Shown here: one piece after another, positions 1 through 64,000 of the stretch
Numbering within the stretch: the stretch's first letter is position 1
Layout: every line of letters starts with the position of its first letter
Source: a virus
Taxonomy: Duplodnaviria; Caudoviricetes
Length of the DNA stretch: 64,000 bases
Reading direction: 5' to 3' (one strand)
IMG/VR virus record: IMGVR_UViG_3300027608_000010
The notes under the pieces: model-generated
Told to the model about the DNA's origin: nothing
What the model saw: only the letters and a program-made list of their open reading frames with translations
Databases searched by the model: none
Made by a program: the position numbers and the translations under genes

Positions 1-3000
1 CAAGTTCTTCCTAATCCAGGACTTCCTAAATTATTACAAATTGGTATTGGATCTAGACCTAACCAAACAATGTTCATCGACAGAAGTACTGCATTAAAAA
101 ATTATTTACAGTATGCTAATAGAGTATTGAAAAACTATCCAATAAGTGAACTACCTAACTTGAATTTTTTAAGTTTAGCTGGTGAAGATTATGATACAAC
201 TTTGTTTTGGGACTACGTATATTGGTGGGCTGACGGTTACTCAGATAATGTTAAGACTATATTTGAGGTTGATGCTTACTATGACTTAGTAAAAGAGACG
301 GTAAAAGAGGGCACAATCGTAGGTGTTTCTAAAAATAGTCAAGGTAAACGTGAAGTCTATAAATTTACTTCAGGTGTTTGGGAACGTATTGGAGTTGAGG
401 ATGGAACGATTGAATTCTCATCTAAGTTATGGAATCCTGTCGGTGATAATATTGGATACGGAGATGATTTCTTTGATGTATCATCGTTTGATGCATATCC
501 TGCAGTTGAAACAAAAAATATAATACGAGCATTAAATGAGCAGATTTATACAGGTGAACTTGCTGAACATAGAAATAAAAGTCTAATATTAATGTTTGAA
601 TACATTCAAAGTGAAAATGTTAACTCTAACAATTATCTACCTTGGTTAACTAAAACTAGTTTAGCTGATGTTAGTTATAAAATACGAGAATTAAAACCAT
701 ACCAAAAATACCAAAATGAAAATACTAATTTGTTAGAAGGGTTTATTAACGAGATAAAACCATATCATACCGTATTAAAAGAATTCTACTTCACATATTC
801 AGGAACTGAATCTTATGAAATGAGTATGACTGACTTTGACTTACCTGCAACATTTAGTTCCTTCACTTCTAGATATGAGTCACCTAAACTAAAATATGTT
901 AATGTTAACACAGAAGCAGATATAGTATCTACGGACACTATTTGGTCAACAAACACTGAATATAATTTATGGTATAATAATTTTGGATTAGAATTAGAGT
1001 CTAAAGAAAATCAACAAATTGGTGTAGTTAGTAAATATTTGGGAACAACATCAACTGAAATTTTCTTAGAAAATGCTCGAGGAGTTCCGGTTACCGGACT
1101 AATTAAAATCAACGATGAATTAATTCGTTATACTCAAGTTGATAGAGAACAGAAACGTTTATATGGGTTGAGTAGAGGAGTAGACAACACTATAGTTACC
1201 GAGCATTACCCAAAGACTATAGTTTATTCTGATTCTTCTGGAGTTGTTGTTGTCTCTTCTGGTAGAGGTTATGTTGACCCTCCCATAGTTAAAGCATATA
1301 TTGATACTTCAAAATATCCAGCACCTAGAAAAGAAGCAGTATTGCGCTCAGTGCTAGTTGATGATAAGGTGGTTGAGGTTCAAATCATTGATCCGGGTGA
1401 TGGGTACGTAGTAACCCCAGAGATAATATTTGATCCAGCCTTTTCAATTACATTTGACGGCACGCAACTAAACTATCAGTCTAATTTGTTAGTGATAGAA
1501 TCAGATGATTTAAGAACTGGTGATCAAATCAAGATTACATCTAATTCAAATCAATTTGAAGCAATACAACCCGGGTATTATTATGCAAGAGTGTTAGGAT
1601 TTAACACTAGATTATTGACAGCGGCTAAACCGGTCGTTTCTTTGCACTATCGATATTTGGATTCTATTTCCGGAGAATATAAAGTTGTCTTTAAGATTAA
1701 TAAATTGAATTTACCACTAAGCTATACTCTTGCTATGGTACCTAAAGTGGTTGTTAAAACTAAAAATTCAAAATCTCGACAACTTAATTCTAAATTAAGA
1801 TTTGATAGAACAAGTTATAATTCATTTATTGTACCTTGGGAATCAGGAATCTTTTGGCCAAGTAGTTTTAATAGTTTGGGTAATGATGCAAGCTCAAACG
1901 TTCCAATTAGTGTCAGCACAGAATATAAATTTGATCAAACTTTAGCAATACTTGATGGGACAATTTCAGTTGCCAGTAGTACTGGGGAGGGTTTCAAATT
2001 CAGTGTATTCAATCAAAAAGCATATGGAACTTATTATGTGACTATAACTTCCCCCGGTGTTGCATTCAGAGTCGGAGACACTATTACCATTACCGGTGAT
2101 TATTTAGGAGGTGAAACTCCTGAAAACGATATTGTAATTACTGTAACAGAATTGACAACCGGCGGAGTTAGTAGTCCGATAAATAAAGTATCATTTGTTG
2201 GTACTCCTTTTGTCTCGTCTACAATTGATGTAAATGAAGAAAATATTCAAGATGTTGTGCTTACCGCTAGTTTACAAGGTGCAGTAATACCTATAGTTAG
2301 TGCCAGTGCAGATTCAGATGAGACTACTATCATTCAAGTTAACTATTTACCAAGCACATTGAGACCCGGACAGCTTAAAGGATTAAAAGCATATTTTTAT
2401 AGAAATTTAGCACCTTATACATATAATGATACCGGTGCAAACTTTAAAGCAACGGTTGCAATTGGTAGTACATCAACTTTCACAGGCACGATTTCAGGAA
2501 CAACACTAACAGTAACAACAGGTCCTGTAGGTACTGGAATTTCAATAGGTGACATTTTAACTGGTGGCTCAATTGCATCTGATATCTATATTGTTAGAAA
2601 CTTAACCGGTACTAGCACAAGTACAAATAGTTCATGGACTATAAATTCATCGATTACACAAGTCACTACTGTTACATTTACAGTAACTCCTGTAACAATG
2701 ACAGTCACTGAAGTCACGCACGGTAAACTAAGTGCAGGACAGACACTATATGGTACTGGAGTTACTTCAGGAACTAAAATAGCTTTACCAGTAACCGGTA
2801 CTATAGGTGGTACGGGCTCTTACAAATTAACTAAAGCACAAACAGTATCGGCTTCAACAAGCATACAAACAAATGGTGGTGCAATTCTTGAAATTCATAG
2901 ACCAAACTTTGATCCGCTAGTTCTTATTAATAGATACTATCTAAAAATAGTTGATTCAGGTTCTATTTACAAAGACGGGGATACGGTTATTATTCCGGGA

Positions 3001-6000
3001 GACCTATTAGGTGGAGTTACCGGTACTAATGATGCTGTTATTGATATTGTATTTGCTAATGACGTTACTGGAGAAATACAGGTTTCAAAAATTAACGGTC
3101 TCTCTGTTGGCTATATTGCTTCTTATTACATTTTCCCATTCTCAGCTAATGAATTGAAAGTATACTCTGATGTTAGTTTAGTAAAACCAGTACCATTCAT
3201 TAACTTCATTTATACAAGTGATGGAACAAATGATTTTGCATATTTACCTGAACCATTGCTAATTAGTGGTGGATACAAGTACGCTATAACAGCCTTAGTC
3301 TCATACAACAACAAAGTATATCGTTGTTTAGAAAGTAACAGCGATGATTATTTTGATAACGCTAAGTGGCAAGAAATTGTTATTTCTGATCGTGAGTTAA
3401 ATGCGGTCGATAGAATTTTGGGTTATTATCAACCAACAATAGATATGCCAGCAAAAGATTTAGGTCAATTGCTACTTGGAGTAACTAATCCTAATCCAAC
3501 TTATCTTGGAAATAGTTTTGCTCCGGATGAAGTCTTACCATTAGATGTTATTGTTAAAGATGATAGATTTTATCCAAGAGAAGTCAACATACATGCAATG
3601 ATACCTATTCCAATCTATGATGAAGAAAACACATTGATTAGAACTGAATACATCTCTATTGGTGAATCTGAGAAAGAATCATTATTAATGGTAAGTAGTG
3701 ATGGTCTTACATGGGGAAAAACTACGCTAGTTGATTGGTCATTTAAAAACTTACATGTAGGAGATATTGGTGTAACGGATGTTGCATTTAATGGGTTTGT
3801 ATATGTTATCACTACAACTAATGCCAAAACGTCATTACTGATAAGTTTTGATAAAGTAAATTGGGTCACTATTGGTGAACAAATATCATATGACTTTGGT
3901 GGTTTTAGTGATATTGGATACGATACAGTTGCTGTTGATAGCCCAGAAACTCCACTAAATGCAATCACATCTGTGGGTGAGAAATTTTTTGCATGCGGTA
4001 TGTATCAAATTGTTAAGAGTGATGACGGTATATTATGGGAAAGCGTATACACTAACACTAGTAGATTATATCAAAATCTTAATGATATACGATATATTGA
4101 ATCTAAAAACTTTGAAGGATATATCGCTGTTGGTATAGGAAATAGAGTAACATCCGGTAATGAAACTGCGGCTCCTGTAGTAGAGAGTTATGGAAAAGTA
4201 ATGTACAGTATTACCGGTAATGAATGGGTCGAAAGTTTTGTGTATTTTACTAATTATGAACTATATGCCATAACTGCATCAGATGTATTAATTGTAGTTG
4301 TGGGAGATAACGGAGAAATTTGGAATAGTTTAAATGCTTCTAACTGGGGGAAAATTTCTCCATTAAATTATCTAGGAAATCCAATAACTACGTCACTACG
4401 AGATGTAATCTATGCTAATGAGATTTTTATTGCTGTAGGTAACAATGGTGTGATACTTAGATCCACTGATGGTTATACTTGGACTGATCAAAATTATCCG
4501 GTACATTTCACAAATGATTTGTGGAATATTTCTTATGATGGCACATACTTCTTTATTGTAGGAAACAATGGTGCAATGTTCCGTAGTGTTAACGGATTAT
4601 TCTGGACAGATATTAGTAATATTACTGTTGAAGAACCGTTGTATAGTATTAAAGGTAGTGACTTCTTAACTGGTTATGGTCCTGAAGAGATGGTTCCTGG
4701 AGTAGTTAGTGACCATATGTATATGCGTGTTCTTACTAGACCAGGCGGATGGTGGGATAATGATACAATATCACAAGAAAAGATTTACGGGTATACTGGT
4801 TTCAACCTGGTATCTAAAATTGATAGTAGCGGAATTACTCTCATAAGTTTTGCAGACATGGTTAAGAACCCTGCTCAATTAGCAGTATTCAGTATTGATA
4901 ATACTACGTTAATGGGTCCTCGTCTTTATGAAGGGATTGATTACCTTGTAAATTGGGTTACTAAACAAATTTCTTTGCTTTATGCTGGTAATTCAGTATT
5001 GATTGAAGTATATGAGATTGGTAATGGAAATCAATTAGCAAGAGGCACAACTGATCATGTTCCTATATATACTAATTCAATTACCGGCATGAGTGAAATT
5101 AGATTAGATTGTCAATATATCTTATTAGAAACTCCAATAGTATATCACAATGGTTCTAGATTGGAATATATTACTGACTATGTAGTAGAGTTAAGTGAAA
5201 ACAACTTGATGGCAATAATTTTTGAAAATGAATATGATGCTACTGTTGATTTTATTTCATATGCGGTATTAGCTGATAGTACTTACACAACTGATTATAA
5301 TACTGAAGATCATTTTGGTTATAGTATACCCGAGACAGAAGTTTTTGAATATACAACATCAACTACATTCACGTTATCTAACGATTTGTATTATCTTGGC
5401 GCACTGTTGGGCGGTCCAACTGTTGCCACTGATAATGAAAATAATGCAATCGTTGAATTAAATGGATTGAGATTAAATCCTGCAGATTATACAATTGATG
5501 CAGTAGCAGGTACAGTTATTATACCTAGTGCAACCTCAGGTGATATTATTGCGGTCACTTCTTACCATGACACAAAACGTCAATATTTAAATACTGATAT
5601 CTCGACTTCTATAAAAACATATGCAGTATATAATGTAGATACAACTTCATATAATAAAGTTAATATAGTGTTTGAAAATATTACTGGTCTTGTTTCCGGC
5701 GATTTAGTTGTACTAGATGGATTCTTGGGTTCTACTCAACTCAATAATGTTCAAGTTTATGTCAAAGCAGAAACACCGTTTGTAGAAGATACTATAACTT
5801 ATTATCCGTTTAGCTTGTATTTTGAATCAACCTTCTTGACAGCAATCAGAAGTGAGTTGGTAACTAAATATGTAGGTAGAGGGTTTGCAACAAAAGTTAG
5901 TGATCTGATAGACATAACAGTAAGTTTTGTTAATTTAATTTCAACCAGTGAAAATTTTTATGTTGTTCCTACTGATGAAAATAGAACATGGGTGACAGTT

Positions 6001-6579
6001 AATGGAAATAGACTGTCTTCTGATCAAATAAGATTTATTCCAGGTGAGAATGCAACTAAATTGAATCTGCTCGTTGAAGTTAACTTAGGTGATGTGGTAA
6101 TAGCGACTACAATGGTCCCTGGAGCTACACCAAATAGCAACTCTTATATTTTAAATGTAAATAAGCATAAAGAAGCATCTGTTAATCAATCTGAAATAAA
6201 ACAGAGTACTTGGATAGTACCAGCAGTAAGACCTGCAGGCGGTAGCCCTGATTTCCTTGTATCTGACGATGTAATCTACTTGAACAATGTTTCAAATGTA
6301 GTATATGAAGATACTAAAATTCTAGAAATTAACGGGGAGAAGATACGCTTCACTACAGTAGATTTTGAAGCAAATACTGTTTCCGGCTTAACTAGGGGAA
6401 TTGAAGGAACTGGACAAAAACTAATTCATAAAGTAAACGATATTGTATTCTCTATATCTAAGGCAACGACCTTGGTAAACGAACAATATAACAAACTTTG
6501 GTATAATAAGCAATCCGGTGATCCTATCCAACTTAGTGATACTGTTGCTACTAGGTTCTTAAATATTGGGCTAGAATAA
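1..6579 (+). CDS. Giant virion structural protein (baseplate wedge / tail-associated), 5'-truncated by the window
   Basis: Frame 1 is open from base 1 (QVLPNPGLPK...), so the gene starts upstream of the window. It has Thr/Gly-rich fibre-like segments and BNR/propeller-like repeats (VGNNGVILRSTDGYTWT) and sits among tail genes. Confidence 0.7.
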   Translation, partial: QVLPNPGLPKLLQIGIGSRPNQTMFIDRSTALKNYLQYANRVLKNYPISELPNLNFLSLAGEDYDTTLFWDYVYWWADGYSDNVKTIFEVDAYYDLVKETVKEGTIVGVSKNSQGKREVYKFTSGVWERIGVEDGTIEFSSKLWNPVGDNIGYGDDFFDVSSFDAYPAVETKNIIRALNEQIYTGELAEHRNKSLILMFEYIQSENVNSNNYLPWLTKTSLADVSYKIRELKPYQKYQNENTNLLEGFINEIKPYHTVLKEFYFTYSGTESYEMSMTDFDLPATFSSFTSRYESPKLKYVNVNTEADIVSTDTIWSTNTEYNLWYNNFGLELESKENQQIGVVSKYLGTTSTEIFLENARGVPVTGLIKINDELIRYTQVDREQKRLYGLSRGVDNTIVTEHYPKTIVYSDSSGVVVVSSGRGYVDPPIVKAYIDTSKYPAPRKEAVLRSVLVDDKVVEVQIIDPGDGYVVTPEIIFDPAFSITFDGTQLNYQSNLLVIESDDLRTGDQIKITSNSNQFEAIQPGYYYARVLGFNTRLLTAAKPVVSLHYRYLDSISGEYKVVFKINKLNLPLSYTLAMVPKVVVKTKNSKSRQLNSKLRFDRTSYNSFIVPWESGIFWPSSFNSLGNDASSNVPISVSTEYKFDQTLAILDGTISVASSTGEGFKFSVFNQKAYGTYYVTITSPGVAFRVGDTITITGDYLGGETPENDIVITVTELTTGGVSSPINKVSFVGTPFVSSTIDVNEENIQDVVLTASLQGAVIPIVSASADSDETTIIQVNYLPSTLRPGQLKGLKAYFYRNLAPYTYNDTGANFKATVAIGSTSTFTGTISGTTLTVTTGPVGTGISIGDILTGGSIASDIYIVRNLTGTSTSTNSSWTINSSITQVTTVTFTVTPVTMTVTEVTHGKLSAGQTLYGTGVTSGTKIALPVTGTIGGTGSYKLTKAQTVSASTSIQTNGGAILEIHRPNFDPLVLINRYYLKIVDSGSIYKDGDTVIIPGDLLGGVTGTNDAVIDIVFANDVTGEIQVSKINGLSVGYIASYYIFPFSANELKVYSDVSLVKPVPFINFIYTSDGTNDFAYLPEPLLISGGYKYAITALVSYNNKVYRCLESNSDDYFDNAKWQEIVISDRELNAVDRILGYYQPTIDMPAKDLGQLLLGVTNPNPTYLGNSFAPDEVLPLDVIVKDDRFYPREVNIHAMIPIPIYDEENTLIRTEYISIGESEKESLLMVSSDGLTWGKTTLVDWSFKNLHVGDIGVTDVAFNGFVYVITTTNAKTSLLISFDKVNWVTIGEQISYDFGGFSDIGYDTVAVDSPETPLNAITSVGEKFFACGMYQIVKSDDGILWESVYTNTSRLYQNLNDIRYIESKNFEGYIAVGIGNRVTSGNETAAPVVESYGKVMYSITGNEWVESFVYFTNYELYAITASDVLIVVVGDNGEIWNSLNASNWGKISPLNYLGNPITTSLRDVIYANEIFIAVGNNGVILRSTDGYTWTDQNYPVHFTNDLWNISYDGTYFFIVGNNGAMFRSVNGLFWTDISNITVEEPLYSIKGSDFLTGYGPEEMVPGVVSDHMYMRVLTRPGGWWDNDTISQEKIYGYTGFNLVSKIDSSGITLISFADMVKNPAQLAVFSIDNTTLMGPRLYEGIDYLVNWVTKQISLLYAGNSVLIEVYEIGNGNQLARGTTDHVPIYTNSITGMSEIRLDCQYILLETPIVYHNGSRLEYITDYVVELSENNLMAIIFENEYDATVDFISYAVLADSTYTTDYNTEDHFGYSIPETEVFEYTTSTTFTLSNDLYYLGALLGGPTVATDNENNAIVELNGLRLNPADYTIDAVAGTVIIPSATSGDIIAVTSYHDTKRQYLNTDISTSIKTYAVYNVDTTSYNKVNIVFENITGLVSGDLVVLDGFLGSTQLNNVQVYVKAETPFVEDTITYYPFSLYFESTFLTAIRSELVTKYVGRGFATKVSDLIDITVSFVNLISTSENFYVVPTDENRTWVTVNGNRLSSDQIRFIPGENATKLNLLVEVNLGDVVIATTMVPGATPNSNSYILNVNKHKEASVNQSEIKQSTWIVPAVRPAGGSPDFLVSDDVIYLNNVSNVVYEDTKILEINGEKIRFTTVDFEANTVSGLTRGIEGTGQKLIHKVNDIVFSISKATTLVNEQYNKLWYNKQSGDPIQLSDTVATRFLNIGLE

Positions 6580-6582
6580 TAG

Positions 6583-6589
6583 ATAAATA
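6583..6589 (+). promoter_or_regulatory. T4-type late promoter (ATAAATA)
   Basis: ATAAATA lies immediately upstream of ATG 6591 and resembles the T4 late consensus TATAAATA. Confidence 0.6.
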
Positions 6590-6590
6590 A

Positions 6591-6755
6591 ATGATTATGA
6601 ATGAAAAACCCATTGATGTAGAGCAACCCAAACACCAAGATTCTACCCCAGGTCCGACTCCGGATGAACAGGGAGGGTTTGTTTTTAGTTCAGTTATTAA
6701 GATTTCCGATCCTAATACAAAAGAGATTCTATTACACATGCGAGGCGACGATTAA
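6591..6755 (+). CDS. Small 54-aa virion-region protein (not in ORF track)
   Basis: MIMNEKPIDVEQPKHQDSTPGPTPDEQGGFVFSSVIKISDPNTKEILLHMRGDD*. Late promoter upstream, and its TAA overlaps the next ATG (TAATG). Confidence 0.7.
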   Translation: MIMNEKPIDVEQPKHQDSTPGPTPDEQGGFVFSSVIKISDPNTKEILLHMRGDD

Positions 6756-7375
6756 TGTCACAAGTAACAATTCCAATTCAAATCGAGGGCTTTTTGAAAG
6801 TATTCGACCCCAACAATGGGGAAGTTTTCTATGATGGTCATAATGCTATCCACTATGAAAATATTAGTGTAGCTATTGCCGATACTCTAAGTAGTCGAGG
6901 ATATGGGAGCATTTTAAAGATGGCGTTTGGTAACGGTGGGGCCAGTGTCGATGAGACCGGAGTTATCACATATTTACCAACCAATACTACAGGACAGAAT
7001 GCTTCTTTATATAGTCAAACATATGTAAAAATCATAGATGACACTAGTGTGCTTAACACAGATACTAGTAGAAATAAGATGACAGTTAGTCACCCTACTG
7101 GTAAAGTATATTCTGATATTATTATAGAATGTATTTTGGATTACGGGGAGCCAGCAGGGCAGTTAGCATTTGACAATGGTACGAGAAATCAGTCAGCATA
7201 CGTGTTTGATGAAATTGGTCTAATTGCAGACTACGGAAGTGATGCTAACGGTAATGAACTTACAAAATTACTTACCCATGTTATATTTCACCCGGTTCAA
7301 AAGAGTTTAAATAGGCAAATTCAGATTGACTATACAATCCGAATTCAAAGTTTGACCAACTTAATCACGGTTTAA
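6755..7375 (+). CDS. Baseplate/tail structural protein (putative)
   Basis: 206 aa, with a 'FDEIGL...LLTHVIFHPVQKS' C-terminal signature like phage tail-collar/baseplate proteins. Structural gene context. Confidence 0.5.
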   Translation: MSQVTIPIQIEGFLKVFDPNNGEVFYDGHNAIHYENISVAIADTLSSRGYGSILKMAFGNGGASVDETGVITYLPTNTTGQNASLYSQTYVKIIDDTSVLNTDTSRNKMTVSHPTGKVYSDIIIECILDYGEPAGQLAFDNGTRNQSAYVFDEIGLIADYGSDANGNELTKLLTHVIFHPVQKSLNRQIQIDYTIRIQSLTNLITV

Positions 7376-7377
7376 AG

Positions 7378-7384
7378 ATAAATA
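7378..7384 (+). promoter_or_regulatory. T4-type late promoter (ATAAATA)
   Basis: ATAAATA upstream of GGAG RBS and ATG 7410. Confidence 0.6.
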
Positions 7385-7409
7385 CTACAATATTGCGGAG
7401 TAAAACAGA

Positions 7410-8630
7410 ATGGCATATCAAATACTAAGAACTAATGGATCAACCCTGACTACAATTCAGGATGGTACTATTAATACTACTAGCACCTCATTACAATTAC
7501 CTGGGCGAAATAAAGCAGGTTATGGTCAGGCATTGAATCAAAACTTTGTCAGAATCGTTGAGAACTTTGCTAGTGAAAATCCTCCCCCAAATCCTATTAA
7601 GGGACAACTTTGGTATGACACTGGTGCGGGAACATTGAATGTCTGTCCATATGACGGATTAACTAGCAAAACTTCTTGGAATACATTAGCAAGTACTGCT
7701 GGAGGCGGTGGTGGTGTAACAATTGGATCGCTGAACGTTACTGGAGATGCCGCTGTTAATGGTAATCTTACAGTTGATGGCGATATAGTTAGTGACACAT
7801 TAACTACCAGGTTAATCGATGTATCAGATACGATTACCACAGTTACCATTAATGCAACAAGTGGGACAATCAATGGTCTAAATACGCAAACAATTACTAC
7901 CGGCTCAGCGGCAACACCAGGAACAATGACCGGTACTTGGGCAGTAGTCGGGCCAACAACCGGCAACGTAATGACACTTACCGGTAATCTACGCTTTGCA
8001 GCTAGCACATATGGTGTAAGGTCAGATAACTACATGTATGCAAATGGTGCATCATTCACACCTACTGGTACATATTCTGATTCTAATGTTTCTGCATATC
8101 TAACTGATACTAATGTAAGTGGATTTAAGGGTAACATTGCCCCAACTAAAGTCACTACAAGTTATTTAGGTGCTCCTGGTAGTGGTGGCACTGTTCAAGG
8201 TATTTGGACTCTATCAGCTAATGCAAGATTTGAAGCTACATACGCTGACTTGGCTGAAAGATTTGAAGCAGATGCTGAATATGATCCTGGCACAGTTGTT
8301 GAACTTGGTGGAGAGAAAGAAGTCACTGCTGTAATAGATGATCTAAGCGATACTGTATTCGGTGTTGTAAGTAACACAGCGGCTTATTTAATGAATAGTC
8401 AAAAAGGATACACAGACAAAACACATCCTCCTATCGCAATTGGCGGTCGGGTCCAAGTTAAAATTAAAGGTCAAGTTAAAAAGGGTGATAGATTGGTTAG
8501 TGCTGGAAATGGATATGCTAGAGCCGCAACTAAAGAAGAATTAACTGCATTTAATACTATAGGTCGTTCGCTAGGTGATAAATTAGATGATACAGATGGA
8601 ACTATCGAAGCTATAGTGATGTTGAAATAA
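7410..8630 (+). CDS. Tail fibre/spike-like protein with C-terminal intramolecular-chaperone-like domain
   Basis: Gly/Thr-rich body, with a C-terminal 'YADLAERFEADAEYDPGTVVELGG' motif typical of autocleaving chaperone domains of phage fibres. Confidence 0.6.
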   Translation: MAYQILRTNGSTLTTIQDGTINTTSTSLQLPGRNKAGYGQALNQNFVRIVENFASENPPPNPIKGQLWYDTGAGTLNVCPYDGLTSKTSWNTLASTAGGGGGVTIGSLNVTGDAAVNGNLTVDGDIVSDTLTTRLIDVSDTITTVTINATSGTINGLNTQTITTGSAATPGTMTGTWAVVGPTTGNVMTLTGNLRFAASTYGVRSDNYMYANGASFTPTGTYSDSNVSAYLTDTNVSGFKGNIAPTKVTTSYLGAPGSGGTVQGIWTLSANARFEATYADLAERFEADAEYDPGTVVELGGEKEVTAVIDDLSDTVFGVVSNTAAYLMNSQKGYTDKTHPPIAIGGRVQVKIKGQVKKGDRLVSAGNGYARAATKEELTAFNTIGRSLGDKLDDTDGTIEAIVMLK

Positions 8631-8642
8631 GAAGGAATTATA

Positions 8643-9599
8643 ATGGCATACCAAAAAGGCGGCAAAATTCAAGCAGAGGATCTCAATACTCTGATTAATA
8701 ATGTTAATTCAGTACTAGGTGATTTAGGTCAAACCACACTTGGTACGGTAACACAGTATTCTAAAATGACATTTGGTCAATGGAAAGCAGTTCTTGACTC
8801 CATGTCAAATCTTGGTAATCAACAAGGAACTGTACTTTCTAGTATTGCTACTCCTTTAACCGGGCAAGCAAGTTCATATGTTGCGGCTCTTATTACTAAT
8901 AAAAATGCGATTGAATCAAACAGAAGAAATGCAGCCGCACTAGGTACATTTGTATATAATGGAACCGAAGTTACAGCTGGATGGAGTAACTTTGTAAAAT
9001 TTACACAAAGTATAGCTTTTACTAACCAAGCAGCGGCAATTAATTATTTTAATGCAGGTGGTCAAATAGGTTTACAATTCGTACATCCAGCATCCGGTAC
9101 AGGTATTGACGGTGTTTTTAATGGATTGGCTACAAACTGCGGAACAGTCGTAATGAGTGGACAGAATACAGGCACACGATCAATTGCCGGAACAACATAT
9201 AATGGTATTACTAAAATTCCCCCCTCATTACCAGCACCCGGCAATTCTCCAACTATTGGTACTAATTTAGGATATGCTGGATTAACAACTGTTGGTCAAT
9301 CATTGTTCAAACAAATTGGTGCAACTTACGTTAATCCATCATTCGGTGGCGGAACATATAGTCAAAACTTTATTGAGGTTGTTGCCTACACCACTAATAA
9401 TGGTGCAACAGTTAATTTTGAGACTACGTGGGATGAAATTCCCAATGGATTGTTAACTGGAGCAGGATCTTATACCGGACCTGACGCAGTTAATAGGTCT
9501 AGAACAACGACATATATTGTTCAACGCCCGCCATCAACAACTTATATTACTAAGTCTTGGGGAACGTTAGTGTTTACTGGTACTGTTACTGGATCATAA
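8643..9599 (+). CDS. Virion structural protein (putative)
   Basis: 318 aa, Gly/Thr/Asn-rich, AAGGA RBS, tail gene context. Confidence 0.5.
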   Translation: MAYQKGGKIQAEDLNTLINNVNSVLGDLGQTTLGTVTQYSKMTFGQWKAVLDSMSNLGNQQGTVLSSIATPLTGQASSYVAALITNKNAIESNRRNAAALGTFVYNGTEVTAGWSNFVKFTQSIAFTNQAAAINYFNAGGQIGLQFVHPASGTGIDGVFNGLATNCGTVVMSGQNTGTRSIAGTTYNGITKIPPSLPAPGNSPTIGTNLGYAGLTTVGQSLFKQIGATYVNPSFGGGTYSQNFIEVVAYTTNNGATVNFETTWDEIPNGLLTGAGSYTGPDAVNRSRTTTYIVQRPPSTTYITKSWGTLVFTGTVTGS

Positions 9600-9635
9600 A
9601 ATTCTATAGCATTATGTGTATCCAGTAAATACTGC

Positions 9636-9941
9636 ATGGACACAAAAGAATTAATCAAAGAAGCCAAAGCTAGATTTAGCCACAATTCAACTAAGGCTTA
9701 TCTAAAAAGCAAATATCAAAGTAAACTTATAGTAGCCGATCAAGGTGGACTATGGACAGCTACACCAAGTCTAATAGCATTTTTATCTTCTACACAAGAT
9801 AATAATACAGTGTTATTAGATTCATACGACAACCCAGTCAAAGTAGATACAACCAAACTATTAATCAAGTTAAAAGAAACATATCGTGTTACTATGGAAG
9901 AATGGTATGCTGAGTTCTCAACATTAGAGAAGACTAGATGA
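9636..9941 (+). CDS. Hypothetical protein
   Basis: 101-aa ORF behind a GTAAATA late-like motif (9625-9631), with ATGA overlap to the next gene. Confidence 0.6.
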   Translation: MDTKELIKEAKARFSHNSTKAYLKSKYQSKLIVADQGGLWTATPSLIAFLSSTQDNNTVLLDSYDNPVKVDTTKLLIKLKETYRVTMEEWYAEFSTLEKTR

Positions 9942-10741
9942 GTAAGGGTGTATTACTATTTGCATTCAATAATGGAACTACTGACTATTTTAAAATGGCA
10001 GTAGCCACTGCAAGCAGAGCATATCAATTCTTAAATCTACAAACTACAGTAGTAACAGACTCTAATACGATTGTAGAGAATTATTTTCATACTTTTGAGA
10101 ATGTGATAGTAGTTGACTCTGACAATAGTAATCGGGGTGTTGATAATCACATTTGGATCAACAAGGGCAGATATCAAGCATATGACCTATCTCCATATGA
10201 TGAGACACTATTATTAGATACTGACTATCTAATCAACAGTGATACCTTATTAAAACCATTTGAACTGTATGATGATTTTATGTGTCATAATACCACTGAG
10301 TTTTTAATGAAGTCTAAGGCTGAACAAGAGAAAATAAGTAAGTACTCCTTCAACACACTTTGGGCAACCGTGATTTATTTTAAGAAGACAAAGAAAACCA
10401 AACTAATATTTGATACTATGAAGATGGTTCAAGAAAACTATCAACATTATATTAATATATACAATCCTACAGTAGGATTCTTTCGCAACGATTTTGCATT
10501 GACTTTTGCATTACGCATAGTACATGGGCAGACGGAAGATATGAGAAATTACATCCCCTGGTCACTGACGCATGTTGATAAAGATGTTATGGTTGTACCA
10601 AACAAGCATCATACTTGTAATGAATCTTATACGTTATTATATGATAACCAGACCCGATATAAAGTTAAGAAAGAGTACATGATAGTAACAGATAAAGACT
10701 TTCATATGCTTAGTAAAGAAAACTTTATGGAGGTAGCATGA
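9938..10741 (+). CDS. GT-A fold (GT8-like) glycosyltransferase-like protein
   Basis: 'YDLSPYDETLLLDTDYL' DxD motif and 'RNDFALTFA'. Confidence 0.55.
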   Translation: MSKGVLLFAFNNGTTDYFKMAVATASRAYQFLNLQTTVVTDSNTIVENYFHTFENVIVVDSDNSNRGVDNHIWINKGRYQAYDLSPYDETLLLDTDYLINSDTLLKPFELYDDFMCHNTTEFLMKSKAEQEKISKYSFNTLWATVIYFKKTKKTKLIFDTMKMVQENYQHYINIYNPTVGFFRNDFALTFALRIVHGQTEDMRNYIPWSLTHVDKDVMVVPNKHHTCNESYTLLYDNQTRYKVKKEYMIVTDKDFHMLSKENFMEVA

Positions 10742-11502
10742 ATAGAGGATTTGTAATTATGGCACAGAACACAACGTCTGTTGACTATGTAAAATGTGCA
10801 GAACAGTTATCTAATAGTATTAACAAAGTCATGCCTGATGCTAATGTAACAATTATAACAGATAAGCTATTACCCTACGGTGATTTGGCAGTTGATAGTG
10901 ATTGGAAGTTAATCAATGATTGGCAAGTATACGAAGCTAGTCCATATGAATACACCATCAAACTAGAAGCAGATATGCTTATTCCACGAAACATAGACTA
11001 TTGGTGGGATATACTTAAAGAACATGATTTGATTGTCAGTGGTACTGTTAGAGATTACACCAACGGTATATCTAATATAAAATCATATAGGCAATTCATA
11101 ATCAACAACAATCTACCTGATGTGTATAATGCAATTACATATTTTAAGAAATCAGATAAGGCTGAGCAGTTCTACAAGATAGTACGAAATATTTTTGAAA
11201 ATTGGAATGAATTCAAATCTAACTTAACGTGTGAGACATCAGAGATTGCGACAACAGATTGGGCATATAGTATTGCTTGTCATATTATGGGTGTAGAAAA
11301 CACTACTTTACCCAATTTTAGTGAGTTTAGTTTTATACACATGAAACAATTCATAAATAATCTAATGATAGATGACTGGACCAAAGAGTTATTGTTTGAA
11401 TTTAACCCATCTCTTAAGGTAAATACTATCGTACAAGAATATCCATTTCACTATCACGTGAAATCGTTTAGTAATATTATTGGAGAACATTATGGAAAAT
11501 GA
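10738..11502 (+). CDS. GT-A fold (GT8-like) glycosyltransferase-like protein, paralog of 9938
   Basis: 'YEASPYEYTIKLEADML' aligns by eye with the upstream paralog. ATGA coupling. Confidence 0.5.
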   Translation: MNRGFVIMAQNTTSVDYVKCAEQLSNSINKVMPDANVTIITDKLLPYGDLAVDSDWKLINDWQVYEASPYEYTIKLEADMLIPRNIDYWWDILKEHDLIVSGTVRDYTNGISNIKSYRQFIINNNLPDVYNAITYFKKSDKAEQFYKIVRNIFENWNEFKSNLTCETSEIATTDWAYSIACHIMGVENTTLPNFSEFSFIHMKQFINNLMIDDWTKELLFEFNPSLKVNTIVQEYPFHYHVKSFSNIIGEHYGK

Positions 11503-11872
11503 AGAAGAATTATTTGATCTTGAAGAAATGCTTATCAACTTTTCAAAAGATATTGAACCTAAATTACCCGTTCCTTTTGAATTTAGGTTGTATTATCGTG
11601 AAGATGGTAGTATAATAACGTATTCATGTGAAGAACTTGAGGGTAATTATGTTGTTATTGACGCCGAAACATTTGCTAGTGGCAGAATTGATGTTAGAGT
11701 TGTTAATGGAGAGATAGAAATAATTACTCCTATATTTTCAATTGACAAATTAGTTGAAGCTACAGAAGGAACGGCTTGTGCAGTTGAAGATATTAACATC
11801 CCGGTTTCTAATGACCATGAAGGGGAAAGTACGAAATGGACAATGAAACACGATGAGTTCAAATTTAATTGA
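11492..11872 (+). CDS. Hypothetical acidic protein
   Basis: ORF track starts at TTG 11480; GGAGA RBS at 11482 favours ATG 11492. Confidence 0.55.
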   Translation: MENEEELFDLEEMLINFSKDIEPKLPVPFEFRLYYREDGSIITYSCEELEGNYVVIDAETFASGRIDVRVVNGEIEIITPIFSIDKLVEATEGTACAVEDINIPVSNDHEGESTKWTMKHDEFKFN

Positions 11873-12800
11873 TGTAGCAGATTTAGATTGCATTTACCTA
11901 AGCTATGATGAACCACAAAAAGAAGAATTCTGGTTAAAAATTAAAAACATGGTGCCTTGGGCACGTAGAGTAGACGGTGTCAAGGGCAGTGACGCCGCTC
12001 ATAAAGCCGCCGCGGAAGCAAGTGATACTGAACGTTTCATATTGATTGACGGTGACAACATGCCCAACATGGAGTTCTTTAACTTAGAGTTAGACTTCAC
12101 TGACAAGCACGAAGATTACAAAAAAGCACAATATCGTTGGAGAGCAGTTAATGCTATCAACGGATTGCGCTACGGCAATGGCGGTATGAGTTCATGGACA
12201 AAAGAATATGTGATGAACATGCGTACACATGAAGCAAGTGATGGCAATGATACACATACGATTGACTTTTGTTTAGATTACAGCAACAGTTTATATTGGA
12301 GTATGTACGATTGCTACTCAACAACACACCCTAACTATACACCTTTTCAAGCATGGCGTGCTGGATTTCGTGAAGGCGTTAAGATGTGTCTAGTCAATGG
12401 TAAAAAGCCAGACATTGATGATTTTACACGTAATGTACCTGGACGTAACTTTAACAACTTAACTATATGGCATAATGTTGGATTAGATGTAGAGAACGGT
12501 GATTGGGCAATATATGGTGCAAGATACGGCACCTATATGACAATGTTAGAACATTGGAATTCAAAAGATGTTCAATGGTTTGATAATCTTAGTAAACTAT
12601 GGGAACATATAAAAGATGTAAATCCTAGACAAAATGCTGAGAGCATTGGTGAACATTTAAGAGATAAACTAGGACTACCAATATGTACAATGAGTGCTGA
12701 ACAAAGCAAATTCTTTAAGCGTCATTATAATAGTGACAAACACAACCTAGGTCCTCTAGTACGTGAGATAGATGTAATACGAAAAATAGAAGGTTGGTAA
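11853..12800 (+). CDS. Glycosyltransferase-like protein (GT-A fold)
   Basis: 'LDCIYLSYDEP...RVDGVKG...AHKAAA...FILIDGD' with a DxD-like motif. Confidence 0.55.
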   Translation: MSSNLIDVADLDCIYLSYDEPQKEEFWLKIKNMVPWARRVDGVKGSDAAHKAAAEASDTERFILIDGDNMPNMEFFNLELDFTDKHEDYKKAQYRWRAVNAINGLRYGNGGMSSWTKEYVMNMRTHEASDGNDTHTIDFCLDYSNSLYWSMYDCYSTTHPNYTPFQAWRAGFREGVKMCLVNGKKPDIDDFTRNVPGRNFNNLTIWHNVGLDVENGDWAIYGARYGTYMTMLEHWNSKDVQWFDNLSKLWEHIKDVNPRQNAESIGEHLRDKLGLPICTMSAEQSKFFKRHYNSDKHNLGPLVREIDVIRKIEGW

Positions 12801-12803
12801 ACA

Positions 12804-14216
12804 ATGTCAGATTTTAATAATCATATCAAGATAGTAAAAGAGAAACTAGATACAGTTAGTCCTAGTTTTTGTGTGGCTAAATGGAAACAAGTTACAATGC
12901 ACTTACAGAACGGACATACACATAGTTGTCATCATCCGTCAACACACTTAGTACCGTTAGATGAAATTGCTTCAAACCCCACAGCACTACACAATACTAA
13001 TTATAAAAAATTACAAAGAAAATTGATGATAGAGGGTGAAAGACCCAGTGAATGTGATTATTGTTGGAAAGTAGAAGATCAAACCACTGATAGTTATAGT
13101 GACAGGGTTTATAAAAGTTCAGATCAATGGGCATTACCTTATGTAGATGATATTGTTAGCAAGCCTTGGGATGATAATGTAGATCCTAGTTATGTTGAAG
13201 TTAGTTTTGGTAATACATGTAATTTTAAATGTAGTTACTGTGCCCCTCATATTAGTAGTCAATGGATGGAAGAAATTGAAAGATATGGTCCATATCCTAC
13301 TAGCGGTAAATTCAATAATTTAGAATGGATCAAATTACAACAGATGATGCCTATTCCAAATAGAGATGAAAATCCCTATGTTGAAGCATTTTGGAAATGG
13401 TGGCCTACTATGTATAAGAGTTTGCAACATTTTAGAATCACCGGTGGCGAACCCTTATTAAACAAAAACACTTTCAAAGTTTTAGACTATGTTATTGACA
13501 ATCCAAATGCAAATTTAGAATTATCAATTAATACAAATCTAAATCCTCCGGATGATATATTTGATAGATTTATTGAAAAACTTAATATCATTATCAGTGA
13601 AAAGAAATTAAAAGAATTGAAGCTATTTACTAGTGCTGAAGCACATGGTAAGCAAGCTGAATATATTCGTTTTGGTATGAATTATGATACTTGGTTAACT
13701 AATTTACATAGATTATACAAAGAAGTCCCGGGTATACAAATTACTATTATGAGTACATACAATATATTGAGTATCCCAAGTTATGGTAAGTTTCTAAATG
13801 ATATATTAGAAATTAAACGAACTTACGGTGAAGTAGTTAACAAGCGTAAGAATCCCAATCCAATGATATTAGATATACCTTACTTACGATATCCAGAACA
13901 TCAATCAATATTTTTGATGGAAGCGTCAATGGTTGATATGATTTTTGACCAAGTAACTTTCATGTATAGAAATTTGCAAAATAAAGATTGGATGGGAACA
14001 TCTAATGATGGATTCTATGAGCATGAAGCGGAAAAATTAAAACGTATATATGAGATGGGTCTACACTCAGTCACTAATAAAAATGAATATGTAGATAACA
14101 ATCGTAAAGACTTTATTAAATTTGTTGATGAGCATGATTTGCGCCGCGGAACAAATTTCTTAGAAACTTTCCCTGAAATGAAAAACTTTTATAATAATTG
14201 TAAAAACCTATTATGA
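12804..14216 (+). CDS. Radical SAM enzyme with extra N-terminal Cys/His cluster
   Basis: CxxxCxxC (TCNFKCSYC), 'ITGGEPLL', and N-terminal C..K...SCHH...CDYCW. Confidence 0.85.
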   Translation: MSDFNNHIKIVKEKLDTVSPSFCVAKWKQVTMHLQNGHTHSCHHPSTHLVPLDEIASNPTALHNTNYKKLQRKLMIEGERPSECDYCWKVEDQTTDSYSDRVYKSSDQWALPYVDDIVSKPWDDNVDPSYVEVSFGNTCNFKCSYCAPHISSQWMEEIERYGPYPTSGKFNNLEWIKLQQMMPIPNRDENPYVEAFWKWWPTMYKSLQHFRITGGEPLLNKNTFKVLDYVIDNPNANLELSINTNLNPPDDIFDRFIEKLNIIISEKKLKELKLFTSAEAHGKQAEYIRFGMNYDTWLTNLHRLYKEVPGIQITIMSTYNILSIPSYGKFLNDILEIKRTYGEVVNKRKNPNPMILDIPYLRYPEHQSIFLMEASMVDMIFDQVTFMYRNLQNKDWMGTSNDGFYEHEAEKLKRIYEMGLHSVTNKNEYVDNNRKDFIKFVDEHDLRRGTNFLETFPEMKNFYNNCKNLL

Positions 14217-14644
14217 AATTTATAGCGCATCGCGGGAATTTATTAGGTCCTGATATTGAACATGAAAATACTACTAATTATATACAACATGCAATTAACA
14301 AAGGATATGATGTAGAAGTAGATGTATGGTATATAGATGGTAAACTTCTATTAGGGCATAATGCCCCCATGCATGATACTAATTTATCTTTTTTGCAACG
14401 CCCTGCAATATGGGCACATGCTAAAAATTTACCAGCGTTAGAGTACTTACTAAATAACAATGTTCATTGTTTTTGGCATGAAAATGATGAACGGACGTTG
14501 ACTAGTCAACACTATATTTGGACATACCCTGATAAAGAAATAGTAGAAAATAGTGTTTTAGTCGTGTTAACCAAACATTTAAATTTAATAGATAATAATA
14601 TTTACGCAGTATGTGGGGATTACGTTGAAATTTGGAAATCCTAA
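14213..14644 (+). CDS. Short GDPD/PLC-like phosphodiesterase-fold protein
   Basis: 'FIAHRGN...EN...GYDVEVDVW...LGH' is the GDPD N-terminal motif. Confidence 0.65.
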   Translation: MKFIAHRGNLLGPDIEHENTTNYIQHAINKGYDVEVDVWYIDGKLLLGHNAPMHDTNLSFLQRPAIWAHAKNLPALEYLLNNNVHCFWHENDERTLTSQHYIWTYPDKEIVENSVLVVLTKHLNLIDNNIYAVCGDYVEIWKS

Positions 14645-15380
14645 GATTGCACTATGTTTTAGTGGTCAACCAAGAACCTGGCGAAAATGCTTAGAGTCTT
14701 GGAAATTGCACAATGTATTTACCGATAATGTAGATGTATTTTGTCATATTTGGGATTTTAATACAGTGCCAAACTGCGTTGCTGTTGGTAAAGATATAAA
14801 AAATCAGATATTACCTCAGGACGAAATTAATGAGTTACTTGCAATACTTAAGCCAAAAAAATATTTGATAGAACCAGTGAGAACTTTTACACCTATCAAA
14901 GAATCTCAACCTATTACTTTTTCTAATTTCTTAAGCCAATTTTATGGCATTATGGCAAGTGCTAGATTAAAACGAGAATATGAAATTGAAAATATGATGC
15001 AATATGATATTGTTATCCGAATGAGGTATGATGCTTTTTTTACTGATTCAATTTTCCCTAATCAACAAGTTCATCTACCGCAAGATAACACAATGTATTG
15101 CCATCATCTGGCATGGAATCATCTTTTAAATCGAGGTAGAATTGGTGATATATTTTGGTATGCTGACTCACAAACCTATGATATTATTGGTGATTATTAT
15201 TTAAATTTAAATTCAGTAGAACTAAAATTTGTTAAAGATTTCAATGAACATGAAATATTTTTTCATTATATTAAAAAAAATAATATTCAATTGAATATTA
15301 ATAATTGGGATATTAAATTGTTTCGTGAATCGTCAGAACTAGCTTTTTCTAAGGACAAAAATGGATTTGAGACCTGGTAA
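14613..15380 (+). CDS. Glycan-modifying / GT-like protein (CxSGQxR family)
   Basis: 'KIALCFSGQPR...FCHIW...YDIVIRMRYD...DIFWYADS'. Start uncertain (GTG 14613 or TTG 14625). Confidence 0.45.
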   Translation: MGITLKFGNPKIALCFSGQPRTWRKCLESWKLHNVFTDNVDVFCHIWDFNTVPNCVAVGKDIKNQILPQDEINELLAILKPKKYLIEPVRTFTPIKESQPITFSNFLSQFYGIMASARLKREYEIENMMQYDIVIRMRYDAFFTDSIFPNQQVHLPQDNTMYCHHLAWNHLLNRGRIGDIFWYADSQTYDIIGDYYLNLNSVELKFVKDFNEHEIFFHYIKKNNIQLNINNWDIKLFRESSELAFSKDKNGFETW

Positions 15381-16098
15381 AATTGCAATCTGTATTAGCG
15401 GGATGCTTAGGACAGGTATCAAAGCATATCCCTGTTTTAAACATTTTTTCAAAGATTTAAATGCAGATGTGTTCTTCCATACATGGGGTTTAGATAACGA
15501 GACATTAGATACTGTCAATAACTTATACGAACCAATAGGCTATATAAATCAACAACCATTCGAAACCATTTCAATGGGATCATTTGGTAATATGTTTTAC
15601 AGTATTATGATGGCTAATGAATTGAAAAAGAAATACGAAATAAAAAATAATTTTCGATATGATTTAGTTATAAAAACTAGGTTTGACTTAATTTTTCCTG
15701 ACACCAATATATTTGCTAATAACAAAATTAGCCCTAGAACCATTTATAGTTCAGGGGGAGATAATGGAATCAATCATACTGATTATGAACATCACGGGAT
15801 TGCTGATTTGATTTTTTGGGGTGATAGTGAATCTATGGATATTGCCACTAACACTTTTATGTATTATAAGCACACAGCATTGCCAAAGAATCAACTGTTG
15901 ATTTCAGGCATTCAATTTGATCCTAAAGCTATATTTTTAAGTCCAGGCAATCTGATTTATAATACATGTATCAACCAAAATATACACTTAGTTAAATTTG
16001 CATCATGGTTAGGGGAAGTACCTTGGCGCGATGACGTAGACCATTTAGATCCCTTTAGGGATTATGCTTTAATAAGAGAAAGATACCGGCAAATATGA
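15361..16098 (+). CDS. Glycan-modifying / GT-like protein, paralog of 14613
   Basis: 'KIAICISGMLR...FFHTW...YDLVIKTRFD...DLIFWGDS'. Confidence 0.45.
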   Translation: MDLRPGKIAICISGMLRTGIKAYPCFKHFFKDLNADVFFHTWGLDNETLDTVNNLYEPIGYINQQPFETISMGSFGNMFYSIMMANELKKKYEIKNNFRYDLVIKTRFDLIFPDTNIFANNKISPRTIYSSGGDNGINHTDYEHHGIADLIFWGDSESMDIATNTFMYYKHTALPKNQLLISGIQFDPKAIFLSPGNLIYNTCINQNIHLVKFASWLGEVPWRDDVDHLDPFRDYALIRERYRQI

Positions 16099-16895
16099 GA
16101 AAAATAGTAGTAGTAGGAGACAGCTGGACATATGGTAGCGAGATTAAAGATCCAGCGTTACCCAACACAATCAATGATTGGGATGCAGAAAATGATTCAT
16201 ACAGAATTCCTAAAATTTGGCCAACTAAGTTGGGAAACTTATTGGGGACTTCCGATGTAATTAATCTAAGTTATCCTGCAGCCAGTAATGACCGTAGTGT
16301 TAGACTTTTAGTTGGGTGGTTGACACAAGAATATCTAAGTAAAAACAAACCTACCGATGAATTGTTTGTTGTAGTAGGATTAACTAGTCCAGAAAGAAAA
16401 GATTTTTTCTATATAGATGAAAAGATAAGTAATTGGATTACTATATGGCCAATGTGGACACATGATTATATGCAAGAACCACTGCGTAGATTTGGACGAC
16501 TGTATGCCGAACATTTTTGGAATATAGAAGAATCAACACATAGATATCTGCAACAAATTTTCTATTTACAAACATTATTCAAACATTATAACATTAAATT
16601 CTTATTCTTTCAAGCATTTTATCAAAGACAAGACTTGCATATTAAACAATGGACAGATGATCCCTATTCCAGACACTACCAAAGTCAGCCTGACAAAATG
16701 ATATGGGATCTAATTGATGATAAAACGTTTATGCATAAGAACGATAAGATACATAGTTTTCATAACTATATTATAAAGAATGATCCTGACCCTGAAAAGA
16801 AATCAGTAATCCTAAATATGCATCCTAGTGAACTGGGACATACGATGTGGGCAGAGCATATGACAGACTATCTTAAGGAGAATAATTTATGGTAA
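16095..16895 (+). CDS. SGNH/GDSL hydrolase-like protein
   Basis: Block I 'VVGDSWTYG', block II 'ASND', C-terminal 'HPSELGH'. Confidence 0.65.
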   Translation: MRKIVVVGDSWTYGSEIKDPALPNTINDWDAENDSYRIPKIWPTKLGNLLGTSDVINLSYPAASNDRSVRLLVGWLTQEYLSKNKPTDELFVVVGLTSPERKDFFYIDEKISNWITIWPMWTHDYMQEPLRRFGRLYAEHFWNIEESTHRYLQQIFYLQTLFKHYNIKFLFFQAFYQRQDLHIKQWTDDPYSRHYQSQPDKMIWDLIDDKTFMHKNDKIHSFHNYIIKNDPDPEKKSVILNMHPSELGHTMWAEHMTDYLKENNLW

Positions 16896-17668
16896 CACAC
16901 ATTGCAACATGCGGTGATAGTTTTGGTGTAGGTACTGGATTACCTCAGGATAGATGTTTTGAAGATAGTTTTGGGGGAATTATTGCTAGTCATTTCAATC
17001 TACCTCAGAAAGTATATGCTCGGGCAGGTTGCTGTAATTTTGTCATTTATCTTCAAATTAAAAAGATAATAGAACAAATCGAAAAAGATGAAACGTATAA
17101 ACCTTTCGTATTGGTTACTACTACTTACCACGAAAGATTAATCTTTCCGTTAGATAACGGCACAATATATAAAAATCCAAACTTATCAGATGTTGAATAT
17201 AAATCATATAACCCCTATCATGATACAACACATGCTAAGGGCAGAGAATTGGCTTTTGAATCAAAAAAGAATACAAGATTAGTAGCTGAAACTATTTCAA
17301 ACATAAAACATTTTCAAGATGGAAAAGCCGATGGAATAGCAAGATTATTTGCAAAAGTAGATAAATCAAAACTTGAAGCAATCAAATCATACTATACGGA
17401 TATATTTGACACCGGTATTAAAAGTGAATATGACCAAGCATTAATTATTACAATGAGTTTTTTATTGAAAAAATTTAACATCCCCCATGTTATTATGGGT
17501 TATCCGTCATTAGAACTTACATATCTTGAAAATTTTATGCCAAATGATTGGGGATATTATACTAGATTATATCCAGACACTATGGGCAGTTCACATTGCA
17601 ATGAAGAAGGAAACAGGCTCGTAGGTGAAAATGTTATTAACTTTATTAAAGAACATCACTTGATATGA
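16889..17668 (+). CDS. SGNH/GDSL hydrolase-like protein
   Basis: 'TCGDSFGVG', 'GCCN', C-terminal 'HCNEEGN'. Confidence 0.55.
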   Translation: MVTHIATCGDSFGVGTGLPQDRCFEDSFGGIIASHFNLPQKVYARAGCCNFVIYLQIKKIIEQIEKDETYKPFVLVTTTYHERLIFPLDNGTIYKNPNLSDVEYKSYNPYHDTTHAKGRELAFESKKNTRLVAETISNIKHFQDGKADGIARLFAKVDKSKLEAIKSYYTDIFDTGIKSEYDQALIITMSFLLKKFNIPHVIMGYPSLELTYLENFMPNDWGYYTRLYPDTMGSSHCNEEGNRLVGENVINFIKEHHLI

Positions 17669-18384
17669 ATATATTGTTTGGATTATGTGGCGCGGGTAAA
17701 CGTTTTCGTGATGTAGGGTACACCATACCTAAATACATCATTGATGTTAATGGATCTCCCATGATTGAACATGCAGTAAAGACTTTAAAAATTTTGGGCG
17801 ATGTATTTTTTATTGTATTGAAAGAACACATGGATCAATACCCGCAAATTAAAGATATATTGTCACCTATGGGTACTATCATAGTTAGCGAATTTACTAC
17901 TCAAGGTGCCGCGCAAACATTGTTACTAGCCAAAGATTATATTGATTTAACTAAGCCCTTGATATCAGCTAACGGAGATCAATATTTAGATTGGGACTCT
18001 AGTTGCTTTAATTCAATGCTATGCGATTATCCTAATACTTCATATATTTTAACATACAAGGAAAATGATACTAAGTGCAGTTATATTAAAAAAAATGAAA
18101 AAGGTGATATTATTGAAGTTAGAGAGAAACAAGTTATAAGCAATGACGCAACTGTAGGAGTGTATCATTGGGCCAGTGCATCTGATTTTTTTAAGGACGC
18201 AGAAACAATGATTGCAGCAGATTATAGAGAGAACGGGGAGTATTATGTTGCGCCAGTATACAATTATTCAATAAAGCGTGGCTTGCAAGTTAAAAATTAC
18301 GAATTGTCTGATAAAGAATTTTGGCCGATAGGTACACCAAATGATTTGGAAAACTTTTTAAAAGTGATACAGCCCAATGATTAA
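17665..18384 (+). CDS. Sugar-phosphate nucleotidyltransferase (NTP_transferase family)
   Basis: 'CGAGKRF...PKYII.VNGSPMI', 'TQGAA.T', 'ANGDQ', 'EYYVAPVYN', 'IGTPNDL'. Confidence 0.75.
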   Translation: MNILFGLCGAGKRFRDVGYTIPKYIIDVNGSPMIEHAVKTLKILGDVFFIVLKEHMDQYPQIKDILSPMGTIIVSEFTTQGAAQTLLLAKDYIDLTKPLISANGDQYLDWDSSCFNSMLCDYPNTSYILTYKENDTKCSYIKKNEKGDIIEVREKQVISNDATVGVYHWASASDFFKDAETMIAADYRENGEYYVAPVYNYSIKRGLQVKNYELSDKEFWPIGTPNDLENFLKVIQPND

Positions 18385-19114
18385 AAATATATTAATAGTT
18401 ACTTGGAATCAAGATTGGCATCAATGTTCTAATATGTTAATTCCTTCTATATCTAAATTTATCCCCGGAGCTAATATTAAAATAGTTGATACTACATTTC
18501 ATACACCCTCACCTATAATCGCCCCTAGCTTTAGTAATATAACATACGAAGTATTACCTGCAATACAATTATTAGAAACACTAGAACCTTGGAAAGGCGA
18601 CAATCATAATGAAGGTTGGATGTACCAACAGATGTGTAAATTAGCAGGATACAAATTATTTGATAGTGAATTTGTAGTATTAGATTCTGAATTAGTAATA
18701 CTTAGAAAATTTGATAAATGGCCTACATATTGTAGGCTAACAGCCAGTAATACTCATTTTAATAAATTTATAGAATATGCTAGTGCTAGATTGAATATTG
18801 ATTGCGAAGGTCATTGTTTTTTAGAACCGTGTGTTCCGTATATATTAGATCCTAAGATTTTAAAAGAAATAGTTTCAACATTTGGGTCATTTGCAGAATT
18901 ATATAAATGGTTTATCACACATTCGGAGCCTAGTGAATTTATACTTTACGATTTATTTAAATATAGAAAAGACTTGCAACAAGACACTAATAACCAAAAT
19001 ATATATGAAAGCCCGGCAATACAATTTATAATAGACAATAAACCGTATGTTTTGGATAGTAGATACGATTTTGCTTTGATTAACCGTAATGCCTATATGA
19101 ATTTTGGAAAATAG
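18377..19114 (+). CDS. Hypothetical GT-like protein
   Basis: 'GWMYQQMCKL...VVLDSE' motif and glyco-locus context. Confidence 0.4.
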   Translation: MIKNILIVTWNQDWHQCSNMLIPSISKFIPGANIKIVDTTFHTPSPIIAPSFSNITYEVLPAIQLLETLEPWKGDNHNEGWMYQQMCKLAGYKLFDSEFVVLDSELVILRKFDKWPTYCRLTASNTHFNKFIEYASARLNIDCEGHCFLEPCVPYILDPKILKEIVSTFGSFAELYKWFITHSEPSEFILYDLFKYRKDLQQDTNNQNIYESPAIQFIIDNKPYVLDSRYDFALINRNAYMNFGK

Positions 19115-19116
19115 AT

Positions 19117-19443
19117 ATGAAAATAGCACACATAGAACAATTCACAAAGGGTTGGTTTGTTGGTAACTTTGATCCTAGCTTGTTGAAAGCTGATTTTGAA
19201 GTAGGACTACATCAACACAAAGCCGGAGAATTCCACCAAGATCATTTTCATAAATTAGGTACAGAGATTAATGTTATGATAGAAGGTCACTTACTATTAA
19301 ACGGAAATGAGTTCGGCCCGGGTGAAATTTTTGTATTAGAGCCATACGAAATTAGTCAAGTAGAGTATCTAACAGATGTTAAATTAATCGTAGTTAGAGA
19401 TATTAGCGATCCTAATGACAAATATGAAGTAGAGATAAAATGA
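19117..19443 (+). CDS. Cupin-domain protein (RmlC-like)
   Basis: 108 aa, 'H..HFHKLGTEIN...EG' metal-binding cupin motif. Confidence 0.75.
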   Translation: MKIAHIEQFTKGWFVGNFDPSLLKADFEVGLHQHKAGEFHQDHFHKLGTEINVMIEGHLLLNGNEFGPGEIFVLEPYEISQVEYLTDVKLIVVRDISDPNDKYEVEIK

Positions 19444-20558
19444 ACATTTATATCAATGAGATACCCACAGACCATATCAAAGTAACATATCAGGTTACCT
19501 CTACTAAAAATCTATCTATTGCGGCAGAGGCAATTGCTATAGGACAGAGTATCGGCAACCCATCTGTACGAAATGAGTTTGAATCACCTGAATTAGTTAG
19601 TAATCATTCTGCTAAAATATTAGGAGATAAAAATGAATTGTCTAAAATAACTGATGGTGAAATAATTATTGGTTATCCGTTAGTAAATATTAATTGGGAT
19701 GAAGATGGTGTATCACAACTACTTTGTATGATTCAAGGTGGACAGCTTGACATAGACCATATAGTTAAGTGTAGAGTAACTGACATTGATATAACTAATT
19801 TGCCTATGCTTAAGCCAAAGTTTGGTCTTTCAGGTATAAGAGAACTAACTAAAACATATGATCGACCTTTATTAGGATGTATATTAAAACCTAAGACAGG
19901 ACTACGCCCTAAAGAGCTATCATTATTAGTTAAGGAAATGATTGCTGGCGGGGCTAACATTATTAAAGAAGATGAAATTTTAGGATCACCCTCATACTGC
20001 AATTTAGAATCACGCTTACCCTACATTAGAGATATTATACAAGATAAGAATGTAGTTTATCTTACTTGCATTAACAGCAATCCAGACAAACTTATAGAAA
20101 AGTCTAGTACTGTTAGGATGCTAGGAGTTAATGGTATACATATTAATATCTGGAGTGGTTTAGGTAGTTATGCCGCTGTTCGAAATAAAAATTATCCACT
20201 AGTCATGCATTACCAAAAGAGTGGTGATAAGATTTTAACCAATATACATAATCCATATGGTATCGATTGGATAGTTCTATGCAAGTTAGCAATCATTAGT
20301 GGTATCGATACTATACATGCCGGAATGTGGGGCGGATACTTAAGTGATGATCCTGTATACCTTAAAAATATTATGGACACATTAACTAGTCACAATGTAG
20401 TCCCTGCATTGAGTTGTGGAATGAATGCAACATTAATACCACAAGTTACCGCTAAGTTTGGTGTTGATTACTTAGCGAATGTAGGCGGGGCGTGTCATAC
20501 ACATCCTGATGGAATTAAGGCTGCTGTACGGGAATTACGAAATGCCATCGACAGATAA
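19440..20558 (+). CDS. RuBisCO-like protein (form IV RLP)
   Basis: 'RPLLGCILKPKTGL', 'GGANIIKEDE', 'HAG', 'PALSCG', 'VGGACHTHPDG'. Loop-6 Lys is replaced (GGYL) and the Glu60 position is Gln (GQSIG). Confidence 0.9.
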   Translation: MNIYINEIPTDHIKVTYQVTSTKNLSIAAEAIAIGQSIGNPSVRNEFESPELVSNHSAKILGDKNELSKITDGEIIIGYPLVNINWDEDGVSQLLCMIQGGQLDIDHIVKCRVTDIDITNLPMLKPKFGLSGIRELTKTYDRPLLGCILKPKTGLRPKELSLLVKEMIAGGANIIKEDEILGSPSYCNLESRLPYIRDIIQDKNVVYLTCINSNPDKLIEKSSTVRMLGVNGIHINIWSGLGSYAAVRNKNYPLVMHYQKSGDKILTNIHNPYGIDWIVLCKLAIISGIDTIHAGMWGGYLSDDPVYLKNIMDTLTSHNVVPALSCGMNATLIPQVTAKFGVDYLANVGGACHTHPDGIKAAVRELRNAIDR

Positions 20559-21495
20559 CATCACAATACTTAAAGGCGGTTCTTTAAATTCGACATGCCT
20601 ACATGAAAACTCTATGGGTAAGTTTGTTAGAAAAAAAATAGCTACAGATAAGAATAGAGAATATGGATATGTTCGATGGTATAGTCAGCTAAAGAAATTA
20701 CAACGTTATAATAGTATGTTTCCTGGATTTGTTCCAAAGGTCTTGGATGCAGGAGTTAATGATAATGAAGCATACTTTGATATTGAATATATTGATGGTA
20801 TAGATATTAAGACTTTGTTTAAGAATAATCTAATAGATGATGTAGAAAAGTTGAATCAATCATTATGGGAAGCATTTGACTTGATACATCATAGGTCATA
20901 TAGTCCACTGCGTAGTTCTCTTATGCTTTACTTTATGGAAGAAGTAGAACAGAAACTACATGATGCACTAGAGTTCCCAGAGTTCAGAGACTTTTACATG
21001 ATGGATGTATATGAGTACAGGGGTGAAACATTTAGGGGCATGATCGGACAGCACGATAAGTTCAAAAAACTATTCAATAGAGATATTACTAGTGAAGGCT
21101 ATGTCCACGGCAATCCTACACTTGAAAACATACTATACAATACTGATACAAACAAAATAACCTTTATTGATTTATATGAAGAAGGGATAGTTGATAGTAG
21201 ATATTCAGATTATAGTCAGGTGTTACAATGCAGTAATAGTCACTATGGATTGATAAATGATTCAATAGTAACAATTAATGATAATCAGATTATGTCCGAT
21301 TATATTATACCAGATAAATTAGCAGAGTTCAATTCGTTGTTTATAGAAAATATTGAAGACAACACATCGTTGGTAATGCTATTTGAGGCTACCCAATATT
21401 TTAGAATGTTACCGTTTAAGTGTCATAGTGGTAACATATCTCACGCTAAGTTTTTTTATGGGTATGGATGCTATCTAGTAAATAAATTACTATGA
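20542..21495 (+). CDS. APH/choline-kinase-like phosphotransferase-fold protein
   Basis: 'FVRKK', 'VHGNPTLENIL', 'FID'. ATG 20542 is in frame with ORF-track start 20509. Confidence 0.6.
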   Translation: MPSTDNITILKGGSLNSTCLHENSMGKFVRKKIATDKNREYGYVRWYSQLKKLQRYNSMFPGFVPKVLDAGVNDNEAYFDIEYIDGIDIKTLFKNNLIDDVEKLNQSLWEAFDLIHHRSYSPLRSSLMLYFMEEVEQKLHDALEFPEFRDFYMMDVYEYRGETFRGMIGQHDKFKKLFNRDITSEGYVHGNPTLENILYNTDTNKITFIDLYEEGIVDSRYSDYSQVLQCSNSHYGLINDSIVTINDNQIMSDYIIPDKLAEFNSLFIENIEDNTSLVMLFEATQYFRMLPFKCHSGNISHAKFFYGYGCYLVNKLL

Positions 21496-22583
21496 TATGT
21501 AACATAAAAACATCACTCCCGATTGAATTTGAAATCCGTAAAGCTGTCAACGTATTATCGTTATCCGAAATTACTAGTAAAAGAAAAATTGTTATAATTG
21601 ACAGAAATGTTTATGAGTTATATTCCGATCAACTATTTGATGACGTAGATTCGTTGTTATTTATAGACTCGTCCGAAGAAAACAAAGATTGGACAACTGC
21701 GGAAATGGTACTAACCTTCTTAGAAGAAAATAAAATATTACGTAGGTCAGAACCAGTAATAGCAATAGGTGGCGGAGTCTTATTAGACTTAGTAGGATTT
21801 TGCTGTAGCATATATCGTAGGGGTATTCCTTACATTCGTATACCCACGACATTACTAGCAATCGTTGACGCTAGTGTGGGAGCAAAAACAAGCGTAAATC
21901 ATTTTAATAGAAGAAATCGTTTGGGTAGTTTTTATCCACCACAACTAACATTGATTGACACTACGTTTATCAAAACACAATCTGATAGAGAAATATCTAA
22001 TGGCTTTGCAGAGATATTAAAATTAGCAATCGTGTTAGATAGTAAGTTGTTTGAATTAATAGAAACAGATTCAGATAAGTTACTACAGTGCAAATTTCAA
22101 GATACCGCACATTCAACTGAAATAATTGAACGGGCAATTGCAGGTATGACCAAAGAACTTAATGATAATTTGTGGGAGCAAGAATTAGAAAGACCAGTAG
22201 ATTTTGGTCATTCATTCAGTCCCCTAATTGAAATGAAGAACGTACCTAATCTACTTCACGGAGAAGCAGTTATACTAGATTGTTTATTAAGTTGCTGTAT
22301 ATCAACTGTTAGAAACCTTCTCTCAGCGGATGAGTTAACTAGAATATTTAATTTGACTAGAAAAATGAATCTACCTGTAACTCATACTGATTTTTTAAAT
22401 AGCACATTATTGTTAGAAGGCTTGTCTGATGTAATGAAGCACAGAAACGGAAATCAATACTTACCTATACCAACATCTATTGGACAGTGTAAAATCATCA
22501 ATGACCTAACACCTGCTGAATTAGAATCAGCAATACAACTAATGAGATTATATGAAAAAGACCATATTGATTACTGGCACTAG
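21492..22583 (+). CDS. Sedoheptulose-7-phosphate cyclase, EEVS-type (DHQS superfamily)
   Basis: 'GGGVLLD...YRRGIPY.RIPTT..AIVDASVG.K..VN...NRLG..YPP', 'NLWE..LERPVDFGHSFSP', 'LLHGEAV'. Confidence 0.8.
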   Translation: MICNIKTSLPIEFEIRKAVNVLSLSEITSKRKIVIIDRNVYELYSDQLFDDVDSLLFIDSSEENKDWTTAEMVLTFLEENKILRRSEPVIAIGGGVLLDLVGFCCSIYRRGIPYIRIPTTLLAIVDASVGAKTSVNHFNRRNRLGSFYPPQLTLIDTTFIKTQSDREISNGFAEILKLAIVLDSKLFELIETDSDKLLQCKFQDTAHSTEIIERAIAGMTKELNDNLWEQELERPVDFGHSFSPLIEMKNVPNLLHGEAVILDCLLSCCISTVRNLLSADELTRIFNLTRKMNLPVTHTDFLNSTLLLEGLSDVMKHRNGNQYLPIPTSIGQCKIINDLTPAELESAIQLMRLYEKDHIDYWH

Positions 22584-23217
22584 TAGTGGTCTAGGTTTAG
22601 CTCTGGCAAAACACTATAGCAAGAATCACAATGTTATTGGATTAAGTAGAACCAATGTAGAAATGCCTAATTATACTCATCATATTTGTGATATTAGTAA
22701 CTTTGATAACGTATCTAAAACATTTTATTCCATCGGTGATAGTAAAATTGATTTACTGATTAATAATGCAGGGGTATTTGATATGGACAAGTTTACTCAA
22801 ACATCTATCCATACTATTGACCGTGTTATTAATACTAACCTGACAGGTGCCATGTATGTAACCAGATCAGCATTAGAGTCAATGCCAGATCATAGTAAAA
22901 TAGTCTTTATCAATAGTGTAGCAGGATTAGAAGAATTAGAGAATCAAAGTATATATTGTGCTAGTAAGTATGGTCTAACTGCATTTGCTGGAATACTTGG
23001 TAAAGAACTAAGAGACAGACATATCAAAGTCTCTAGCATACACCCCGGTGGGATTAATACCCCATTATGGGATAATACCCCATACCCGTTAGGAGATGCT
23101 ACTAATGCAATGGATCCAAATTCTATAATAGAAATTATCGACCTAATTGTAAACAGTAAATATGATATTGATTACAAAACTGTCAAAATGTTTCCGTCTA
23201 TTGAATGGCATAACTGA
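22552..23217 (+). CDS. Short-chain dehydrogenase/reductase (SDR)
   Basis: 'TGTSSGLG', 'NNAG', catalytic 'YCASK'. Confidence 0.9.
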   Translation: MKKTILITGTSSGLGLALAKHYSKNHNVIGLSRTNVEMPNYTHHICDISNFDNVSKTFYSIGDSKIDLLINNAGVFDMDKFTQTSIHTIDRVINTNLTGAMYVTRSALESMPDHSKIVFINSVAGLEELENQSIYCASKYGLTAFAGILGKELRDRHIKVSSIHPGGINTPLWDNTPYPLGDATNAMDPNSIIEIIDLIVNSKYDIDYKTVKMFPSIEWHN

Positions 23218-23227
23218 AAGATAAACT

Positions 23228-23344
23228 ATGAGAAACTTATTTCAAACACTATATTATAATACAATTGGAAAATTAGTTAGAGAATACAAGTATAGAAAAC
23301 GATTAAAAGAGTTACGTAAACGAGATCCATTTATCTACAAATGA
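23228..23344 (+). CDS. Small basic 38-aa protein (not in ORF track)
   Basis: MRNLFQTLYYNTIGKLVREYKYRKRLKELRKRDPFIYK*; its stop overlaps the ATG of the carbamoyltransferase (ATGA). Confidence 0.6.
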   Translation: MRNLFQTLYYNTIGKLVREYKYRKRLKELRKRDPFIYK

Positions 23345-24864
23345 ATATACTAGGAATCAGTGCCGGCTTTCATGACGCTGCCATCTCAGTTGTTAACACC
23401 CAAGGTGATATACTGTTTGCCGGCCACAGCGAACGCTACAGCAAGATAAAAAACGATGCACACATCAGCGCAGGCTTGATTGAAGAAATCTTCGGATTTG
23501 ATATTGATACCATTGCCTACTATGAACGACCCTGGGCCAAACAACTGCGTAGGCTTTACAGTGGCGAAGGTGTGCAATGGGGAGCCCTGACTGTAGAGCA
23601 ATGCTTACAAAGAGAACTCGGCGATCATCTAAAAATTTCCAGAGAACAAAACATCACGGATCCTCTGCATCCTGCTACAAATCTAAGAACCAGATCCTTC
23701 AATCACCATCTTAGTCATGCAGCCGGTGGATTTCAAACAAGTCCGTATGATCGTGCTACAGTTGTTGTGATTGATGCCATAGGTGAGTGGGATACGATAT
23801 CGATCTGGGGAGCCGAGTATGACAAGAGAGGCCGAGCACAGTATAAGAGATTGTGGACACAGCGCTATCCTCACAGCCTAGGTTTGTTTTATAGTGCAAT
23901 TACTAAGCGTGTGGGCCTACACCCATTAGACGAAGAATACATTACTATGGGCATGGCTGCTTATGGTGATGACCATTACCATGATCTTATGGAGGCAGTA
24001 TTGATCAGCGATGCAGACTCCATAGAATTCAAACAAAACTTGCACATAGGCGTTAGTGATAAATTCATGGACGGACTGGATCACATGGATATCGCTGCCA
24101 GTGCTCAACGGTTGTTACAACGACTAATAGGTAATGTCATGCGTAGAGCCAGGGATTTTAAGTGGTCAACCAATCTTGTGTATCAGGGTGGTGTTGCACT
24201 CAACTGTCTGGCCAATAGACAACTAGGAAGATTTTTTGAAAATATTTGGATTATGCCTTGCCCCGGTGATGCTGGCAGTAGTCTTGGCGCTGCTGCTCTT
24301 GCTCATGGTGGCAGGATTAATTGGACTACTGCTTTCTTGGGTCATGCTATACCCGGTAACTATCCCGTTAATGATGCTCTTAATCATCTCATTACTAATA
24401 GTATTGTTGGTGTAGCAAGTGGGCGTGCAGAATTTGGCCCAAGAGCATTGGGAAATAGAAGCCTACTTGCAGACCCAAGAGGAAAAGAAATAAAGGACCA
24501 AGTAAATGCAATCAAACGCAGACAAAAGTTTCGACCCTTTGCCCCTGTTATACTGGCTGAACTGGCTGATGACTATTTTGATATCAAGCCCGGCTGGCAT
24601 ACTCACAGTTATATGCAGTCAGTCGCTAGTTGCCGCGATCCTAATCTTTACCCTGCTATATGTCATGTTGATGGCACCAGTAGAGTACAAACGGTGGCAA
24701 AGGATGGATCAGGTATAAGACAGTTGTTAGAAGCCTGGTATGCACAAACAGGTTGCCCAATGTTATTGAACACTAGTCTTAACATACGCGGTGAACCCAT
24801 GGTAAATGATAGAACTGATGCTGATAGATTTCAGAATTTATACAATGTACAGGTCTTTTCGTGA
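23341..24864 (+). CDS. O-carbamoyltransferase (NodU/CmcH family)
   Basis: 'ILGIS..FHDAA', 'HHLSHAA', 'VIDAIGE', 'GGVALN', 'EFGPRALGNRSLLADPR', 'RPFAP', 'LLNTSLN'. Confidence 0.92.
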   Translation: MNILGISAGFHDAAISVVNTQGDILFAGHSERYSKIKNDAHISAGLIEEIFGFDIDTIAYYERPWAKQLRRLYSGEGVQWGALTVEQCLQRELGDHLKISREQNITDPLHPATNLRTRSFNHHLSHAAGGFQTSPYDRATVVVIDAIGEWDTISIWGAEYDKRGRAQYKRLWTQRYPHSLGLFYSAITKRVGLHPLDEEYITMGMAAYGDDHYHDLMEAVLISDADSIEFKQNLHIGVSDKFMDGLDHMDIAASAQRLLQRLIGNVMRRARDFKWSTNLVYQGGVALNCLANRQLGRFFENIWIMPCPGDAGSSLGAAALAHGGRINWTTAFLGHAIPGNYPVNDALNHLITNSIVGVASGRAEFGPRALGNRSLLADPRGKEIKDQVNAIKRRQKFRPFAPVILAELADDYFDIKPGWHTHSYMQSVASCRDPNLYPAICHVDGTSRVQTVAKDGSGIRQLLEAWYAQTGCPMLLNTSLNIRGEPMVNDRTDADRFQNLYNVQVFS

Positions 24865-27389
24865 TAGATATAGCGCATAGAAAAAAACTTTGGGATCAAG
24901 GATATTGGGAAATACCTGAAGGGTTAGATATAACTAACTTTGACTTCTCATGGAGACCAGAATCACATGATAGACCTTATATACATCAGTTTGGTACCCA
25001 GCATCAAAAGACAGGTGGACCAAGATTTGTAATTCCTGAAAATGAGGGTATCAAATATCAAAATTATCAACATGCAATAAGATTGCCTACTCCTGATATC
25101 AGATGTTGGCGACCATTGGTATCAAACATAGATTTTGATTATAGCTGGCACCCAGATGATACAGAACCTCCGTTCATTTATGTATTTGGTAACCAATGGC
25201 ATGACTCAGTTGAAATGCCGACTATACAATATAAAGTTTCAGGTGCAACTGAAAAGAAGTATGTTAATACAATAAAAGCAAAATTATTACCTGATAAAAC
25301 TAATTGGATCATACCTGATGATATAGAGGATAACTTTGACTATAGCTGGGTTCCTAGCCCCAAAGAACCATCTTTCATTTGGGAATTTGGAACACAATGG
25401 CAATCAACCGGTGGACCGAGTTATGTTGCACACGGCGCAACTTATACAAAATACTCTAAAGAATTGAATGCTACTAAGAAAAGTAATAATGAAGATAGAT
25501 GCTGGAGACCATTATTTCCCAATATAGACTTTGACTATAGTTGGCACCCCGATAAAAATGATCCGCCATACATATATGTGTTTGGCAATCAATGGTATGA
25601 TAGTTTAACAATGCCAACATTGTTATATAGGGTGAAAGGTGCAACTGAAAAGAAATATATGACTGACATAAAGGTCACGCTAACTCCTAATAAATCTTTG
25701 TGGTCTATACCAGATGACATAGAAGATGATTTTGATTATAGTTGGCTACCACACCCTGATGAACCGGCATATATATGGCAGTTCGGCACACAATGGCAGA
25801 AGAACGGTGGACCAAAGTATACTGCAATCAATGCAACTGTAGTTAAACATTCTGATTTGTTTAAAGCAACCAAAAAGAATATTAAAGAAAATCGTTTATA
25901 CAGACCATTAGTGTCAAATATTGAATTTGACTATAGCTGGCACCCGGATGAAGATGAACCACCATACATATATGTATTCGGCAATCAATGGTATGATAGT
26001 TTAAAAATGCCGACATTGGTATACCGAGTTAAAAGAGCTACTGAGAAGAAATATATGACTGACATAAAGGTCACGCTAACTCCTAATAAATCTTTGTGGT
26101 CTATACCAGATGACATAGAAGATGATTTTGATTATAGTTGGCTACCAGACCCCATAGAGCCACCATTTATTTGGCAGTTCGGCACACAATGGCAGAGGAA
26201 CGGTGGACCAAAGTATAATGCACTAGGAGCAAACATAATTAAACATTCTGATTTGTTCAAGGCAACTAAAAAATCTAATATTCGTAATTGGCGTTTTATT
26301 GAATCTATTAATAAAGAAACATTTGACTTTAGTTGGCACCCAGATGAAACAGAAGAAAACTTTAACCACATTGTTGGTACTAAGTTTCATACACCTGAGA
26401 TAATGCCTGCAATTATGTATCGTGGACACAATGATGCAAGAACTAACAAATATACTACAGAGATATGTGCTGATTTGACGATAGATAAGATTGTATATGA
26501 GGATAGCATATTTGATGCATGTATGGAACATAAATTCTCTACTGCTTATGCACATTTTGTAAAGAATACTAATAGCAACTACACACATGATTTGATTAAG
26601 GCTGATAATATCAGCGTACATTTATTTCCAAGCGAGGCGATTATTCCTAAGTCAGCAGTTACATTCTTCTATGATAAGATTACTGACTATGACCATGTTA
26701 TTGAACATGAATTTGAAGAAACAGTTGAGCCACTAGATGTTATATTCTTTAGTAACGGTGAAGCATGTGCTGATGACAATTATAATCATTTATTGTCACT
26801 TAATTTACCTAATAGAATTGTGCGTATTGACAGAGTGAAAGGTCGTGTTGCAAGTCAACATGCGGCAGCAAATGCTAGTAATACCCCCTGGTACTTCTTG
26901 GTAAATGCTAAGTTAAAAGTAAGAGATGACTTTGACTTCAATTGGCAACCAAACATATACAAATCACGTAGACACTATATATTCAGGGCAACTAATCCTG
27001 TAAATGGATTAGTGTATGGTCACCAAGCTATTGTCGCAAACAACAAGAAACTTACTTTGAACACTGTAGTTCGTGGGTTAGACTTTACAATGGACAGTGC
27101 AACAGAAGTAGTTGACATTAACTCCGGAGTAGCAATGTACAATACTAGTGCGTGGGATACTTGGAGAACAGCATTTAGAGAAATGATTAAACTATGTTGC
27201 AACACAGACCAAGATTCAATTGACAGAGGCGCAGCCTGGTTGAATAAGGGTTACGGAGACTTTGGTGAATACAGCAAGTTGGGTGCAAAAGATGCAGTTG
27301 ATTATTATAACAGTGTTGATGGTAATATGGAAAAACTTATGCTAAGTTATGATTGGGAATGGTTGTATCAGTATTACCAAAATAGTTGA
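24861..27389 (+). CDS. Repeat protein (132-aa units) fused to C-terminal GT-like domain
   Basis: Repeated 'FDYSWHPD..EPPYIYVFGNQW...FDYSW.P...IWQFGTQW'. The C-terminus resembles ORF 11853. Confidence 0.65.
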   Translation: MIDIAHRKKLWDQGYWEIPEGLDITNFDFSWRPESHDRPYIHQFGTQHQKTGGPRFVIPENEGIKYQNYQHAIRLPTPDIRCWRPLVSNIDFDYSWHPDDTEPPFIYVFGNQWHDSVEMPTIQYKVSGATEKKYVNTIKAKLLPDKTNWIIPDDIEDNFDYSWVPSPKEPSFIWEFGTQWQSTGGPSYVAHGATYTKYSKELNATKKSNNEDRCWRPLFPNIDFDYSWHPDKNDPPYIYVFGNQWYDSLTMPTLLYRVKGATEKKYMTDIKVTLTPNKSLWSIPDDIEDDFDYSWLPHPDEPAYIWQFGTQWQKNGGPKYTAINATVVKHSDLFKATKKNIKENRLYRPLVSNIEFDYSWHPDEDEPPYIYVFGNQWYDSLKMPTLVYRVKRATEKKYMTDIKVTLTPNKSLWSIPDDIEDDFDYSWLPDPIEPPFIWQFGTQWQRNGGPKYNALGANIIKHSDLFKATKKSNIRNWRFIESINKETFDFSWHPDETEENFNHIVGTKFHTPEIMPAIMYRGHNDARTNKYTTEICADLTIDKIVYEDSIFDACMEHKFSTAYAHFVKNTNSNYTHDLIKADNISVHLFPSEAIIPKSAVTFFYDKITDYDHVIEHEFEETVEPLDVIFFSNGEACADDNYNHLLSLNLPNRIVRIDRVKGRVASQHAAANASNTPWYFLVNAKLKVRDDFDFNWQPNIYKSRRHYIFRATNPVNGLVYGHQAIVANNKKLTLNTVVRGLDFTMDSATEVVDINSGVAMYNTSAWDTWRTAFREMIKLCCNTDQDSIDRGAAWLNKGYGDFGEYSKLGAKDAVDYYNSVDGNMEKLMLSYDWEWLYQYYQNS
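25104..26291 (+). repeat. Three in-frame 396-bp (132-aa) tandem repeat units
   Basis: Equivalent codons at 25104, 25500 and 25896. 25650-25751 is identical to 26046-26147. Confidence 0.85.
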
Positions 27390-27424
27390 CCTTAACTAAA
27401 TACTATGATACGATAAGGACTGTC

Positions 27425-27571
27425 ATGGAACTAGTACGATACAGAGATGCGGGTATGAATACATATACTTGGTTTTATGTAAATGACAAAAAACATTGTA
27501 TTAGTCCTTTTTTTGATAGTGAGCAAGAAGCCAAAGATTGGTTTGAAAAAGTTTTTGATGGTGATGAATGA
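27425..27571 (+). CDS. Small hypothetical protein
   Basis: AAGGA RBS then ATG 27425; sigma70-like TTGACC-17-TACGAT at 27386-27414. Confidence 0.55.
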   Translation: MELVRYRDAGMNTYTWFYVNDKKHCISPFFDSEQEAKDWFEKVFDGDE

Positions 27572-28326
27572 GTGATGAAAAAATAACATTATTTGCGAAC
27601 GGATGTAGTCATACAGCTGGTTCTGAAATAGAACATGAGTACCAAGGATATTGTTATCATAAAGCCTGGCCCCGCTGGTTAGCAGATGATAAAAATTGGA
27701 ATTGGGTTAATAAAGCGGAACCAGGCGGAAGTAATGAGGGAATTAGTAGAAGTACTATTGAATGGATTACTCAGAATGTGGTTATTGAAAAAAAATATAA
27801 TCATACTAATTTAATAGTAATGATTCTGTGGTCGGGCTTTAATAGATTTGAAGTATGGAATCCCGGAGACGGTAAATTTATATCAGTCTCAGGTATTAGT
27901 ACTGATGAAGCACCAGATATAATGGAATATATTAAGTTAAGAACAATAATAGATTTGTCCCCGGTAACTGAATATAAAAATCTATTGGATATGTACCTTA
28001 CTGCAATATTCTTAGAATCACTGAATATTAAATATTATTTTGCTAATGCATTGTACGATTGGCCAACAGTGGAAGAATTCACCGGTAACAAATGGTTATC
28101 TGACCGGTATGAAATAATTTATAAAGCATATGGAGATAGAAGACACCGACATTTAGGATTTACTGATCCAAAAGAACGTTTTGGGGAATACTTAACACAG
28201 TACCCACTTAGTCCGTATGCACGGTTCGGTCATTGGGGAGTAGATGGTCATCAAAAATGGAAAGATTACTTATTACAATGGATGAGTCAATTAGATAATC
28301 CGATAGATATCATCCAAAATAATTGA
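27568..28326 (+). CDS. SGNH/GDSL hydrolase-like protein
   Basis: 'ANGCSHTAG', 'GGSN', C-terminal 'GHWGVDGH'. Confidence 0.55.
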   Translation: MSDEKITLFANGCSHTAGSEIEHEYQGYCYHKAWPRWLADDKNWNWVNKAEPGGSNEGISRSTIEWITQNVVIEKKYNHTNLIVMILWSGFNRFEVWNPGDGKFISVSGISTDEAPDIMEYIKLRTIIDLSPVTEYKNLLDMYLTAIFLESLNIKYYFANALYDWPTVEEFTGNKWLSDRYEIIYKAYGDRRHRHLGFTDPKERFGEYLTQYPLSPYARFGHWGVDGHQKWKDYLLQWMSQLDNPIDIIQNN

Positions 28327-28351
28327 CAACAAAGCTGAATAAATATATACT
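28323..28351 (+). promoter_or_regulatory. Sigma70-type early promoter with embedded ATAAATA
   Basis: TTGACA(28323)-17 nt-TATACT(28346). Confidence 0.75.
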
Positions 28352-28427
28352 GTAAGTTATTGCTGTATGAAGTACAAGAGTAAGGTTTTATGTTTGAAAA
28401 AGTCTTTTATGAAATTTAGGAGTAATT

Positions 28428-28820
28428 ATGAAAAAAGTATTATTTGGATTAATGTTAGTATCTAGTATATCTTATGCACAAGATGTATATGTGATTAGTA
28501 GTCAGCCTAGATTTGTGACAATGCAACAACAGCAATGCCGCACGGTATCACAATATGAAGATAACAGTGGAGTCGGTACTGTAATTGGTGCAATCGCAGG
28601 TGGTGTCATTGGACATCAAATCGGCGGCGGCTTTGGTCGTGATGTAGCAACAGTATTAGGCACTGGTATAGGTGCTTCAGTTGGTCAACGTATTGGCCAG
28701 GATCAACGCCAAGTTGTAAACAAACAAGTTTGTGATTTAGTGCCCGTCACTATACAACAAGGTGAAGTTGTAACATTTAATTACAAAGGACGAGTGTTTA
28801 CACAAGTTTTTGGTAATTGA
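28428..28820 (+). CDS. Glycine-zipper (2TM) exported protein, YcfJ-like
   Basis: Signal peptide and 'GTVIGAIAGGVIGHQIGGGFGRDVATVLGTGIGASVG'. Confidence 0.8.
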   Translation: MKKVLFGLMLVSSISYAQDVYVISSQPRFVTMQQQQCRTVSQYEDNSGVGTVIGAIAGGVIGHQIGGGFGRDVATVLGTGIGASVGQRIGQDQRQVVNKQVCDLVPVTIQQGEVVTFNYKGRVFTQVFGN

Positions 28821-28832
28821 TTTAAGATTTTT

Positions 28833-28934
28833 ATGTTTGAAAATTGGCATTGGGTTTATATGTGGGGCATCTTAGTTATAGTCAACTATATGTTCTGGAT
28901 AGTAAAAAATCTTTTTGACAGTGTGAAAGAGTAA
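28833..28934 (+). CDS. Small 33-aa membrane peptide (not in ORF track)
   Basis: MFENWHWVYMWGILVIVNYMFWIVKNLFDSVKE*, with one hydrophobic helix. Confidence 0.45.
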   Translation: MFENWHWVYMWGILVIVNYMFWIVKNLFDSVKE

Positions 28935-29218
28935 GAACAGCGTAAACCTGCTGAGGAAACACTGGCGACACGGGAGTTCAATTCTCCCCACCTCCACCAA
29001 AAGCACATTCGGTATGCACATAGCATACAGAGACATTAGAAACATGATTGTGCTTTTGATGGGGGTGACATGGGATCGACCGACAGGATAGTACAAAGAT
29101 TAGGCGCTCATCAGAGTAGATGTTAAAACTAAACAAAAGTAACCGCAAACGACTCACAGTTCGCATTAGCAGCCTAAACACTGCTTAGGGTAAGACATAC
29201 CTCGTAACAGAAAATCAG
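28935..29218 (+). ncRNA. ssrA: Circularly permuted (two-piece) tmRNA: acceptor piece ~28935-28999, intervening segment 29000-29060, coding piece 29061-~29218
   Basis: T-arm GGGAG-TTCAATT-CTCCC and CACCTCC-A-CCA (to 28999) lie upstream of the 5' strand GGGGGTG (29061). They pair 7/7 with G3.U70. Tag frame 29145-29177 = ANDSQFALAA*. Outer ends are approximate. Confidence 0.92.
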
Positions 29219-29241
29219 AAAAGGCTCTTCGGAGCCTTTTT
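29219..29241 (+). terminator. Rho-independent terminator after tmRNA
   Basis: AAAAGGCTC-TTCG-GAGCCTTTTT. Confidence 0.85.
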
Positions 29242-29357
29242 CTCTAAGTGTTTACACTTAGTAAGAACAATGAATTTCACTATGTTATTTTTGATTTTTC
29301 CGTGTATAATAGTGATACATACTATGACAGTATGTCAAACTTAACCAGGAGAAAACT

Positions 29358-29429
29358 ATGTGGACAAAACCAACAGCATCTGATATGCGTTTCGGTTTCG
29401 AAATCACGATGTATATTGCCAACCGCTGA
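29358..29429 (+). CDS. pqqA: PQQ precursor peptide PqqA (23 aa; not in ORF track)
   Basis: [23 protein letters not shown] has the PqqA E-x-x-x-Y core (EITMY) and W-x-x-P leader. AGGAGA RBS at 29347, TATAAT at 29305, own terminator. Confidence 0.92.
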
Positions 29430-29446
29430 TATACATTGAAATCAAG

Positions 29447-29472
29447 AAAAGGGCACTAGTTGCCCTTTTTTC
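29447..29472 (+). terminator. Rho-independent terminator after pqqA
   Basis: AAAAGGGCA-CTAGT-TGCCCTTTTTTT. Confidence 0.8.
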
Positions 29473-29523
29473 TTTACTACGTTAGATAAATCTATATAAT
29501 AGAACGTCAACTTAGGAGATATC

Positions 29524-29769
29524 ATGTCAAGTCTAACTACTTATTTTGAAAACAAAGCATACAAACCCACATACTTTATTGGTGATCGTGTGTTTGGGCA
29601 TTACAATAAAATTCCATTTATAGCAAGCGTGGGCAATGACCGAGTTATAGGTCTTGATGGTCCGGACATCACAGTACATTTAGATTTACCTATCAAAGTA
29701 GATGGTGTAGTTAAGACTATGCTTATAGTCAAACACAAAGATATCAAGCCCTTAAAGGAGTTTAAATGA
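29524..29769 (+). CDS. Hypothetical protein
   Basis: 81-aa ORF with AGGAGA RBS. Confidence 0.65.
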   Translation: MSSLTTYFENKAYKPTYFIGDRVFGHYNKIPFIASVGNDRVIGLDGPDITVHLDLPIKVDGVVKTMLIVKHKDIKPLKEFK

Positions 29770-29888
29770 TATTAGAAGTAATTGTATATGGATTTTTTAC
29801 AGCATTTGGATGGTGGGGTGCAAATCATTATATCATTGAACCCTATTTTCCACCTCCAATAGAGAAGAAAGAAGATTCAAAAAAATGA
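29766..29888 (+). CDS. Small 40-aa membrane peptide (not in ORF track)
   Basis: MILEVIVYGFFTAFGWWGANHYIIEPYFPPPIEKKEDSKK*, coupled by ATGA overlaps at both ends. Confidence 0.6.
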   Translation: MILEVIVYGFFTAFGWWGANHYIIEPYFPPPIEKKEDSKK

Positions 29889-30172
29889 GTACTGAACAAG
29901 ACAAATTCAACCATTCTAAGCGTTTACTCAAGGATGAAAACGCTATTAAAAAACAAACCAAAATTGCTAAATCAGCAGGTTTAAAAGTTGACGAACCGCA
30001 CAAGTTTGCTAAACATCATGCATTGGACTGTGGTAATCCAGAATGTTTTTTATGTGGTAATCCTAGAAAAACACATAAGGATAAGTTAACTACACAAGAG
30101 AAACGTCTCTTCCAAAATGTTGAGACCGTACGTGACAAACATAGTAATGGTTTAAAAAGTGACGACACCTGA
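29885..30172 (+). CDS. Hypothetical basic protein with CxxxxCxxC motif
   Basis: 'CGNPECFLCGNPR' is a likely metal-binding site. Confidence 0.6.
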   Translation: MSTEQDKFNHSKRLLKDENAIKKQTKIAKSAGLKVDEPHKFAKHHALDCGNPECFLCGNPRKTHKDKLTTQEKRLFQNVETVRDKHSNGLKSDDT

Positions 30173-30632
30173 AGAGAGTAATAGTGCAAAGGGTCGTGAT
30201 AGTTTTGATGCTAATATCGGGGATTCATTAGTTCATTTTCTAAATCGTAACGTAACACCTTACGCCACAAGTACACTGGGACCTAAATTTGATTTGATTC
30301 CTGTAACTCAGCAAAAAGATATAATGATTAACCATGCTAGGATGTATGCCCAGCAAGAATATAACCGCATTATTGAATTAGTAACTGTATTACAAAAACA
30401 AGCCGATGACATCAAACGTAGATTAGAAGTTACTGATTTAGTATATTCCGCAGAATATAATTTTCAAATAGTAATGGGAAACTGTTATTGGCTAGTATGG
30501 CAAAAACGTCATTCCAAAACATTGTTAGTTCATACTGGGCCAACTGAATGGTCTACTGGAATTCCTGAAGACTATGAGTACATAATACAGGTTAAATATA
30601 TGGGTGATCATACCTGGCAAGAGATTGTGTGA
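30159..30632 (+). CDS. Hypothetical protein
   Basis: 157 aa, GTG start, overlapping the previous gene. Confidence 0.6.
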   Translation: MTTPEESNSAKGRDSFDANIGDSLVHFLNRNVTPYATSTLGPKFDLIPVTQQKDIMINHARMYAQQEYNRIIELVTVLQKQADDIKRRLEVTDLVYSAEYNFQIVMGNCYWLVWQKRHSKTLLVHTGPTEWSTGIPEDYEYIIQVKYMGDHTWQEIV

Positions 30633-30717
30633 TTGTAATATTACTGTCACACAATTCCTTCTAAATATTAGACTACATAGAAAATTACCCAGGCTAAGAT
30701 TTTAAATAAATAATTGC

Positions 30718-30746
30718 TTGACATTTGTATATTTTAAGTATATAAT
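30718..30746 (+). promoter_or_regulatory. Consensus sigma70 promoter
   Basis: TTGACA(30718)-17 nt-TATAAT(30741). Confidence 0.85.
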
Positions 30747-30783
30747 AGGTAAGTTAAACACAGTAAATTAAAAAGGAGAAATT

Positions 30784-31347
30784 ATGAAATTTACAAAACT
30801 AGCGGTTGCATTTGCAACATTATTGATTGCAGGTTCAGCAGTAGCGGGTGGCTATGCATCATTAGAATATTCTGATGAAACTAATCGTGCAACAGATGCC
30901 ACAAACATCAAAGAAGCAATTGTAATCGGCAACAAAGTTGGCGACACAGACTACAGCCTTAAAATGGAAAACAGCCAAACATCGTTCGGTAGTGGTTCTA
31001 TTACACAAGGTCTAGAAGTTCGTGTAAGACAATCTTTTGGTGCCAAGGGTGCTATCCGTCCTTATTTGGGTGTTCGTTTAGGTGAAAAGGTATCTAGTTC
31101 AACACACTTCAGTCACTATGCTGTTGATGCAGGAGTTAAAATTCCTCTTGGCTCAGGTTTTACTGGTGATGTAGGCGCACGTTATCGTGATGCATTTGAT
31201 ACATCAAACAACTACACTACGCAACGTGCCCATGTTGCAGTTGGTTATGACTTAACTAAACAAGACGCAGTTGCAGTTCGCTGGAGCCGTACCTGGGGTG
31301 ATGAAGAAAAAGACGCAGTACGTTTACAGTACACACGTAGTTTCTAA
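30784..31347 (+). CDS. Outer-membrane beta-barrel protein
   Basis: Cleavable signal peptide (..SAVA), alternating amphipathic strands, and C-terminal 'LQYTRSF' aromatic beta-signal. Confidence 0.75.
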   Translation: MKFTKLAVAFATLLIAGSAVAGGYASLEYSDETNRATDATNIKEAIVIGNKVGDTDYSLKMENSQTSFGSGSITQGLEVRVRQSFGAKGAIRPYLGVRLGEKVSSSTHFSHYAVDAGVKIPLGSGFTGDVGARYRDAFDTSNNYTTQRAHVAVGYDLTKQDAVAVRWSRTWGDEEKDAVRLQYTRSF

Positions 31348-31350
31348 TTT

Positions 31351-31575
31351 GTGAGTAGCAGTAATAAATCACTGAGTGGATTTATTGAAGTCTTTGAGGG
31401 AAGGTTACACAAAATTCGTGACCAGCTTAAGGAAGAACTAGATAAATCCAAATCAGAAAGATCTAGGACAATGATTAAACATCTACTGCGTGACTACAAG
31501 AAACTTAATAAGTTTTTAAAAGAAGTCAGACATGAACATGCAAAGAAGTGTCCTCACTGTGGAAAACATATTTAA
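31351..31575 (+). CDS. Small coiled-coil protein with C-terminal CxxC
   Basis: 74 aa ending 'KKCPHCGKHI'. Confidence 0.55.
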   Translation: MSSSNKSLSGFIEVFEGRLHKIRDQLKEELDKSKSERSRTMIKHLLRDYKKLNKFLKEVRHEHAKKCPHCGKHI

Positions 31576-31622
31576 AATCGACCGCAACGATTGAGCGGAC
31601 ACTGGAACTCGTAACCAGTACT

Positions 31623-31647
31623 AAGACCCGAAAGGGTCTTTTTTTTA
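31623..31647 (+). terminator. Rho-independent terminator
   Basis: AAGACCC-GAAA-GGGTCTT followed by a T-run. Confidence 0.85.
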
Positions 31648-31691
31648 CGACTGTGCTGGTTATAGGATAAATACGGTACAGGAGATACATT

Positions 31692-31946
31692 ATGAAAATT
31701 GAGCAAGCAATTGATTGGCAAAAAGTAAAGGCTAGCCTGCTCAAACAAATGAAGGGTATTGGATATAATCCTGACTTTAGTAAGATGATTAAGAATATTG
31801 ACTCAATGGTTACAAATTTGAGCAAGGTAGAAGTGGAAGCAAGAAGAATTCGCAAATCTAATATGATTCAAAATCAATTAGATGGCATCAACAAAGCTAT
31901 TGACCATTTAGAAAAGTTACTCTTGATAGCACAATTAATGAAGTAA
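31692..31946 (+). CDS. Hypothetical protein
   Basis: 84 aa, AGGAGA RBS, ATAAATA at 31667. Confidence 0.65.
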   Translation: MKIEQAIDWQKVKASLLKQMKGIGYNPDFSKMIKNIDSMVTNLSKVEVEARRIRKSNMIQNQLDGINKAIDHLEKLLLIAQLMK

Positions 31947-31968
31947 CAATTAATATTGCCTTTCTTGG

Positions 31969-31997
31969 TTGACAATAAATCATGCCTGTAGTATACT
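31969..31997 (+). promoter_or_regulatory. Sigma70-type early promoter
   Basis: TTGACA-17 nt-TATACT. Confidence 0.75.
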
Positions 31998-32003
31998 TAC
32001 TGT

Positions 32004-32462
32004 ATGGAAATAAAAATCTTAGCACACGGTAACACTAACCCTGATAAAGTTATCATGGTAGAAAAAACTGTCAAATTCTATGCCAAGTACTTAAATATAA
32101 CAAGTTTTAAGTATAAAGTATACATTTGTTTAGCACCCAAAATGCGGCAAAGAGACGGTAATAACGGAATTTGTAGTAGAACCGGTGACAAAGAAATCAG
32201 TATAGCAGTGGATAGTGCTTTAGCATTACCGCAGTTATTGATGACTCTAGCCCACGAAATGGTTCATGCTAAACAATATGTTCGTGGTCAGTATCGTGGT
32301 GAAATGTCTCGCAACGGGAAGATGAAACGCATTTGGTTAGGTAAACCTGTTTCAGTTGCATACTTGAAACGTCCTTGGGAACGTGAAGCCTTTCGCCGTG
32401 AAGGTGAATTGGCAATGGCGTTAATGAGTACAGTTGCCCAAAAATCAAAAAAGAGTAAGTGA
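32004..32462 (+). CDS. Zincin-type metallopeptidase-like protein (SprT-like)
   Basis: 'TLAHEMVHAKQ' HExxH and 'PWEREA'. Confidence 0.75.
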   Translation: MEIKILAHGNTNPDKVIMVEKTVKFYAKYLNITSFKYKVYICLAPKMRQRDGNNGICSRTGDKEISIAVDSALALPQLLMTLAHEMVHAKQYVRGQYRGEMSRNGKMKRIWLGKPVSVAYLKRPWEREAFRREGELAMALMSTVAQKSKKSK

Positions 32463-32467
32463 GTTGG

Positions 32468-32496
32468 TTGACAGTAATTCAGTTTACTGCTATACT
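32468..32496 (+). promoter_or_regulatory. Sigma70-type early promoter
   Basis: TTGACA-17 nt-TATACT. Confidence 0.75.
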
Positions 32497-32536
32497 ATGT
32501 TTTCGTTATCAATAAGCCATCAACAAGGAGTCAACA

Positions 32537-33640
32537 ATGGCATCTCATGTAAGTGACAATCACACTATCACTAGTGTGCAAACCCGTAAAGCAATTCTAA
32601 GTGCTTTCAAAACTAAACGTCCCGTTTTCTTGTGGGGCCCTCCCGGTATCGGTAAGTCTGATGTAGTTCAGGAAATTGCTACTGAATTAGAAGGTCATGT
32701 TATTGACTTGCGTATGGCGCAAATGGAACCCACTGACATTCGCGGTATTCCCTTCTACAATAAAGATATCAACAAGATGGATTGGGCTCACCCAGTTGAT
32801 TTGCCTGATGAAGAATTTGCAAAACAATTCCCTATCGTTGTATTGTTCTTAGATGAAATGAACAGTGCATCACCCTCTGTACAAGCCGCAGGCTATCAGT
32901 TGATTCTGAATCGCCGAGTTGGTAAATATAAACTTCCCGATAACGTTGCTATCGTAGCGGCAGGTAATCGTGATAGCGACAAGGGTGTTACATATCGCAT
33001 GCCAATGCCCCTTGCTAATCGTTTCATTCACTTAGAAATGCGCCCTGACTTTAATTCATGGCAGACATGGGCTGTGAAAAACAACATTCACAAAGACGTT
33101 GTTGGTTACTTGTCATTCGCAAAACAAGATATGTATGACTTTGATGCTAAATCGTCAAGCCGTGCATTCGCAACACCTCGTAGTTGGTGTTTCGTTAGTG
33201 ACTTGTTGAAAGATGAGGACAACATGGATACTGACACACAATTCAATTTGATTGCAGGCGCTGTCGGTGAAGGTCTTGCTGTTAAGTTTACAGCACACCG
33301 CAAAATCTCAGGTAAAATGCCTGAACCCTCTGACATTCTTTCAGGTAAAGTGAAAGACTTGTCTGTAAAAGAAATTAGTGCTATGTATGCATTGACTGTT
33401 GGTATGTGCTATGAATTGAAAGATGCAGTAGAACAGAAAAAGGTCAAACCAAAAGAGTTCCACGAAATGTCACAGAATTTCTTTGACTACATGATGAACA
33501 ATTTTGAAACTGAATTGGTTGTGATGGGTGCAAAGATTGCATTGAAAACATATGAACTGCCCATCGAACCTAGTCAGTTGAAAAACTTCGATGAGTTCCA
33601 CAAGAAGTACGGCAAGTACATTGTAGAAGCCGGTAACTAA
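32537..33640 (+). CDS. MoxR-like AAA+ ATPase
   Basis: Walker A 'GPPGIGKS', Walker B 'LFLDEMN', 'AAGN', 'ANRF', 'TPRSW'. Confidence 0.88.
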   Translation: MASHVSDNHTITSVQTRKAILSAFKTKRPVFLWGPPGIGKSDVVQEIATELEGHVIDLRMAQMEPTDIRGIPFYNKDINKMDWAHPVDLPDEEFAKQFPIVVLFLDEMNSASPSVQAAGYQLILNRRVGKYKLPDNVAIVAAGNRDSDKGVTYRMPMPLANRFIHLEMRPDFNSWQTWAVKNNIHKDVVGYLSFAKQDMYDFDAKSSSRAFATPRSWCFVSDLLKDEDNMDTDTQFNLIAGAVGEGLAVKFTAHRKISGKMPEPSDILSGKVKDLSVKEISAMYALTVGMCYELKDAVEQKKVKPKEFHEMSQNFFDYMMNNFETELVVMGAKIALKTYELPIEPSQLKNFDEFHKKYGKYIVEAGN

Positions 33641-33688
33641 GTTTACGTCAACATAAAGTTGACTCCCTCGGAACCGAAAGGTTCCTTT

Positions 33689-33726
33689 AAGGGTGAGGAT
33701 AGTGTGAATATTCTCACCCTTTTTTT
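33689..33726 (+). terminator. Rho-independent terminator
   Basis: AAGGGTGAGGAT...ATTCTCACCCTT followed by a T-run. Confidence 0.8.
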
Positions 33727-33740
33727 CTAAAGGATTTTAT

Positions 33741-33893
33741 ATGTCAGGTAAGAAATATTTTTATGCATTGGGTCAAAGTGCCCGTGCCCGTGGAATTGGT
33801 AAATTAACCGCTGAGAACTTTTACTGTATTGAATCAGCGGATGACTATGCCCGAATCGCATTTGACAAAGGTTTTAGAGGCCTACGTGCTTGA
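33741..33893 (+). CDS. Small 50-aa protein (not in ORF track)
   Basis: MSGKKYFYALGQSARARGIGKLTAENFYCIESADDYARIAFDKGFRGLRA*, AAGGA RBS. Confidence 0.55.
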   Translation: MSGKKYFYALGQSARARGIGKLTAENFYCIESADDYARIAFDKGFRGLRA

Positions 33894-33918
33894 CAATAAA
33901 TACGGTAGGCTATATAAT
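33890..33918 (+). promoter_or_regulatory. Consensus sigma70 promoter with embedded ATAAATA
   Basis: TTGACA(33890)-17 nt-TATAAT(33913). Confidence 0.85.
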
Positions 33919-33947
33919 ACTAGTATTAACTGATAAAGGAACATGCA

Positions 33948-35225
33948 ATGAGTGAAGTAATTGGCAAACGCAAAAAGAATCGTAGTGATAAATTTGATAA
34001 ACTTATCGGACCCACTGACACTAAGATTGATAATCTGGCCCGTGAACGATTAGTCGGCGCACGTATTGGTCTATTGTTGCGTCATAGTTTCTTTGGTAAT
34101 CTTGCTACTCGCATGAAGTTAGTCAATGCTGATGAGTGGTGTGCTACAGCGGCAACAGATGGCTTAAAATTCTATTACAATAGCCGTTTTATTATGATGT
34201 TGAAGCCTAAAGAAGTTGAATTCTTAGTAGGTCATGAAGTGTTACACGTTGTATATGATCACATGGGTCGCCGCAATGAGCGTGATCCGCAAATCTGGAA
34301 CATTGCTGATGACTATGCAGTTAATGCAGACTTAAAACGACATAATGTAGGTCAATTCATTACTACTGTACCTTGCTTATACGAAACAAAATATGATGGT
34401 AAGCCGGCAGAGGAAATTTATGATGACCTGATGAAGAATGTTCAGAAAATTAACATTGACCAATTGATTGATATGTTGCTTGACGATCATATGGATGATG
34501 GCAATGAAGAAGGTGATGGTGACGGACCTGAAGGCAACGGTGACAAGCCCGGACGCCCTCGCATGACACAAGAAGAAAAAGATCGGGCCCGAGCAGAAAT
34601 GAAACAAGCAATCATTGCCGCGGCTCAAGGTGCTGAGGCAGGATCACTACCTAAAGGTGTTGAACGTCTTATCAAAGATGTTACTGAACCTCAGATGCCT
34701 TGGCGTGAACTGATTCAAACTAACTTGACTAGTGCAATTCGTACTGACTACTCTTGGATGCGAGCCAATCGTAAAGGTTGGCACATGGATGCCATCATGC
34801 CCGGTACTACACCCGGTGAAGAGATTGATGTTGTTATTTCACTTGATATGTCAGGTAGTATCAGCAACAAACAAGCACAAGCATTCTTAGGTGAGATCGG
34901 TGGAATGATGGATACTTTTGATGGTTACAAGGTACACATATTTTGTTTCGATACTGATACATACAATCCACAAGACTTTGATAGTGAGAACATGGACAGT
35001 ATTGAACAATACGAACCTCAAGGTGGCGGTGGTACTGACTTTGATTGTATCTTTGATTACTTGAAAGAAAATGCTATTGAACCTAAACGTTTGATTGTAT
35101 TCACTGATGGATATCCTTTTGGTTCTTGGGGTGACCCTGACTATTGTGATACTACTTGGATCATTCACGGTGACAAGAACCCTAGTCCCCCATTCGGTCA
35201 ATTTGCTATTTACGAGGAAAAATAA
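33948..35225 (+). CDS. Metallopeptidase-like + VWA domain protein (DUF2201-type)
   Basis: 'TAATDG', 'GHEVLHV' HExxH, MIDAS 'DMSGSIS', 'GGGGTDF', 'FTDG'. Confidence 0.85.
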   Translation: MSEVIGKRKKNRSDKFDKLIGPTDTKIDNLARERLVGARIGLLLRHSFFGNLATRMKLVNADEWCATAATDGLKFYYNSRFIMMLKPKEVEFLVGHEVLHVVYDHMGRRNERDPQIWNIADDYAVNADLKRHNVGQFITTVPCLYETKYDGKPAEEIYDDLMKNVQKINIDQLIDMLLDDHMDDGNEEGDGDGPEGNGDKPGRPRMTQEEKDRARAEMKQAIIAAAQGAEAGSLPKGVERLIKDVTEPQMPWRELIQTNLTSAIRTDYSWMRANRKGWHMDAIMPGTTPGEEIDVVISLDMSGSISNKQAQAFLGEIGGMMDTFDGYKVHIFCFDTDTYNPQDFDSENMDSIEQYEPQGGGGTDFDCIFDYLKENAIEPKRLIVFTDGYPFGSWGDPDYCDTTWIIHGDKNPSPPFGQFAIYEEK

Positions 35226-35356
35226 TGGAAGCTCTATCTATTCTTGGTAATACTCTTGGTACACTATTCCTATTAGGAAGTGTCCTTGGTATTTTTTATG
35301 TGTTCTATCGACTGTTGAAATATACCTTCACAACAGTGAAAGACCATGACGATTGA
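35225..35356 (+). CDS. Small 43-aa membrane peptide (not in ORF track)
   Basis: MEALSILGNTLGTLFLLGSVLGIFYVFYRLLKYTFTTVKDHDD*; TAATG coupling. Confidence 0.5.
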   Translation: MEALSILGNTLGTLFLLGSVLGIFYVFYRLLKYTFTTVKDHDD

Positions 35357-35597
35357 TTATCCTGACGGATTTATCTATGAATCACCTGACGGTGGTGAAA
35401 CTATTTACGCCCGTCAGGTTGGTTCAGATCAACGCCATTTACATTATGAAAGTGAAAAAGTGAAATCTCTACATGAAAGTTTACTAGAAGATAAAATGTG
35501 GGGTGACATAAGACGATTGGCAAAAACCAATGTGCCATTAGCTGACGCAGTTGATAAAATGATTATGATTTACAATTTAGTCAAGGATAGGAAATGA
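35346..35597 (+). CDS. Hypothetical protein
   Basis: 83 aa, 'FIYESPDGGETIYAR' motif, coupled to neighbours. Confidence 0.65.
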   Translation: MTIDYPDGFIYESPDGGETIYARQVGSDQRHLHYESEKVKSLHESLLEDKMWGDIRRLAKTNVPLADAVDKMIMIYNLVKDRK

Positions 35598-35917
35598 ATC
35601 AGTATCTTGCAATGTGGGATATGTACGGTCTTGAATTTGTATTTGATACCGGTAAGTGGGAAAAAGAGTATATGTGGAGTATTCTTTCTGAAAAACCTAA
35701 ACCAACCACTCCTAGTATTCAAATGATGATACTAAGAGCAAAAGCAAATCCTCAACGTTGTTATGAAATTTATTCATTCAATGCTGATGAAGGTATAACT
35801 GAAGAAACTATTAAAATATCATTTGAATCTGCACCGCAAGGTATGGTAGATTTTATTCGTAAGAATGGACAAAAGATTTATAGTGATAGAGCAACACAGA
35901 AAGCAGTAATTATATGA
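35594..35917 (+). CDS. Hypothetical protein
   Basis: 107 aa, ATGA coupling. Confidence 0.6.
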   Translation: MNQYLAMWDMYGLEFVFDTGKWEKEYMWSILSEKPKPTTPSIQMMILRAKANPQRCYEIYSFNADEGITEETIKISFESAPQGMVDFIRKNGQKIYSDRATQKAVII

Positions 35918-36324
35918 TGTACATTGGTACTAGTCTTGGTGGATGCATACTTAGTCTTATGAACAAGGAGGTGTCCGAAGATGAGGTTATGGTCATTATA
36001 ACTCGTACCGATTGCCCTAATTATGAATCATACATGGCTGTTGTAGAAGCATATTATGCACAAGGTAATCCCGGCGCTAGAAATCCTGAACGATATGAAT
36101 ATGGTCATTTCTTACTAGAATCTGTACTTGACCTTGCTCAACGATTGTGGCAGAATGGTAAAATCCATCAGCCAAGAACTATTACGAGTAATAGTAGATA
36201 TGTACACCCATTCAGAAATGGTGATAGACTTTGGTTTCAAGTAGTGCCCACTATTGATAATGATACACCGGCAGTAGTAGATGCTTACGAAAAATATAAG
36301 ATGCTGGATATACTAACACGATGA
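35914..36324 (+). CDS. Hypothetical protein
   Basis: 136 aa, ATGA coupling. Confidence 0.6.
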   Translation: MMYIGTSLGGCILSLMNKEVSEDEVMVIITRTDCPNYESYMAVVEAYYAQGNPGARNPERYEYGHFLLESVLDLAQRLWQNGKIHQPRTITSNSRYVHPFRNGDRLWFQVVPTIDNDTPAVVDAYEKYKMLDILTR

Positions 36325-36578
36325 ATGTTAATCCGTTGTTATGGTATGGTGAACGTGAACTACAACATATCCCTCCTCATTTTACAAAAGCACACACCGC
36401 ATTAACAGATGAGTCATTGTTTTGGGTAATGACTAAGTGTCAAGGTCGTTATTCTACTGTAAGTGCAGAGGAAGATGATAATGATATCATGTCTATATTC
36501 ATACTTACCCGAAATATATATTTTGAAGACCCTGCCGAAGCAATGATGTACGAATTACGCTGGTCTGGCAGTAAATAA
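36321..36578 (+). CDS. Small protein of the 'F...A..F.LRW' paralog family
   Basis: C-terminus 'YFEDPAEAMMYELRWSGSK' resembles the ORFs at 61-63.8 kb. Confidence 0.6.
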   Translation: MNVNPLLWYGERELQHIPPHFTKAHTALTDESLFWVMTKCQGRYSTVSAEEDDNDIMSIFILTRNIYFEDPAEAMMYELRWSGSK

Positions 36579-36632
36579 ATTTACTTATGTAAAAATTGTA
36601 TTAAATATGTTTAGAACCTCAAGGAGATAAGC

Positions 36633-37304
36633 ATGAGTTTTTTAAGACACGTAGGTAAAATTGGTGATCGTAAAGTTGCAATCATCTTCCGCCAAGTACC
36701 GGGCGAACCGCATATGGCTCTAGTGACATACACTGAGACATTAAACAGACATATTCACGATCCAATGATTAAATGCATCGAAAGTGATATAGGGCAAAAT
36801 AGCAAGGACTTAGCAGACGCATTAAACCGCACTCATACTGTTGATGGTAAATATATTTTACAAGTATTACATCAACAAAAATTGATTAAGAAAGTTCAGA
36901 CTGAAACAGTAATAGTAACCCCTAATCCACAAACTAAGATTAAACTTATTGATTTAAACAAAATTTTAGATGAAATGGAAGCCGGTGAAAGTGCAGTCAA
37001 ACGTCTTGCTGAAATTGATGAACTGGCTCCAACTGATATTGCTAGACAATTTAAAGGTACTGCAATATCAGCACCAGAGGGTGTTTTAGCTGATAATGCA
37101 ATTGCAAGAAGTTTGCGTGATCAGGCTGCTAAAATGGAATTGGAAGCAAAAGGTTTGTTGGCCGAAAGTCAACGACTACAAAAAGAAGCCTCTGACTTAG
37201 ATGGCGTTAAGCCAAAGAAAACAACTAAGAAGGCTGTAGCAGTAGTTCCAGAAGCCCCAGTTAAAAAACGAGGCCGTCCTGCAAAGGCATCAGTAACCGC
37301 ATAA
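36633..37304 (+). CDS. Hypothetical protein with coiled coil and basic tail
   Basis: 223 aa, AAGGAG RBS, TAAATA at 36602. Confidence 0.65.
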   Translation: MSFLRHVGKIGDRKVAIIFRQVPGEPHMALVTYTETLNRHIHDPMIKCIESDIGQNSKDLADALNRTHTVDGKYILQVLHQQKLIKKVQTETVIVTPNPQTKIKLIDLNKILDEMEAGESAVKRLAEIDELAPTDIARQFKGTAISAPEGVLADNAIARSLRDQAAKMELEAKGLLAESQRLQKEASDLDGVKPKKTTKKAVAVVPEAPVKKRGRPAKASVTA

Positions 37305-37311
37305 GAACATA

Positions 37312-37608
37312 ATGACACCTGAATACATCAGAAAGTGGGAACATATACTTGAAGATGTTGAAAAGAGTAAAGTACCAGTTCAATTCATACGAAAAATTAT
37401 TGTAAGAATGTCTGGGAAAAAACAACACACTATTAACATCCAGGCATTAATGCGTCAAGGATTAGACCCTGAAGAAGTAGAAGAAGTCATCTCTCGCAAA
37501 TTACATGAATTAGACCCTCTAATTACAAGTTTTGAATTTGTTTTGAATGTTGAAACAATTGCACAAACAGTACAACCAGAGACAGATAAGTTATTAGGCA
37601 AACTATGA
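37312..37608 (+). CDS. Hypothetical protein
   Basis: 98 aa, coupled to DHFR. Confidence 0.6.
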   Translation: MTPEYIRKWEHILEDVEKSKVPVQFIRKIIVRMSGKKQHTINIQALMRQGLDPEEVEEVISRKLHELDPLITSFEFVLNVETIAQTVQPETDKLLGKL

Positions 37609-38057
37609 AACTTATTATAGCATGTGATCCGAAAGGTGGAATCGGCTATGAGAACAAATTGCCCTGGAGTAACATCGAGGGCGATTTGCCAAGATTCAAG
37701 GAACTCACTACGGGTAAGGTAGTGTTCATGGGACGTAACACCTATGAAAGTTTACCTATCAAGCCATTACCAAATAGAACTAGTATTGTTATTACTAGCA
37801 GAGTAATTGATGAGGTGCGTACTATGGAAAGAATAACTGTTAGAGATAGTATTTTTTATAAAGATTCCTGGATCATAGGTGGAGCCAAATTAGTTAATAC
37901 TCATTGGTGGTGTATCGATGAGATACATTTAACCAAGACATTTACCGAATACACTTGCGATAGTTTCATAGATTTGATATACTTAGAAAAACTGTTTAAA
38001 TTAGAAACAGTTGAGGGTTTCAATGACCATGTATACCAAATTTGGAAAAGAAAATGA
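37605..38057 (+). CDS. folA: Dihydrofolate reductase
   Basis: 'IIACDPKGGIGYENKLPW...DL.RFKELT.G..V.MGRNT.ESLP..PLPNR', 'IIGGA', adjacent to thyA. Confidence 0.92.
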   Translation: MKLIIACDPKGGIGYENKLPWSNIEGDLPRFKELTTGKVVFMGRNTYESLPIKPLPNRTSIVITSRVIDEVRTMERITVRDSIFYKDSWIIGGAKLVNTHWWCIDEIHLTKTFTEYTCDSFIDLIYLEKLFKLETVEGFNDHVYQIWKRK

Positions 38058-38947
38058 AACAATACTTAGAATTACTGCAAGACATTTTAGATAACGGAGA
38101 AACAAAAGATGATAGAACTGGCGTTGGCACTATTAGTGTGTTTGGACGTAATCTTCGCTTTGATTTGCGTAGGGGTTTTCCGTCTGTCACTACCAAACGA
38201 CTCGCATGGAAAGCCTGCGTTGGAGAACTACTCTGGTTCATCGAAGGCTCGCAGGACGAGAGGCGCCTCGCGGAGATTACGCATGGCAGCAAAGAAGGCA
38301 CCGTAACAATTTGGACACCAAACGCACTTGCAAGTTATTGGAAAGACAAAGCAAAATTTGAAGGTGACTTAGGTAGAGTATACGGAGTGCAATGGCGTCA
38401 TTGGAGAAAATATGACTTGATGGACGTGTATGCTGAATCAGGCAATACTGTAGTAGATGCGGTGAGACACGACATAGACCAATTTAAAAATCTACTTGAA
38501 GGTCTACAAAAAGATCCTAACAGTCGCCGGCATATACTAAGTGCATGGAATGTAGCTGAAATGGATCAAATGGCATTACCGCCATGTCACGTAATGAGTC
38601 AATTTTATGTCAACAAAAATAAAGAACTCTCTTGTCATATGTACCAGCGTAGTGTGGATGTGTTTCTTGGCTTACCTTTTAACATTGCTAGCTATGCGTT
38701 ACTCACTCATCTAATTGCACATCATTGTGGATTGAAGGTTGGAGAACTTATTATTAGCACGGGTGATACACATATATACACGGACCACGTTGAGCAAGTA
38801 AAAGAACAATTGACCCGTGAAGAATTTATGTTGCCAACGTTGATGTTAAACTCATTAAAGAATAATATCTTTGACATGACAATGCAAGATATACATTTAG
38901 AGAATTATCAAAGTCATGGCCCTATCAAAGCAACAATGGCTGTCTGA
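38054..38947 (+). CDS. thyA: Thymidylate synthase
   Basis: 'DRTGVGT', 'YGVQWR', 'MALPPCH', 'MYQRSVDVFLGLPFNIASY', 'GDTHIY'. No intron seen. Confidence 0.97.
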   Translation: MKQYLELLQDILDNGETKDDRTGVGTISVFGRNLRFDLRRGFPSVTTKRLAWKACVGELLWFIEGSQDERRLAEITHGSKEGTVTIWTPNALASYWKDKAKFEGDLGRVYGVQWRHWRKYDLMDVYAESGNTVVDAVRHDIDQFKNLLEGLQKDPNSRRHILSAWNVAEMDQMALPPCHVMSQFYVNKNKELSCHMYQRSVDVFLGLPFNIASYALLTHLIAHHCGLKVGELIISTGDTHIYTDHVEQVKEQLTREEFMLPTLMLNSLKNNIFDMTMQDIHLENYQSHGPIKATMAV

Positions 38948-39200
38948 CGTGGATCAAAAAACAATTGAGTACACTGTCCATTCTATTAGAATGGGTGATG
39001 TAGAAGATCCTGACTTATTTGTAGCACAACCTATATATGAGTGGCAACAAACAAAAGCAGGTAAGTACGTGATGAAGAATAGCGAACCTGCACCAATGTG
39101 GGTGAGAAGTGCAGACCCGTATACGTATGGACATCTCTATACGATTAAAGCATACTTTACCCCAAAACAATTAACATATTATAAGTTGAGATTTGAATGA
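38916..39200 (+). CDS. Hypothetical protein (possibly distant member of small paralog family)
   Basis: C-terminus 'AYFTPKQLTYYKLRFE'; start uncertain. Confidence 0.55.
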   Translation: MALSKQQWLSDVDQKTIEYTVHSIRMGDVEDPDLFVAQPIYEWQQTKAGKYVMKNSEPAPMWVRSADPYTYGHLYTIKAYFTPKQLTYYKLRFE

Positions 39201-40162
39201 ACATTTTAGTAACAGGTGGATTAGGATTGATTGGTCACAATGTAGTTAAACGACTACAAGACCAAGGACATATTGTATCAATCATGGATACAAAAACAAA
39301 CTATGGAATCATACCGCAGAAAGAAATAGATTACTTAATGTATAATCGTTTAAAAAAGATAGATGAATATAAATGTGAGATTTACGACAGAGATATCTCT
39401 ATTGGTGTACATGTTGATAACATATTCTCTATTGAAGAACCTGAAATTGTAATTCACTTAGCAAGTTTTCCTAGACAGAAAGTTGTAAATGAAAATCCAG
39501 CGTTGGGTAGTCGTACTATGAGTGAGGGACTACTCAATTTACTGGAAGCCAGCGATAAATATGAAGTAAGGAAGTTTATATATATCAGTAGTTCAATGGT
39601 ATATGGAGACTTCACTGACAATGTTACAGAAGATGCCATCTGTAAACCTCAAGGACAATATGGCATTATGAAATTAGCAGGAGAATGGCTTGTTAGAGAT
39701 TATACTCGTAGAAATAATATTGTGCATACTATCATTCGGCCTAGTGCTGTATATGGACCTTTGGACGTAGAAGATAGAGTCATAAGTAAATTTTTACTTG
39801 CCGCAATGCGCGGAGACACTATCAAAGTAAACGGAGAAAAAGAAACACTAGACTTCACGTATGTAGATGATGCCGCTGATGGCATTGTTGCCGCCGCATT
39901 ATCTGATAATACAGAAAACAAGACCTACAATATTACAAAAAGTCATAGTGTGACACTATTAGAAGCCGCACGTATGGCAGTAGAATTAGCTGGTGGTGGG
40001 AATATCATTGTAGGGGATAGAGACCTTGATTTTCCTAGTAGGGGAGCATTGAATATTGATGCGGCCAGACGTGATTTTCAATTTGATCCTAAAGTTGATG
40101 TAGCTGAGGGATTCAAAATATACTATGATTGGTTAAAGGGATCTTCATACTTTAATAAATAA
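39197..40162 (+). CDS. NAD-dependent nucleotide-sugar epimerase/dehydratase
   Basis: 'VTGGLGLIG', 'SSSMVYG', 'YGIMK', 'IRPSAVYGP', 'LDFTYVDD'. Confidence 0.92.
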   Translation: MNILVTGGLGLIGHNVVKRLQDQGHIVSIMDTKTNYGIIPQKEIDYLMYNRLKKIDEYKCEIYDRDISIGVHVDNIFSIEEPEIVIHLASFPRQKVVNENPALGSRTMSEGLLNLLEASDKYEVRKFIYISSSMVYGDFTDNVTEDAICKPQGQYGIMKLAGEWLVRDYTRRNNIVHTIIRPSAVYGPLDVEDRVISKFLLAAMRGDTIKVNGEKETLDFTYVDDAADGIVAAALSDNTENKTYNITKSHSVTLLEAARMAVELAGGGNIIVGDRDLDFPSRGALNIDAARRDFQFDPKVDVAEGFKIYYDWLKGSSYFNK

Positions 40163-40166
40163 GAGT

Positions 40167-40613
40167 ATGTGGATAATATCATTTTTACCCGATTGGGTCT
40201 TTCATGCAATAACATTTGCGGGTGTACTTGGGACAGTCGCAGGCTTTGTCTTGGGCATGATTCCAGTAATCAAAACCTACATCATCCCTATTCGTGTTAT
40301 TAGTATTCTATTATTGTCTATCGGATTATACTTAGAAGGTGGATTAGCAGATTATGCTGTTTGGGAAGCTAAAGTAAAAGAAGTTGAGGCTAAGTTAGCT
40401 GAGGCTGAACTTAAGAGTGCCAAAGAAAACACAAAAATTGTAACTAAGGTAATCACAAAAACTCAGATTGTACGAACACGTGGAGAAAATATCGTAAAAT
40501 ATATCGACCGTGAAATAGTCAAGTATGATACTAAATTTGCCCCCGGTGGACAATGTGAGATTCCTAAAGATTTTATCAAAGCATTAAATGATGCCGCGGA
40601 GCAACCTAAATGA
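40167..40613 (+). CDS. Inner-membrane spanin (Rz-like)
   Basis: N-terminal TM helices, then a coiled coil and C-terminal Cys (GGQCEIP). ATAAATA at 40155. Overlaps a lipoprotein gene. Confidence 0.7.
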   Translation: MWIISFLPDWVFHAITFAGVLGTVAGFVLGMIPVIKTYIIPIRVISILLLSIGLYLEGGLADYAVWEAKVKEVEAKLAEAELKSAKENTKIVTKVITKTQIVRTRGENIVKYIDREIVKYDTKFAPGGQCEIPKDFIKALNDAAEQPK

Positions 40614-40897
40614 ATTTGCTTAAATTATTTGTATTAACAATTTGTATTATACTTGCATTCTTGGCAACAGGATGCTCAACAGTAGTTCCAGTTACTGTAA
40701 AATTCCCCGAAGCACCGGAACAACTTTTAGTAAAATGTCCTCAATTAGACAAAATAGGAGACGAGTCAAAGTTAAGCGATATAACTAAGACAATCACAAA
40801 AAATTATACCACTTACTATGAATGCGCTGTTAAAAACGATGGTTGGATAGAGTGGTATAAAATTCAAAAAGATATTTTTGATAAAGCTGGTAAGTAA
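40610..40897 (+). CDS. Outer-membrane lipoprotein spanin (Rz1-like)
   Basis: Lipobox 'LATG-C' and Pro-rich 'FPEAPEQLLVKCPQL'. Confidence 0.75.
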   Translation: MNLLKLFVLTICIILAFLATGCSTVVPVTVKFPEAPEQLLVKCPQLDKIGDESKLSDITKTITKNYTTYYECAVKNDGWIEWYKIQKDIFDKAGK

Positions 40898-41713
40898 TTA
40901 ATCAGCGTTATTTTTGCATTTAGCACGTTTGGCGTTGGTCAATGCACCGTAGTCAACTGGCCATTCTGCACCAGGTTGCAATTCATTTATATTTTTAGGG
41001 AAAGCATAAGTTACCCCTGCTTGTTTCATAATCTGTGTAATTGGTAAACGGAACTTAGTCAAATCATTCCCCAAGTTAACATAAGGTTTAGTATGTGGGA
41101 ATACCCATCCAGCAACTTGTCCTGTAGTTTGATTGATTACAATCTTATAGTAAGCATGGGGTACAATAACACCTTTACCTATAGTCAAATCACCAGCGCC
41201 ATACATAGCTCCAACGTATACTGTAAGTGGCTGGTTCAATTGCACAGCCCATCCCCTGACACTTGTTTCTAGTAATTTCCAGATTCCACGGTTTAAACTG
41301 CCGTGCTGGGGATACATGTTTGTCATTAAAAAACTTTCGTACTCTACAATTTCACTCCAGCTTAAGTCACCATCAGGAACTGCATGACCTTTATCGTATC
41401 CTGTACCAGCATAGTCATCGGGAACAGCACCACCAACTATACTTTTATCTGCAACAAATGCATTAGTACGCGGCCAACATCCTATTGCATTCTTTGGTAA
41501 TAGAGTGTATGCTACATAGACTGGAATCTTAACAGGAGCATCATATGCTACAAGATATGCTTCACGGCAGATTGGTTGCACTGTACGTGCAGTTTGTGCA
41601 AATCCATAAGGGCTATGAACTTGACATGCTTGAACGGGAAGGGGAGGACGCTGGTCCCAAGAAAAACTGCTTGCTGATGTTAGTGTTAACAGCAAGGCTA
41701 AAAATATACGCAT
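40898..41713 (-). CDS. Exported DNA/RNA non-specific endonuclease (NucA/Serratia-type, His-Me finger)
   Basis: Signal peptide, 'YDKGHAVP', 'MTNMYPQHGSLNRGIWKLLE'. AGGAGA RBS and minus-strand ATAAATA at 41736-41742. Confidence 0.9.
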   Translation of the reverse strand: MRIFLALLLTLTSASSFSWDQRPPLPVQACQVHSPYGFAQTARTVQPICREAYLVAYDAPVKIPVYVAYTLLPKNAIGCWPRTNAFVADKSIVGGAVPDDYAGTGYDKGHAVPDGDLSWSEIVEYESFLMTNMYPQHGSLNRGIWKLLETSVRGWAVQLNQPLTVYVGAMYGAGDLTIGKGVIVPHAYYKIVINQTTGQVAGWVFPHTKPYVNLGNDLTKFRLPITQIMKQAGVTYAFPKNINELQPGAEWPVDYGALTNAKRAKCKNNAD

Positions 41714-41741
41714 ACTTATCTCCTAAATATGCATATATTTA

Positions 41742-43040
41742 TCAACGATGCTTCATTATCCTACGCATGGTAGCTAAGTCATCATCACCTTCTTGTACTG
41801 GTTCTTCGCCTGTTGCAGGTGCTGCCGATGCTGCCGCCGGTGCTGCTGTAGGTGCTGTTGTAGGTGCTGTTGTAGGTGCTGCCGGTGGCTGAGATAACGT
41901 TCCAGTTGGCGCAGCCTGAGGTTTCATTGTAGCACCTACAGGTACGTTATTCATCGGAACCTTAAAAAGTTGTCCAAGTGAATTGCCATTGGCATCTAGT
42001 GGTACAGCATGATCACCTTGTTGCTGATAATTGGTGTATTTTGGTTTTACTATTGCATCTTTGGGTAGGTAATCTTTATATGTTTTAAATAAACCTTGTC
42101 TAACACCATTTGGGCTAACAGGAATAGCAGTGTCACCATCTTGTTCCCAATAGTCTATTGGTCCTATACCATTTTCATCGTCATCAACTTCATCTAATTC
42201 TTGTGTTCCGTAAGCAAGTCTACGCATTTCTTCTAATTCATAATCACCTTCTGCGAGTCCAGGTTGACCTGCATATGCATTTCCTTTACCAAAAGCTACG
42301 GATGCTTTATAAGCAGGGGCACTTGCAGTATCATTTGCTACGTCAGGCGCCGCCGCGTATGCACTTCCTTTACCAAAAGCTACGGATGCTTTATTAGGGT
42401 CACTTGCAGGACTTGCAGTAGGTGTACTAACAGGTGCTGTTGCAGTTGGAGTCTGCGCCGCCGCCGGCTGAGGAATGTTAACTGCTGTTGGGCTGTTTGG
42501 TACATTTGTAAATGCCGACACACCAGGTAGTCTGTTGGGTTGTGGCGCAACAGTGTTTCTTACATTAGTTTGAGTTTGAGCTAGTGCGGGTGCATTTGAT
42601 GCCATTGGAGGCAATTGCTTGCTCTGTATATTAGTAGGTTCGTTTGGCAACGGAACCGGTAAACTTCCGGGTTTGACATTATCGTAATCGCTAAATTTTT
42701 TACCTGAAGAATCTTTACCTAAATCAACAGGTTTGAAAATGTGGTTAGTAAATCGATTCCATACACCTTTGGCGGTGTCTAAATTATTCTGGCCATCAGT
42801 TTCACGTGCAACTGCTTGCTGTTGAGCTACAGCATCGCCCGGATATGTCTTGCCTCTGTTGCCAGGTTGATTGGACCATTCAATTTCGTTGTCGGATCTA
42901 GTTCGTAGTTTTCCACCTCCGGTATTCCATGTTTGTCCAGGAGTACCACTGCCTACTTCTCCGCGGTCTTCACCAAGAGGAACAACTGCTGTCAGTTTGT
43001 CAAGTATTGCTATATATTCTTTTACGTATTGTGAGTTCAT
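41742..43040 (-). CDS. Low-complexity Pro/Ala/Thr-rich protein, probable head-internal/cargo protein
   Basis: AAGGA RBS and late promoter favour ATG at 43040 (MNSQYVKEY). Internal duplications (KASVAFGKG.AYA twice; GD.A.P...NG twice) and 'EEMRRLAYG' / 'ATMRRIMK' motifs. Confidence 0.6.
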   Translation of the reverse strand: MNSQYVKEYIAILDKLTAVVPLGEDRGEVGSGTPGQTWNTGGGKLRTRSDNEIEWSNQPGNRGKTYPGDAVAQQQAVARETDGQNNLDTAKGVWNRFTNHIFKPVDLGKDSSGKKFSDYDNVKPGSLPVPLPNEPTNIQSKQLPPMASNAPALAQTQTNVRNTVAPQPNRLPGVSAFTNVPNSPTAVNIPQPAAAQTPTATAPVSTPTASPASDPNKASVAFGKGSAYAAAPDVANDTASAPAYKASVAFGKGNAYAGQPGLAEGDYELEEMRRLAYGTQELDEVDDDENGIGPIDYWEQDGDTAIPVSPNGVRQGLFKTYKDYLPKDAIVKPKYTNYQQQGDHAVPLDANGNSLGQLFKVPMNNVPVGATMKPQAAPTGTLSQPPAAPTTAPTTAPTAAPAAASAAPATGEEPVQEGDDDLATMRRIMKHR

Positions 43041-43062
43041 GCTGATCCTTGGAAGTATAAAG

Positions 43063-43077
43063 TATTTATGATAAATA
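43063..43077. promoter_or_regulatory. Back-to-back divergent late promoters (TATTTAT-G-ATAAATA)
   Basis: Perfect 7-1-7 palindrome between divergent genes. Confidence 0.7.
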
Positions 43078-43128
43078 CAATATTGCTTTGACTTAGTGAG
43101 CGATAAATATATTATAACGGAAAGACAC

Positions 43129-43962
43129 ATGGCTACCACACACGTGCTAGAATTAATCGATATAGGTGATTTACCCAATGACGGGACGGGCGATCCATTA
43201 CGAGTTGCCTTTCAAAAGATTAACACAAATTTTGAAAGTATCCCATTATTAAATCAGGGCGGTGCAAATCAATCAATACAGTTCAATAATGATGGACTTA
43301 GCGGTGGTACAGCAAATCTACTATATGACACACCAAATAATGCAATAAAGTTAAATACCGATATTATACCAATAACTACAAATGTAGTTGACATAGGTAG
43401 TAATACCAAAGTAATCTCTAATATTTGGCTAAACAAATTGGATTCATTTCACTTAGGAAATGTAACTATCGGTGAAATTAACAATATTCTTAACATTTTT
43501 AAAACAGGTGACAAGACTTCACAGTCAGATTTACAAGTTGGAAATATTTATGCAACAGGTGAGATCATTGCCATTGGTAATGTTACTTCTACCGGTGATA
43601 TTACTATTAACGGTGGTATTAATCTTTCTAATATATCAATTAATACAGCAAATGTAACCACAACTAGTAACACTGCTAATCAAATTGTATATCAATTGCC
43701 GCAAGTAAATTTTACAACATTGAGATTACAAATTACATCTCATAGACCTGACACCAATGATAGTCAAAGTGTATCCATGACTGTTAATAAAAGAACTGAT
43801 GGAATTCAAGCTAAACACACGGTGTTTGGTACTGTTTTTAACGGTACTCCTCTAACAAGATATAATGCAGATATTTCATTTGGTAATGTGCGAATAATGG
43901 TATCACCAATACCAAATGTAGAAATAATACATTTGGTATCTTTCCTTAACGATGTAGCATAA
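43129..43962 (+). CDS. Baseplate wedge / fibre-connector protein (T4 gp9/gp10-like N-terminus)
   Basis: 'IDIGDLPNDGTGDPLRVAFQKINTNF'. ATG 43129 is in frame with ORF-track start 43096. Confidence 0.7.
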   Translation: MATTHVLELIDIGDLPNDGTGDPLRVAFQKINTNFESIPLLNQGGANQSIQFNNDGLSGGTANLLYDTPNNAIKLNTDIIPITTNVVDIGSNTKVISNIWLNKLDSFHLGNVTIGEINNILNIFKTGDKTSQSDLQVGNIYATGEIIAIGNVTSTGDITINGGINLSNISINTANVTTTSNTANQIVYQLPQVNFTTLRLQITSHRPDTNDSQSVSMTVNKRTDGIQAKHTVFGTVFNGTPLTRYNADISFGNVRIMVSPIPNVEIIHLVSFLNDVA

Positions 43963-43963
43963 G

Positions 43964-44350
43964 ATGAGAGCAAATGAATTTATGGCTGAATCAAGCCAAA
44001 AGAAAGTTTCTAAAAGACAATCTCAATCAACCAAGGGACTGAATACATACGGTGATAGTGAACATGTTAGTGGTGATTATACTGCATATCGTTTAGGCAT
44101 GGCTGTAGCAGGTGCAAACGGAAAAGATCCACTTCAAATGCCAGCAAAAAGTTGGGTAGGTAAGAACAAGTCAACTCATCCTTATACACAGCAAGAACAA
44201 GATATGTTAAAACAAGCATACAAAGCTGTTGGTGCAGAGTATAAAGATTTAAATCACGGTGACATGAGAAGTAAAGAACTTGATGACACACATAAAACTA
44301 GCCCAATCTTAGGATTTGCAGGCTACGGCGCAAAATCTAAGAAAAAATAA
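43964..44350 (+). CDS. Basic protein, probable head-internal protein
   Basis: N-terminus 'MRANEFMAES' followed by a Lys-rich body; late cluster. Confidence 0.45.
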   Translation: MRANEFMAESSQKKVSKRQSQSTKGLNTYGDSEHVSGDYTAYRLGMAVAGANGKDPLQMPAKSWVGKNKSTHPYTQQEQDMLKQAYKAVGAEYKDLNHGDMRSKELDDTHKTSPILGFAGYGAKSKKK

Positions 44351-44397
44351 TATCAACATTTCTCTGCATAAGTAATTGATACTTTGTAGAGAGAAAT

Positions 44398-45075
44398 ATG
44401 ATCGATATTAACAAAACCCTAGATTTAATTAAATTAAAATTTTACAATGAGTGGCTCTATACAGCGCACATGAGTGAGCAGGAACTCCCTGAATACCATA
44501 GAGATTTAACAAATAAAATGGTGGAAAATTATATTGATCCACTTAACTTACCCAAAGATTCCATTATCCTAGACATGGGATGTGGTTCTGGTTATTTCTT
44601 AGATATAATGAAAGAACGAGGATATACTAATCTTACTGGTATTACACTAAGTCTAACTGAAACTAAAATTTGTAAAGATAAAGGTCATAATATTAAAAAT
44701 TATGATATGACCTGTGTACCACAAAAAGAAGGATATTATGATGAGAGTGTAGACTTTATTTTTTGTAGACAGACAATTGAACATAGTCCATATCCAATTA
44801 TTACATTAGCTGAATTCAATCGATTGCTAAAAGAAAAGGGTAAAATCTACATAGAAACTCCACAACCTGACACAGAACTTAACCACGAATATAATCCTAA
44901 CAAATATAGTGTGCTTGGAGTTAAACAATGGGATGCGTTATTAAGCCGTGCAGGATTTTCTATTACATCATCAAACACTGTTGAATTTGATGTAGACCGT
45001 TCTGACGGGACTAAACTCCGTGACAAATATATGGTCATGACAGCATATAAACGTTGTCCGTTAGATATTAAATAA
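44398..45075 (+). CDS. Class I SAM-dependent methyltransferase
   Basis: 'ILDMGCGSG', 'VDFIFCRQTIEHSPYP...EFNRLLK..G'. Confidence 0.88.
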   Translation: MIDINKTLDLIKLKFYNEWLYTAHMSEQELPEYHRDLTNKMVENYIDPLNLPKDSIILDMGCGSGYFLDIMKERGYTNLTGITLSLTETKICKDKGHNIKNYDMTCVPQKEGYYDESVDFIFCRQTIEHSPYPIITLAEFNRLLKEKGKIYIETPQPDTELNHEYNPNKYSVLGVKQWDALLSRAGFSITSSNTVEFDVDRSDGTKLRDKYMVMTAYKRCPLDIK

Positions 45076-45093
45076 TTCCTGCTAAATACATAC

Positions 45094-45375
45094 ATGACTT
45101 TTAATGTATGGACACAAGCTAAAATAATGAACGGGTTTGAGAAAATCAAATCCGTTCCTTCACGTGAAGAAAACGTTGACACAACCCTAGAAGATCTTAA
45201 AAGACTCAGCGGAATTACTACCCAAGTTCTTGGAGAAGAAAGTAATATAAGTATTACTGGAAATGAAAAGGGTCAACTAATGAAGAAACATAACATACAA
45301 CCCGGAACTCCTGAATGGTTCCAGTTATGGTTTAGTAGACCATACTTAACCGGCGAAAAGCCTGTAGGAAAATAA
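45094..45375 (+). CDS. Small late protein
   Basis: CTAAATA at 45082; 'LEDLKRLSGI' motif. Confidence 0.6.
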   Translation: MTFNVWTQAKIMNGFEKIKSVPSREENVDTTLEDLKRLSGITTQVLGEESNISITGNEKGQLMKKHNIQPGTPEWFQLWFSRPYLTGEKPVGK

Positions 45376-45376
45376 C

Positions 45377-46414
45377 ATGGCACTAAACGGAATATCAACC
45401 CTGATGATAGCAAGTGGGACTACTCTCACAAAAAATGTCAATCCACCGCATTCTAATACTGAGATTGTTGCTCCTTTCTCAGCTATTTGGAGTTTAAATT
45501 ATGTGGGTGCCTTAGGGGCAACAAATGATGTCTCATACAAATTATATGTAACATCGTTGGGAATAGGCTCCGCTATCACATTGACCAGCCATTATGGTGA
45601 TTTTTCAGTACTAGCAGGCGAATTCTTGTATGATACATATGGAGCCAGCCTTGGCATTATAAAGGGTAATACCACAATAGACAATTACATGGCAAAAGCC
45701 GCGGCTGTTTGCGGTGCATTTACTAATCCACTAATTGAAACAGTAATAAATGTCGCAACATACAAAGGCACCTGGAACGCTTTTACTAACACTCCTACAC
45801 TGACTGATGGTGTTGGCACAGAAGGTGATGCTTACGATACAACAGTTGCTGGAACCAGCGGCGCCTTTCCTGCGTATGCTGAACAAGACTGGCGCATCTA
45901 CGCTGCTGGTGTTTGGCAAAGAGTTGCTAAAACAACAACAACACAATGGACTGTAACACCAGCCACCGGTGGACTAGCAGACAAAGAGGCTAGACAGATT
46001 GCTAAACTTGACTTGGCAGAAACAAATAGAGCCGCAGTGGGAAACCCTAGAGCAACCTATGATATTACACAACTACCAACACAGTATGACGGCAGTATTA
46101 TTGTTGACAACCCAAACATCGGTGGTCTATTTCGAGGACGTCCTTGGGCGACTTCACAGGTATACACAGGCTTGATTTTTACCTATGGTCAAGCTACAAT
46201 CAGTTTTACACTAGCTGACGGAATTTTTTACAATGTCACTTGTCCGTATGGTGCTGGCGGATATCCTTTTGGGCCAGGCGTTGACCCAGTAATTATAATG
46301 CCAGGAAATCAACTCACTGGCGGAACTACACCAGCCAATGACATATATTGGGAATACACCGCAGTTGGCGGAGTAATAACTGGATTTACTTATAGATCAG
46401 GTACTCCTCCTTAA
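45377..46414 (+). CDS. Virion/fibre-like protein (putative)
   Basis: 'TYKGTWNAFTNTPTL' fibre-type motif; Gly/Thr-rich. Confidence 0.5.
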   Translation: MALNGISTLMIASGTTLTKNVNPPHSNTEIVAPFSAIWSLNYVGALGATNDVSYKLYVTSLGIGSAITLTSHYGDFSVLAGEFLYDTYGASLGIIKGNTTIDNYMAKAAAVCGAFTNPLIETVINVATYKGTWNAFTNTPTLTDGVGTEGDAYDTTVAGTSGAFPAYAEQDWRIYAAGVWQRVAKTTTTQWTVTPATGGLADKEARQIAKLDLAETNRAAVGNPRATYDITQLPTQYDGSIIVDNPNIGGLFRGRPWATSQVYTGLIFTYGQATISFTLADGIFYNVTCPYGAGGYPFGPGVDPVIIMPGNQLTGGTTPANDIYWEYTAVGGVITGFTYRSGTPP

Positions 46415-46439
46415 TTAGTGTTGAAGTAGTGCGACTTCA

Positions 46440-46446
46440 ATAAATA
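46440..46446 (+). promoter_or_regulatory. T4-type late promoter (ATAAATA)
   Basis: Lies 5 nt before ATG 46452, directly after a TTGAAGT/ACTTCAA hairpin. Confidence 0.65.
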
Positions 46447-46451
46447 AGTAT

Positions 46452-47999
46452 ATGAGTAATTCACCCACCCTAGTTAAAGACCCTTATGTTAAGACAAAGT
46501 TTAAGGACGACAAAGAACTAGACGATTTCATCAAGTGCTGTGACCCTGACACGGGTCATCTATACTTCATGGATAACTTCTTTATGATTCAACACCCTAC
46601 TAAGGGTTCAATGGTCTATCATCCTTGGGGATATCAAAAACGATTGATTGAAACATATCATCAATATCGTTTCAGTATCGCATTGATGCCGCGGCAGTCA
46701 GGTAAATCTACATCAGCCGCAGGTTATTTACTATGGTATGCAATGTTTGTTCCAGACAGTACGATTCTTATTGCGGCTCACAAATACACAGGTGCTCAGG
46801 AAATTATGCAACGTATACGTTACGCATATGAAAATTGTCCTGATCACATCAAAGCAGGTGTAACAACATATAACAAAGGCTCATTAGACTTTGAAAACGG
46901 CAGTCGTATTGTATCAGCAACAACTACTGAAAATACTGGTCGTGGTATGTCTATCACATTATTATACTTAGACGAGTTTGCATTCGTGCGCCCAAGTATT
47001 GCAAAAGAGTTTTGGACTGCTATTACTCCTACATTGTCAACTGGTGGTAAAGCAATTATTACTAGTACACCCAATAGTGATGAGGATCAATTTGCTTTCA
47101 TCTGGAAAGGCGCAAACAAAACAGAAGATGAGTTTGGTAATAAGACTGAGATAGGTGTAAACGGATTCAGAGCATATCAAGCACATTGGAGTGAACAGCC
47201 CGGACGTGATGATAAATGGGCCGGGGAAATGAAAGCACAACTCGGTGAAGATAGATTCCGCCGAGAGATTGGTTGCGAATTTTTAATTGCTGATGAGACA
47301 TTGATTAATCCTAACACACTGATTGATTTAAAGGGCAATGAACCAACACATCGTATTGGACAGATTCGTTGGTACAAGCGTCCTGAGAAGGGTAATGTTT
47401 ATGCTGTAGGATTAGATCCAAGTCTTGGTACAGGTAGTGACCCATCAGCTATTCAAATCTTTGAAGCAAACACAACAACTCAGATTGGTGAGTGGAAACA
47501 TAACCGTACTGATATTCCAAGTCAGATTAAATTGTTAGCACAGATTAACAGATACATTGTTGAATGTACTAATGAACCAAACAGTATCTACTACAGTATT
47601 GAGAATAATACAATTGGTGAGGCTGCATTGATTTCACTACATGAGTTTGGTGAAAGTAATATACCGGGTATCTTTATCTCTGAGCCCGGAAAAAAGCGCA
47701 AAGGCTTTAACACCACACAGAAATCTAAATTGGCTGCTTGTGCTAAGTTTAAGACATTACTAGAGAGTAAAAAAATGACCATCAACAGTCATAGTCTAAT
47801 CAGTGAATTAAAAGCATTTGTAGCCCATGGTGGAAGCTATGCGGCTAAGATCGGAGATACTGATGACTTGGTCATGGCCTCATTATTATCAGTCAGAGTA
47901 ATGCAACAATTAAGTGAATATCATGTAGATTTAGACAATCATTTACGTGACCATGAAGAATTTATATCTCCATTGCCCTTCTTTGCGGTGATAAGTTAA
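46452..47999 (+). CDS. 17: Terminase large subunit (T4 gp17-like)
   Basis: Walker A 'PRQSGKST', Walker B 'LYLDEFAF', 'ITSTPN', nuclease 'GLDPSLG', 'TDDLVMA'. Confidence 0.96.
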   Translation: MSNSPTLVKDPYVKTKFKDDKELDDFIKCCDPDTGHLYFMDNFFMIQHPTKGSMVYHPWGYQKRLIETYHQYRFSIALMPRQSGKSTSAAGYLLWYAMFVPDSTILIAAHKYTGAQEIMQRIRYAYENCPDHIKAGVTTYNKGSLDFENGSRIVSATTTENTGRGMSITLLYLDEFAFVRPSIAKEFWTAITPTLSTGGKAIITSTPNSDEDQFAFIWKGANKTEDEFGNKTEIGVNGFRAYQAHWSEQPGRDDKWAGEMKAQLGEDRFRREIGCEFLIADETLINPNTLIDLKGNEPTHRIGQIRWYKRPEKGNVYAVGLDPSLGTGSDPSAIQIFEANTTTQIGEWKHNRTDIPSQIKLLAQINRYIVECTNEPNSIYYSIENNTIGEAALISLHEFGESNIPGIFISEPGKKRKGFNTTQKSKLAACAKFKTLLESKKMTINSHSLISELKAFVAHGGSYAAKIGDTDDLVMASLLSVRVMQQLSEYHVDLDNHLRDHEEFISPLPFFAVIS

Positions 48000-48008
48000 C
48001 TTATATTG

Positions 48009-48015
48009 ATAAATA
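48009..48015 (+). promoter_or_regulatory. T4-type late promoter (ATAAATA)
   Basis: 4 nt before ATG 48020. Confidence 0.65.
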
Positions 48016-48019
48016 CACT

Positions 48020-51000
48020 ATGTCCAAAGAACAAGAATCCCTTAAAACCGAAATTTATGGCTTACTTAAGAGCCGCGGGTTAAATCCCGTAAGTAAAGAT
48101 AGCTCAGGAGATACTGTACCTATCCCCACAGAAGCAGAAGTCTTTGAATTTATGTTCAGCAAAGACGGAAAAGACTATGGTAAAGTTTGGGTAACACTTG
48201 ATGGTTTACAACAGTTAATAGTTTATTTTGGTAAAGATGTAGCTGACAGTCCAAAGAACGGATCAGAAGATAGTAATTCATGGTCACAATTACATAGAGC
48301 ATTAAGCAGATTCGCAACAGGAAGACAACTTAGTTTTGAACTGAGTGATCAATCTAATTTAGAGGCAGATATGGCAAAAAGAGAACACACAAAAAGAGAA
48401 GAACAAGTCAATGAGGGTTATTATCCAATTGGCAAAAATGCTAGTGGTAACAACAATGTTCCATCAGTTACAATGCGTATTCAACATACTCGTCCGATTG
48501 AGGAAGGTGAGCAACGTTTTCGTAACATTGCACGAATCTTTGTTGAAAATCAAGATGGTGAAAGAATTCTATTACCAACGACAAAGCCAGGACTTGCACG
48601 TACATATGTAAGACATATTGCTGAAGGTGGTAAACCAAATGATGAACGTTGGAATCACTTAGGTAGTTTGTGTGAAGAATATCAAAAGATGGCAGGATTT
48701 GTTCGTGCCACTCGCAATGGACAGTTTAATGAATCAGCACAAAGTCTAGTTAATGAAGGTATTAATCATTATCAAAAACTACGTGAGACCTTAGGTAAAT
48801 TACAAGGTAAGCGTGGATACAATGAATACTTTGAAAGCTATACACCTGCATTAATGGAAGATGAAGAACAAGTTGACTTGAGCGAAATGTTTATGAGTTC
48901 AAGTTTAGATCCTCGCATTGAAAGTGTAATGCCAATATTAAGCAAACTTAGTAAGAATATTACTGAAACTAAAAAAGATATGGCAGAGACTATTGCTTTA
49001 GAAGAATGGGCTGATAGTTTAATGGATAGAACTTCTAATACAAATGAGGCACAATCTGCTAGTGTTCGTATGCAGAAAGCATTGCAACGTGAAAAAGAAA
49101 AACGTGAATATAGTCAACAATATGCCGAGAAGAATTTCCCAATAGGTAAGAACCCAGAACCAATCAAAGAGCCAAGCAAAGAAGTTAAAGAGGGCGACCA
49201 ACGTAAGTTAGATATTGTCAAACGTATGCACGGTATTCTAAGTAAAAATAAAGAACAAGGCATGGCCGAAGGCATAAATCCAAATGAGTTGCTTGGTTCT
49301 GTCTATGATTCAAAAAATAGATATTTAGGCACTTGGAACGGACAACGTTTAGTAATTGATCCTAGTGTCTGGAAGAAATGGAAAGATGAGAATGGTCAAG
49401 ACTGGGCCAGCGGTATGGTAGGGATGGCCAAAGATAGGATAGCATCCGGTGTATGGACAGTACAGCAACCAGAAGGTGTGGCAGAAGAAAGCAAATATTC
49501 TAACTTATCTAACCGCGGAGTAAATCGTGGAATAAATCGTGCCGCTGATGATTTTAACAGAATGCTGGACCTTGACCAAGCAGAATCACCACATTATAAA
49601 ACACAACATCAACAAGATACAAAGCAAAGACTAAAAACAAAACCCATGGCAGGTCCCAAAGGTATGTTACCAGAGCAGGGTGTGGCGGAAGGCCAGTTAG
49701 ACGAGATTGGTGATACCCCAGCCGGTCAAGCAGCCTTACAAAGGTATGGAAACAAGGCTCACGATCAAGTAGCCGCACATTGGAAACAAGTTCATAATAA
49801 GAGTCATTTGCCAACAGACACAAAGATGGCAAAGCGTAATTCAGGTACTGTTGCGGCAGACAATAGAATACACGGTTTCGGTATTGCTAAAAATCAACAA
49901 GATAAAGTCACGGATCGTTTTAAATATCGTGATGCTGTTGGTACAACTCATGTATATCAAAAAAACGATCCATTAGAACAAGGTGTGGGCGAAGGTATTG
50001 TACCAAAACCCTATATGCCTCCTGGACTAGCAAGCGCCACAACCCCTCCATCAGACAATACTTCTAGAGGATGGAAAGGCCATGAGTGGGATCCAGAACA
50101 AGATAATAATGTTGAACATTTGACTTTTCAAACTAGAATGCAAACAACAGAAAAACCAGGTATGAAACCCACTACTACTTATGATACGCAAAATACTTCA
50201 AGTAAAACCGGAATTACTTCAACCCATGAGGTTGATGTAGATGAAGGTCTATCAAGACTAAGAGAACTTGCAGGCGTGCAAGGTATGGCCGAAGCCGATC
50301 GTCCTGGATTGCCACCCAAACTCAATCCTCACGGAATGTCTCAAGCCCAGATTGATGATAGAATGACATCAGTTGGTTTTATTCCAGGAACACGTGACCA
50401 TGCTACAGCGGTGCAACTGTACAGGGCTGCAAACCCGAACACCGCTAGACCAGTGTCGAAACCACTTCCCCGCAGTGATATTCAAGGTACTGATGTTGGC
50501 CCGTTACCACTATCACCTTTAGGAAGAGGTCAAGATAATCCTCATTCTCCAGTAACAAATGTAGATGTATCTGGCAATTCACAAGGTACTGATGTTGGCC
50601 CGTTACCACTATCACCTTTAGGAAGAGGTCAAGATAATCCTTATTCTCCAGTAACAAATGTAGATGTATCTGGCAATTCACAACGTCCAGTTAGAGTTGA
50701 TGTCCGTGGATATGGACCTGAGCCTGATGAATTCGGTCGCCAGCACAACGGTAGCCATGAATCTGACATTGAGATGGAAGAAGGTGTGGCGGAAGCCGAC
50801 GATTTTGGTATAGGTCCTGGGGGTCCTCGTCAACCAGCTGGGCCAATTGGTACTGGTCCAGAAAGCATCCCCAACACAGGCGCTCCAGATGTTAAAAACT
50901 ATAAAGCTCCATTGACCGACAAGTATGGTTGGACTCCCGGATCAAAGGCAGGTGGATGGGACGCTGCTGGGCAACAAAAATACATAGATCGTACTGCCCC

Positions 51001-51160
51001 GGGTGTTATCAACAACATCAAAGACAAATTGGGTTATGACATGCCCGATCCTGACCATGGCCCTAGACCAGATGAAACACAACGACTGGCTAAACTCTAT
51101 CCTAAGTCAACAAACGAAAATGCCGAACTATCTAGAATCAAAAAACTTTCTGGAATGTAA
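48020..51160 (+). CDS. 1046-aa modular protein: globular N-terminal part plus C-terminal modules delimited by (E/Q)G(V/M)AE(G/A); probable protease-processed head protein
   Basis: Six (E/Q)-G-(V/M)-(A/G)-E junctions, C-terminal 'NENAELSRIKKLSGM', late promoter, position next to the terminase. Confidence 0.65.
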   Translation: MSKEQESLKTEIYGLLKSRGLNPVSKDSSGDTVPIPTEAEVFEFMFSKDGKDYGKVWVTLDGLQQLIVYFGKDVADSPKNGSEDSNSWSQLHRALSRFATGRQLSFELSDQSNLEADMAKREHTKREEQVNEGYYPIGKNASGNNNVPSVTMRIQHTRPIEEGEQRFRNIARIFVENQDGERILLPTTKPGLARTYVRHIAEGGKPNDERWNHLGSLCEEYQKMAGFVRATRNGQFNESAQSLVNEGINHYQKLRETLGKLQGKRGYNEYFESYTPALMEDEEQVDLSEMFMSSSLDPRIESVMPILSKLSKNITETKKDMAETIALEEWADSLMDRTSNTNEAQSASVRMQKALQREKEKREYSQQYAEKNFPIGKNPEPIKEPSKEVKEGDQRKLDIVKRMHGILSKNKEQGMAEGINPNELLGSVYDSKNRYLGTWNGQRLVIDPSVWKKWKDENGQDWASGMVGMAKDRIASGVWTVQQPEGVAEESKYSNLSNRGVNRGINRAADDFNRMLDLDQAESPHYKTQHQQDTKQRLKTKPMAGPKGMLPEQGVAEGQLDEIGDTPAGQAALQRYGNKAHDQVAAHWKQVHNKSHLPTDTKMAKRNSGTVAADNRIHGFGIAKNQQDKVTDRFKYRDAVGTTHVYQKNDPLEQGVGEGIVPKPYMPPGLASATTPPSDNTSRGWKGHEWDPEQDNNVEHLTFQTRMQTTEKPGMKPTTTYDTQNTSSKTGITSTHEVDVDEGLSRLRELAGVQGMAEADRPGLPPKLNPHGMSQAQIDDRMTSVGFIPGTRDHATAVQLYRAANPNTARPVSKPLPRSDIQGTDVGPLPLSPLGRGQDNPHSPVTNVDVSGNSQGTDVGPLPLSPLGRGQDNPYSPVTNVDVSGNSQRPVRVDVRGYGPEPDEFGRQHNGSHESDIEMEEGVAEADDFGIGPGGPRQPAGPIGTGPESIPNTGAPDVKNYKAPLTDKYGWTPGSKAGGWDAAGQQKYIDRTAPGVINNIKDKLGYDMPDPDHGPRPDETQRLAKLYPKSTNENAELSRIKKLSGM
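50483..50683 (+). repeat. 99-bp in-frame tandem duplication (33 aa, 2 copies, 1 mismatch)
   Basis: QGTDVGPLPLSPLGRGQDNP(H/Y)SPVTNVDVSGNS starts at 50483 and again at 50582. Confidence 0.95.
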
Positions 51161-51170
51161 AAAGGGTAAA

Positions 51171-51197
51171 TTAAACCGCACTTTTTTGTGCGGTTTA
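51171..51197. terminator. Strong hairpin (probable terminator) after the modular gene
   Basis: TAAACCGCAC-TTTTT(T)-GTGCGGTTTA. Confidence 0.55.
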
Positions 51198-51207
51198 CCA
51201 CATCTGG

Positions 51208-51246
51208 CATAAATACTATTGACATTAGAGAAAAGTGTGCTAAACT
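51208..51246 (+). promoter_or_regulatory. Tandem late (ATAAATA) and sigma70-like promoters for gp32
   Basis: CATAAATA at 51208; TTGACA(51219)-16 nt-TAAACT(51241). Confidence 0.6.
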
Positions 51247-51325
51247 ATCTCATATGTTAGTTGTCTCATAGGGAGACAGCGAATATTAAAAACGAGACCA
51301 TCTCAATTTATAAGGAAATATTATT

Positions 51326-52336
51326 ATGGCATCATTAGCAGAAATTCGTGCTCGCATCGCGGCACAAGAAAACAAGTCAGGGAACAACGGTTCTACAAAA
51401 CAATCTGACAACTTAATCTACCCCCACTGGAATATGGACGAAGGCACTACAGCCTCTTTGCGCTTTCTTCCAGATGCAGACAGCAAAAATCCCTGGGGTT
51501 TCTGGGTAGAACGTCAAATCATCAAACTACCATTTAATGGTGTTAAAGGTGATTCAAACGTAAAACAAATTCAAGTACAAATACCTTGCGTTGAAATGTA
51601 CAACGATGGTTCTTCTTGTCCAATTTTGGCAGAAGTTCGTCCTTGGTATAAAGATGAATCACTAAAAGAATTGGCAAACAAGTACTGGAAGAAACGTAGT
51701 TATATATACCAAGGTTTTGTTCGTCAAAATCCTATCGGTGATGACACAACACCTGCGAACCCAATTCGTAAGTTTATTATCAGTTCGCAAATTTTCAGTA
51801 TTATCAAGTCATCATTGACTGATCCTGAAATGGAAGAATTGCCAACTGACTATTTGCGCGGTCTTGACTTCAACGTTAAGAAATCAAGCAAAGGTGGTTA
51901 TGCTGATTATTCTACATCAACATGGTCACGTAAAGAAAGTGCATTGACTGACCTTGAATTGGCAGCAATTGAAGCACATGGTTTGTACACATTGTCTGAC
52001 TTCTTACCTAAGAAGCCAGGTGAAGCAGAACTACGCATTATGAAAGAAATGTTTGAAGCAAGCGTAGACGGTCAACCATACGACAATGAACGTTGGGGTA
52101 ACTATTTCAGACCTTATGGTTTAGAAGCACCTGCAGGAACGACAGCGGCAGCAACAAAAGCGTCTACTGAAACTAGCGCACCCGCGACTGCACCTATAGC
52201 AGAGTCTGCACCATTTGATACTGATGAACCATCAACAGCATCAGCTCCAATCTCAGTCCCTACATCAGCTCCTAGCAGTGATAAAGCACAAGACATTCTT
52301 GCAATGATTCGTGCTAGACAAGCAAAAACTGCTTAA
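51326..52336 (+). CDS. 32: Single-stranded DNA-binding protein (T4 gp32-like)
   Basis: 'LRFLP', 'CVEMY..G..CP', 'KYWKKRSY', 'KSSKGGYADYSTS', low-complexity C-terminal tail. Confidence 0.88.
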   Translation: MASLAEIRARIAAQENKSGNNGSTKQSDNLIYPHWNMDEGTTASLRFLPDADSKNPWGFWVERQIIKLPFNGVKGDSNVKQIQVQIPCVEMYNDGSSCPILAEVRPWYKDESLKELANKYWKKRSYIYQGFVRQNPIGDDTTPANPIRKFIISSQIFSIIKSSLTDPEMEELPTDYLRGLDFNVKKSSKGGYADYSTSTWSRKESALTDLELAAIEAHGLYTLSDFLPKKPGEAELRIMKEMFEASVDGQPYDNERWGNYFRPYGLEAPAGTTAAATKASTETSAPATAPIAESAPFDTDEPSTASAPISVPTSAPSSDKAQDILAMIRARQAKTA

Positions 52337-52343
52337 TTAAAAC

Positions 52344-52362
52344 GGGGACTTCGGTCCCCTAT
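52344..52362 (+). terminator. Hairpin terminator-like element
   Basis: GGGGAC-TTCG-GTCCCC followed by TATT. Confidence 0.6.
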
Positions 52363-52377
52363 TAAATAGGAGAATAT

Positions 52378-52608
52378 ATGACATTACCAGACGAAAGATA
52401 CCGGGCCCTAAAGCAAGGTAAAAAACTATTAGAGGAATTATGTGATCCTGGTAAAACACCAAGGGTACCCAGCATAGTTCGTGACAAAGCAAGAGCGGCA
52501 CTAAGACATTACCCACACGATTATGAAATCGATTCTATGGCAGAAAAATGTCCCGACCTGCTTGATAAACAATCATTTACAATGTATACTAACGGTGTAC
52601 ACAGATAA
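52378..52608 (+). CDS. Hypothetical protein
   Basis: 76 aa, AGGAGA RBS. Confidence 0.65.
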   Translation: MTLPDERYRALKQGKKLLEELCDPGKTPRVPSIVRDKARAALRHYPHDYEIDSMAEKCPDLLDKQSFTMYTNGVHR

Positions 52609-52623
52609 TATTAGGAGAACGAT

Positions 52624-53688
52624 TTGGGTAAGCCATTTGATGTAAGTAAATTTAGAAAAGAAATCACTAAGTCCATTGAAGGCCTTAGTATAGGGTTTAA
52701 CGATCCGACTGACTGGATCAATACAGGAAATTATGCACTTAACTATCTTATTAGTGGTGACTTTAACAAAGGGGTTCCTCTTGGCAAAGTCACTGTATTT
52801 GCTGGCGAGTCTGGTTCCGGAAAAAGTTTTATTTGTTCCGGTAACTTGGTACGTCATGCTCAACAACAAGGTATCTTTGTGGTACTCATCGATTCGGAAA
52901 ATGCTTTAGATGAGAAGTGGTTACACGCATTAGGTGTGCAAACTACAGAAGATAAATTGTTAAAATTAAATATGGCTATGATTGATGATGTAGCCAAGAC
53001 AATCAGTAAATTTGTTATTGATTATAAAACACTTCCAGCAGATGACAGACCTAAGGTATTGTTTGTCATTGATAGTTTGGGAATGTTACTAACACCCACT
53101 GACGTAAATCAGTTTGAAGCAGGTGATATGAAGGGTGACATGGGTCGTAAGCCTAAAGCATTGGCTGCACTTGTTCGTAACTCTGTTAACATGTTCGGTA
53201 GTTTAAATATTGGTATGGTTGCAACTAATCATACATACGCAAGTCAGGATATGTTTGATCCAGATGACAAAGTATCAGGTGGTCAAGGCTTTGTGTATGC
53301 TAGTAGTATTCTTGTTGCTATGAAGAAACTCAAACTCAAAGAGGATGAGGATGGTAACAAAGTTTCAGAAGTAAATGGTATTCGTGCCGCATGTAAGATT
53401 ATGAAAACACGTTACGCTAAACCTTTTGAAACACTACAGATTAAGATTCCATACGAAACAGGTATGAACCCATATAGTGGTCTACTTGATTTGTTTGAGA
53501 AGAATGACTTGTTGACTAAAGAAGGTAATCGTTTGAGTTATACAACCGATGACGGAGAAATCTTAAAGATGTTCCGTAAAGGTTGGGAATCAAATGAAGG
53601 TGGTTGCTTAGATAAAGTCATGGATGAATTTAGTAAAAATCACGGAAAAAAGCTAAGTACTGAATCAGTGGAGGAGGCAGTACAATGA
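52624..53688 (+). CDS. uvsX: RecA-like recombinase UvsX
   Basis: Walker A 'AGESGSGKS', 'IDSENAL', 'VIDSLG', 'TNH', 'SGG'. TTG start with AGGAGA RBS. Confidence 0.93.
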   Translation: MGKPFDVSKFRKEITKSIEGLSIGFNDPTDWINTGNYALNYLISGDFNKGVPLGKVTVFAGESGSGKSFICSGNLVRHAQQQGIFVVLIDSENALDEKWLHALGVQTTEDKLLKLNMAMIDDVAKTISKFVIDYKTLPADDRPKVLFVIDSLGMLLTPTDVNQFEAGDMKGDMGRKPKALAALVRNSVNMFGSLNIGMVATNHTYASQDMFDPDDKVSGGQGFVYASSILVAMKKLKLKEDEDGNKVSEVNGIRAACKIMKTRYAKPFETLQIKIPYETGMNPYSGLLDLFEKNDLLTKEGNRLSYTTDDGEILKMFRKGWESNEGGCLDKVMDEFSKNHGKKLSTESVEEAVQ

Positions 53689-53936
53689 GTTTAGATAGTA
53701 TCGTAGAGGTTTGGGAAATCTTGCGTGACCATGTTGATTTGAATGATCGAGGTGATGCGGCAGATTCTTTGGTCAATTATTTGATGGACAACAATTTTGA
53801 AGTTGAAGATATCAAAGATGCATTCAAAGATAAAGATATCACTAAGGCATTAAAAGGTTATGCCGAACAGCATTTCCAAGAAGAAGAATACGAAGAAAAT
53901 GATGACGAGGATCACAATCCAGAAGATTGGAATTAA
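53685..53936 (+). CDS. Small acidic hypothetical protein
   Basis: 83 aa, ATGA coupling. Confidence 0.6.
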   Translation: MSLDSIVEVWEILRDHVDLNDRGDAADSLVNYLMDNNFEVEDIKDAFKDKDITKALKGYAEQHFQEEEYEENDDEDHNPEDWN

Positions 53937-54398
53937 ATGTCACACAATTGGTATACACGAATCGTTTATGATTTGTCAGTAATACCGGATTTTATATCGT
54001 ATTATCTAGTTGAGTTAGACTCAGCAAAAAAAGATGTAAAGATATACGGCAAAGTTGAAAAGAACCTTGCTGATCTTCCCGGTACCACTGAACAGAGGTT
54101 CAATCAGTTACAAGAGATTGAGGCTGTGTTGAACTACCTAAACATTCAACTTCGGAAAATTCGCCGAAAACATTTTCAAAAGTATTTAGAAGCGTATAAT
54201 AGAGCATTGACCAGTCGTGATGCTGAGAAGTATGTAGACGGTGAAGATGAAGTGATTGATTATGAAACATTAATCAATGAAGTGGCCCTACTACGCAATA
54301 GGTGGTTAGGAATTATGAAGGGTCTTGAAGCCAAGCAATGGCAGATGGGACATATCGTGCGATTACGCACAGCAGGAATGGAAGACATATCATTATGA
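53937..54398 (+). CDS. uvsY: Recombination mediator UvsY-like protein
   Basis: Helical 153 aa, 'RDAEKYVDGED', 'KQWQ...IVRLRTAG'; downstream of uvsX. Confidence 0.75.
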   Translation: MSHNWYTRIVYDLSVIPDFISYYLVELDSAKKDVKIYGKVEKNLADLPGTTEQRFNQLQEIEAVLNYLNIQLRKIRRKHFQKYLEAYNRALTSRDAEKYVDGEDEVIDYETLINEVALLRNRWLGIMKGLEAKQWQMGHIVRLRTAGMEDISL

Positions 54399-55264
54399 CA
54401 CATTACAGAGGTAAAGGATTTTTGCAAATACTCGGTGGCGGAGCAGGTGGACCATCAAAATATAAGGGGACTTCAGCGTTATCATCAGCACAAATATCAC
54501 CTATCACTATTTCAGCTTTACAAGGTTATGTCCCAACCACATCATTAATTAGTGGATCACAATGGGACGAAGTTCATGTTCAATCTCAGTACCATGAGGC
54601 TGTTAAAAAATATGAAGTACTAGAAAGTCCAGAAGATGTGCTTGCACTAAGTGTGACTTGGAAACGATTGAATAAAAATAATCCATCAGCAGTAGCCAGT
54701 ATTTCTAATTTGTTGAGTAAAGAATTATTCACACATATCACTGATGAAGACCGAGAACTTGGTCAAGAAATTCGTGACTACTACAGTAAGAAGATTATGA
54801 TATGGAAACTCAAAAATGCTAAATTTTCAAAATTTAGAGATGAGTTAAATTCTTACATACACAGTCCAACTCCCTTGTTAGTTAAAAATGATTTCATGGG
54901 TATGATTTATTATCTTCCATATTTCTATGAATACGATACTGGTGTTGATGAGGTTCGTGTTCAAGTGAATCCAAAAATCAATGTGTCATTTCAAATGGTA
55001 AGAGATACACCTAGAGAATTAGAACCATTACAAAAGATTGTCTCTAAACGAAAATCCGCCGTGACTAATCACTATTGGTTAAAAGATATAGAGACCAATA
55101 GTGCAGTTCAATTTGTGTTTGATGTATCAAATCCACTAGAACATATTTGGTCTATACTGTTTGCTAAGAATGAAATCATGGAAGTAACAGGTTCGTACTA
55201 CACAAAGTCACGTGACGAATTTGAATACTTAAGTGTTAAAAATTGGAAGCTAGAAAACATTTGA
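54395..55264 (+). CDS. Hypothetical protein
   Basis: ATG 54395 overlaps the uvsY stop (ATGA) and is in frame with the ORF-track ORF. Confidence 0.6.
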   Translation: MTHYRGKGFLQILGGGAGGPSKYKGTSALSSAQISPITISALQGYVPTTSLISGSQWDEVHVQSQYHEAVKKYEVLESPEDVLALSVTWKRLNKNNPSAVASISNLLSKELFTHITDEDRELGQEIRDYYSKKIMIWKLKNAKFSKFRDELNSYIHSPTPLLVKNDFMGMIYYLPYFYEYDTGVDEVRVQVNPKINVSFQMVRDTPRELEPLQKIVSKRKSAVTNHYWLKDIETNSAVQFVFDVSNPLEHIWSILFAKNEIMEVTGSYYTKSRDEFEYLSVKNWKLENI

Positions 55265-55289
55265 CAATAAAGCCATTCGGCTGTACAAT
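55261..55289 (+). promoter_or_regulatory. Sigma70-type early promoter
   Basis: TTGACA-17 nt-TACAAT. Confidence 0.7.
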
Positions 55290-55295
55290 AAGCAC

Positions 55296-55547
55296 ATGAA
55301 CTTAACTAAAGGAACAAAAATGACTCTTAAACAAAAAGCAATGATACAAACTCTTGCAATTTTCATTGGTATGATTTTAATCTCAGTACTACTAAATGTA
55401 ATACTTGTGTATGCATCTATTCAAGCTATTCAGTATACGTGCGGTGCTATCCTAATCGGATTCTTGGTATACGTTGTATATGGTGTTGTTTTATCACGAC
55501 TTGAGTATGATGCAAAATTAAAGGAACTAATTAGTTCCAAAACTTGA
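55296..55547 (+). CDS. Two-TM membrane protein
   Basis: Two hydrophobic helices. Confidence 0.6.
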   Translation: MNLTKGTKMTLKQKAMIQTLAIFIGMILISVLLNVILVYASIQAIQYTCGAILIGFLVYVVYGVVLSRLEYDAKLKELISSKT

Positions 55548-55572
55548 CAGTAATTGGATTCTCATATATAAT
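55544..55572 (+). promoter_or_regulatory. Consensus sigma70 promoter
   Basis: TTGACA-17 nt-TATAAT. Confidence 0.85.
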
Positions 55573-55603
55573 ACTTGTATTGATTGATTGAAAAGGGGTT
55601 TTT

Positions 55604-56653
55604 ATGTCATCAACGATTTGTGTTAAGTATGGTGAGTATCGCAACATGCCTGTTGTGAACAAAACTTTTAAACTTGTCAAAGGTTATCAGACAGGTTCTA
55701 AAGGTGGTTTTGTGACAGTTAAGAACGAGGGTCATTTCCCTAGCGTTAATATCGAAAATATTAAAGTTAAGGTTAATGGTATTGAAAATATTGAATTTGT
55801 TAATGGAGAAGTAGAAGTGTCAGATGCTATTCAGTTTACGATTAAACAGCCTAAGGCGCCTGTAGTCAAAGAAACTGACGAGGAAGCAATGAATCGCATT
55901 GCAACCCGTTTTGCAGTACTTGATGAAATGTCGCAAGCGGCTATCAACGGTGATATACGTGCTATGATAGTATCAGGTCCCCCGGGAGTTGGTAAGTCAT
56001 ACGGTGTTGAAACACAACTTGAAAAATCAAGTCTTTTTGATAAGATTGCAGGTAAGAAATTACGTTATGAAGTTATCAAAGGTGCTATGACCGCTCTTGG
56101 TTTGTATGCACAATTGTACAAACTTTCGGATCGTAAAAACGTATTAGTGTTTGATGATTGTGATAGCGTGTTTGCTGATGACTTGTCATTGAACATTTTG
56201 AAGGCTGCACTTGATTCAGGTAAGCGTAGACGTATTTGCTGGAATAGTGATTCTAGTCTGTTACGCCGTGAAGGTATCCCTGACAGTTTTGACTTTAACG
56301 GTACTGCTATTTTCATTACAAACTTAAAGTTTGAAAATGTGAAAAGCAAAAAATTGCAGGATCACTTAGAGGCATTGCAAAGTCGCTGTCACTTTCTTGA
56401 CCTGACTATTGATAGTGAACGTGACAAAATGTTGCGTATCAAGCAGGTGCATCGTGATGCTGACGGTGGTTTGTTCAAAGACTATGATTTTGAAAACGGT
56501 GAAGGTGAGATGATTATTGAATTCATGTTTGAAAATCAATCTCGCTTGCGTGAGTTGAGTATGCGTATGTGTCTGAAAATTGCAGACCTAGTAAAGATCA
56601 GTCCTAGCAATTGGAGAGCATTGACTGCTAGTACTTGTATGAAATCTGCTTAA
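55604..56653 (+). CDS. AAA+ P-loop ATPase with N-terminal extension
   Basis: 'SGPPGVGKS', 'LVFDDCD', 'FITN', 'SRC'. Confidence 0.85.
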   Translation: MSSTICVKYGEYRNMPVVNKTFKLVKGYQTGSKGGFVTVKNEGHFPSVNIENIKVKVNGIENIEFVNGEVEVSDAIQFTIKQPKAPVVKETDEEAMNRIATRFAVLDEMSQAAINGDIRAMIVSGPPGVGKSYGVETQLEKSSLFDKIAGKKLRYEVIKGAMTALGLYAQLYKLSDRKNVLVFDDCDSVFADDLSLNILKAALDSGKRRRICWNSDSSLLRREGIPDSFDFNGTAIFITNLKFENVKSKKLQDHLEALQSRCHFLDLTIDSERDKMLRIKQVHRDADGGLFKDYDFENGEGEMIIEFMFENQSRLRELSMRMCLKIADLVKISPSNWRALTASTCMKSA

Positions 56654-56675
56654 TTTACCCTTTCGTTAAGCAGTA

Positions 56676-56703
56676 AAGAGGGACTTACATGTCCCTCTTT
56701 TTC
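56676..56703 (+). terminator. Rho-independent terminator
   Basis: AAAGAGGGAC-TTACAT-GTCCCTCTTTTT. Confidence 0.85.
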
Positions 56704-56711
56704 CACTATGT

Positions 56712-56740
56712 TTGCTTTGCAATACACTAAGTAGTATAAT
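56712..56740 (+). promoter_or_regulatory. Sigma70-type promoter
   Basis: TTGCTT-17 nt-TATAAT. Confidence 0.6.
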
Positions 56741-57754
56741 ATGAACATGATAGTGAAACCTAACACAAAAGAACAATTAGTAGATTTTATGCTAAAGCAT
56801 ATTAGCCTAGGAACCTACGACAAAAAGTTTTTAGACAATTTGCTACACTTAAATTTTGCAGTTAAGAATCCAATTACAACCAATCAAGCCGAGTTGCTCA
56901 ACAAGATTACATCAAGGTATCATAGACAATTCTTAAAAAAGGATTTGAACAGTGAAGAACTAATTCAGTTACCTTGGACACTACAGCCTATTGAGAGCAG
57001 TGTTCAATTTACGCAAGCATACATATCTATAGCGGATGACAAAGACATTGTTATTCATAGTCCTTACAAAAAAGAATTTGTAAAGACACTAAAGGCCCTA
57101 GAATACATGCAGTGGGATAAAGAAAATAAACTTTGGCATACACCCTGTGCTGAATTTAGGTTAAAGAAGTTAATAGAAATATCACATCATAGTTATTCAA
57201 TTGTCAATTACTGTCCTGTTATTGAAGAAATAATGATCCAACTTAAACTATATGAAGAAGTTAAGTATTGGAATCCAACATTGATTGAACGCAATGGTAA
57301 TTACTATGTTGTTGCATGTAACAAAGTACTGTATGAGAAAATCAAAGACATTGACTTGAATGAAGATCCTACAACTATTGCAAAATTAGTGCGCTTGGGT
57401 ATTAAAATTGATGTGGTTGCAGACAAGGTTGCAACAGAATTCAACACACAACTAGAATACTACGATATTAAATATATTATTGAGTCATTACAACGAATAG
57501 GTGCTGACTATGTGATACTAAATCAAATGTACGGTGTCAACAAATCTTATATGATGGAAGTTGCTAATCATTTGAAGGCAAATAAAATCAAACATATGAT
57601 TAGAACTAAAGGCCCAGAATCTTTCAAAGAAGATTTACGACAATATGAAATGCCAGTGAAGTTAAATTTCGGCATGATTAAAGCAGAAGATGGAATAAAA
57701 TACTTAGGAAAAATAATTGGTTTAACAAATAGTGTACCAATCGAGGTCAAATGA
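56741..57754 (+). CDS. Hypothetical protein
   Basis: 337-aa ORF coupled to uvsW. Confidence 0.65.
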   Translation: MNMIVKPNTKEQLVDFMLKHISLGTYDKKFLDNLLHLNFAVKNPITTNQAELLNKITSRYHRQFLKKDLNSEELIQLPWTLQPIESSVQFTQAYISIADDKDIVIHSPYKKEFVKTLKALEYMQWDKENKLWHTPCAEFRLKKLIEISHHSYSIVNYCPVIEEIMIQLKLYEEVKYWNPTLIERNGNYYVVACNKVLYEKIKDIDLNEDPTTIAKLVRLGIKIDVVADKVATEFNTQLEYYDIKYIIESLQRIGADYVILNQMYGVNKSYMMEVANHLKANKIKHMIRTKGPESFKEDLRQYEMPVKLNFGMIKAEDGIKYLGKIIGLTNSVPIEVK

Positions 57755-59208
57755 AACAATGTAAACTGATAATTAAAGACGAGGTCAATGTTAAAATCGA
57801 AGGCTTAGAGTTAGCCGAACGTAAAGCATTGATGAAGAAATTTGAATATGAAAAGCCCGGAGCACGATATCTGCCGAGTGTCCGGCTAGGTCGTTGGAAC
57901 GGTAAAATTAGTTTCTTTAGTCTAGGCGGTAGCAGTTTTGTAAATCTACTACCGGAAATTCTTCCTGTACTTGACATGGCAGGATATGATATTGAGTTGG
58001 AAGATTTACGTGAATACAGTACAACATTCACCTTTAATCAAATCACAGAAAATACATTCAGTCAATATACTTGGCCAAAAGGTCATACTAAAGAAGGTGA
58101 GTCAATAATCTTCCGTGACTATCAAGTAAAGATTGTTAACGATTTTCTAGCAAACCCCCAAGCACTGCAAGAAATTGCAACAGGTGCTGGCAAGACATTG
58201 ATTACAGCCGCATTAAGTTATAGCGTACAGAATTATGGTCGTAGTATTGTTATTGTCCCTAACAAAAGTCTTGTTGTACAGACCGAAGCAGATTACATCA
58301 ATCTTGGATTAGATGTTGGTGTGTATTTTGGTGATAGAAAAGAGTTCGGTAAGACACATACAATCTGTACGTGGCAAAGTCTTAACAATATGCTTAAGAA
58401 AACAAAAGCAGATGAAGCAGAAGTACCTATTGGTGAGTTCTTAGAAGGTGTAGTATGTGTCATGGTTGACGAGGTTCATATGGCCAAGGCTGATGCACTG
58501 AAAGAGTTATTGACTGGGGTAATGAGTAATATTCCGATTCGTTGGGGATTGACTGGTACGATTCCTAAAGCAATATTTGAAGCACAAGCAATTTATGTTA
58601 GTCTTGGTAATGTTATCAATAAGCTAAGTGCAAGTGAATTACAGGACCGCGGTGTGTTAGCACAATGTCATGTGAACATCGTGCAGTTACAAGACAAAGT
58701 AGAGTTTAGCAATTATCAAAGTGAATTAAAGCATTTGCTAGAAGATACTGTACGCCTAGACAAACTGGCTCAACTGGTATTAAATATCAAAGAATCGGGG
58801 AATACACTAGTATTAGTGGACAGGGTAAACGCCGGTAAAGAATTAATTAGCAGATTACCTGATGCTGTGTTTGTTTCGGGTAACACTAATATGATAGAAA
58901 GAAAAGAGGAATACGATGAAATTGCAACCAGCACAAACAAAATCATTGTCGCAACCTACGGTGTGGCAGCGGTTGGTATCAACATACCACGAATATTCAA
59001 CCTTGTTCTTATTGAACCAGGCAAGAGCTTTGTTAGAGTCATCCAAAGTATTGGTAGAGGTATTAGAAAAGCGGATGACAAGGATCACGTTCAAATCTGG
59101 GACCTAACCAGTAGCTGTAAGTTTGCCAAAAGACATTTGACTAAACGTAAAGAGTTTTATCGTGAAGCAAATTACCCTTTTGATATGGAGAAGTTGACAT
59201 ACAAGTAA
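57751..59208 (+). CDS. uvsW: SF2 DNA helicase UvsW-like
   Basis: 'RDYQ', 'ATGAGKT', 'VDEVH', 'GLTGT', 'GINIP', 'QSIGRGIR'. Confidence 0.93.
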   Translation: MKQCKLIIKDEVNVKIEGLELAERKALMKKFEYEKPGARYLPSVRLGRWNGKISFFSLGGSSFVNLLPEILPVLDMAGYDIELEDLREYSTTFTFNQITENTFSQYTWPKGHTKEGESIIFRDYQVKIVNDFLANPQALQEIATGAGKTLITAALSYSVQNYGRSIVIVPNKSLVVQTEADYINLGLDVGVYFGDRKEFGKTHTICTWQSLNNMLKKTKADEAEVPIGEFLEGVVCVMVDEVHMAKADALKELLTGVMSNIPIRWGLTGTIPKAIFEAQAIYVSLGNVINKLSASELQDRGVLAQCHVNIVQLQDKVEFSNYQSELKHLLEDTVRLDKLAQLVLNIKESGNTLVLVDRVNAGKELISRLPDAVFVSGNTNMIERKEEYDEIATSTNKIIVATYGVAAVGINIPRIFNLVLIEPGKSFVRVIQSIGRGIRKADDKDHVQIWDLTSSCKFAKRHLTKRKEFYREANYPFDMEKLTYK

Positions 59209-59222
59209 AATTGTGTTACACT
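59194..59222 (+). promoter_or_regulatory. Sigma70-type promoter inside the uvsW 3' end
   Basis: TTGACA-17 nt-TACACT, 7 nt before ATG 59230. Confidence 0.6.
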
Positions 59223-59229
59223 ACATCAT

Positions 59230-59733
59230 ATGAGAATACTAAATTTAGAACACAACGAGTACTACAATCTTGAAACACTTCCTGATGAGGTAGATGATTT
59301 ACGATTTGCAATATTAGATAATAGCAATCCACAGAATGTTGACTATCATTATATCCCTTTGATCTTTTTAGAGAGTTTCAACAGCCCAGCACTTGTACTA
59401 CGTATCGGTGATAGAACAGTAAAGATGCCTGTTGATTGGCAGATACTGATCGGTGAACCTGACATGGGTGACTTAGAAACACTTCCACTAACAAGTATTA
59501 ATGATAGGGGATTTAAAGCATTTGAATTTAACCCATTAAGTGCGTTTAGACCTAGCTTCCAAGACATTGAGATTGTGGACATTTACCATGATGTAATTTG
59601 GTATGCACCCCGACTAAAGAACGGACAATTTTTATGTGTACCGATTGATGATGGACACAAACCACGCTGTGTTTATTTTGTTAAAGAAGTTAGTAGAAAT
59701 TGTGAAATAATAGATTACGATCAGGCATTTTAA
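59230..59733 (+). CDS. Hypothetical beta-rich protein
   Basis: 167 aa; own promoter; TAATG coupling downstream. Confidence 0.65.
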   Translation: MRILNLEHNEYYNLETLPDEVDDLRFAILDNSNPQNVDYHYIPLIFLESFNSPALVLRIGDRTVKMPVDWQILIGEPDMGDLETLPLTSINDRGFKAFEFNPLSAFRPSFQDIEIVDIYHDVIWYAPRLKNGQFLCVPIDDGHKPRCVYFVKEVSRNCEIIDYDQAF

Positions 59734-60320
59734 TGGCAACTAAAACTCCAGTTGATGAGAAATTTGAAAAAGTAGACTTTGATTTATTTGATGCATTATC
59801 CGCAATGGATAAGAAAGACTATGCTTACTATGATAGATTGACTGAAGAACAACAAAAGAAGTTTGTACCGTATATGATGACCCATTGGATGAGTGCTATT
59901 AAAGCAAATGCAGGACTAAGTTCGTATTACTTAATGAACACTGACTACACTGCAAACAAGCATCTATTCAATGAGTACGTGCAGAAACATCCCAAGCTAC
60001 AATGGTTGATGCTATGTGCGGCAAGCCCTGGCTTGGGTAAGCAGTTTCATCAATGGATACCTCATCTGTCAGGTAAGATAGCACAATTAAAAGAATCACC
60101 TAAAGAAAAAGATATTCGTGATTACTTTACTAAAATATATCCCAAAGCAAGTGGTGCAAATTTATATGCTATCAGTGAAGAATTTGTGGTGTCACAAAAG
60201 AAAAAAGTTTATCTAGCAAAAGAATTCCCTCATCTTAAGATAGAAGATATTGAAACACTAGCCGCAATCACCACTGACAAAGATATAGCACAGTATGAAA
60301 AAGACCACGGAAACGATTGA
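59733..60320 (+). CDS. Hypothetical protein, possibly clamp-loader small subunit-like
   Basis: 'DLFDAL..MDKKD..YYD.LTEEQQKKFVPYM..WMS' loosely recalls gp62-type N-termini. Weak. Confidence 0.35.
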   Translation: MATKTPVDEKFEKVDFDLFDALSAMDKKDYAYYDRLTEEQQKKFVPYMMTHWMSAIKANAGLSSYYLMNTDYTANKHLFNEYVQKHPKLQWLMLCAASPGLGKQFHQWIPHLSGKIAQLKESPKEKDIRDYFTKIYPKASGANLYAISEEFVVSQKKKVYLAKEFPHLKIEDIETLAAITTDKDIAQYEKDHGND

Positions 60321-60999
60321 GATTAAACATAGTTGTGAATTTTGCAAACGTGAGTTTGTAAAAGAACGCACATTGTTTAGCCATCTATGTGAACAAAAGC
60401 AACGCTGGCAAAATCGTGACCAATTGGGTAATAGATTGGGCTTTCAATCTTGGTTACAATTCTATTCTAAGAATAGCATGAGTAAGACTAAGAACAAAAC
60501 ACATGAAGAATTTATTAAGAACGCTTACTACATTCCCTTTGTGAAGTTTGGTAACTATTGTGCAGATGTAAATGTTATTAATGTGAGTAGATATGTTGAT
60601 TGGTTACTAAAGAACAATATTAAGATTGACAGTTGGATTAGTGATACAACATATACTAGGTTTTTGATAGAATATATACGACATGAAGATCCGTTTGATG
60701 CAATACATCGAGGAGTTGAGACATGTATGCGACTATCAGAAGCAGATAGAATTCAACCACATGATATATTGCGATATGGTAATGCAAACAGAATCTGTTT
60801 AGAAATTACTAAAGGTAAGATTAGTCCCTGGATGCTTTACTGTAGTGATAGCGGTACTAAATTTTTAGATACATTAAGTCCAGAACAAGTAAAAATCATT
60901 ATGGATTACATTAATCCAGAACAATGGGCATTGAAATTTCATCGTGAACCAGACCTTAAACAACAAATTAAAGACACCCTTCGTATCGCAGGCTACTAA
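60295..60999 (+). CDS. Zinc-finger-containing hypothetical protein
   Basis: 'CEFCKREFVKERTLFSHLC' C2HC finger. Confidence 0.6.
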   Translation: MKKTTETIEIKHSCEFCKREFVKERTLFSHLCEQKQRWQNRDQLGNRLGFQSWLQFYSKNSMSKTKNKTHEEFIKNAYYIPFVKFGNYCADVNVINVSRYVDWLLKNNIKIDSWISDTTYTRFLIEYIRHEDPFDAIHRGVETCMRLSEADRIQPHDILRYGNANRICLEITKGKISPWMLYCSDSGTKFLDTLSPEQVKIIMDYINPEQWALKFHREPDLKQQIKDTLRIAGY

Positions 61000-61180
61000 A
61001 GTTCGTCTTCCCTGGAAGAAAGGTGATTCTATAGCCCGATGGGACGAAACCTGTATATGGGCTATGGAACAGTTTGGGTTACCCGGAGACAAATATAGTA
61101 CTCATCCCACTGAGAATTATATGGATTTTTATTTCCAAGATGAGAAAGACGCTATACATTTCAGTCTCAGGTGGTTATAA
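60944..61180 (+). CDS. Small paralog-family protein
   Basis: 'W..EQFG.PG...DFYFQDEKDAIHFSLRWL'; start uncertain. Confidence 0.6.
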   Translation: MNQTLNNKLKTPFVSQATKVRLPWKKGDSIARWDETCIWAMEQFGLPGDKYSTHPTENYMDFYFQDEKDAIHFSLRWL

Positions 61181-61214
61181 TAGTGTAATATTTGCTTGAC
61201 TAAATATTATACTA

Positions 61215-61859
61215 ATGAAGCCCACAATTGCCCTTTTTGTAGCAGATCCAAAATGCTCAGTACAAAGTTCCAATGGAATAATGAGTTCTTTGGGCAATAA
61301 GTATAACTTCAAATTATTTTCTAAAAATGCCCTAGAAAAAGACTTCTTTAAAGGAGTTGATATGGTTGCTGTTCCTGGAGGATTTGGAGATAGTGACAGT
61401 TATGAGAAACTATTTGAACACAGCGGGAAAAGAGTAATTGACTTTGTTAACAATGGTGGCAGATATCTGGGTATATGCATGGGCGCATATTGGGCAGGTT
61501 CGCACTATTTCTCTTTACTTAAAAGCGTAGATGCTGTACAATATCTCAAGCGCCCGGGAACTGATACACGTAGACCACATGCAAAGAACATGCCTATCAC
61601 TTGGAGAGACGAGCCAATGAAAATGTTCTGGTATGATGGATGTGCATTAGTGGGCGATGACACAAAGTTTGAGACAGTTGCTACTTATAGTAATGGAGAT
61701 GCAATGGCTATATTTCAAAACAGATTAGGATTGATTGGGTGTCACCCAGAGAGTCAACCATTCTGGTATGAAAGCTATAGCTGGATGAAAGCACATTACC
61801 ATGATGGCGTACATCACAAACTTCTATTAAATTTTACGAATGAATTAATGCAACGATGA
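61215..61859 (+). CDS. Class I glutamine amidotransferase-like (BPL_N-type) protein
   Basis: 'VPGG', nucleophile elbow 'YLGICMGAY', 'GCHPE'. Confidence 0.8.
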   Translation: MKPTIALFVADPKCSVQSSNGIMSSLGNKYNFKLFSKNALEKDFFKGVDMVAVPGGFGDSDSYEKLFEHSGKRVIDFVNNGGRYLGICMGAYWAGSHYFSLLKSVDAVQYLKRPGTDTRRPHAKNMPITWRDEPMKMFWYDGCALVGDDTKFETVATYSNGDAMAIFQNRLGLIGCHPESQPFWYESYSWMKAHYHDGVHHKLLLNFTNELMQR

Positions 61860-62113
61860 GAGGCTATAATCCGGCAGATGAATCCTTTGAAGAATGGGAT
61901 CGTGACCGAAAAGCTAGAAGATGGAAGTATTGGGCGGCTGTACGAAAATTGAAGGCTCAATTTGATAGAAAAGATTCTAGCTTACTATTCAATCAATGGA
62001 TGTTACAAACATTTGGAATTAGAATCATTTACAATAATGAGGGGCATTTAACTGAAAACTATGAAGTTATTGACGAAAAAAAATATCTATTCTTTGTACT
62101 AAAATACCTATGA
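61856..62113 (+). CDS. Small paralog-family protein
   Basis: Ends 'DEKKYLFFVLKYL'; ATGA coupling. Confidence 0.55.
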   Translation: MRGYNPADESFEEWDRDRKARRWKYWAAVRKLKAQFDRKDSSLLFNQWMLQTFGIRIIYNNEGHLTENYEVIDEKKYLFFVLKYL

Positions 62114-62367
62114 CACTAGAAGATGAAATTGTTGAGAGTTTAGCCAGAGAATACTCTGAACAGCTTGACTTTGATATTACAAAAGACTTGTTGACTGATT
62201 CAGGTTGGTACACTATTGAGTTGTCAACGTTGATAAGTAGAGAACAGTCAATTGATATCAAAGATTGGGTATCAGAAAAAGTTAAAGAAGGTTTTGTATC
62301 CAGAGGAAAAACATTTATATTCAAGTCTAAAAAAGAAGCTGAATGGTTCAGTCTGCGATGGCAATGA
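62110..62367 (+). CDS. Small paralog-family protein
   Basis: Ends 'FIFKSKKEAEWFSLRWQ'. Confidence 0.65.
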   Translation: MTLEDEIVESLAREYSEQLDFDITKDLLTDSGWYTIELSTLISREQSIDIKDWVSEKVKEGFVSRGKTFIFKSKKEAEWFSLRWQ

Positions 62368-62669
62368 TTAAAAAAAGACAAATGACTAATAAGTTATATG
62401 GATCTAACGGCGGTTGGGCGGCAATACGTAGTGTGAACTATGCAGGCATAGGATATGCGTATGACATGCCCTATCATCAGATTGATCCTATAATATCACC
62501 GAATGAATGGAACAAAATGACTGCTTGGTGTGTATCTGTATTCGGACCCAGTGGCACACCCGGCGCACCCGGTGTATGGACGCCCGGTGATAGATGGTAT
62601 GCTAACAATGCTAAGTTTTGGTTTAGAGACAAGCCGGATTGCGAATGGTTTTTATTGAGATGGCAATGA
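62358..62669 (+). CDS. Small paralog-family protein
   Basis: 'WCVSVFGP.G...RW...FWFRDKPDCEWFLLRWQ'; start 62358 or 62364. Confidence 0.65.
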   Translation: MAMIKKRQMTNKLYGSNGGWAAIRSVNYAGIGYAYDMPYHQIDPIISPNEWNKMTAWCVSVFGPSGTPGAPGVWTPGDRWYANNAKFWFRDKPDCEWFLLRWQ

Positions 62670-62884
62670 TTAATTTAGAAGAATGGAAAATGACTGATAC
62701 GGGTTATGTTCGTACTGTTGAGAGTACGGACATTCTATTGCCATCAGCATTAAGAGCAGACATATACGATTGGTGCTGGGAAAAGAGTATACTTGTAGCA
62801 TTAGAAGGCACAATGGCGGGCATGGATGTTTGGAGTGTCAAAGATGAGAAACAACGTATGTGGTTTCAATTGAGATGGCAATAA
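62660..62884 (+). CDS. Small paralog-family protein
   Basis: 'DWC...VKDEKQRMWFQLRWQ'; start 62660 or 62666. Confidence 0.65.
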   Translation: MAMINLEEWKMTDTGYVRTVESTDILLPSALRADIYDWCWEKSILVALEGTMAGMDVWSVKDEKQRMWFQLRWQ

Positions 62885-63123
62885 CTATTAAACTTAAAAA
62901 TAGATTAACGGCAAGAGAAGAACAATGGCTAGCAAAGAATATTGGGCCTAGATTGCATTACATTCATAACAGTATCGGTGGACAGGGCTGGATAGCAAAA
63001 CATACATGGGATCCGGGAGTAGTTAATAAACATTGGACTCAGAATTCAAAAAGTAAACATTGGACCCTTACATTTGAAAATGAAAGCTATGCTAGTTTCT
63101 TTTTAATAAAATTTCCACAATGA
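62875..63123 (+). CDS. Small paralog-family protein
   Basis: 'LTFENESYASFFLIKFPQ'; ATG 62875 lies inside the upstream RWQ codons. Confidence 0.6.
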   Translation: MAITIKLKNRLTAREEQWLAKNIGPRLHYIHNSIGGQGWIAKHTWDPGVVNKHWTQNSKSKHWTLTFENESYASFFLIKFPQ

Positions 63124-63338
63124 TAACTGTAACTTTAATAGACAAACAACCCAACGAGGTTATGGAAATAGTGCGTGAGTTGCGTAGTAAAGGATATCTC
63201 CAAGGTATTGAATTTGACTTTGAATATCATAAACCCGTTTTTAATGACTGGAGTGGAGATAACGTGTACAATAGATACACTGTATTCAAATTCTATAAAG
63301 AATCACTTGCAACCTGGTTTACACTAAAATATCAATAA
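63120..63338 (+). CDS. Small paralog-family protein
   Basis: 'FKFYKESLATWFTLKYQ'. Confidence 0.6.
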   Translation: MITVTLIDKQPNEVMEIVRELRSKGYLQGIEFDFEYHKPVFNDWSGDNVYNRYTVFKFYKESLATWFTLKYQ

Positions 63339-63601
63339 TGGCTATACAACATATTAACGGGATATTAAGAAAAGTTTCAGTAGGCCAAGAATTTAAAAGT
63401 GTAGAAGTTACTGGAAACAAAACATATTATAGAATTTATTATGGAAAAAGAAAAGATTATCCGAATGACCATATCAAATGGTGTCGCAGAAATTTAGGTG
63501 AGCGTGGAGTAGGATGGGACTTTACTTTTATATCTAACATGTTGACTATAGAGATATGGGATGATAAATTGAAATTCATGTATGAAATTTGGAAACAATA
63601 A
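63338..63601 (+). CDS. Small paralog-family protein
   Basis: 'KWCRRNLGERG..WDF...IEIWDDKLKFMYEIWKQ'. Confidence 0.6.
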   Translation: MAIQHINGILRKVSVGQEFKSVEVTGNKTYYRIYYGKRKDYPNDHIKWCRRNLGERGVGWDFTFISNMLTIEIWDDKLKFMYEIWKQ

Positions 63602-63846
63602 TGGAACTGACTCAAAAGAAATATCTATATCCTGGATCAAAAACAACATTTTATACTGTTAATTGGGTCCGTAGCATTGAACACACTAACAAAGATATAC
63701 AGAAATGGTGTAGGAAAACATTCGGCAAACCCGGATACAATGACAAGTTAGAAATGGTTCGTTGGACTGATAATATCAGTGAATCAAATAGCATAACTTT
63801 TTTACAAGAATCAGACTTTATGATGTTTCTATTAAGGTGGCAGTAA
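63601..63846 (+). CDS. Small paralog-family protein
   Basis: 'KWCRKTFG.PG...RW...ITFLQESDFMMFLLRWQ'; TAATG coupling. Confidence 0.65.
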   Translation: MELTQKKYLYPGSKTTFYTVNWVRSIEHTNKDIQKWCRKTFGKPGYNDKLEMVRWTDNISESNSITFLQESDFMMFLLRWQ

Positions 63847-63847
63847 T

Positions 63848-64000
63848 ATGGCAATGGATATAATGATAGATATTGAAAGTTTGAACACAACACCTGATTG
63901 TGTTATACTTACAATTGGTGCTGTACGTTTTGATCCTAAAGGTAGTGGGATAGTAGAGAAGTTAGAACTAAGACCTACTATTGAGGATCAAACTGAAATC
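63848..64000 (+). CDS. DEDDh 3'-5' exonuclease-like protein, 3'-truncated by the window (not in ORF track)
   Basis: MAMDIMIDIESLNTTPDCVILTIGAVRFDP... shows ExoI motif 'DIE' and 'IGAV.FD'. Confidence 0.75.
   Translation, partial: MAMDIMIDIESLNTTPDCVILTIGAVRFDPKGSGIVEKLELRPTIEDQTEI

Follow-up and report, generated by a model that had tools for sequence, protein, structure and literature searches.

Why a phage should carry a gene for PqqA, the peptide precursor of PQQ, apart from the enzymes that convert this peptide, is the question raised by a short open reading frame in the window analysed here (the whole stretch of 64,000 nucleotides from a virus recorded in IMG/VR). The answer that we consider probable is a functional phage pqqA, an auxiliary gene by which PqqBCDE of the host would be provided with precursor; we infer its expression, processing and benefit from the sequence. 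The locus comprises the following features:

28901–29243, + strand: two-piece (permuted) beta-type tmRNA (RF01850, 112 bits, gathering score 84; RF04321, 89 bits)
29305–29310, + strand: –10-like box TATAAT, part of TATAATAG, no convincing –35
29317–29335, + strand: 7-bp inverted repeat ACATACT-N5-AGTATGT, predicted 5′-terminal hairpin of the pqqA mRNA
29347–29352, + strand: ribosome-binding site AGGAGA, 5 nt upstream of the ATG
29358–29429, + strand: pqqA, 23 codons plus stop, with Glu15/Tyr19 as ExxxY pair and a WxxP leader
29409–29436, + strand: predicted hairpin ATGTATAT/ATATACAT covering the last codons and the stop codon
29447–29475, + strand: intrinsic terminator with a 9-bp GC-containing stem, a 5-nt loop and a T-run

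The original prediction had proposed a PqqA peptide gene and had asked for an HMM check, which was run on the peptide of the window and gave matches over the full model length to PF08042 (40.2 bits, cut-off 21.1, E = 3e-10) as well as to TIGR02107 (40.4 bits, cut-off 20, E = 2e-10). Both curated PqqA models are therefore exceeded about twofold, and by their standard 29358–29429 is a genuine PqqA gene, as had been proposed. With 23 residues the peptide lies inside the PqqA range (about 20–30 residues), and E15-I-T-M-Y19 can be read in it directly, with the correct Glu-X3-Tyr spacing that is invariant among the cellular copies compared. In the viral set, this spacing was imposed by the search pattern, which left W2 and P5 free; both occur without exception (121 of 121 viral copies among the matches listed). 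The N-terminal W-x-x-P leader of PqqA is the part recognised by PqqD. According to its C-terminal 15 residues, by which the subtypes are defined, the peptide of the window belongs to the IANR subtype.

All elements of the original prediction, i.e., the ORF, AGGAGA, TATAAT, the inverted repeat and the terminator, were found where it had placed them. From the –10 box to the terminator the transcript folds with –41.4 kcal/mol (z = –3.66 vs. shuffles), and the predicted fold consists of a 5′ hairpin, a stop-codon hairpin and the terminator. Here, the ACATACT/AGTATGT hairpin appears in the MFE and centroid folds alike; the 7-bp repeat taken alone is only mildly improbable. The terminator hairpin is formed by AAAAGGGCA/TGCCCTTTT (29447–29469) and is followed by the T-run. 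Similar AAGGAGAAA sites precede pqqA in two related contigs (L036 and L120), and a terminator-like hairpin within 80 nt downstream was detected at 57 of 118 viral pqqA loci among the matches listed, vs. none of 118 control windows. In the window, pqqA is flanked by two terminators and features its own ribosome-binding site. The proposal of a stand-alone transcription unit is supported: ribosome-binding site, terminator and TATAAT are present, but no promoter was called at 29305–29310 in the scan, and this site has no acceptable –35 hexamer, so that transcription could need a phage factor or read-through from upstream. The window contains nine copies of the motif TATAATAG, each on the + strand, and besides the pqqA copy three lie just upstream of genes; one of these (30741) is part of a perfect TTGACA-17-TATAAT promoter (about 30715–30746) ahead of a beta-barrel gene. 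That TATAATAG serves the phage as a common promoter motif is a suggestive idea, although its count is not significant (9 found, 5.8 expected).

The genome that carries this locus is that of a phage. In the window, which has a GC content of 36% and nearly all long ORFs on the + strand, the ORF at 46452–47999 gave matches to the large terminase in jumbo phages of the PA5oct and GAP32 types, a RecA/UvsX-type recombinase is encoded at 52624–53688 and a helicase at 57751–59208. Terminase, UvsX-like recombinase, helicase and one-strand gene order place pqqA on a bona fide phage genome, and the window belongs to a jumbo phage. No match was obtained by megablast vs. GenBank phages, and an exact copy of the 72-nt gene turned up neither in IMG/VR nor in JGI metagenome contigs. 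The terminase of the window shares 57% identity with its counterpart in an IMG/VR record of 356 kb, the completeness of which is rated at 96%. The full genome is probably larger than 300 kb, of which 64 kb are seen here.

The claim that no pqqBCDE is present in the window was confirmed: tblastn with PqqB, C, D, and E of a bacterial pqq operon, taken from bacterial contigs recorded as ‘Acinetobacter phage MD-2021a’, found none of them in the window, and the only radical SAM gene of the window (12804–14216) was rejected as PqqE because it matches NF033640 (338 bits) and not TIGR02109. The pqqA of the window is thus an orphan copy outside a canonical pqqABCDE operon. A match to pqqB, pqqC, pqqD or pqqE was found at 0 of 127 viral or phage loci (the window included, among the matches listed) vs. 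103 of 120 cellular loci, the latter being carriers of the peptide subtype of the window. Furthermore, no PQQ-dependent dehydrogenase was detected among the window ORFs scanned.

What could such an orphan contribute? PqqE together with PqqD cross-links Glu and Tyr of PqqA, and one peptide is consumed per PQQ (cited in PMC7678222 and PMC9851590). Methylophilaceae possess 3–12 pqqA copies and a single pqqBCDE, so that in cells with a high PQQ demand pqqA is the only gene multiplied (PMC4109929), and orphan copies are strongly expressed at the peak of PQQ synthesis (PMC9851590). Since each PQQ uses one peptide, an extra supply would maintain or raise PQQ. In the mechanism that we propose, a short structured mRNA featuring the 5′ hairpin, a strong ribosome-binding site, the 23-codon ORF and the terminator would be made, and the phage would provide the peptide alone, in which PqqD and PqqE of the host would cross-link Glu15 to Tyr19. 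Host proteases of the PqqF/TldD type as well as PqqB and PqqC would then complete PQQ. The phage-driven peptide could in this way keep or raise PQQ while host transcription declines, and PQQ would feed periplasmic PQQ-dependent alcohol, methanol or sugar dehydrogenases and thereby provide energy for a large phage. The short ORF, the stabilising hairpins and the strong ribosome-binding site would suit a consumable needed at a high level, which speaks for the auxiliary-gene reading. The host would have to possess pqqBCDE, as is suggested by bacteria carrying the same subtype (103 of the 120 loci). Altogether, precursor supply to the host pathway appears to be the most economical reading, in agreement with the interpretation of viral PqqA in PMC7678222.

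An alternative option would be that genes for the remaining steps, or for another peptide-modifying enzyme, lie in the phage genome outside the window, and that the peptide is the substrate of a phage enzyme. The window covers just 64 kb of a genome of probably more than 300 kb, the gene at 12804–14216 encodes a twitch-domain radical SAM protein, and radical SAM genes in methylotroph viruses were noted by Coutinho et al. (PMC7678222). However, the 96%-complete 356-kb relative features pqqA, and in searches for PqqB, PqqC and PqqE none was found in it (best PqqE match 22 bits, cut-off 381), with the PqqC search detecting the gene in two control bacteria that served as positive control. Moreover, the gene of the NF033640 protein is clustered with genes for a sugar cyclase, an SDR and a carbamoyltransferase, a setting that hints at chemistry on small molecules and less at chemistry on peptides, and in none of the viral loci among the matches listed do the flanks contain pqqBCDE. 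We therefore regard a phage-encoded pathway as improbable.

A further question is whether the gene is used at all, for which its distribution among viruses is informative. A tblastn search of GenBank phages returned 12 records, two of which are bacterial contigs. The 10 records kept comprise Venkman, Melnitz (four records), MEP301, MEP401, MEP402, P19250A, and one uncultured spring virus, and every cultured Methylophilales/Methylophilaceae phage returned by this search carries an orphan pqqA. The entries named ‘Acinetobacter phage MD-2021a’ (e.g., CAKLQF020000010.1) were discarded as a phage pqqA, as they represent bacterial chromosome contigs (ppk, pqqABCDE, dipeptidase). In 10 of the 10 GenBank phage records examined, pqqA is unannotated or lies under a spurious antisense ORF, in line with the expectation that annotation misses the gene. 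For example, a spurious antisense ‘hypothetical protein’ covers pqqA in Melnitz (MZ577097.1, 2995–3069) and in the spring virus MW202481. The Melnitz gene ends 11 nt before tRNA-Leu.

IMG/VR was scanned by a degenerate DNA pattern of the peptide core, and cellular genomes were likewise searched by a degenerate pattern. This approach revealed pqqA in at least 120 IMG/VR contigs, with an intact ORF of 23–25 codons in every match listed. The closest viral copies among the matches listed differ from that of the window by 13 nt and one residue (L067) and by 17 nt and one residue (L034), and one viral peptide sequence is encoded by 18 distinct DNA sequences among these matches. As judged from these comparisons of sequences, viral pqqA is under purifying selection. 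In a 148-kb IMG/VR contig (L256), pqqA, a homologue of the 95-aa ORF, the MoxR-like AAA gene (74% identity to the window) and the DUF2201/VWA gene (55%) follow in the same order. The gene order common to this contig and the window indicates that pqqA has been passed on within this group of phages. Two other relatives (UvsX 74–77% identical) have pqqA at another site beside recombination genes, where it likewise features a ribosome-binding site and a terminator of its own.

These data also bear on the possibility that pqqA is a neutral passenger, i.e., an unused scrap of host DNA captured, for instance, together with the tmRNA gene. Captured host fragments do occur in phage genomes, and pqqA adjoins a host-like tmRNA gene. 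A passenger would, however, be difficult to reconcile with an ORF that is intact in all of the at least 120 viral contigs and that has accumulated many synonymous changes but few replacements, with the own ribosome-binding site and terminator, the recurrence of terminators downstream of viral copies and the position kept in a related large phage. In addition, the composition has moved towards that of the phage (GC3 of 0.46 in the window vs. a cellular mean of 0.60), and in Thauera tmRNA and pqqA are located on different contigs. We consider this explanation unlikely.

The two-piece tmRNA, 115 bases upstream of the start of pqqA, was called by Rfam but not by ARAGORN; it encodes the tag ANDSQFALAA and has its own terminator at 29219–29240. 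The same kind of combination was observed in a 166-kb IMG/VR phage contig (L257), which carries an IANR-type pqqA, a two-piece beta tmRNA (14164–14583, 128 bits, tag ANDEVFALAA) and a tRNA array. Among five named bacteria, only Thauera (G003), which also has PqqC, possesses a two-piece beta tmRNA; none was found in Polaromonas, Albidiferax, Hydrogenophaga or Limnobacter. Sampling of the order revealed it above cut-off in 4 of 151 genomes, a tally that took in one unpublished genome with a sub-threshold match only. The tmRNA of a phage need not correspond to the lineage of its host (PMC9004378). A joint capture of tmRNA and pqqA was considered as well and is not supported, because the two genes reside on different contigs in Thauera.

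Finally, the peptide could be a decoy that ties up host PqqD/PqqE or another partner without more PQQ being made, or the transcript could be a regulatory RNA, and the unusual structure of the transcript and the possible inhibition by short peptides would be compatible with such roles, but the leader and both residues of the cross-link show full conservation, which fits a substrate and not an inhibitor, and synonymous changes accumulate freely, so that the protein sequence and not the RNA sequence appears to be under selection, leaving both variants very improbable.

As to the host, the peptide subtype offers a first indication. Among the named records in a pattern scan of representative genomes, the IANR subtype was found in Comamonadaceae (Rhodoferax, Albidiferax, Polaromonas, Limnohabitans, Hydrogenophaga, and Acidovorax) and also in Limnobacter and Rhodocyclaceae (Thauera), and PqqA of a Rhodoferax MAG is identical to the peptide of the window across the last 20 residues. 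The subtype of Methylophilaceae phages differs (...EVTMYVMNK). When 401 genomes of the order were sampled, a single IANR copy was present in each of three genomes (3.0–4.8 Mb) and 3–6 VMNK copies in each of four (1.3–2.6 Mb), and the two subtypes never shared a genome; the multi-copy VMNK genomes of this sample fit the 3–12 pqqA copies published for Methylophilaceae (PMC4109929).

The host signals partly disagree, as the nearest cellular peptide is that of Rhodoferax-type Comamonadaceae and the beta tmRNA is found in Thauera instead. Taken together, the IANR subtype and the beta tmRNA point to a betaproteobacterial host outside the Methylophilaceae, perhaps of the Rhodocyclaceae. In terms of the GTDB taxonomy, peptide subtype and tmRNA suggest that the host is probably a betaproteobacterium of the Burkholderiales, likeliest of the Rhodocyclaceae or Comamonadaceae. 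In PA5oct-like phages, the AT content far exceeds that of the Pseudomonas hosts, and given this precedent the low GC content of the phage is no obstacle to such hosts. More speculative, and in our view rather doubtful at present, is the broader idea that phage pqqA extends beyond phages of obligate methylotrophs with subtypes tracking PqqD/PqqE of the host, thereby serving as a lineage barcode, and that IANR and tmRNA mark a clade of large Rhodocyclaceae/Comamonadaceae phages with a consumables module. If true, this module would consist of tRNAs, tmRNA and PqqA and would keep a failing host productive.

The novelty of a phage pqqA, as implied by the original prediction, did not withstand comparison with the literature, since viral PqqA was already proposed as auxiliary metabolic gene in methylotroph phages of Lake Baikal, namely in population VP_266 (Coutinho et al., 2020, Microbiome 8:163, PMC7678222). 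VP_266 and the window share a viral PqqA gene that is unaccompanied by the other genes of the pathway and can be read as support of PQQ-dependent dehydrogenases. Unlike the window, with its IANR subtype and no PQQ-dependent dehydrogenase seen in the ORFs scanned, VP_266 was assigned to Methylophilaceae hosts and carries a methanol dehydrogenase; the window further differs in representing a jumbo phage and in having pqqA beside a two-piece tmRNA.

Venkman, Melnitz, MEP301, MEP401/402, and P19250A likewise carry a stand-alone pqqA of 23 codons, the peptides sharing 65–73% identity with that of the window. In Melnitz, the gene is also placed among small RNA genes, i.e., between tRNA-Arg and tRNA-Leu. 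The copies of Methylophilales phages are, however, of the ‘...EMRFGFEVTMYVMNK’ subtype and belong to small podo-, sipho- or T4-like phages of OM43/LD28 hosts. In the paper on Melnitz the gene is absent from the text, and PQQ is named only as medium supplement (PMC9004378).

On the cellular side, the chromosomal orphan pqqA copies of Methylophilaceae resemble the window in being extra precursor genes apart from a single pqqBCDE, some of them highly expressed (PMC9851590), and provide a precedent for raising the dosage of the precursor gene alone (PMC4109929); in contrast to the gene of the window, they are chromosomal and of the VMNK subtype. The operon-encoded PqqA of Comamonadaceae/Rhodocyclaceae (Rhodoferax) shares its last 20 residues with the phage peptide, whose N-terminus (MWTK...) is one residue shorter than that of Rhodoferax. 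The cellular gene is GC-rich and followed by pqqBCDE (at the 103 of 120 loci), whereas the phage copy has AT-shifted codons. The window stands out by its peptide subtype, which is not that of Methylophilaceae, by a conserved gene order within a jumbo phage and by the two-piece tmRNA gene next to pqqA. The window copy extends the viral supply of PQQ precursor from Methylophilaceae phages to a jumbo-phage lineage with a peptide matching that of other betaproteobacteria, and this suggests that the PQQ-dependent oxidations in the periplasm which phages manipulate are not limited to methanol oxidation in hosts of the OM43/LD28 type. As a conserved and selected viral gene of 72 bp is routinely missed by gene callers and in GenBank records, counts of viral metabolic genes are too low. 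With the idea itself already published, the value of the present locus is incremental: it can improve annotation, may serve as a marker of the host and provides a simple system for tests.

Apart from pqqA, the window contains further genes worth mentioning. The region around pqqA (27.5–31.5 kb) harbours small accessory genes, and the tmRNA-pqqA pair lies between a glycine-zipper 2TM lipoprotein gene (PF05433, 28428–28820, + strand) on one side and a gene for an outer-membrane beta-barrel protein (PF13505, below cut-off, 30784–31347, + strand) on the other. A MoxR-like AAA ATPase and a DUF2201 metallopeptidase/VWA protein are encoded as a pair at 32537–35225 (+ strand). At 1–6579 (+ strand), an ORF of more than 2,169 aa, open at the window start, gave no Pfam match.

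A long series of biosynthetic-looking genes extends over 9938–27389 (+ strand) and may make a modified sugar or cyclitol. Besides the twitch-domain radical SAM protein (12804–14216, NF033640), this series encodes a RuBisCO-like protein (19440–20558, PF00016, 113 bits, below all equivalog cut-offs), a 3-dehydroquinate-synthase-like sugar phosphate cyclase (21492–22583), an SDR (22552–23217) and a NodU-like carbamoyltransferase (23341–24864), as well as several ORFs of about 250 aa without family. The series ends with an 842-aa repeat protein (24861–27389) featuring the motif ...FDYSWHPD...PPYIYVFGNQW....

Follow-up and report, generated by a model that had tools for sequence, protein, structure and literature searches.

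A probable virion carrier polyprotein of an uncultured giant lake phage, with module exchange at a linker conserved in DNA

The 64,000-nucleotide stretch of DNA analysed here (the window) comes from an uncultured giant lake phage, and its ORF at 48020-51160 probably encodes a virion-associated carrier polyprotein whose modules are cut apart by the prohead protease and exchanged, by ordinary recombination, at a linker that is fixed in DNA. The carrier would consist of a conserved 340-residue N-terminal domain, six small modules that are independent of one another, and a helix tail, likewise conserved, at the C terminus. A prohead protease of the T4 gp21 type would cut after Glu inside the prohead, with one gene giving rise to several separate small proteins loaded into the head. 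The linker DNA marks points of module insertion, deletion, and replacement between co-occurring phages and between cargo genes; such events could proceed by recombination or annealing at the short GC-rich homology of the linker, and a site-specific recombinase would not be needed (the phage has UvsX, UvsY, and gp32). The products would in every case be in frame and have a cut site on either side, and the modules would therefore behave as portable cassettes with which the canonical junction DNA spreads.

The ORF (plus strand, 1046 residues) begins 20 nt after the large terminase gene and lies before the gene for a gp32-type SSB. Its product starts with MSKEQESLKTEIYG, which runs into the conserved N-terminal domain (residues 1-340, 48020-49039), a homologue of a virion structural protein of PA5oct. 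A variable spacer (49040-49219), in place of which unrelated sequence is found in locus L001 and in metagenome contigs, leads to a conserved island (49220-49273; KRMHGILSKNKEQGMAE followed by Gly) that ends in the first junction, J1 (core 49253-49273). The modules follow in order: M1 (residues 418-489, 49271-49486), ending in J2 (49472-49489); M2 (residues 490-557, 49487-49690), which is basic, is the most widespread module, and ends in J3 (49673-49693); M3 (residues 558-658, 49691-49993), of the QLDEIGDTPAG...NR.HGFG family, ending in J4 (49976-49996), a G-V-G-E variant; M4 (residues 659-758, 49994-50293), ending in J5 (50279-50296); M5 (residues 759-925, 50294-50794), which contains a 99-nt tandem repeat in two copies at 50483-50683 and ends in J6 (50780-50797); and M6 (residues 926-1046, 50795-51157), which includes the conserved C-terminal amphipathic tail LSRIKKLSGM (51128-51157). 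Directly 3' of the stop codon, a hairpin with a 9-bp stem and a T6 loop can be read from the sequence (51173-51196), and 3' of it lies a sigma-70-like promoter for the SSB gene (51219-51246), both on the plus strand. UvsX starts 1.46 kb downstream of the ORF and is followed by UvsY, in agreement with the distance of about 1.5 kb given in an earlier note on this DNA. Parts of the gene are represented in contigs from RNA run X7; these are not proof of expression, because DNA carry-over is possible.

That note had described six junctions in one frame, and all six are present as in-frame copies of a 17- to 20-nt repeat that encodes (E/Q)(Q/E)G(V/M)(A/G)E; the linker between modules reads (E/Q)QG(V/M)AE↓G, where the arrow marks the putative cut. 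At one mismatch or fewer, the DNA pattern that it proposed has six matches in the 64 kb, where 0.05 would be expected; in 100 shuffled sequences a count of six was never reached. A repeat finder independently returned a six-copy family of 17-nt direct repeats in this ORF, and the repeat spacings (216, 204, 303, 300, and 501) are all multiples of 3. Of the eight G[VMIL][AG]E matches found when the window is translated in all six frames, six are in this ORF. The modules are 72, 68, 101, 100, 167, and 121 residues long (M1 to M6), and no BLAST similarity is found between any pair of the six, so that the description of them as mutually dissimilar in-frame segments holds, with a range of 68-167 residues. 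Scanning of 81 related loci gave 36 distinct junctions. In 162 related proteins, there are 221 sites in distinct contexts, with Val, Met, Leu, or Ile at P3, Ala, Ser, or Gly at P2, Glu at P1, and Gly at P1' in 57%; the Gly at P4 is fixed by the search pattern. A description of this linker was not found in the literature.

Module content is not fixed among orthologues, varying between relatives whose N-terminal domains are 94-97% identical, and homology blocks begin or end at five of the six junctions. The N-terminal domain of L001 is 96.6% identical to the window at the nucleotide level; homology then breaks off, reappears in an island of 50 nt that has J1 at its end, starts again at 49979 (J4), and ends at 50785 (J6). 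Contigs from lake metagenomes branch at 49260, 49273, 49672, 49991, and 50785, corresponding to four junctions. At 50785, 266 other letters take the place of M6, and at 49273, in a single contig with 15 loose letters, J1 is joined straight to the first 15 nt of M3. M2 (49486-49691) is 91-92% identical in nucleotides in two loci, L059 and L007, in which the N-terminal domains are 71-74% identical. Gain, loss, and replacement of modules at junctions, in orthologues and in lake populations, thus bear out the expectation that breakpoints coincide with the motif. Among the ends of local alignment blocks (HSPs) of at least 85% identity in the 162 proteins, 31% lie within 6 residues of a strict junction compared with 4% expected; this is a filtered count, used since the unfiltered one is swamped by noise from HSP ends in the N-terminal domain. 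For about 40% of the high-identity homology ends, there is no [VMLI][AGST]E site nearby, and exchange is therefore not confined to junctions. No clean breakpoint was found at J5; protein P0002, a recombinant of the window and L001, was considered as a J5 crossover, but its crossover falls within a stretch identical in both parents and is uninformative for J5.

The modules also appear in other genes. A search among 1.84 billion representative proteins found 97 that carry single modules at varying positions, and M2 is present in about 40 of the 97, with a junction on both sides and with differing neighbours; many of the representative module-carrying proteins begin with leaders resembling the T4 capsid-targeting sequence (CTS). 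In locus L088, M1-M2 is present at 96% nucleotide identity over 49249-49693, in a gene with different neighbours and with the leader MKITEFITE, which is of the T4 capsid-targeting type. It can be suggested tentatively that lake jumbo phages share a pool of capsid-cargo modules through a standard in-frame connector, which is kept since it makes modules exchangeable. The connector would preserve the frame and the protease site on both sides and would permit loading by any carrier, be it the N-terminal domain, a CTS leader, or the C-terminal tail; rare junction codons would persist because modules with the canonical junction DNA spread preferentially, and the system would be a protein-level counterpart of the integron without an integrase.

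Cleavage after the Glu of the linker is plausible from the sequence. A Peptidase_S77 gene, encoding a protease of the T4 gp21 type, is present in three of four long related contigs (E about 1e-29), where it adjoins the genes for the scaffold and a gp23-type capsid protein; it should be noted that the protease, capsid, and scaffold genes are known from the relatives only, and that there is no prohead protease gene within the 64-kb window. The cut motif of T4 gp21 is L/I-X-E, and T4 Alt is trimmed at its C terminus too; Asp at the cleavage position of the CTS prevents processing in T4 (PMC9026906). In the relatives' capsid protein, I-L-E34↓N and L-A-E43↓S are located a short distance upstream of the position aligned to residue 15 of mature T4 gp23*. 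The linker has the pattern of a gp21-type site in its Glu at P1, small residue at P2, and hydrophobic residue at P3, and, at the level of sequence, repeated consensus sites for the virus's own putative protease stand between the units; V/M-A-E↓G fits hydrophobic-x-Glu loosely, however, P3 being mostly Val or Met as compared with Leu or Ile in the T4 rule. This departure favours an alternative that we consider unlikely, in which the junction is an uncleaved flexible joint in an intact polyvalent virion or ejected protein and the linker serves only for spacing and recombination. Such a protein would accord with the fact that polyvalent phage proteins are often delivered unprocessed (PMC5512222) and with the poorly structured appearance of the modules (the model of M3 from 22 homologues has a pLDDT of 58.5, too weak for a structure search). 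An uncleaved joint is less readily reconciled, besides the site pattern, with the presence of the same V-A-E↓G tetrapeptide in the relatives' scaffold protein, with the M-A-E↓S that ends the CTS-like leader of a basic 128-residue protein in the window (ORF 43964-44350, start MRANEFMAE↓S), with the cut-type x-x-E↓G that precedes the conserved C-terminal tail throughout the family, or with the occurrence of the same modules after leaders of the T4 type, a class that gp21 removes in T4. Of the two roles that the earlier note had given to the junction, that of a recombination site agrees with the coincidence of exchange and junction, and that of a Glu-protease site is plausible.

The junction is conserved in DNA as well as in protein, to an extent that exceeds the needs of the peptide. 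At the junctions of the window, Val is encoded by GTG in four of four cases and Ala by GCC, GCA, GCG, GCC, and GCG, against a background in the window of 11% GTG, 8% GCG, and 12.5% GCC, with GTT and GTA making up 79% and GCA and GCT 80%. This departure from genome codon bias, which had been pointed out previously for the window, is stronger and not weaker in a larger sample. Among 36 distinct G[VM]AE junctions from the 81 related loci, GTG accounts for 22 of 31 Val codons (background 8.7%, binomial p 5e-17) and GCG for 27 of 36 Ala codons (background 7.6%, p 3e-23), but these p-values overstate certainty since the junctions are phylogenetically non-independent. GTT or GCT is found at the Val and Ala positions of none of the 36. 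As controls, conserved Val and Ala columns in the N-terminal domain of the same genes have 3% GTG and 0% GCG, V-A-E without a preceding Gly in long ORFs of the same loci has GTG in 7 of 108 and GCG in 7 of 108, the L-V-A-E↓G of the scaffold is encoded with GTT GCA or GTT GCT, and the Ala of the leader F-M-A-E↓S is GCT. The conserved stretch extends from about -6 to +14 nt around the junction Gly codon, and the linker DNA of about 20 nt, GAR CAA GGT GTG GCG GAA GGC, recurs nearly letter for letter in many otherwise unrelated contexts; in protein P0076, which has eight junctions, five are exactly GGT GTG GCG GAA GGC. The variant codons, GTA and GCA, are one transition away and therefore fit the slow decay of a copied sequence.

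There is a small chance that the rare codons are instead kept for reasons of RNA or translation, such as a pause between modules or the Shine-Dalgarno-like AAGGTG, and that the breakpoints arise from selection against recombinants with broken modules. No Val codon is rarer here than GTG and no Ala codon rarer than GCG, the GC-rich motif includes AAGG and GGTG, and part of the breakpoint pattern must come from purifying selection on hybrids. However, GTG and GCG are almost the only rare codons used, GTC being found in none and GCC in 2 of the 36 junctions, and Gly and Glu are encoded by GGT and GAA, their commonest codons, which therefore indicates a fixed sequence rather than a cluster of rare codons. 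Furthermore, no start codon follows the junction at a constant distance, and modules have moved recently between diverged backbones (91-96% compared with 71-74% nucleotide identity), which requires physical exchange at or near the junction.

As to how exchange takes place, short-homology recombination is likelier than a dedicated recombinase. The earlier note likened the gene to an integron array, and the likeness stands as an analogy, in that variable modules are separated by a repeated junction, but is not supported mechanistically, as neither a dedicated recombinase nor an attC-like structure was found: the roughly 30 neighbouring ORFs of the window scanned with PHROGs include no integrase-type gene (the matches are to terminase, SSB, UvsX, UvsY, helicase, nucleases, and HNH), the junctions are plain direct repeats with no attC-type inverted repeat or hairpin, and the one inverted repeat within 49200-51200 has no connection with them. 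A site-specific system, in which a recombinase, nickase, or homing-type endonuclease recognizes the 15-20-nt junction and moves cassettes, would account for the extreme identity of the DNA core across unrelated contexts and would have candidates in the HNH and GIY-YIG genes that abound in these phages, as well as an analogue in the mini-circles that arise in T4-type phages from recombination between PeSL motifs (PMC2839356). It is nevertheless very improbable, given the results of the PHROGs scan, the lack of an inverted repeat or hairpin, the location of all 38 copies of a 13-mer of the junction in 785 kb in frame within a family gene and of none elsewhere, the variant codons that suggest slow decay, and the many breakpoints that are off the junction. 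Two further candidates, an internal translation start and a 2A-like skip at the junction, were rejected, since no start codon lies at a constant distance after AAGGTG and NPGP is absent.

The T4 internal proteins IPI, IPII, and IPIII and Alt have a capsid-targeting sequence and undergo processing by gp21 (PMC9026906, PMC3012670). The present gene resembles theirs in its T4-type phage background with a gp21-family protease (here in relatives) and a hydrophobic-small-Glu cut-type motif, in hypervariable, small, and partly basic cargo in which only a short targeting or processing motif is conserved, and in the occurrence of its modules behind T4-like leaders; Alt shows that C-terminal trimming exists. 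It differs in that many cargo units are chained in one ORF, as opposed to one leader per gene, in having a 340-residue conserved domain and a C-terminal tail but no N-terminal leader, and in a linker that is DNA-fixed and an exchange point, cleavage and packaging being putative here. Modular shuffling in T4-type phages has been described for the glycine-rich motifs of gp38 and for PeSL cassettes (PMC3157838, PMC2839356, PMC4122927), the latter being small promoter plus stem-loop cassettes (PMC2839356). There too, short conserved sequences flank hypervariable segments and exchanges occur within or near them, and the excision of mini-circles in PeSL exchanges provides a model for cassette movement without an integrase. 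PeSLs, however, are intergenic promoter-terminator units, and the motifs of gp38 are core structural elements of one folded domain with fixed synteny, whereas here the motif lies in frame between independent modules that vary in number and order and is at the same time a putative protease site. Polyvalent proteins of phages and conjugative elements (Iyer et al. 2017, PMC5512222) are likewise long and multi-modular and are predicted to be packaged and delivered with DNA, sometimes being processed into units. The modules here are much smaller, and their release would depend on a prohead protease that acts at a standard linker and not on an embedded peptidase; Pfam, the library of which may lack some LPDs, detected no known polyvalent domain (MPTase, ART, methylase-helicase, Pfam LPDs). 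Integron cassettes share with the present gene an array of unrelated units, a repeated short boundary site, and content that varies among close relatives, but the units here are in frame in one ORF and one protein, and no integrase or attC-type folded site was found. In polymorphic toxins, a short peptide (DPxGL in Rhs/YD proteins, VENN in CdiA) marks the boundary of a swappable C-terminal domain, and the Rhs boundary motif is also the site of proteolytic release. One motif at a recombination boundary is thus common to both, with the same dual use as in Rhs; the toxins, however, are secreted bacterial proteins in which each gene has one variable tip, with orphan tips in addition, whereas the phage virion genes here contain serial arrays with up to eight junctions, and a separate protease would make the cuts.

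Should the modules be separated by cleavage and packed in the head, a single gene would bring into the host, along with the DNA, small proteins whose set can change. This cargo would act ahead of all phage gene expression, when the T4 internal proteins disarm host defences. Quick renewal of cargo in uncultured jumbo phages would be explained by a standard connector conserved in DNA, which, being about 15 nt long, would be a search key for thousands of candidate early-acting phage proteins in metagenomes. The connector also suggests an engineering rule by which foreign proteins might be loaded in series into T4-like capsids.

The N-terminal domain has relatives among sequenced phages. In 50,697 phage records, megablast found no match to the gene, and tblastn against the phage records returned only homologues of the N-terminal domain from the PA5oct group; the linker is carried by no cultured phage in the collection. 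The PA5oct homologue is distant (23% identity) and is annotated as structural on the basis of ESI-MS/MS. An AF2 model of the domain (pLDDT 77.5) had no convincing counterpart among solved structures, the best matches (Foldseek E 0.03, VIA Z 6.4) being to sub-domains only, and matched only uncharacterised phage proteins in BFVD. With Pfam, the ORF product had no match at E up to 0.1 and nine long relatives had nothing beyond sub-threshold noise, and a look-up of M3 in the Atlas returned nothing usable. No module matches a known family, and the proposal that the modules are effector peptides is therefore not supported.

The ORF product lacks an N terminus of the CTS type (about 10 residues ending in hydrophobic-x-Glu), and its conserved C-terminal helix tail is common to the carrier family and the scaffold protein, which hints that the tail is a candidate second capsid-targeting signal. 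A complex prediction for the C-terminal 50 residues of the family with the capsid protein of the same relative, run without controls, gave a score of 0.00, which is uninformative in either direction. The last part of M4 (50249-50278, LSRLRELAGV) resembles the C-terminal tail of the family.

The array gene at 48020-51160 (+ strand, 1046 aa) starts 20 nt after the end of the large terminase gene and is followed by a hairpin and a sigma-70-like promoter, beyond which lie the genes for a gp32-type SSB, UvsX, UvsY, and a helicase. The window, whose G+C content is 36%, lacks a close counterpart in a set of 50,697 phage records, and its sequence is present in public lake and freshwater metagenome runs. 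Residues 1-340 of the protein represent a conserved domain that is encoded by eighty IMG/VR loci at 48-97% identity and has a match in a PHROG whose members are virion structural proteins. It shares 23% identity with EST35_0206 of PA5oct, which is annotated as structural on the basis of ESI-MS/MS; comparison of the AF2 model of the domain (pLDDT 77.5) with solved structures gave no convincing neighbour. The six in-frame junctions (J1-J6; 49253, 49472, 49673, 49976, 50279, and 50780) that an earlier note had placed in the rest of the frame were recovered at exactly those positions, the DNA pattern having 6 matches against 0.05 expected. An independent repeat finder returned them as a six-copy 17-nt direct repeat in which every spacing is a multiple of three, and six of the eight occurrences of G[VMIL][AG]E in the six-frame translation of the window fall in this frame.

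The modules that follow the junctions, M1 (49271-49486), M2 (49487-49690), M3 (49691-49993), M4 (49994-50293), M5 (50294-50794), and M6 (50795-51157), comprise 72, 68, 101, 100, 167, and 121 aa and, in keeping with the mutual dissimilarity described in the earlier note, have no similarity between any two. M5 contains a tandem repeat (50483-50683) of two 99-nt copies in perfect frame, 99% identical and encoding 33 aa each. Since metagenome contigs jump 129 nt here (50566 to 50696) and the copy structure differs in L001, a related IMG/VR locus, the repeat number is variable in nature.

The suggestion that the junction is conserved as DNA, beyond what the peptide requires, was borne out by an excess of rare codons in a set of 36 context-distinct junctions drawn from 81 loci and by three controls. 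Val is encoded by GTG in 22 of 31 cases (GTA 9, GTT 0) and Ala by GCG in 27 of 36 (GCA 7, GCC 2, GCT 0), with backgrounds of 8.7% for GTG and 7.6% for GCG; the binomial p values of 5e-17 and 3e-23, respectively, are upper bounds on significance because the counts are not fully independent. Where Val or Ala is conserved in the N-terminal domain of the same genes, GTG accounts for 3% and GCG for 0%; where long ORFs of these loci have V-A-E without a Gly in front, each accounts for 7 of 108; and the L-V-A-E↓G of the scaffold (arrows mark putative cuts) is encoded by GTT GCA or GTT GCT, the F-M-A-E↓S of a leader having GCT. The conserved DNA extends over about 20 nt (GAR CAA GGT GTG GCG GAA GGC), and variant codons are single transitions away from the canonical ones. 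The junction 13-mer (≤1 mismatch) occurs 38 times across 785 kb of related loci, each time in frame within the array gene family, and no copy lies outside its coding frame. P0076, a different gene, has 8 junctions, of which 5 are letter-perfect.

Orthologue alignments, the ends of local alignment blocks, and lake contigs agree that modules change at junctions, as had been predicted, with J5 the only junction at which no clean breakpoint was found. The N-terminal domain of L001 is 96.6% identical to that of the window in nucleotides, but homology ends at 49032, returns as a 50-nt island closing with J1, is absent over M1-M3, extends from 49979 (J4) to 50785 (J6), and is again absent over M6 until the alignment restarts at 51187. 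Five different arrays occur among relatives whose N-terminal domains are 94-97% identical to that of the window. M2 (49486-49691, J2 to J3) has 91-92% nucleotide identity in loci L059 and L007, whereas their N-terminal domains are just 71-74% identical to that of the window, indicating that the movement of M2 postdates the divergence of the backbones. When residues 418-1046 were searched exhaustively against 1.84 billion representative proteins, 97 proteins were found, which contain single modules at varying positions with alignment ends at module borders; about 40 of them have M2, with a junction on either side and differing neighbours. Among 162 proteins, 31% of block ends (≥85% identity) are no more than 6 aa away from a strict junction, versus 4% expected, and 60% are that near to any [VMLI][AGST]E site, versus 14%; because the other 40% lie off such sites, exchange is enriched at junctions yet also occurs elsewhere. 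Lake contigs, from three independent metagenomes, show assembly branches at 49260 (J1), leading into an L001-type module, and at 49672 (J3), 49991 (J4), and 50785 (J6). A further branch, at 49273 in a single lake contig, has the first 15 letters of M3 directly after J1, leaving out M1 and M2, and in one lake metagenome contig M6 is swapped for 266 other letters.

The same modules also occur in other genes, another point anticipated in the earlier note. A gene of locus L088 (211-1335, 374 aa), whose gene neighbours differ from those in the window, encodes a protein with the N terminus MKITEFITE↓AANP and is 96% identical in nucleotides to 49249-49693 of the window (J1, M1, M2, J3). This protein, led by a capsid-targeting sequence (CTS), has a precomputed Pfam match to DUF6321 that the window protein lacks, and the adjoining gene has a weak DUF6267 match. 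Of the 97 representative proteins, just 8 have the N-terminal domain; many of the others start with a T4-type capsid-targeting leader (M-[KRN]-[IL]-x-[EDQ]-[IFL]-...-E), and these terminate in tail-like helices. In the window, a basic 128-aa ORF (43964-44350, +) starts MRANEFMAE↓SSQKK, a leader of the T4 capsid-targeting type that ends in M-A-E, as do J1 and J5, but has the common Ala codon GCT.

The C terminus of the family is a conserved amphipathic tail, with forms that include ...DLDAIKRLLGK, ...LDAILRIIRK, and ...LSRIKKLSG(M/L), in most cases with a cut-type x-x-E↓G immediately before the tail. In two relatives, the gp22-like scaffold protein (L085 2695-3795(-) and L086 216-1316(+)) has a similar tail at its end, NVIDIKRLAGL. 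In the array protein the tail lies in M6 (51128-51157), and a tail-like copy, LSRLRELAGV (50249-50278), closes M4 immediately ahead of J5, which would fit M4 having been the terminal module at one time. An amphipathic helix of the form L..[IL][KR][KRE]L[SA]G[ILMV] or ...DLDAI[KL]R[LI][LI][GR]K closes nearly all family members. This helix may be a prohead-targeting signal that is taken off by the protease. A 478-aa ORF with no PHROG match (41742-43178, -) has, around 42260, a junction-like site in non-canonical codons, QPGLAE↓GDYELEEMRRLAYG, followed by a tail-like helix.

The junction is a putative protease cut site. Among 221 distinct sites P2 is Ala, Ser, or Gly, P3 is Val, Met, Leu, or Ile, and P1' is Gly in 57%, with the P1 Glu set by the search pattern. 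T4 gp21 cleaves after Glu at [LI]-X-E, fragments the scaffold, and strips a CTS of ~10 aa off internal proteins, and Alt undergoes trimming at both termini (PMC9026906); the internal proteins of T-even phages are highly diverse, the CTS alone being conserved (PMC3012670). A protease of the gp21 family (Peptidase_S77) is encoded in three of four long related contigs, adjoining scaffold and gp23-type capsid genes, and the capsid protein of a relative has I-L-E34↓N and L-A-E43↓S shortly before the residue aligned with residue 15 of mature T4 gp23*. The M3 family starts (G)QLDE↓IGDTPAG (49691-49720 and aligned homologues), which gives a second hydrophobic-x-Glu site five residues past the putative junction cut and possibly a double cut. 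ORFs with HNH-type motifs lie directly beside the major capsid gene in L085 (602-1357(-)) and L086 (2626-3402(+)).

No integrase-type gene was found among about 30 window ORFs scanned, and no inverted repeat at the junctions. The simplest account would be that the short GC-rich homology is recombined or annealed by the general machinery of the phage, with selection retaining only products that are in frame and preserve the site; modules spreading along with canonical junction DNA would maintain the rare codons. In Rhs and CdiA toxins, a single motif is both release site and swap boundary. The array gene can be likened both to the processed head cargo of T4-type phages and to motif-mediated modular shuffling, as in the exchanges that T4-type phages undergo at conserved glycine-rich gp38 motifs (PMC3157838) or at PeSL cassettes, from which mini-circles also form (PMC2839356). 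Neither QGVAEG nor GVAEG occurred in the literature searched, in which polyvalent proteins are the nearest concept (PMC5512222). Four features set this locus apart: the large N-terminal carrier domain, conserved and standing where a leader would be, the C-terminal tail in common with the scaffold, the direct transfer of M1-M2 between two gene types, and the branch points at the population level. Directly after the stop codon, the region 51173-51246 contains the hairpin (9-bp stem, T6 loop) and then the promoter of the SSB gene (TTGACA-16-TAAACT with a TG extension), a terminator-plus-promoter unit reminiscent of the PeSL cassettes of T4-type phages.
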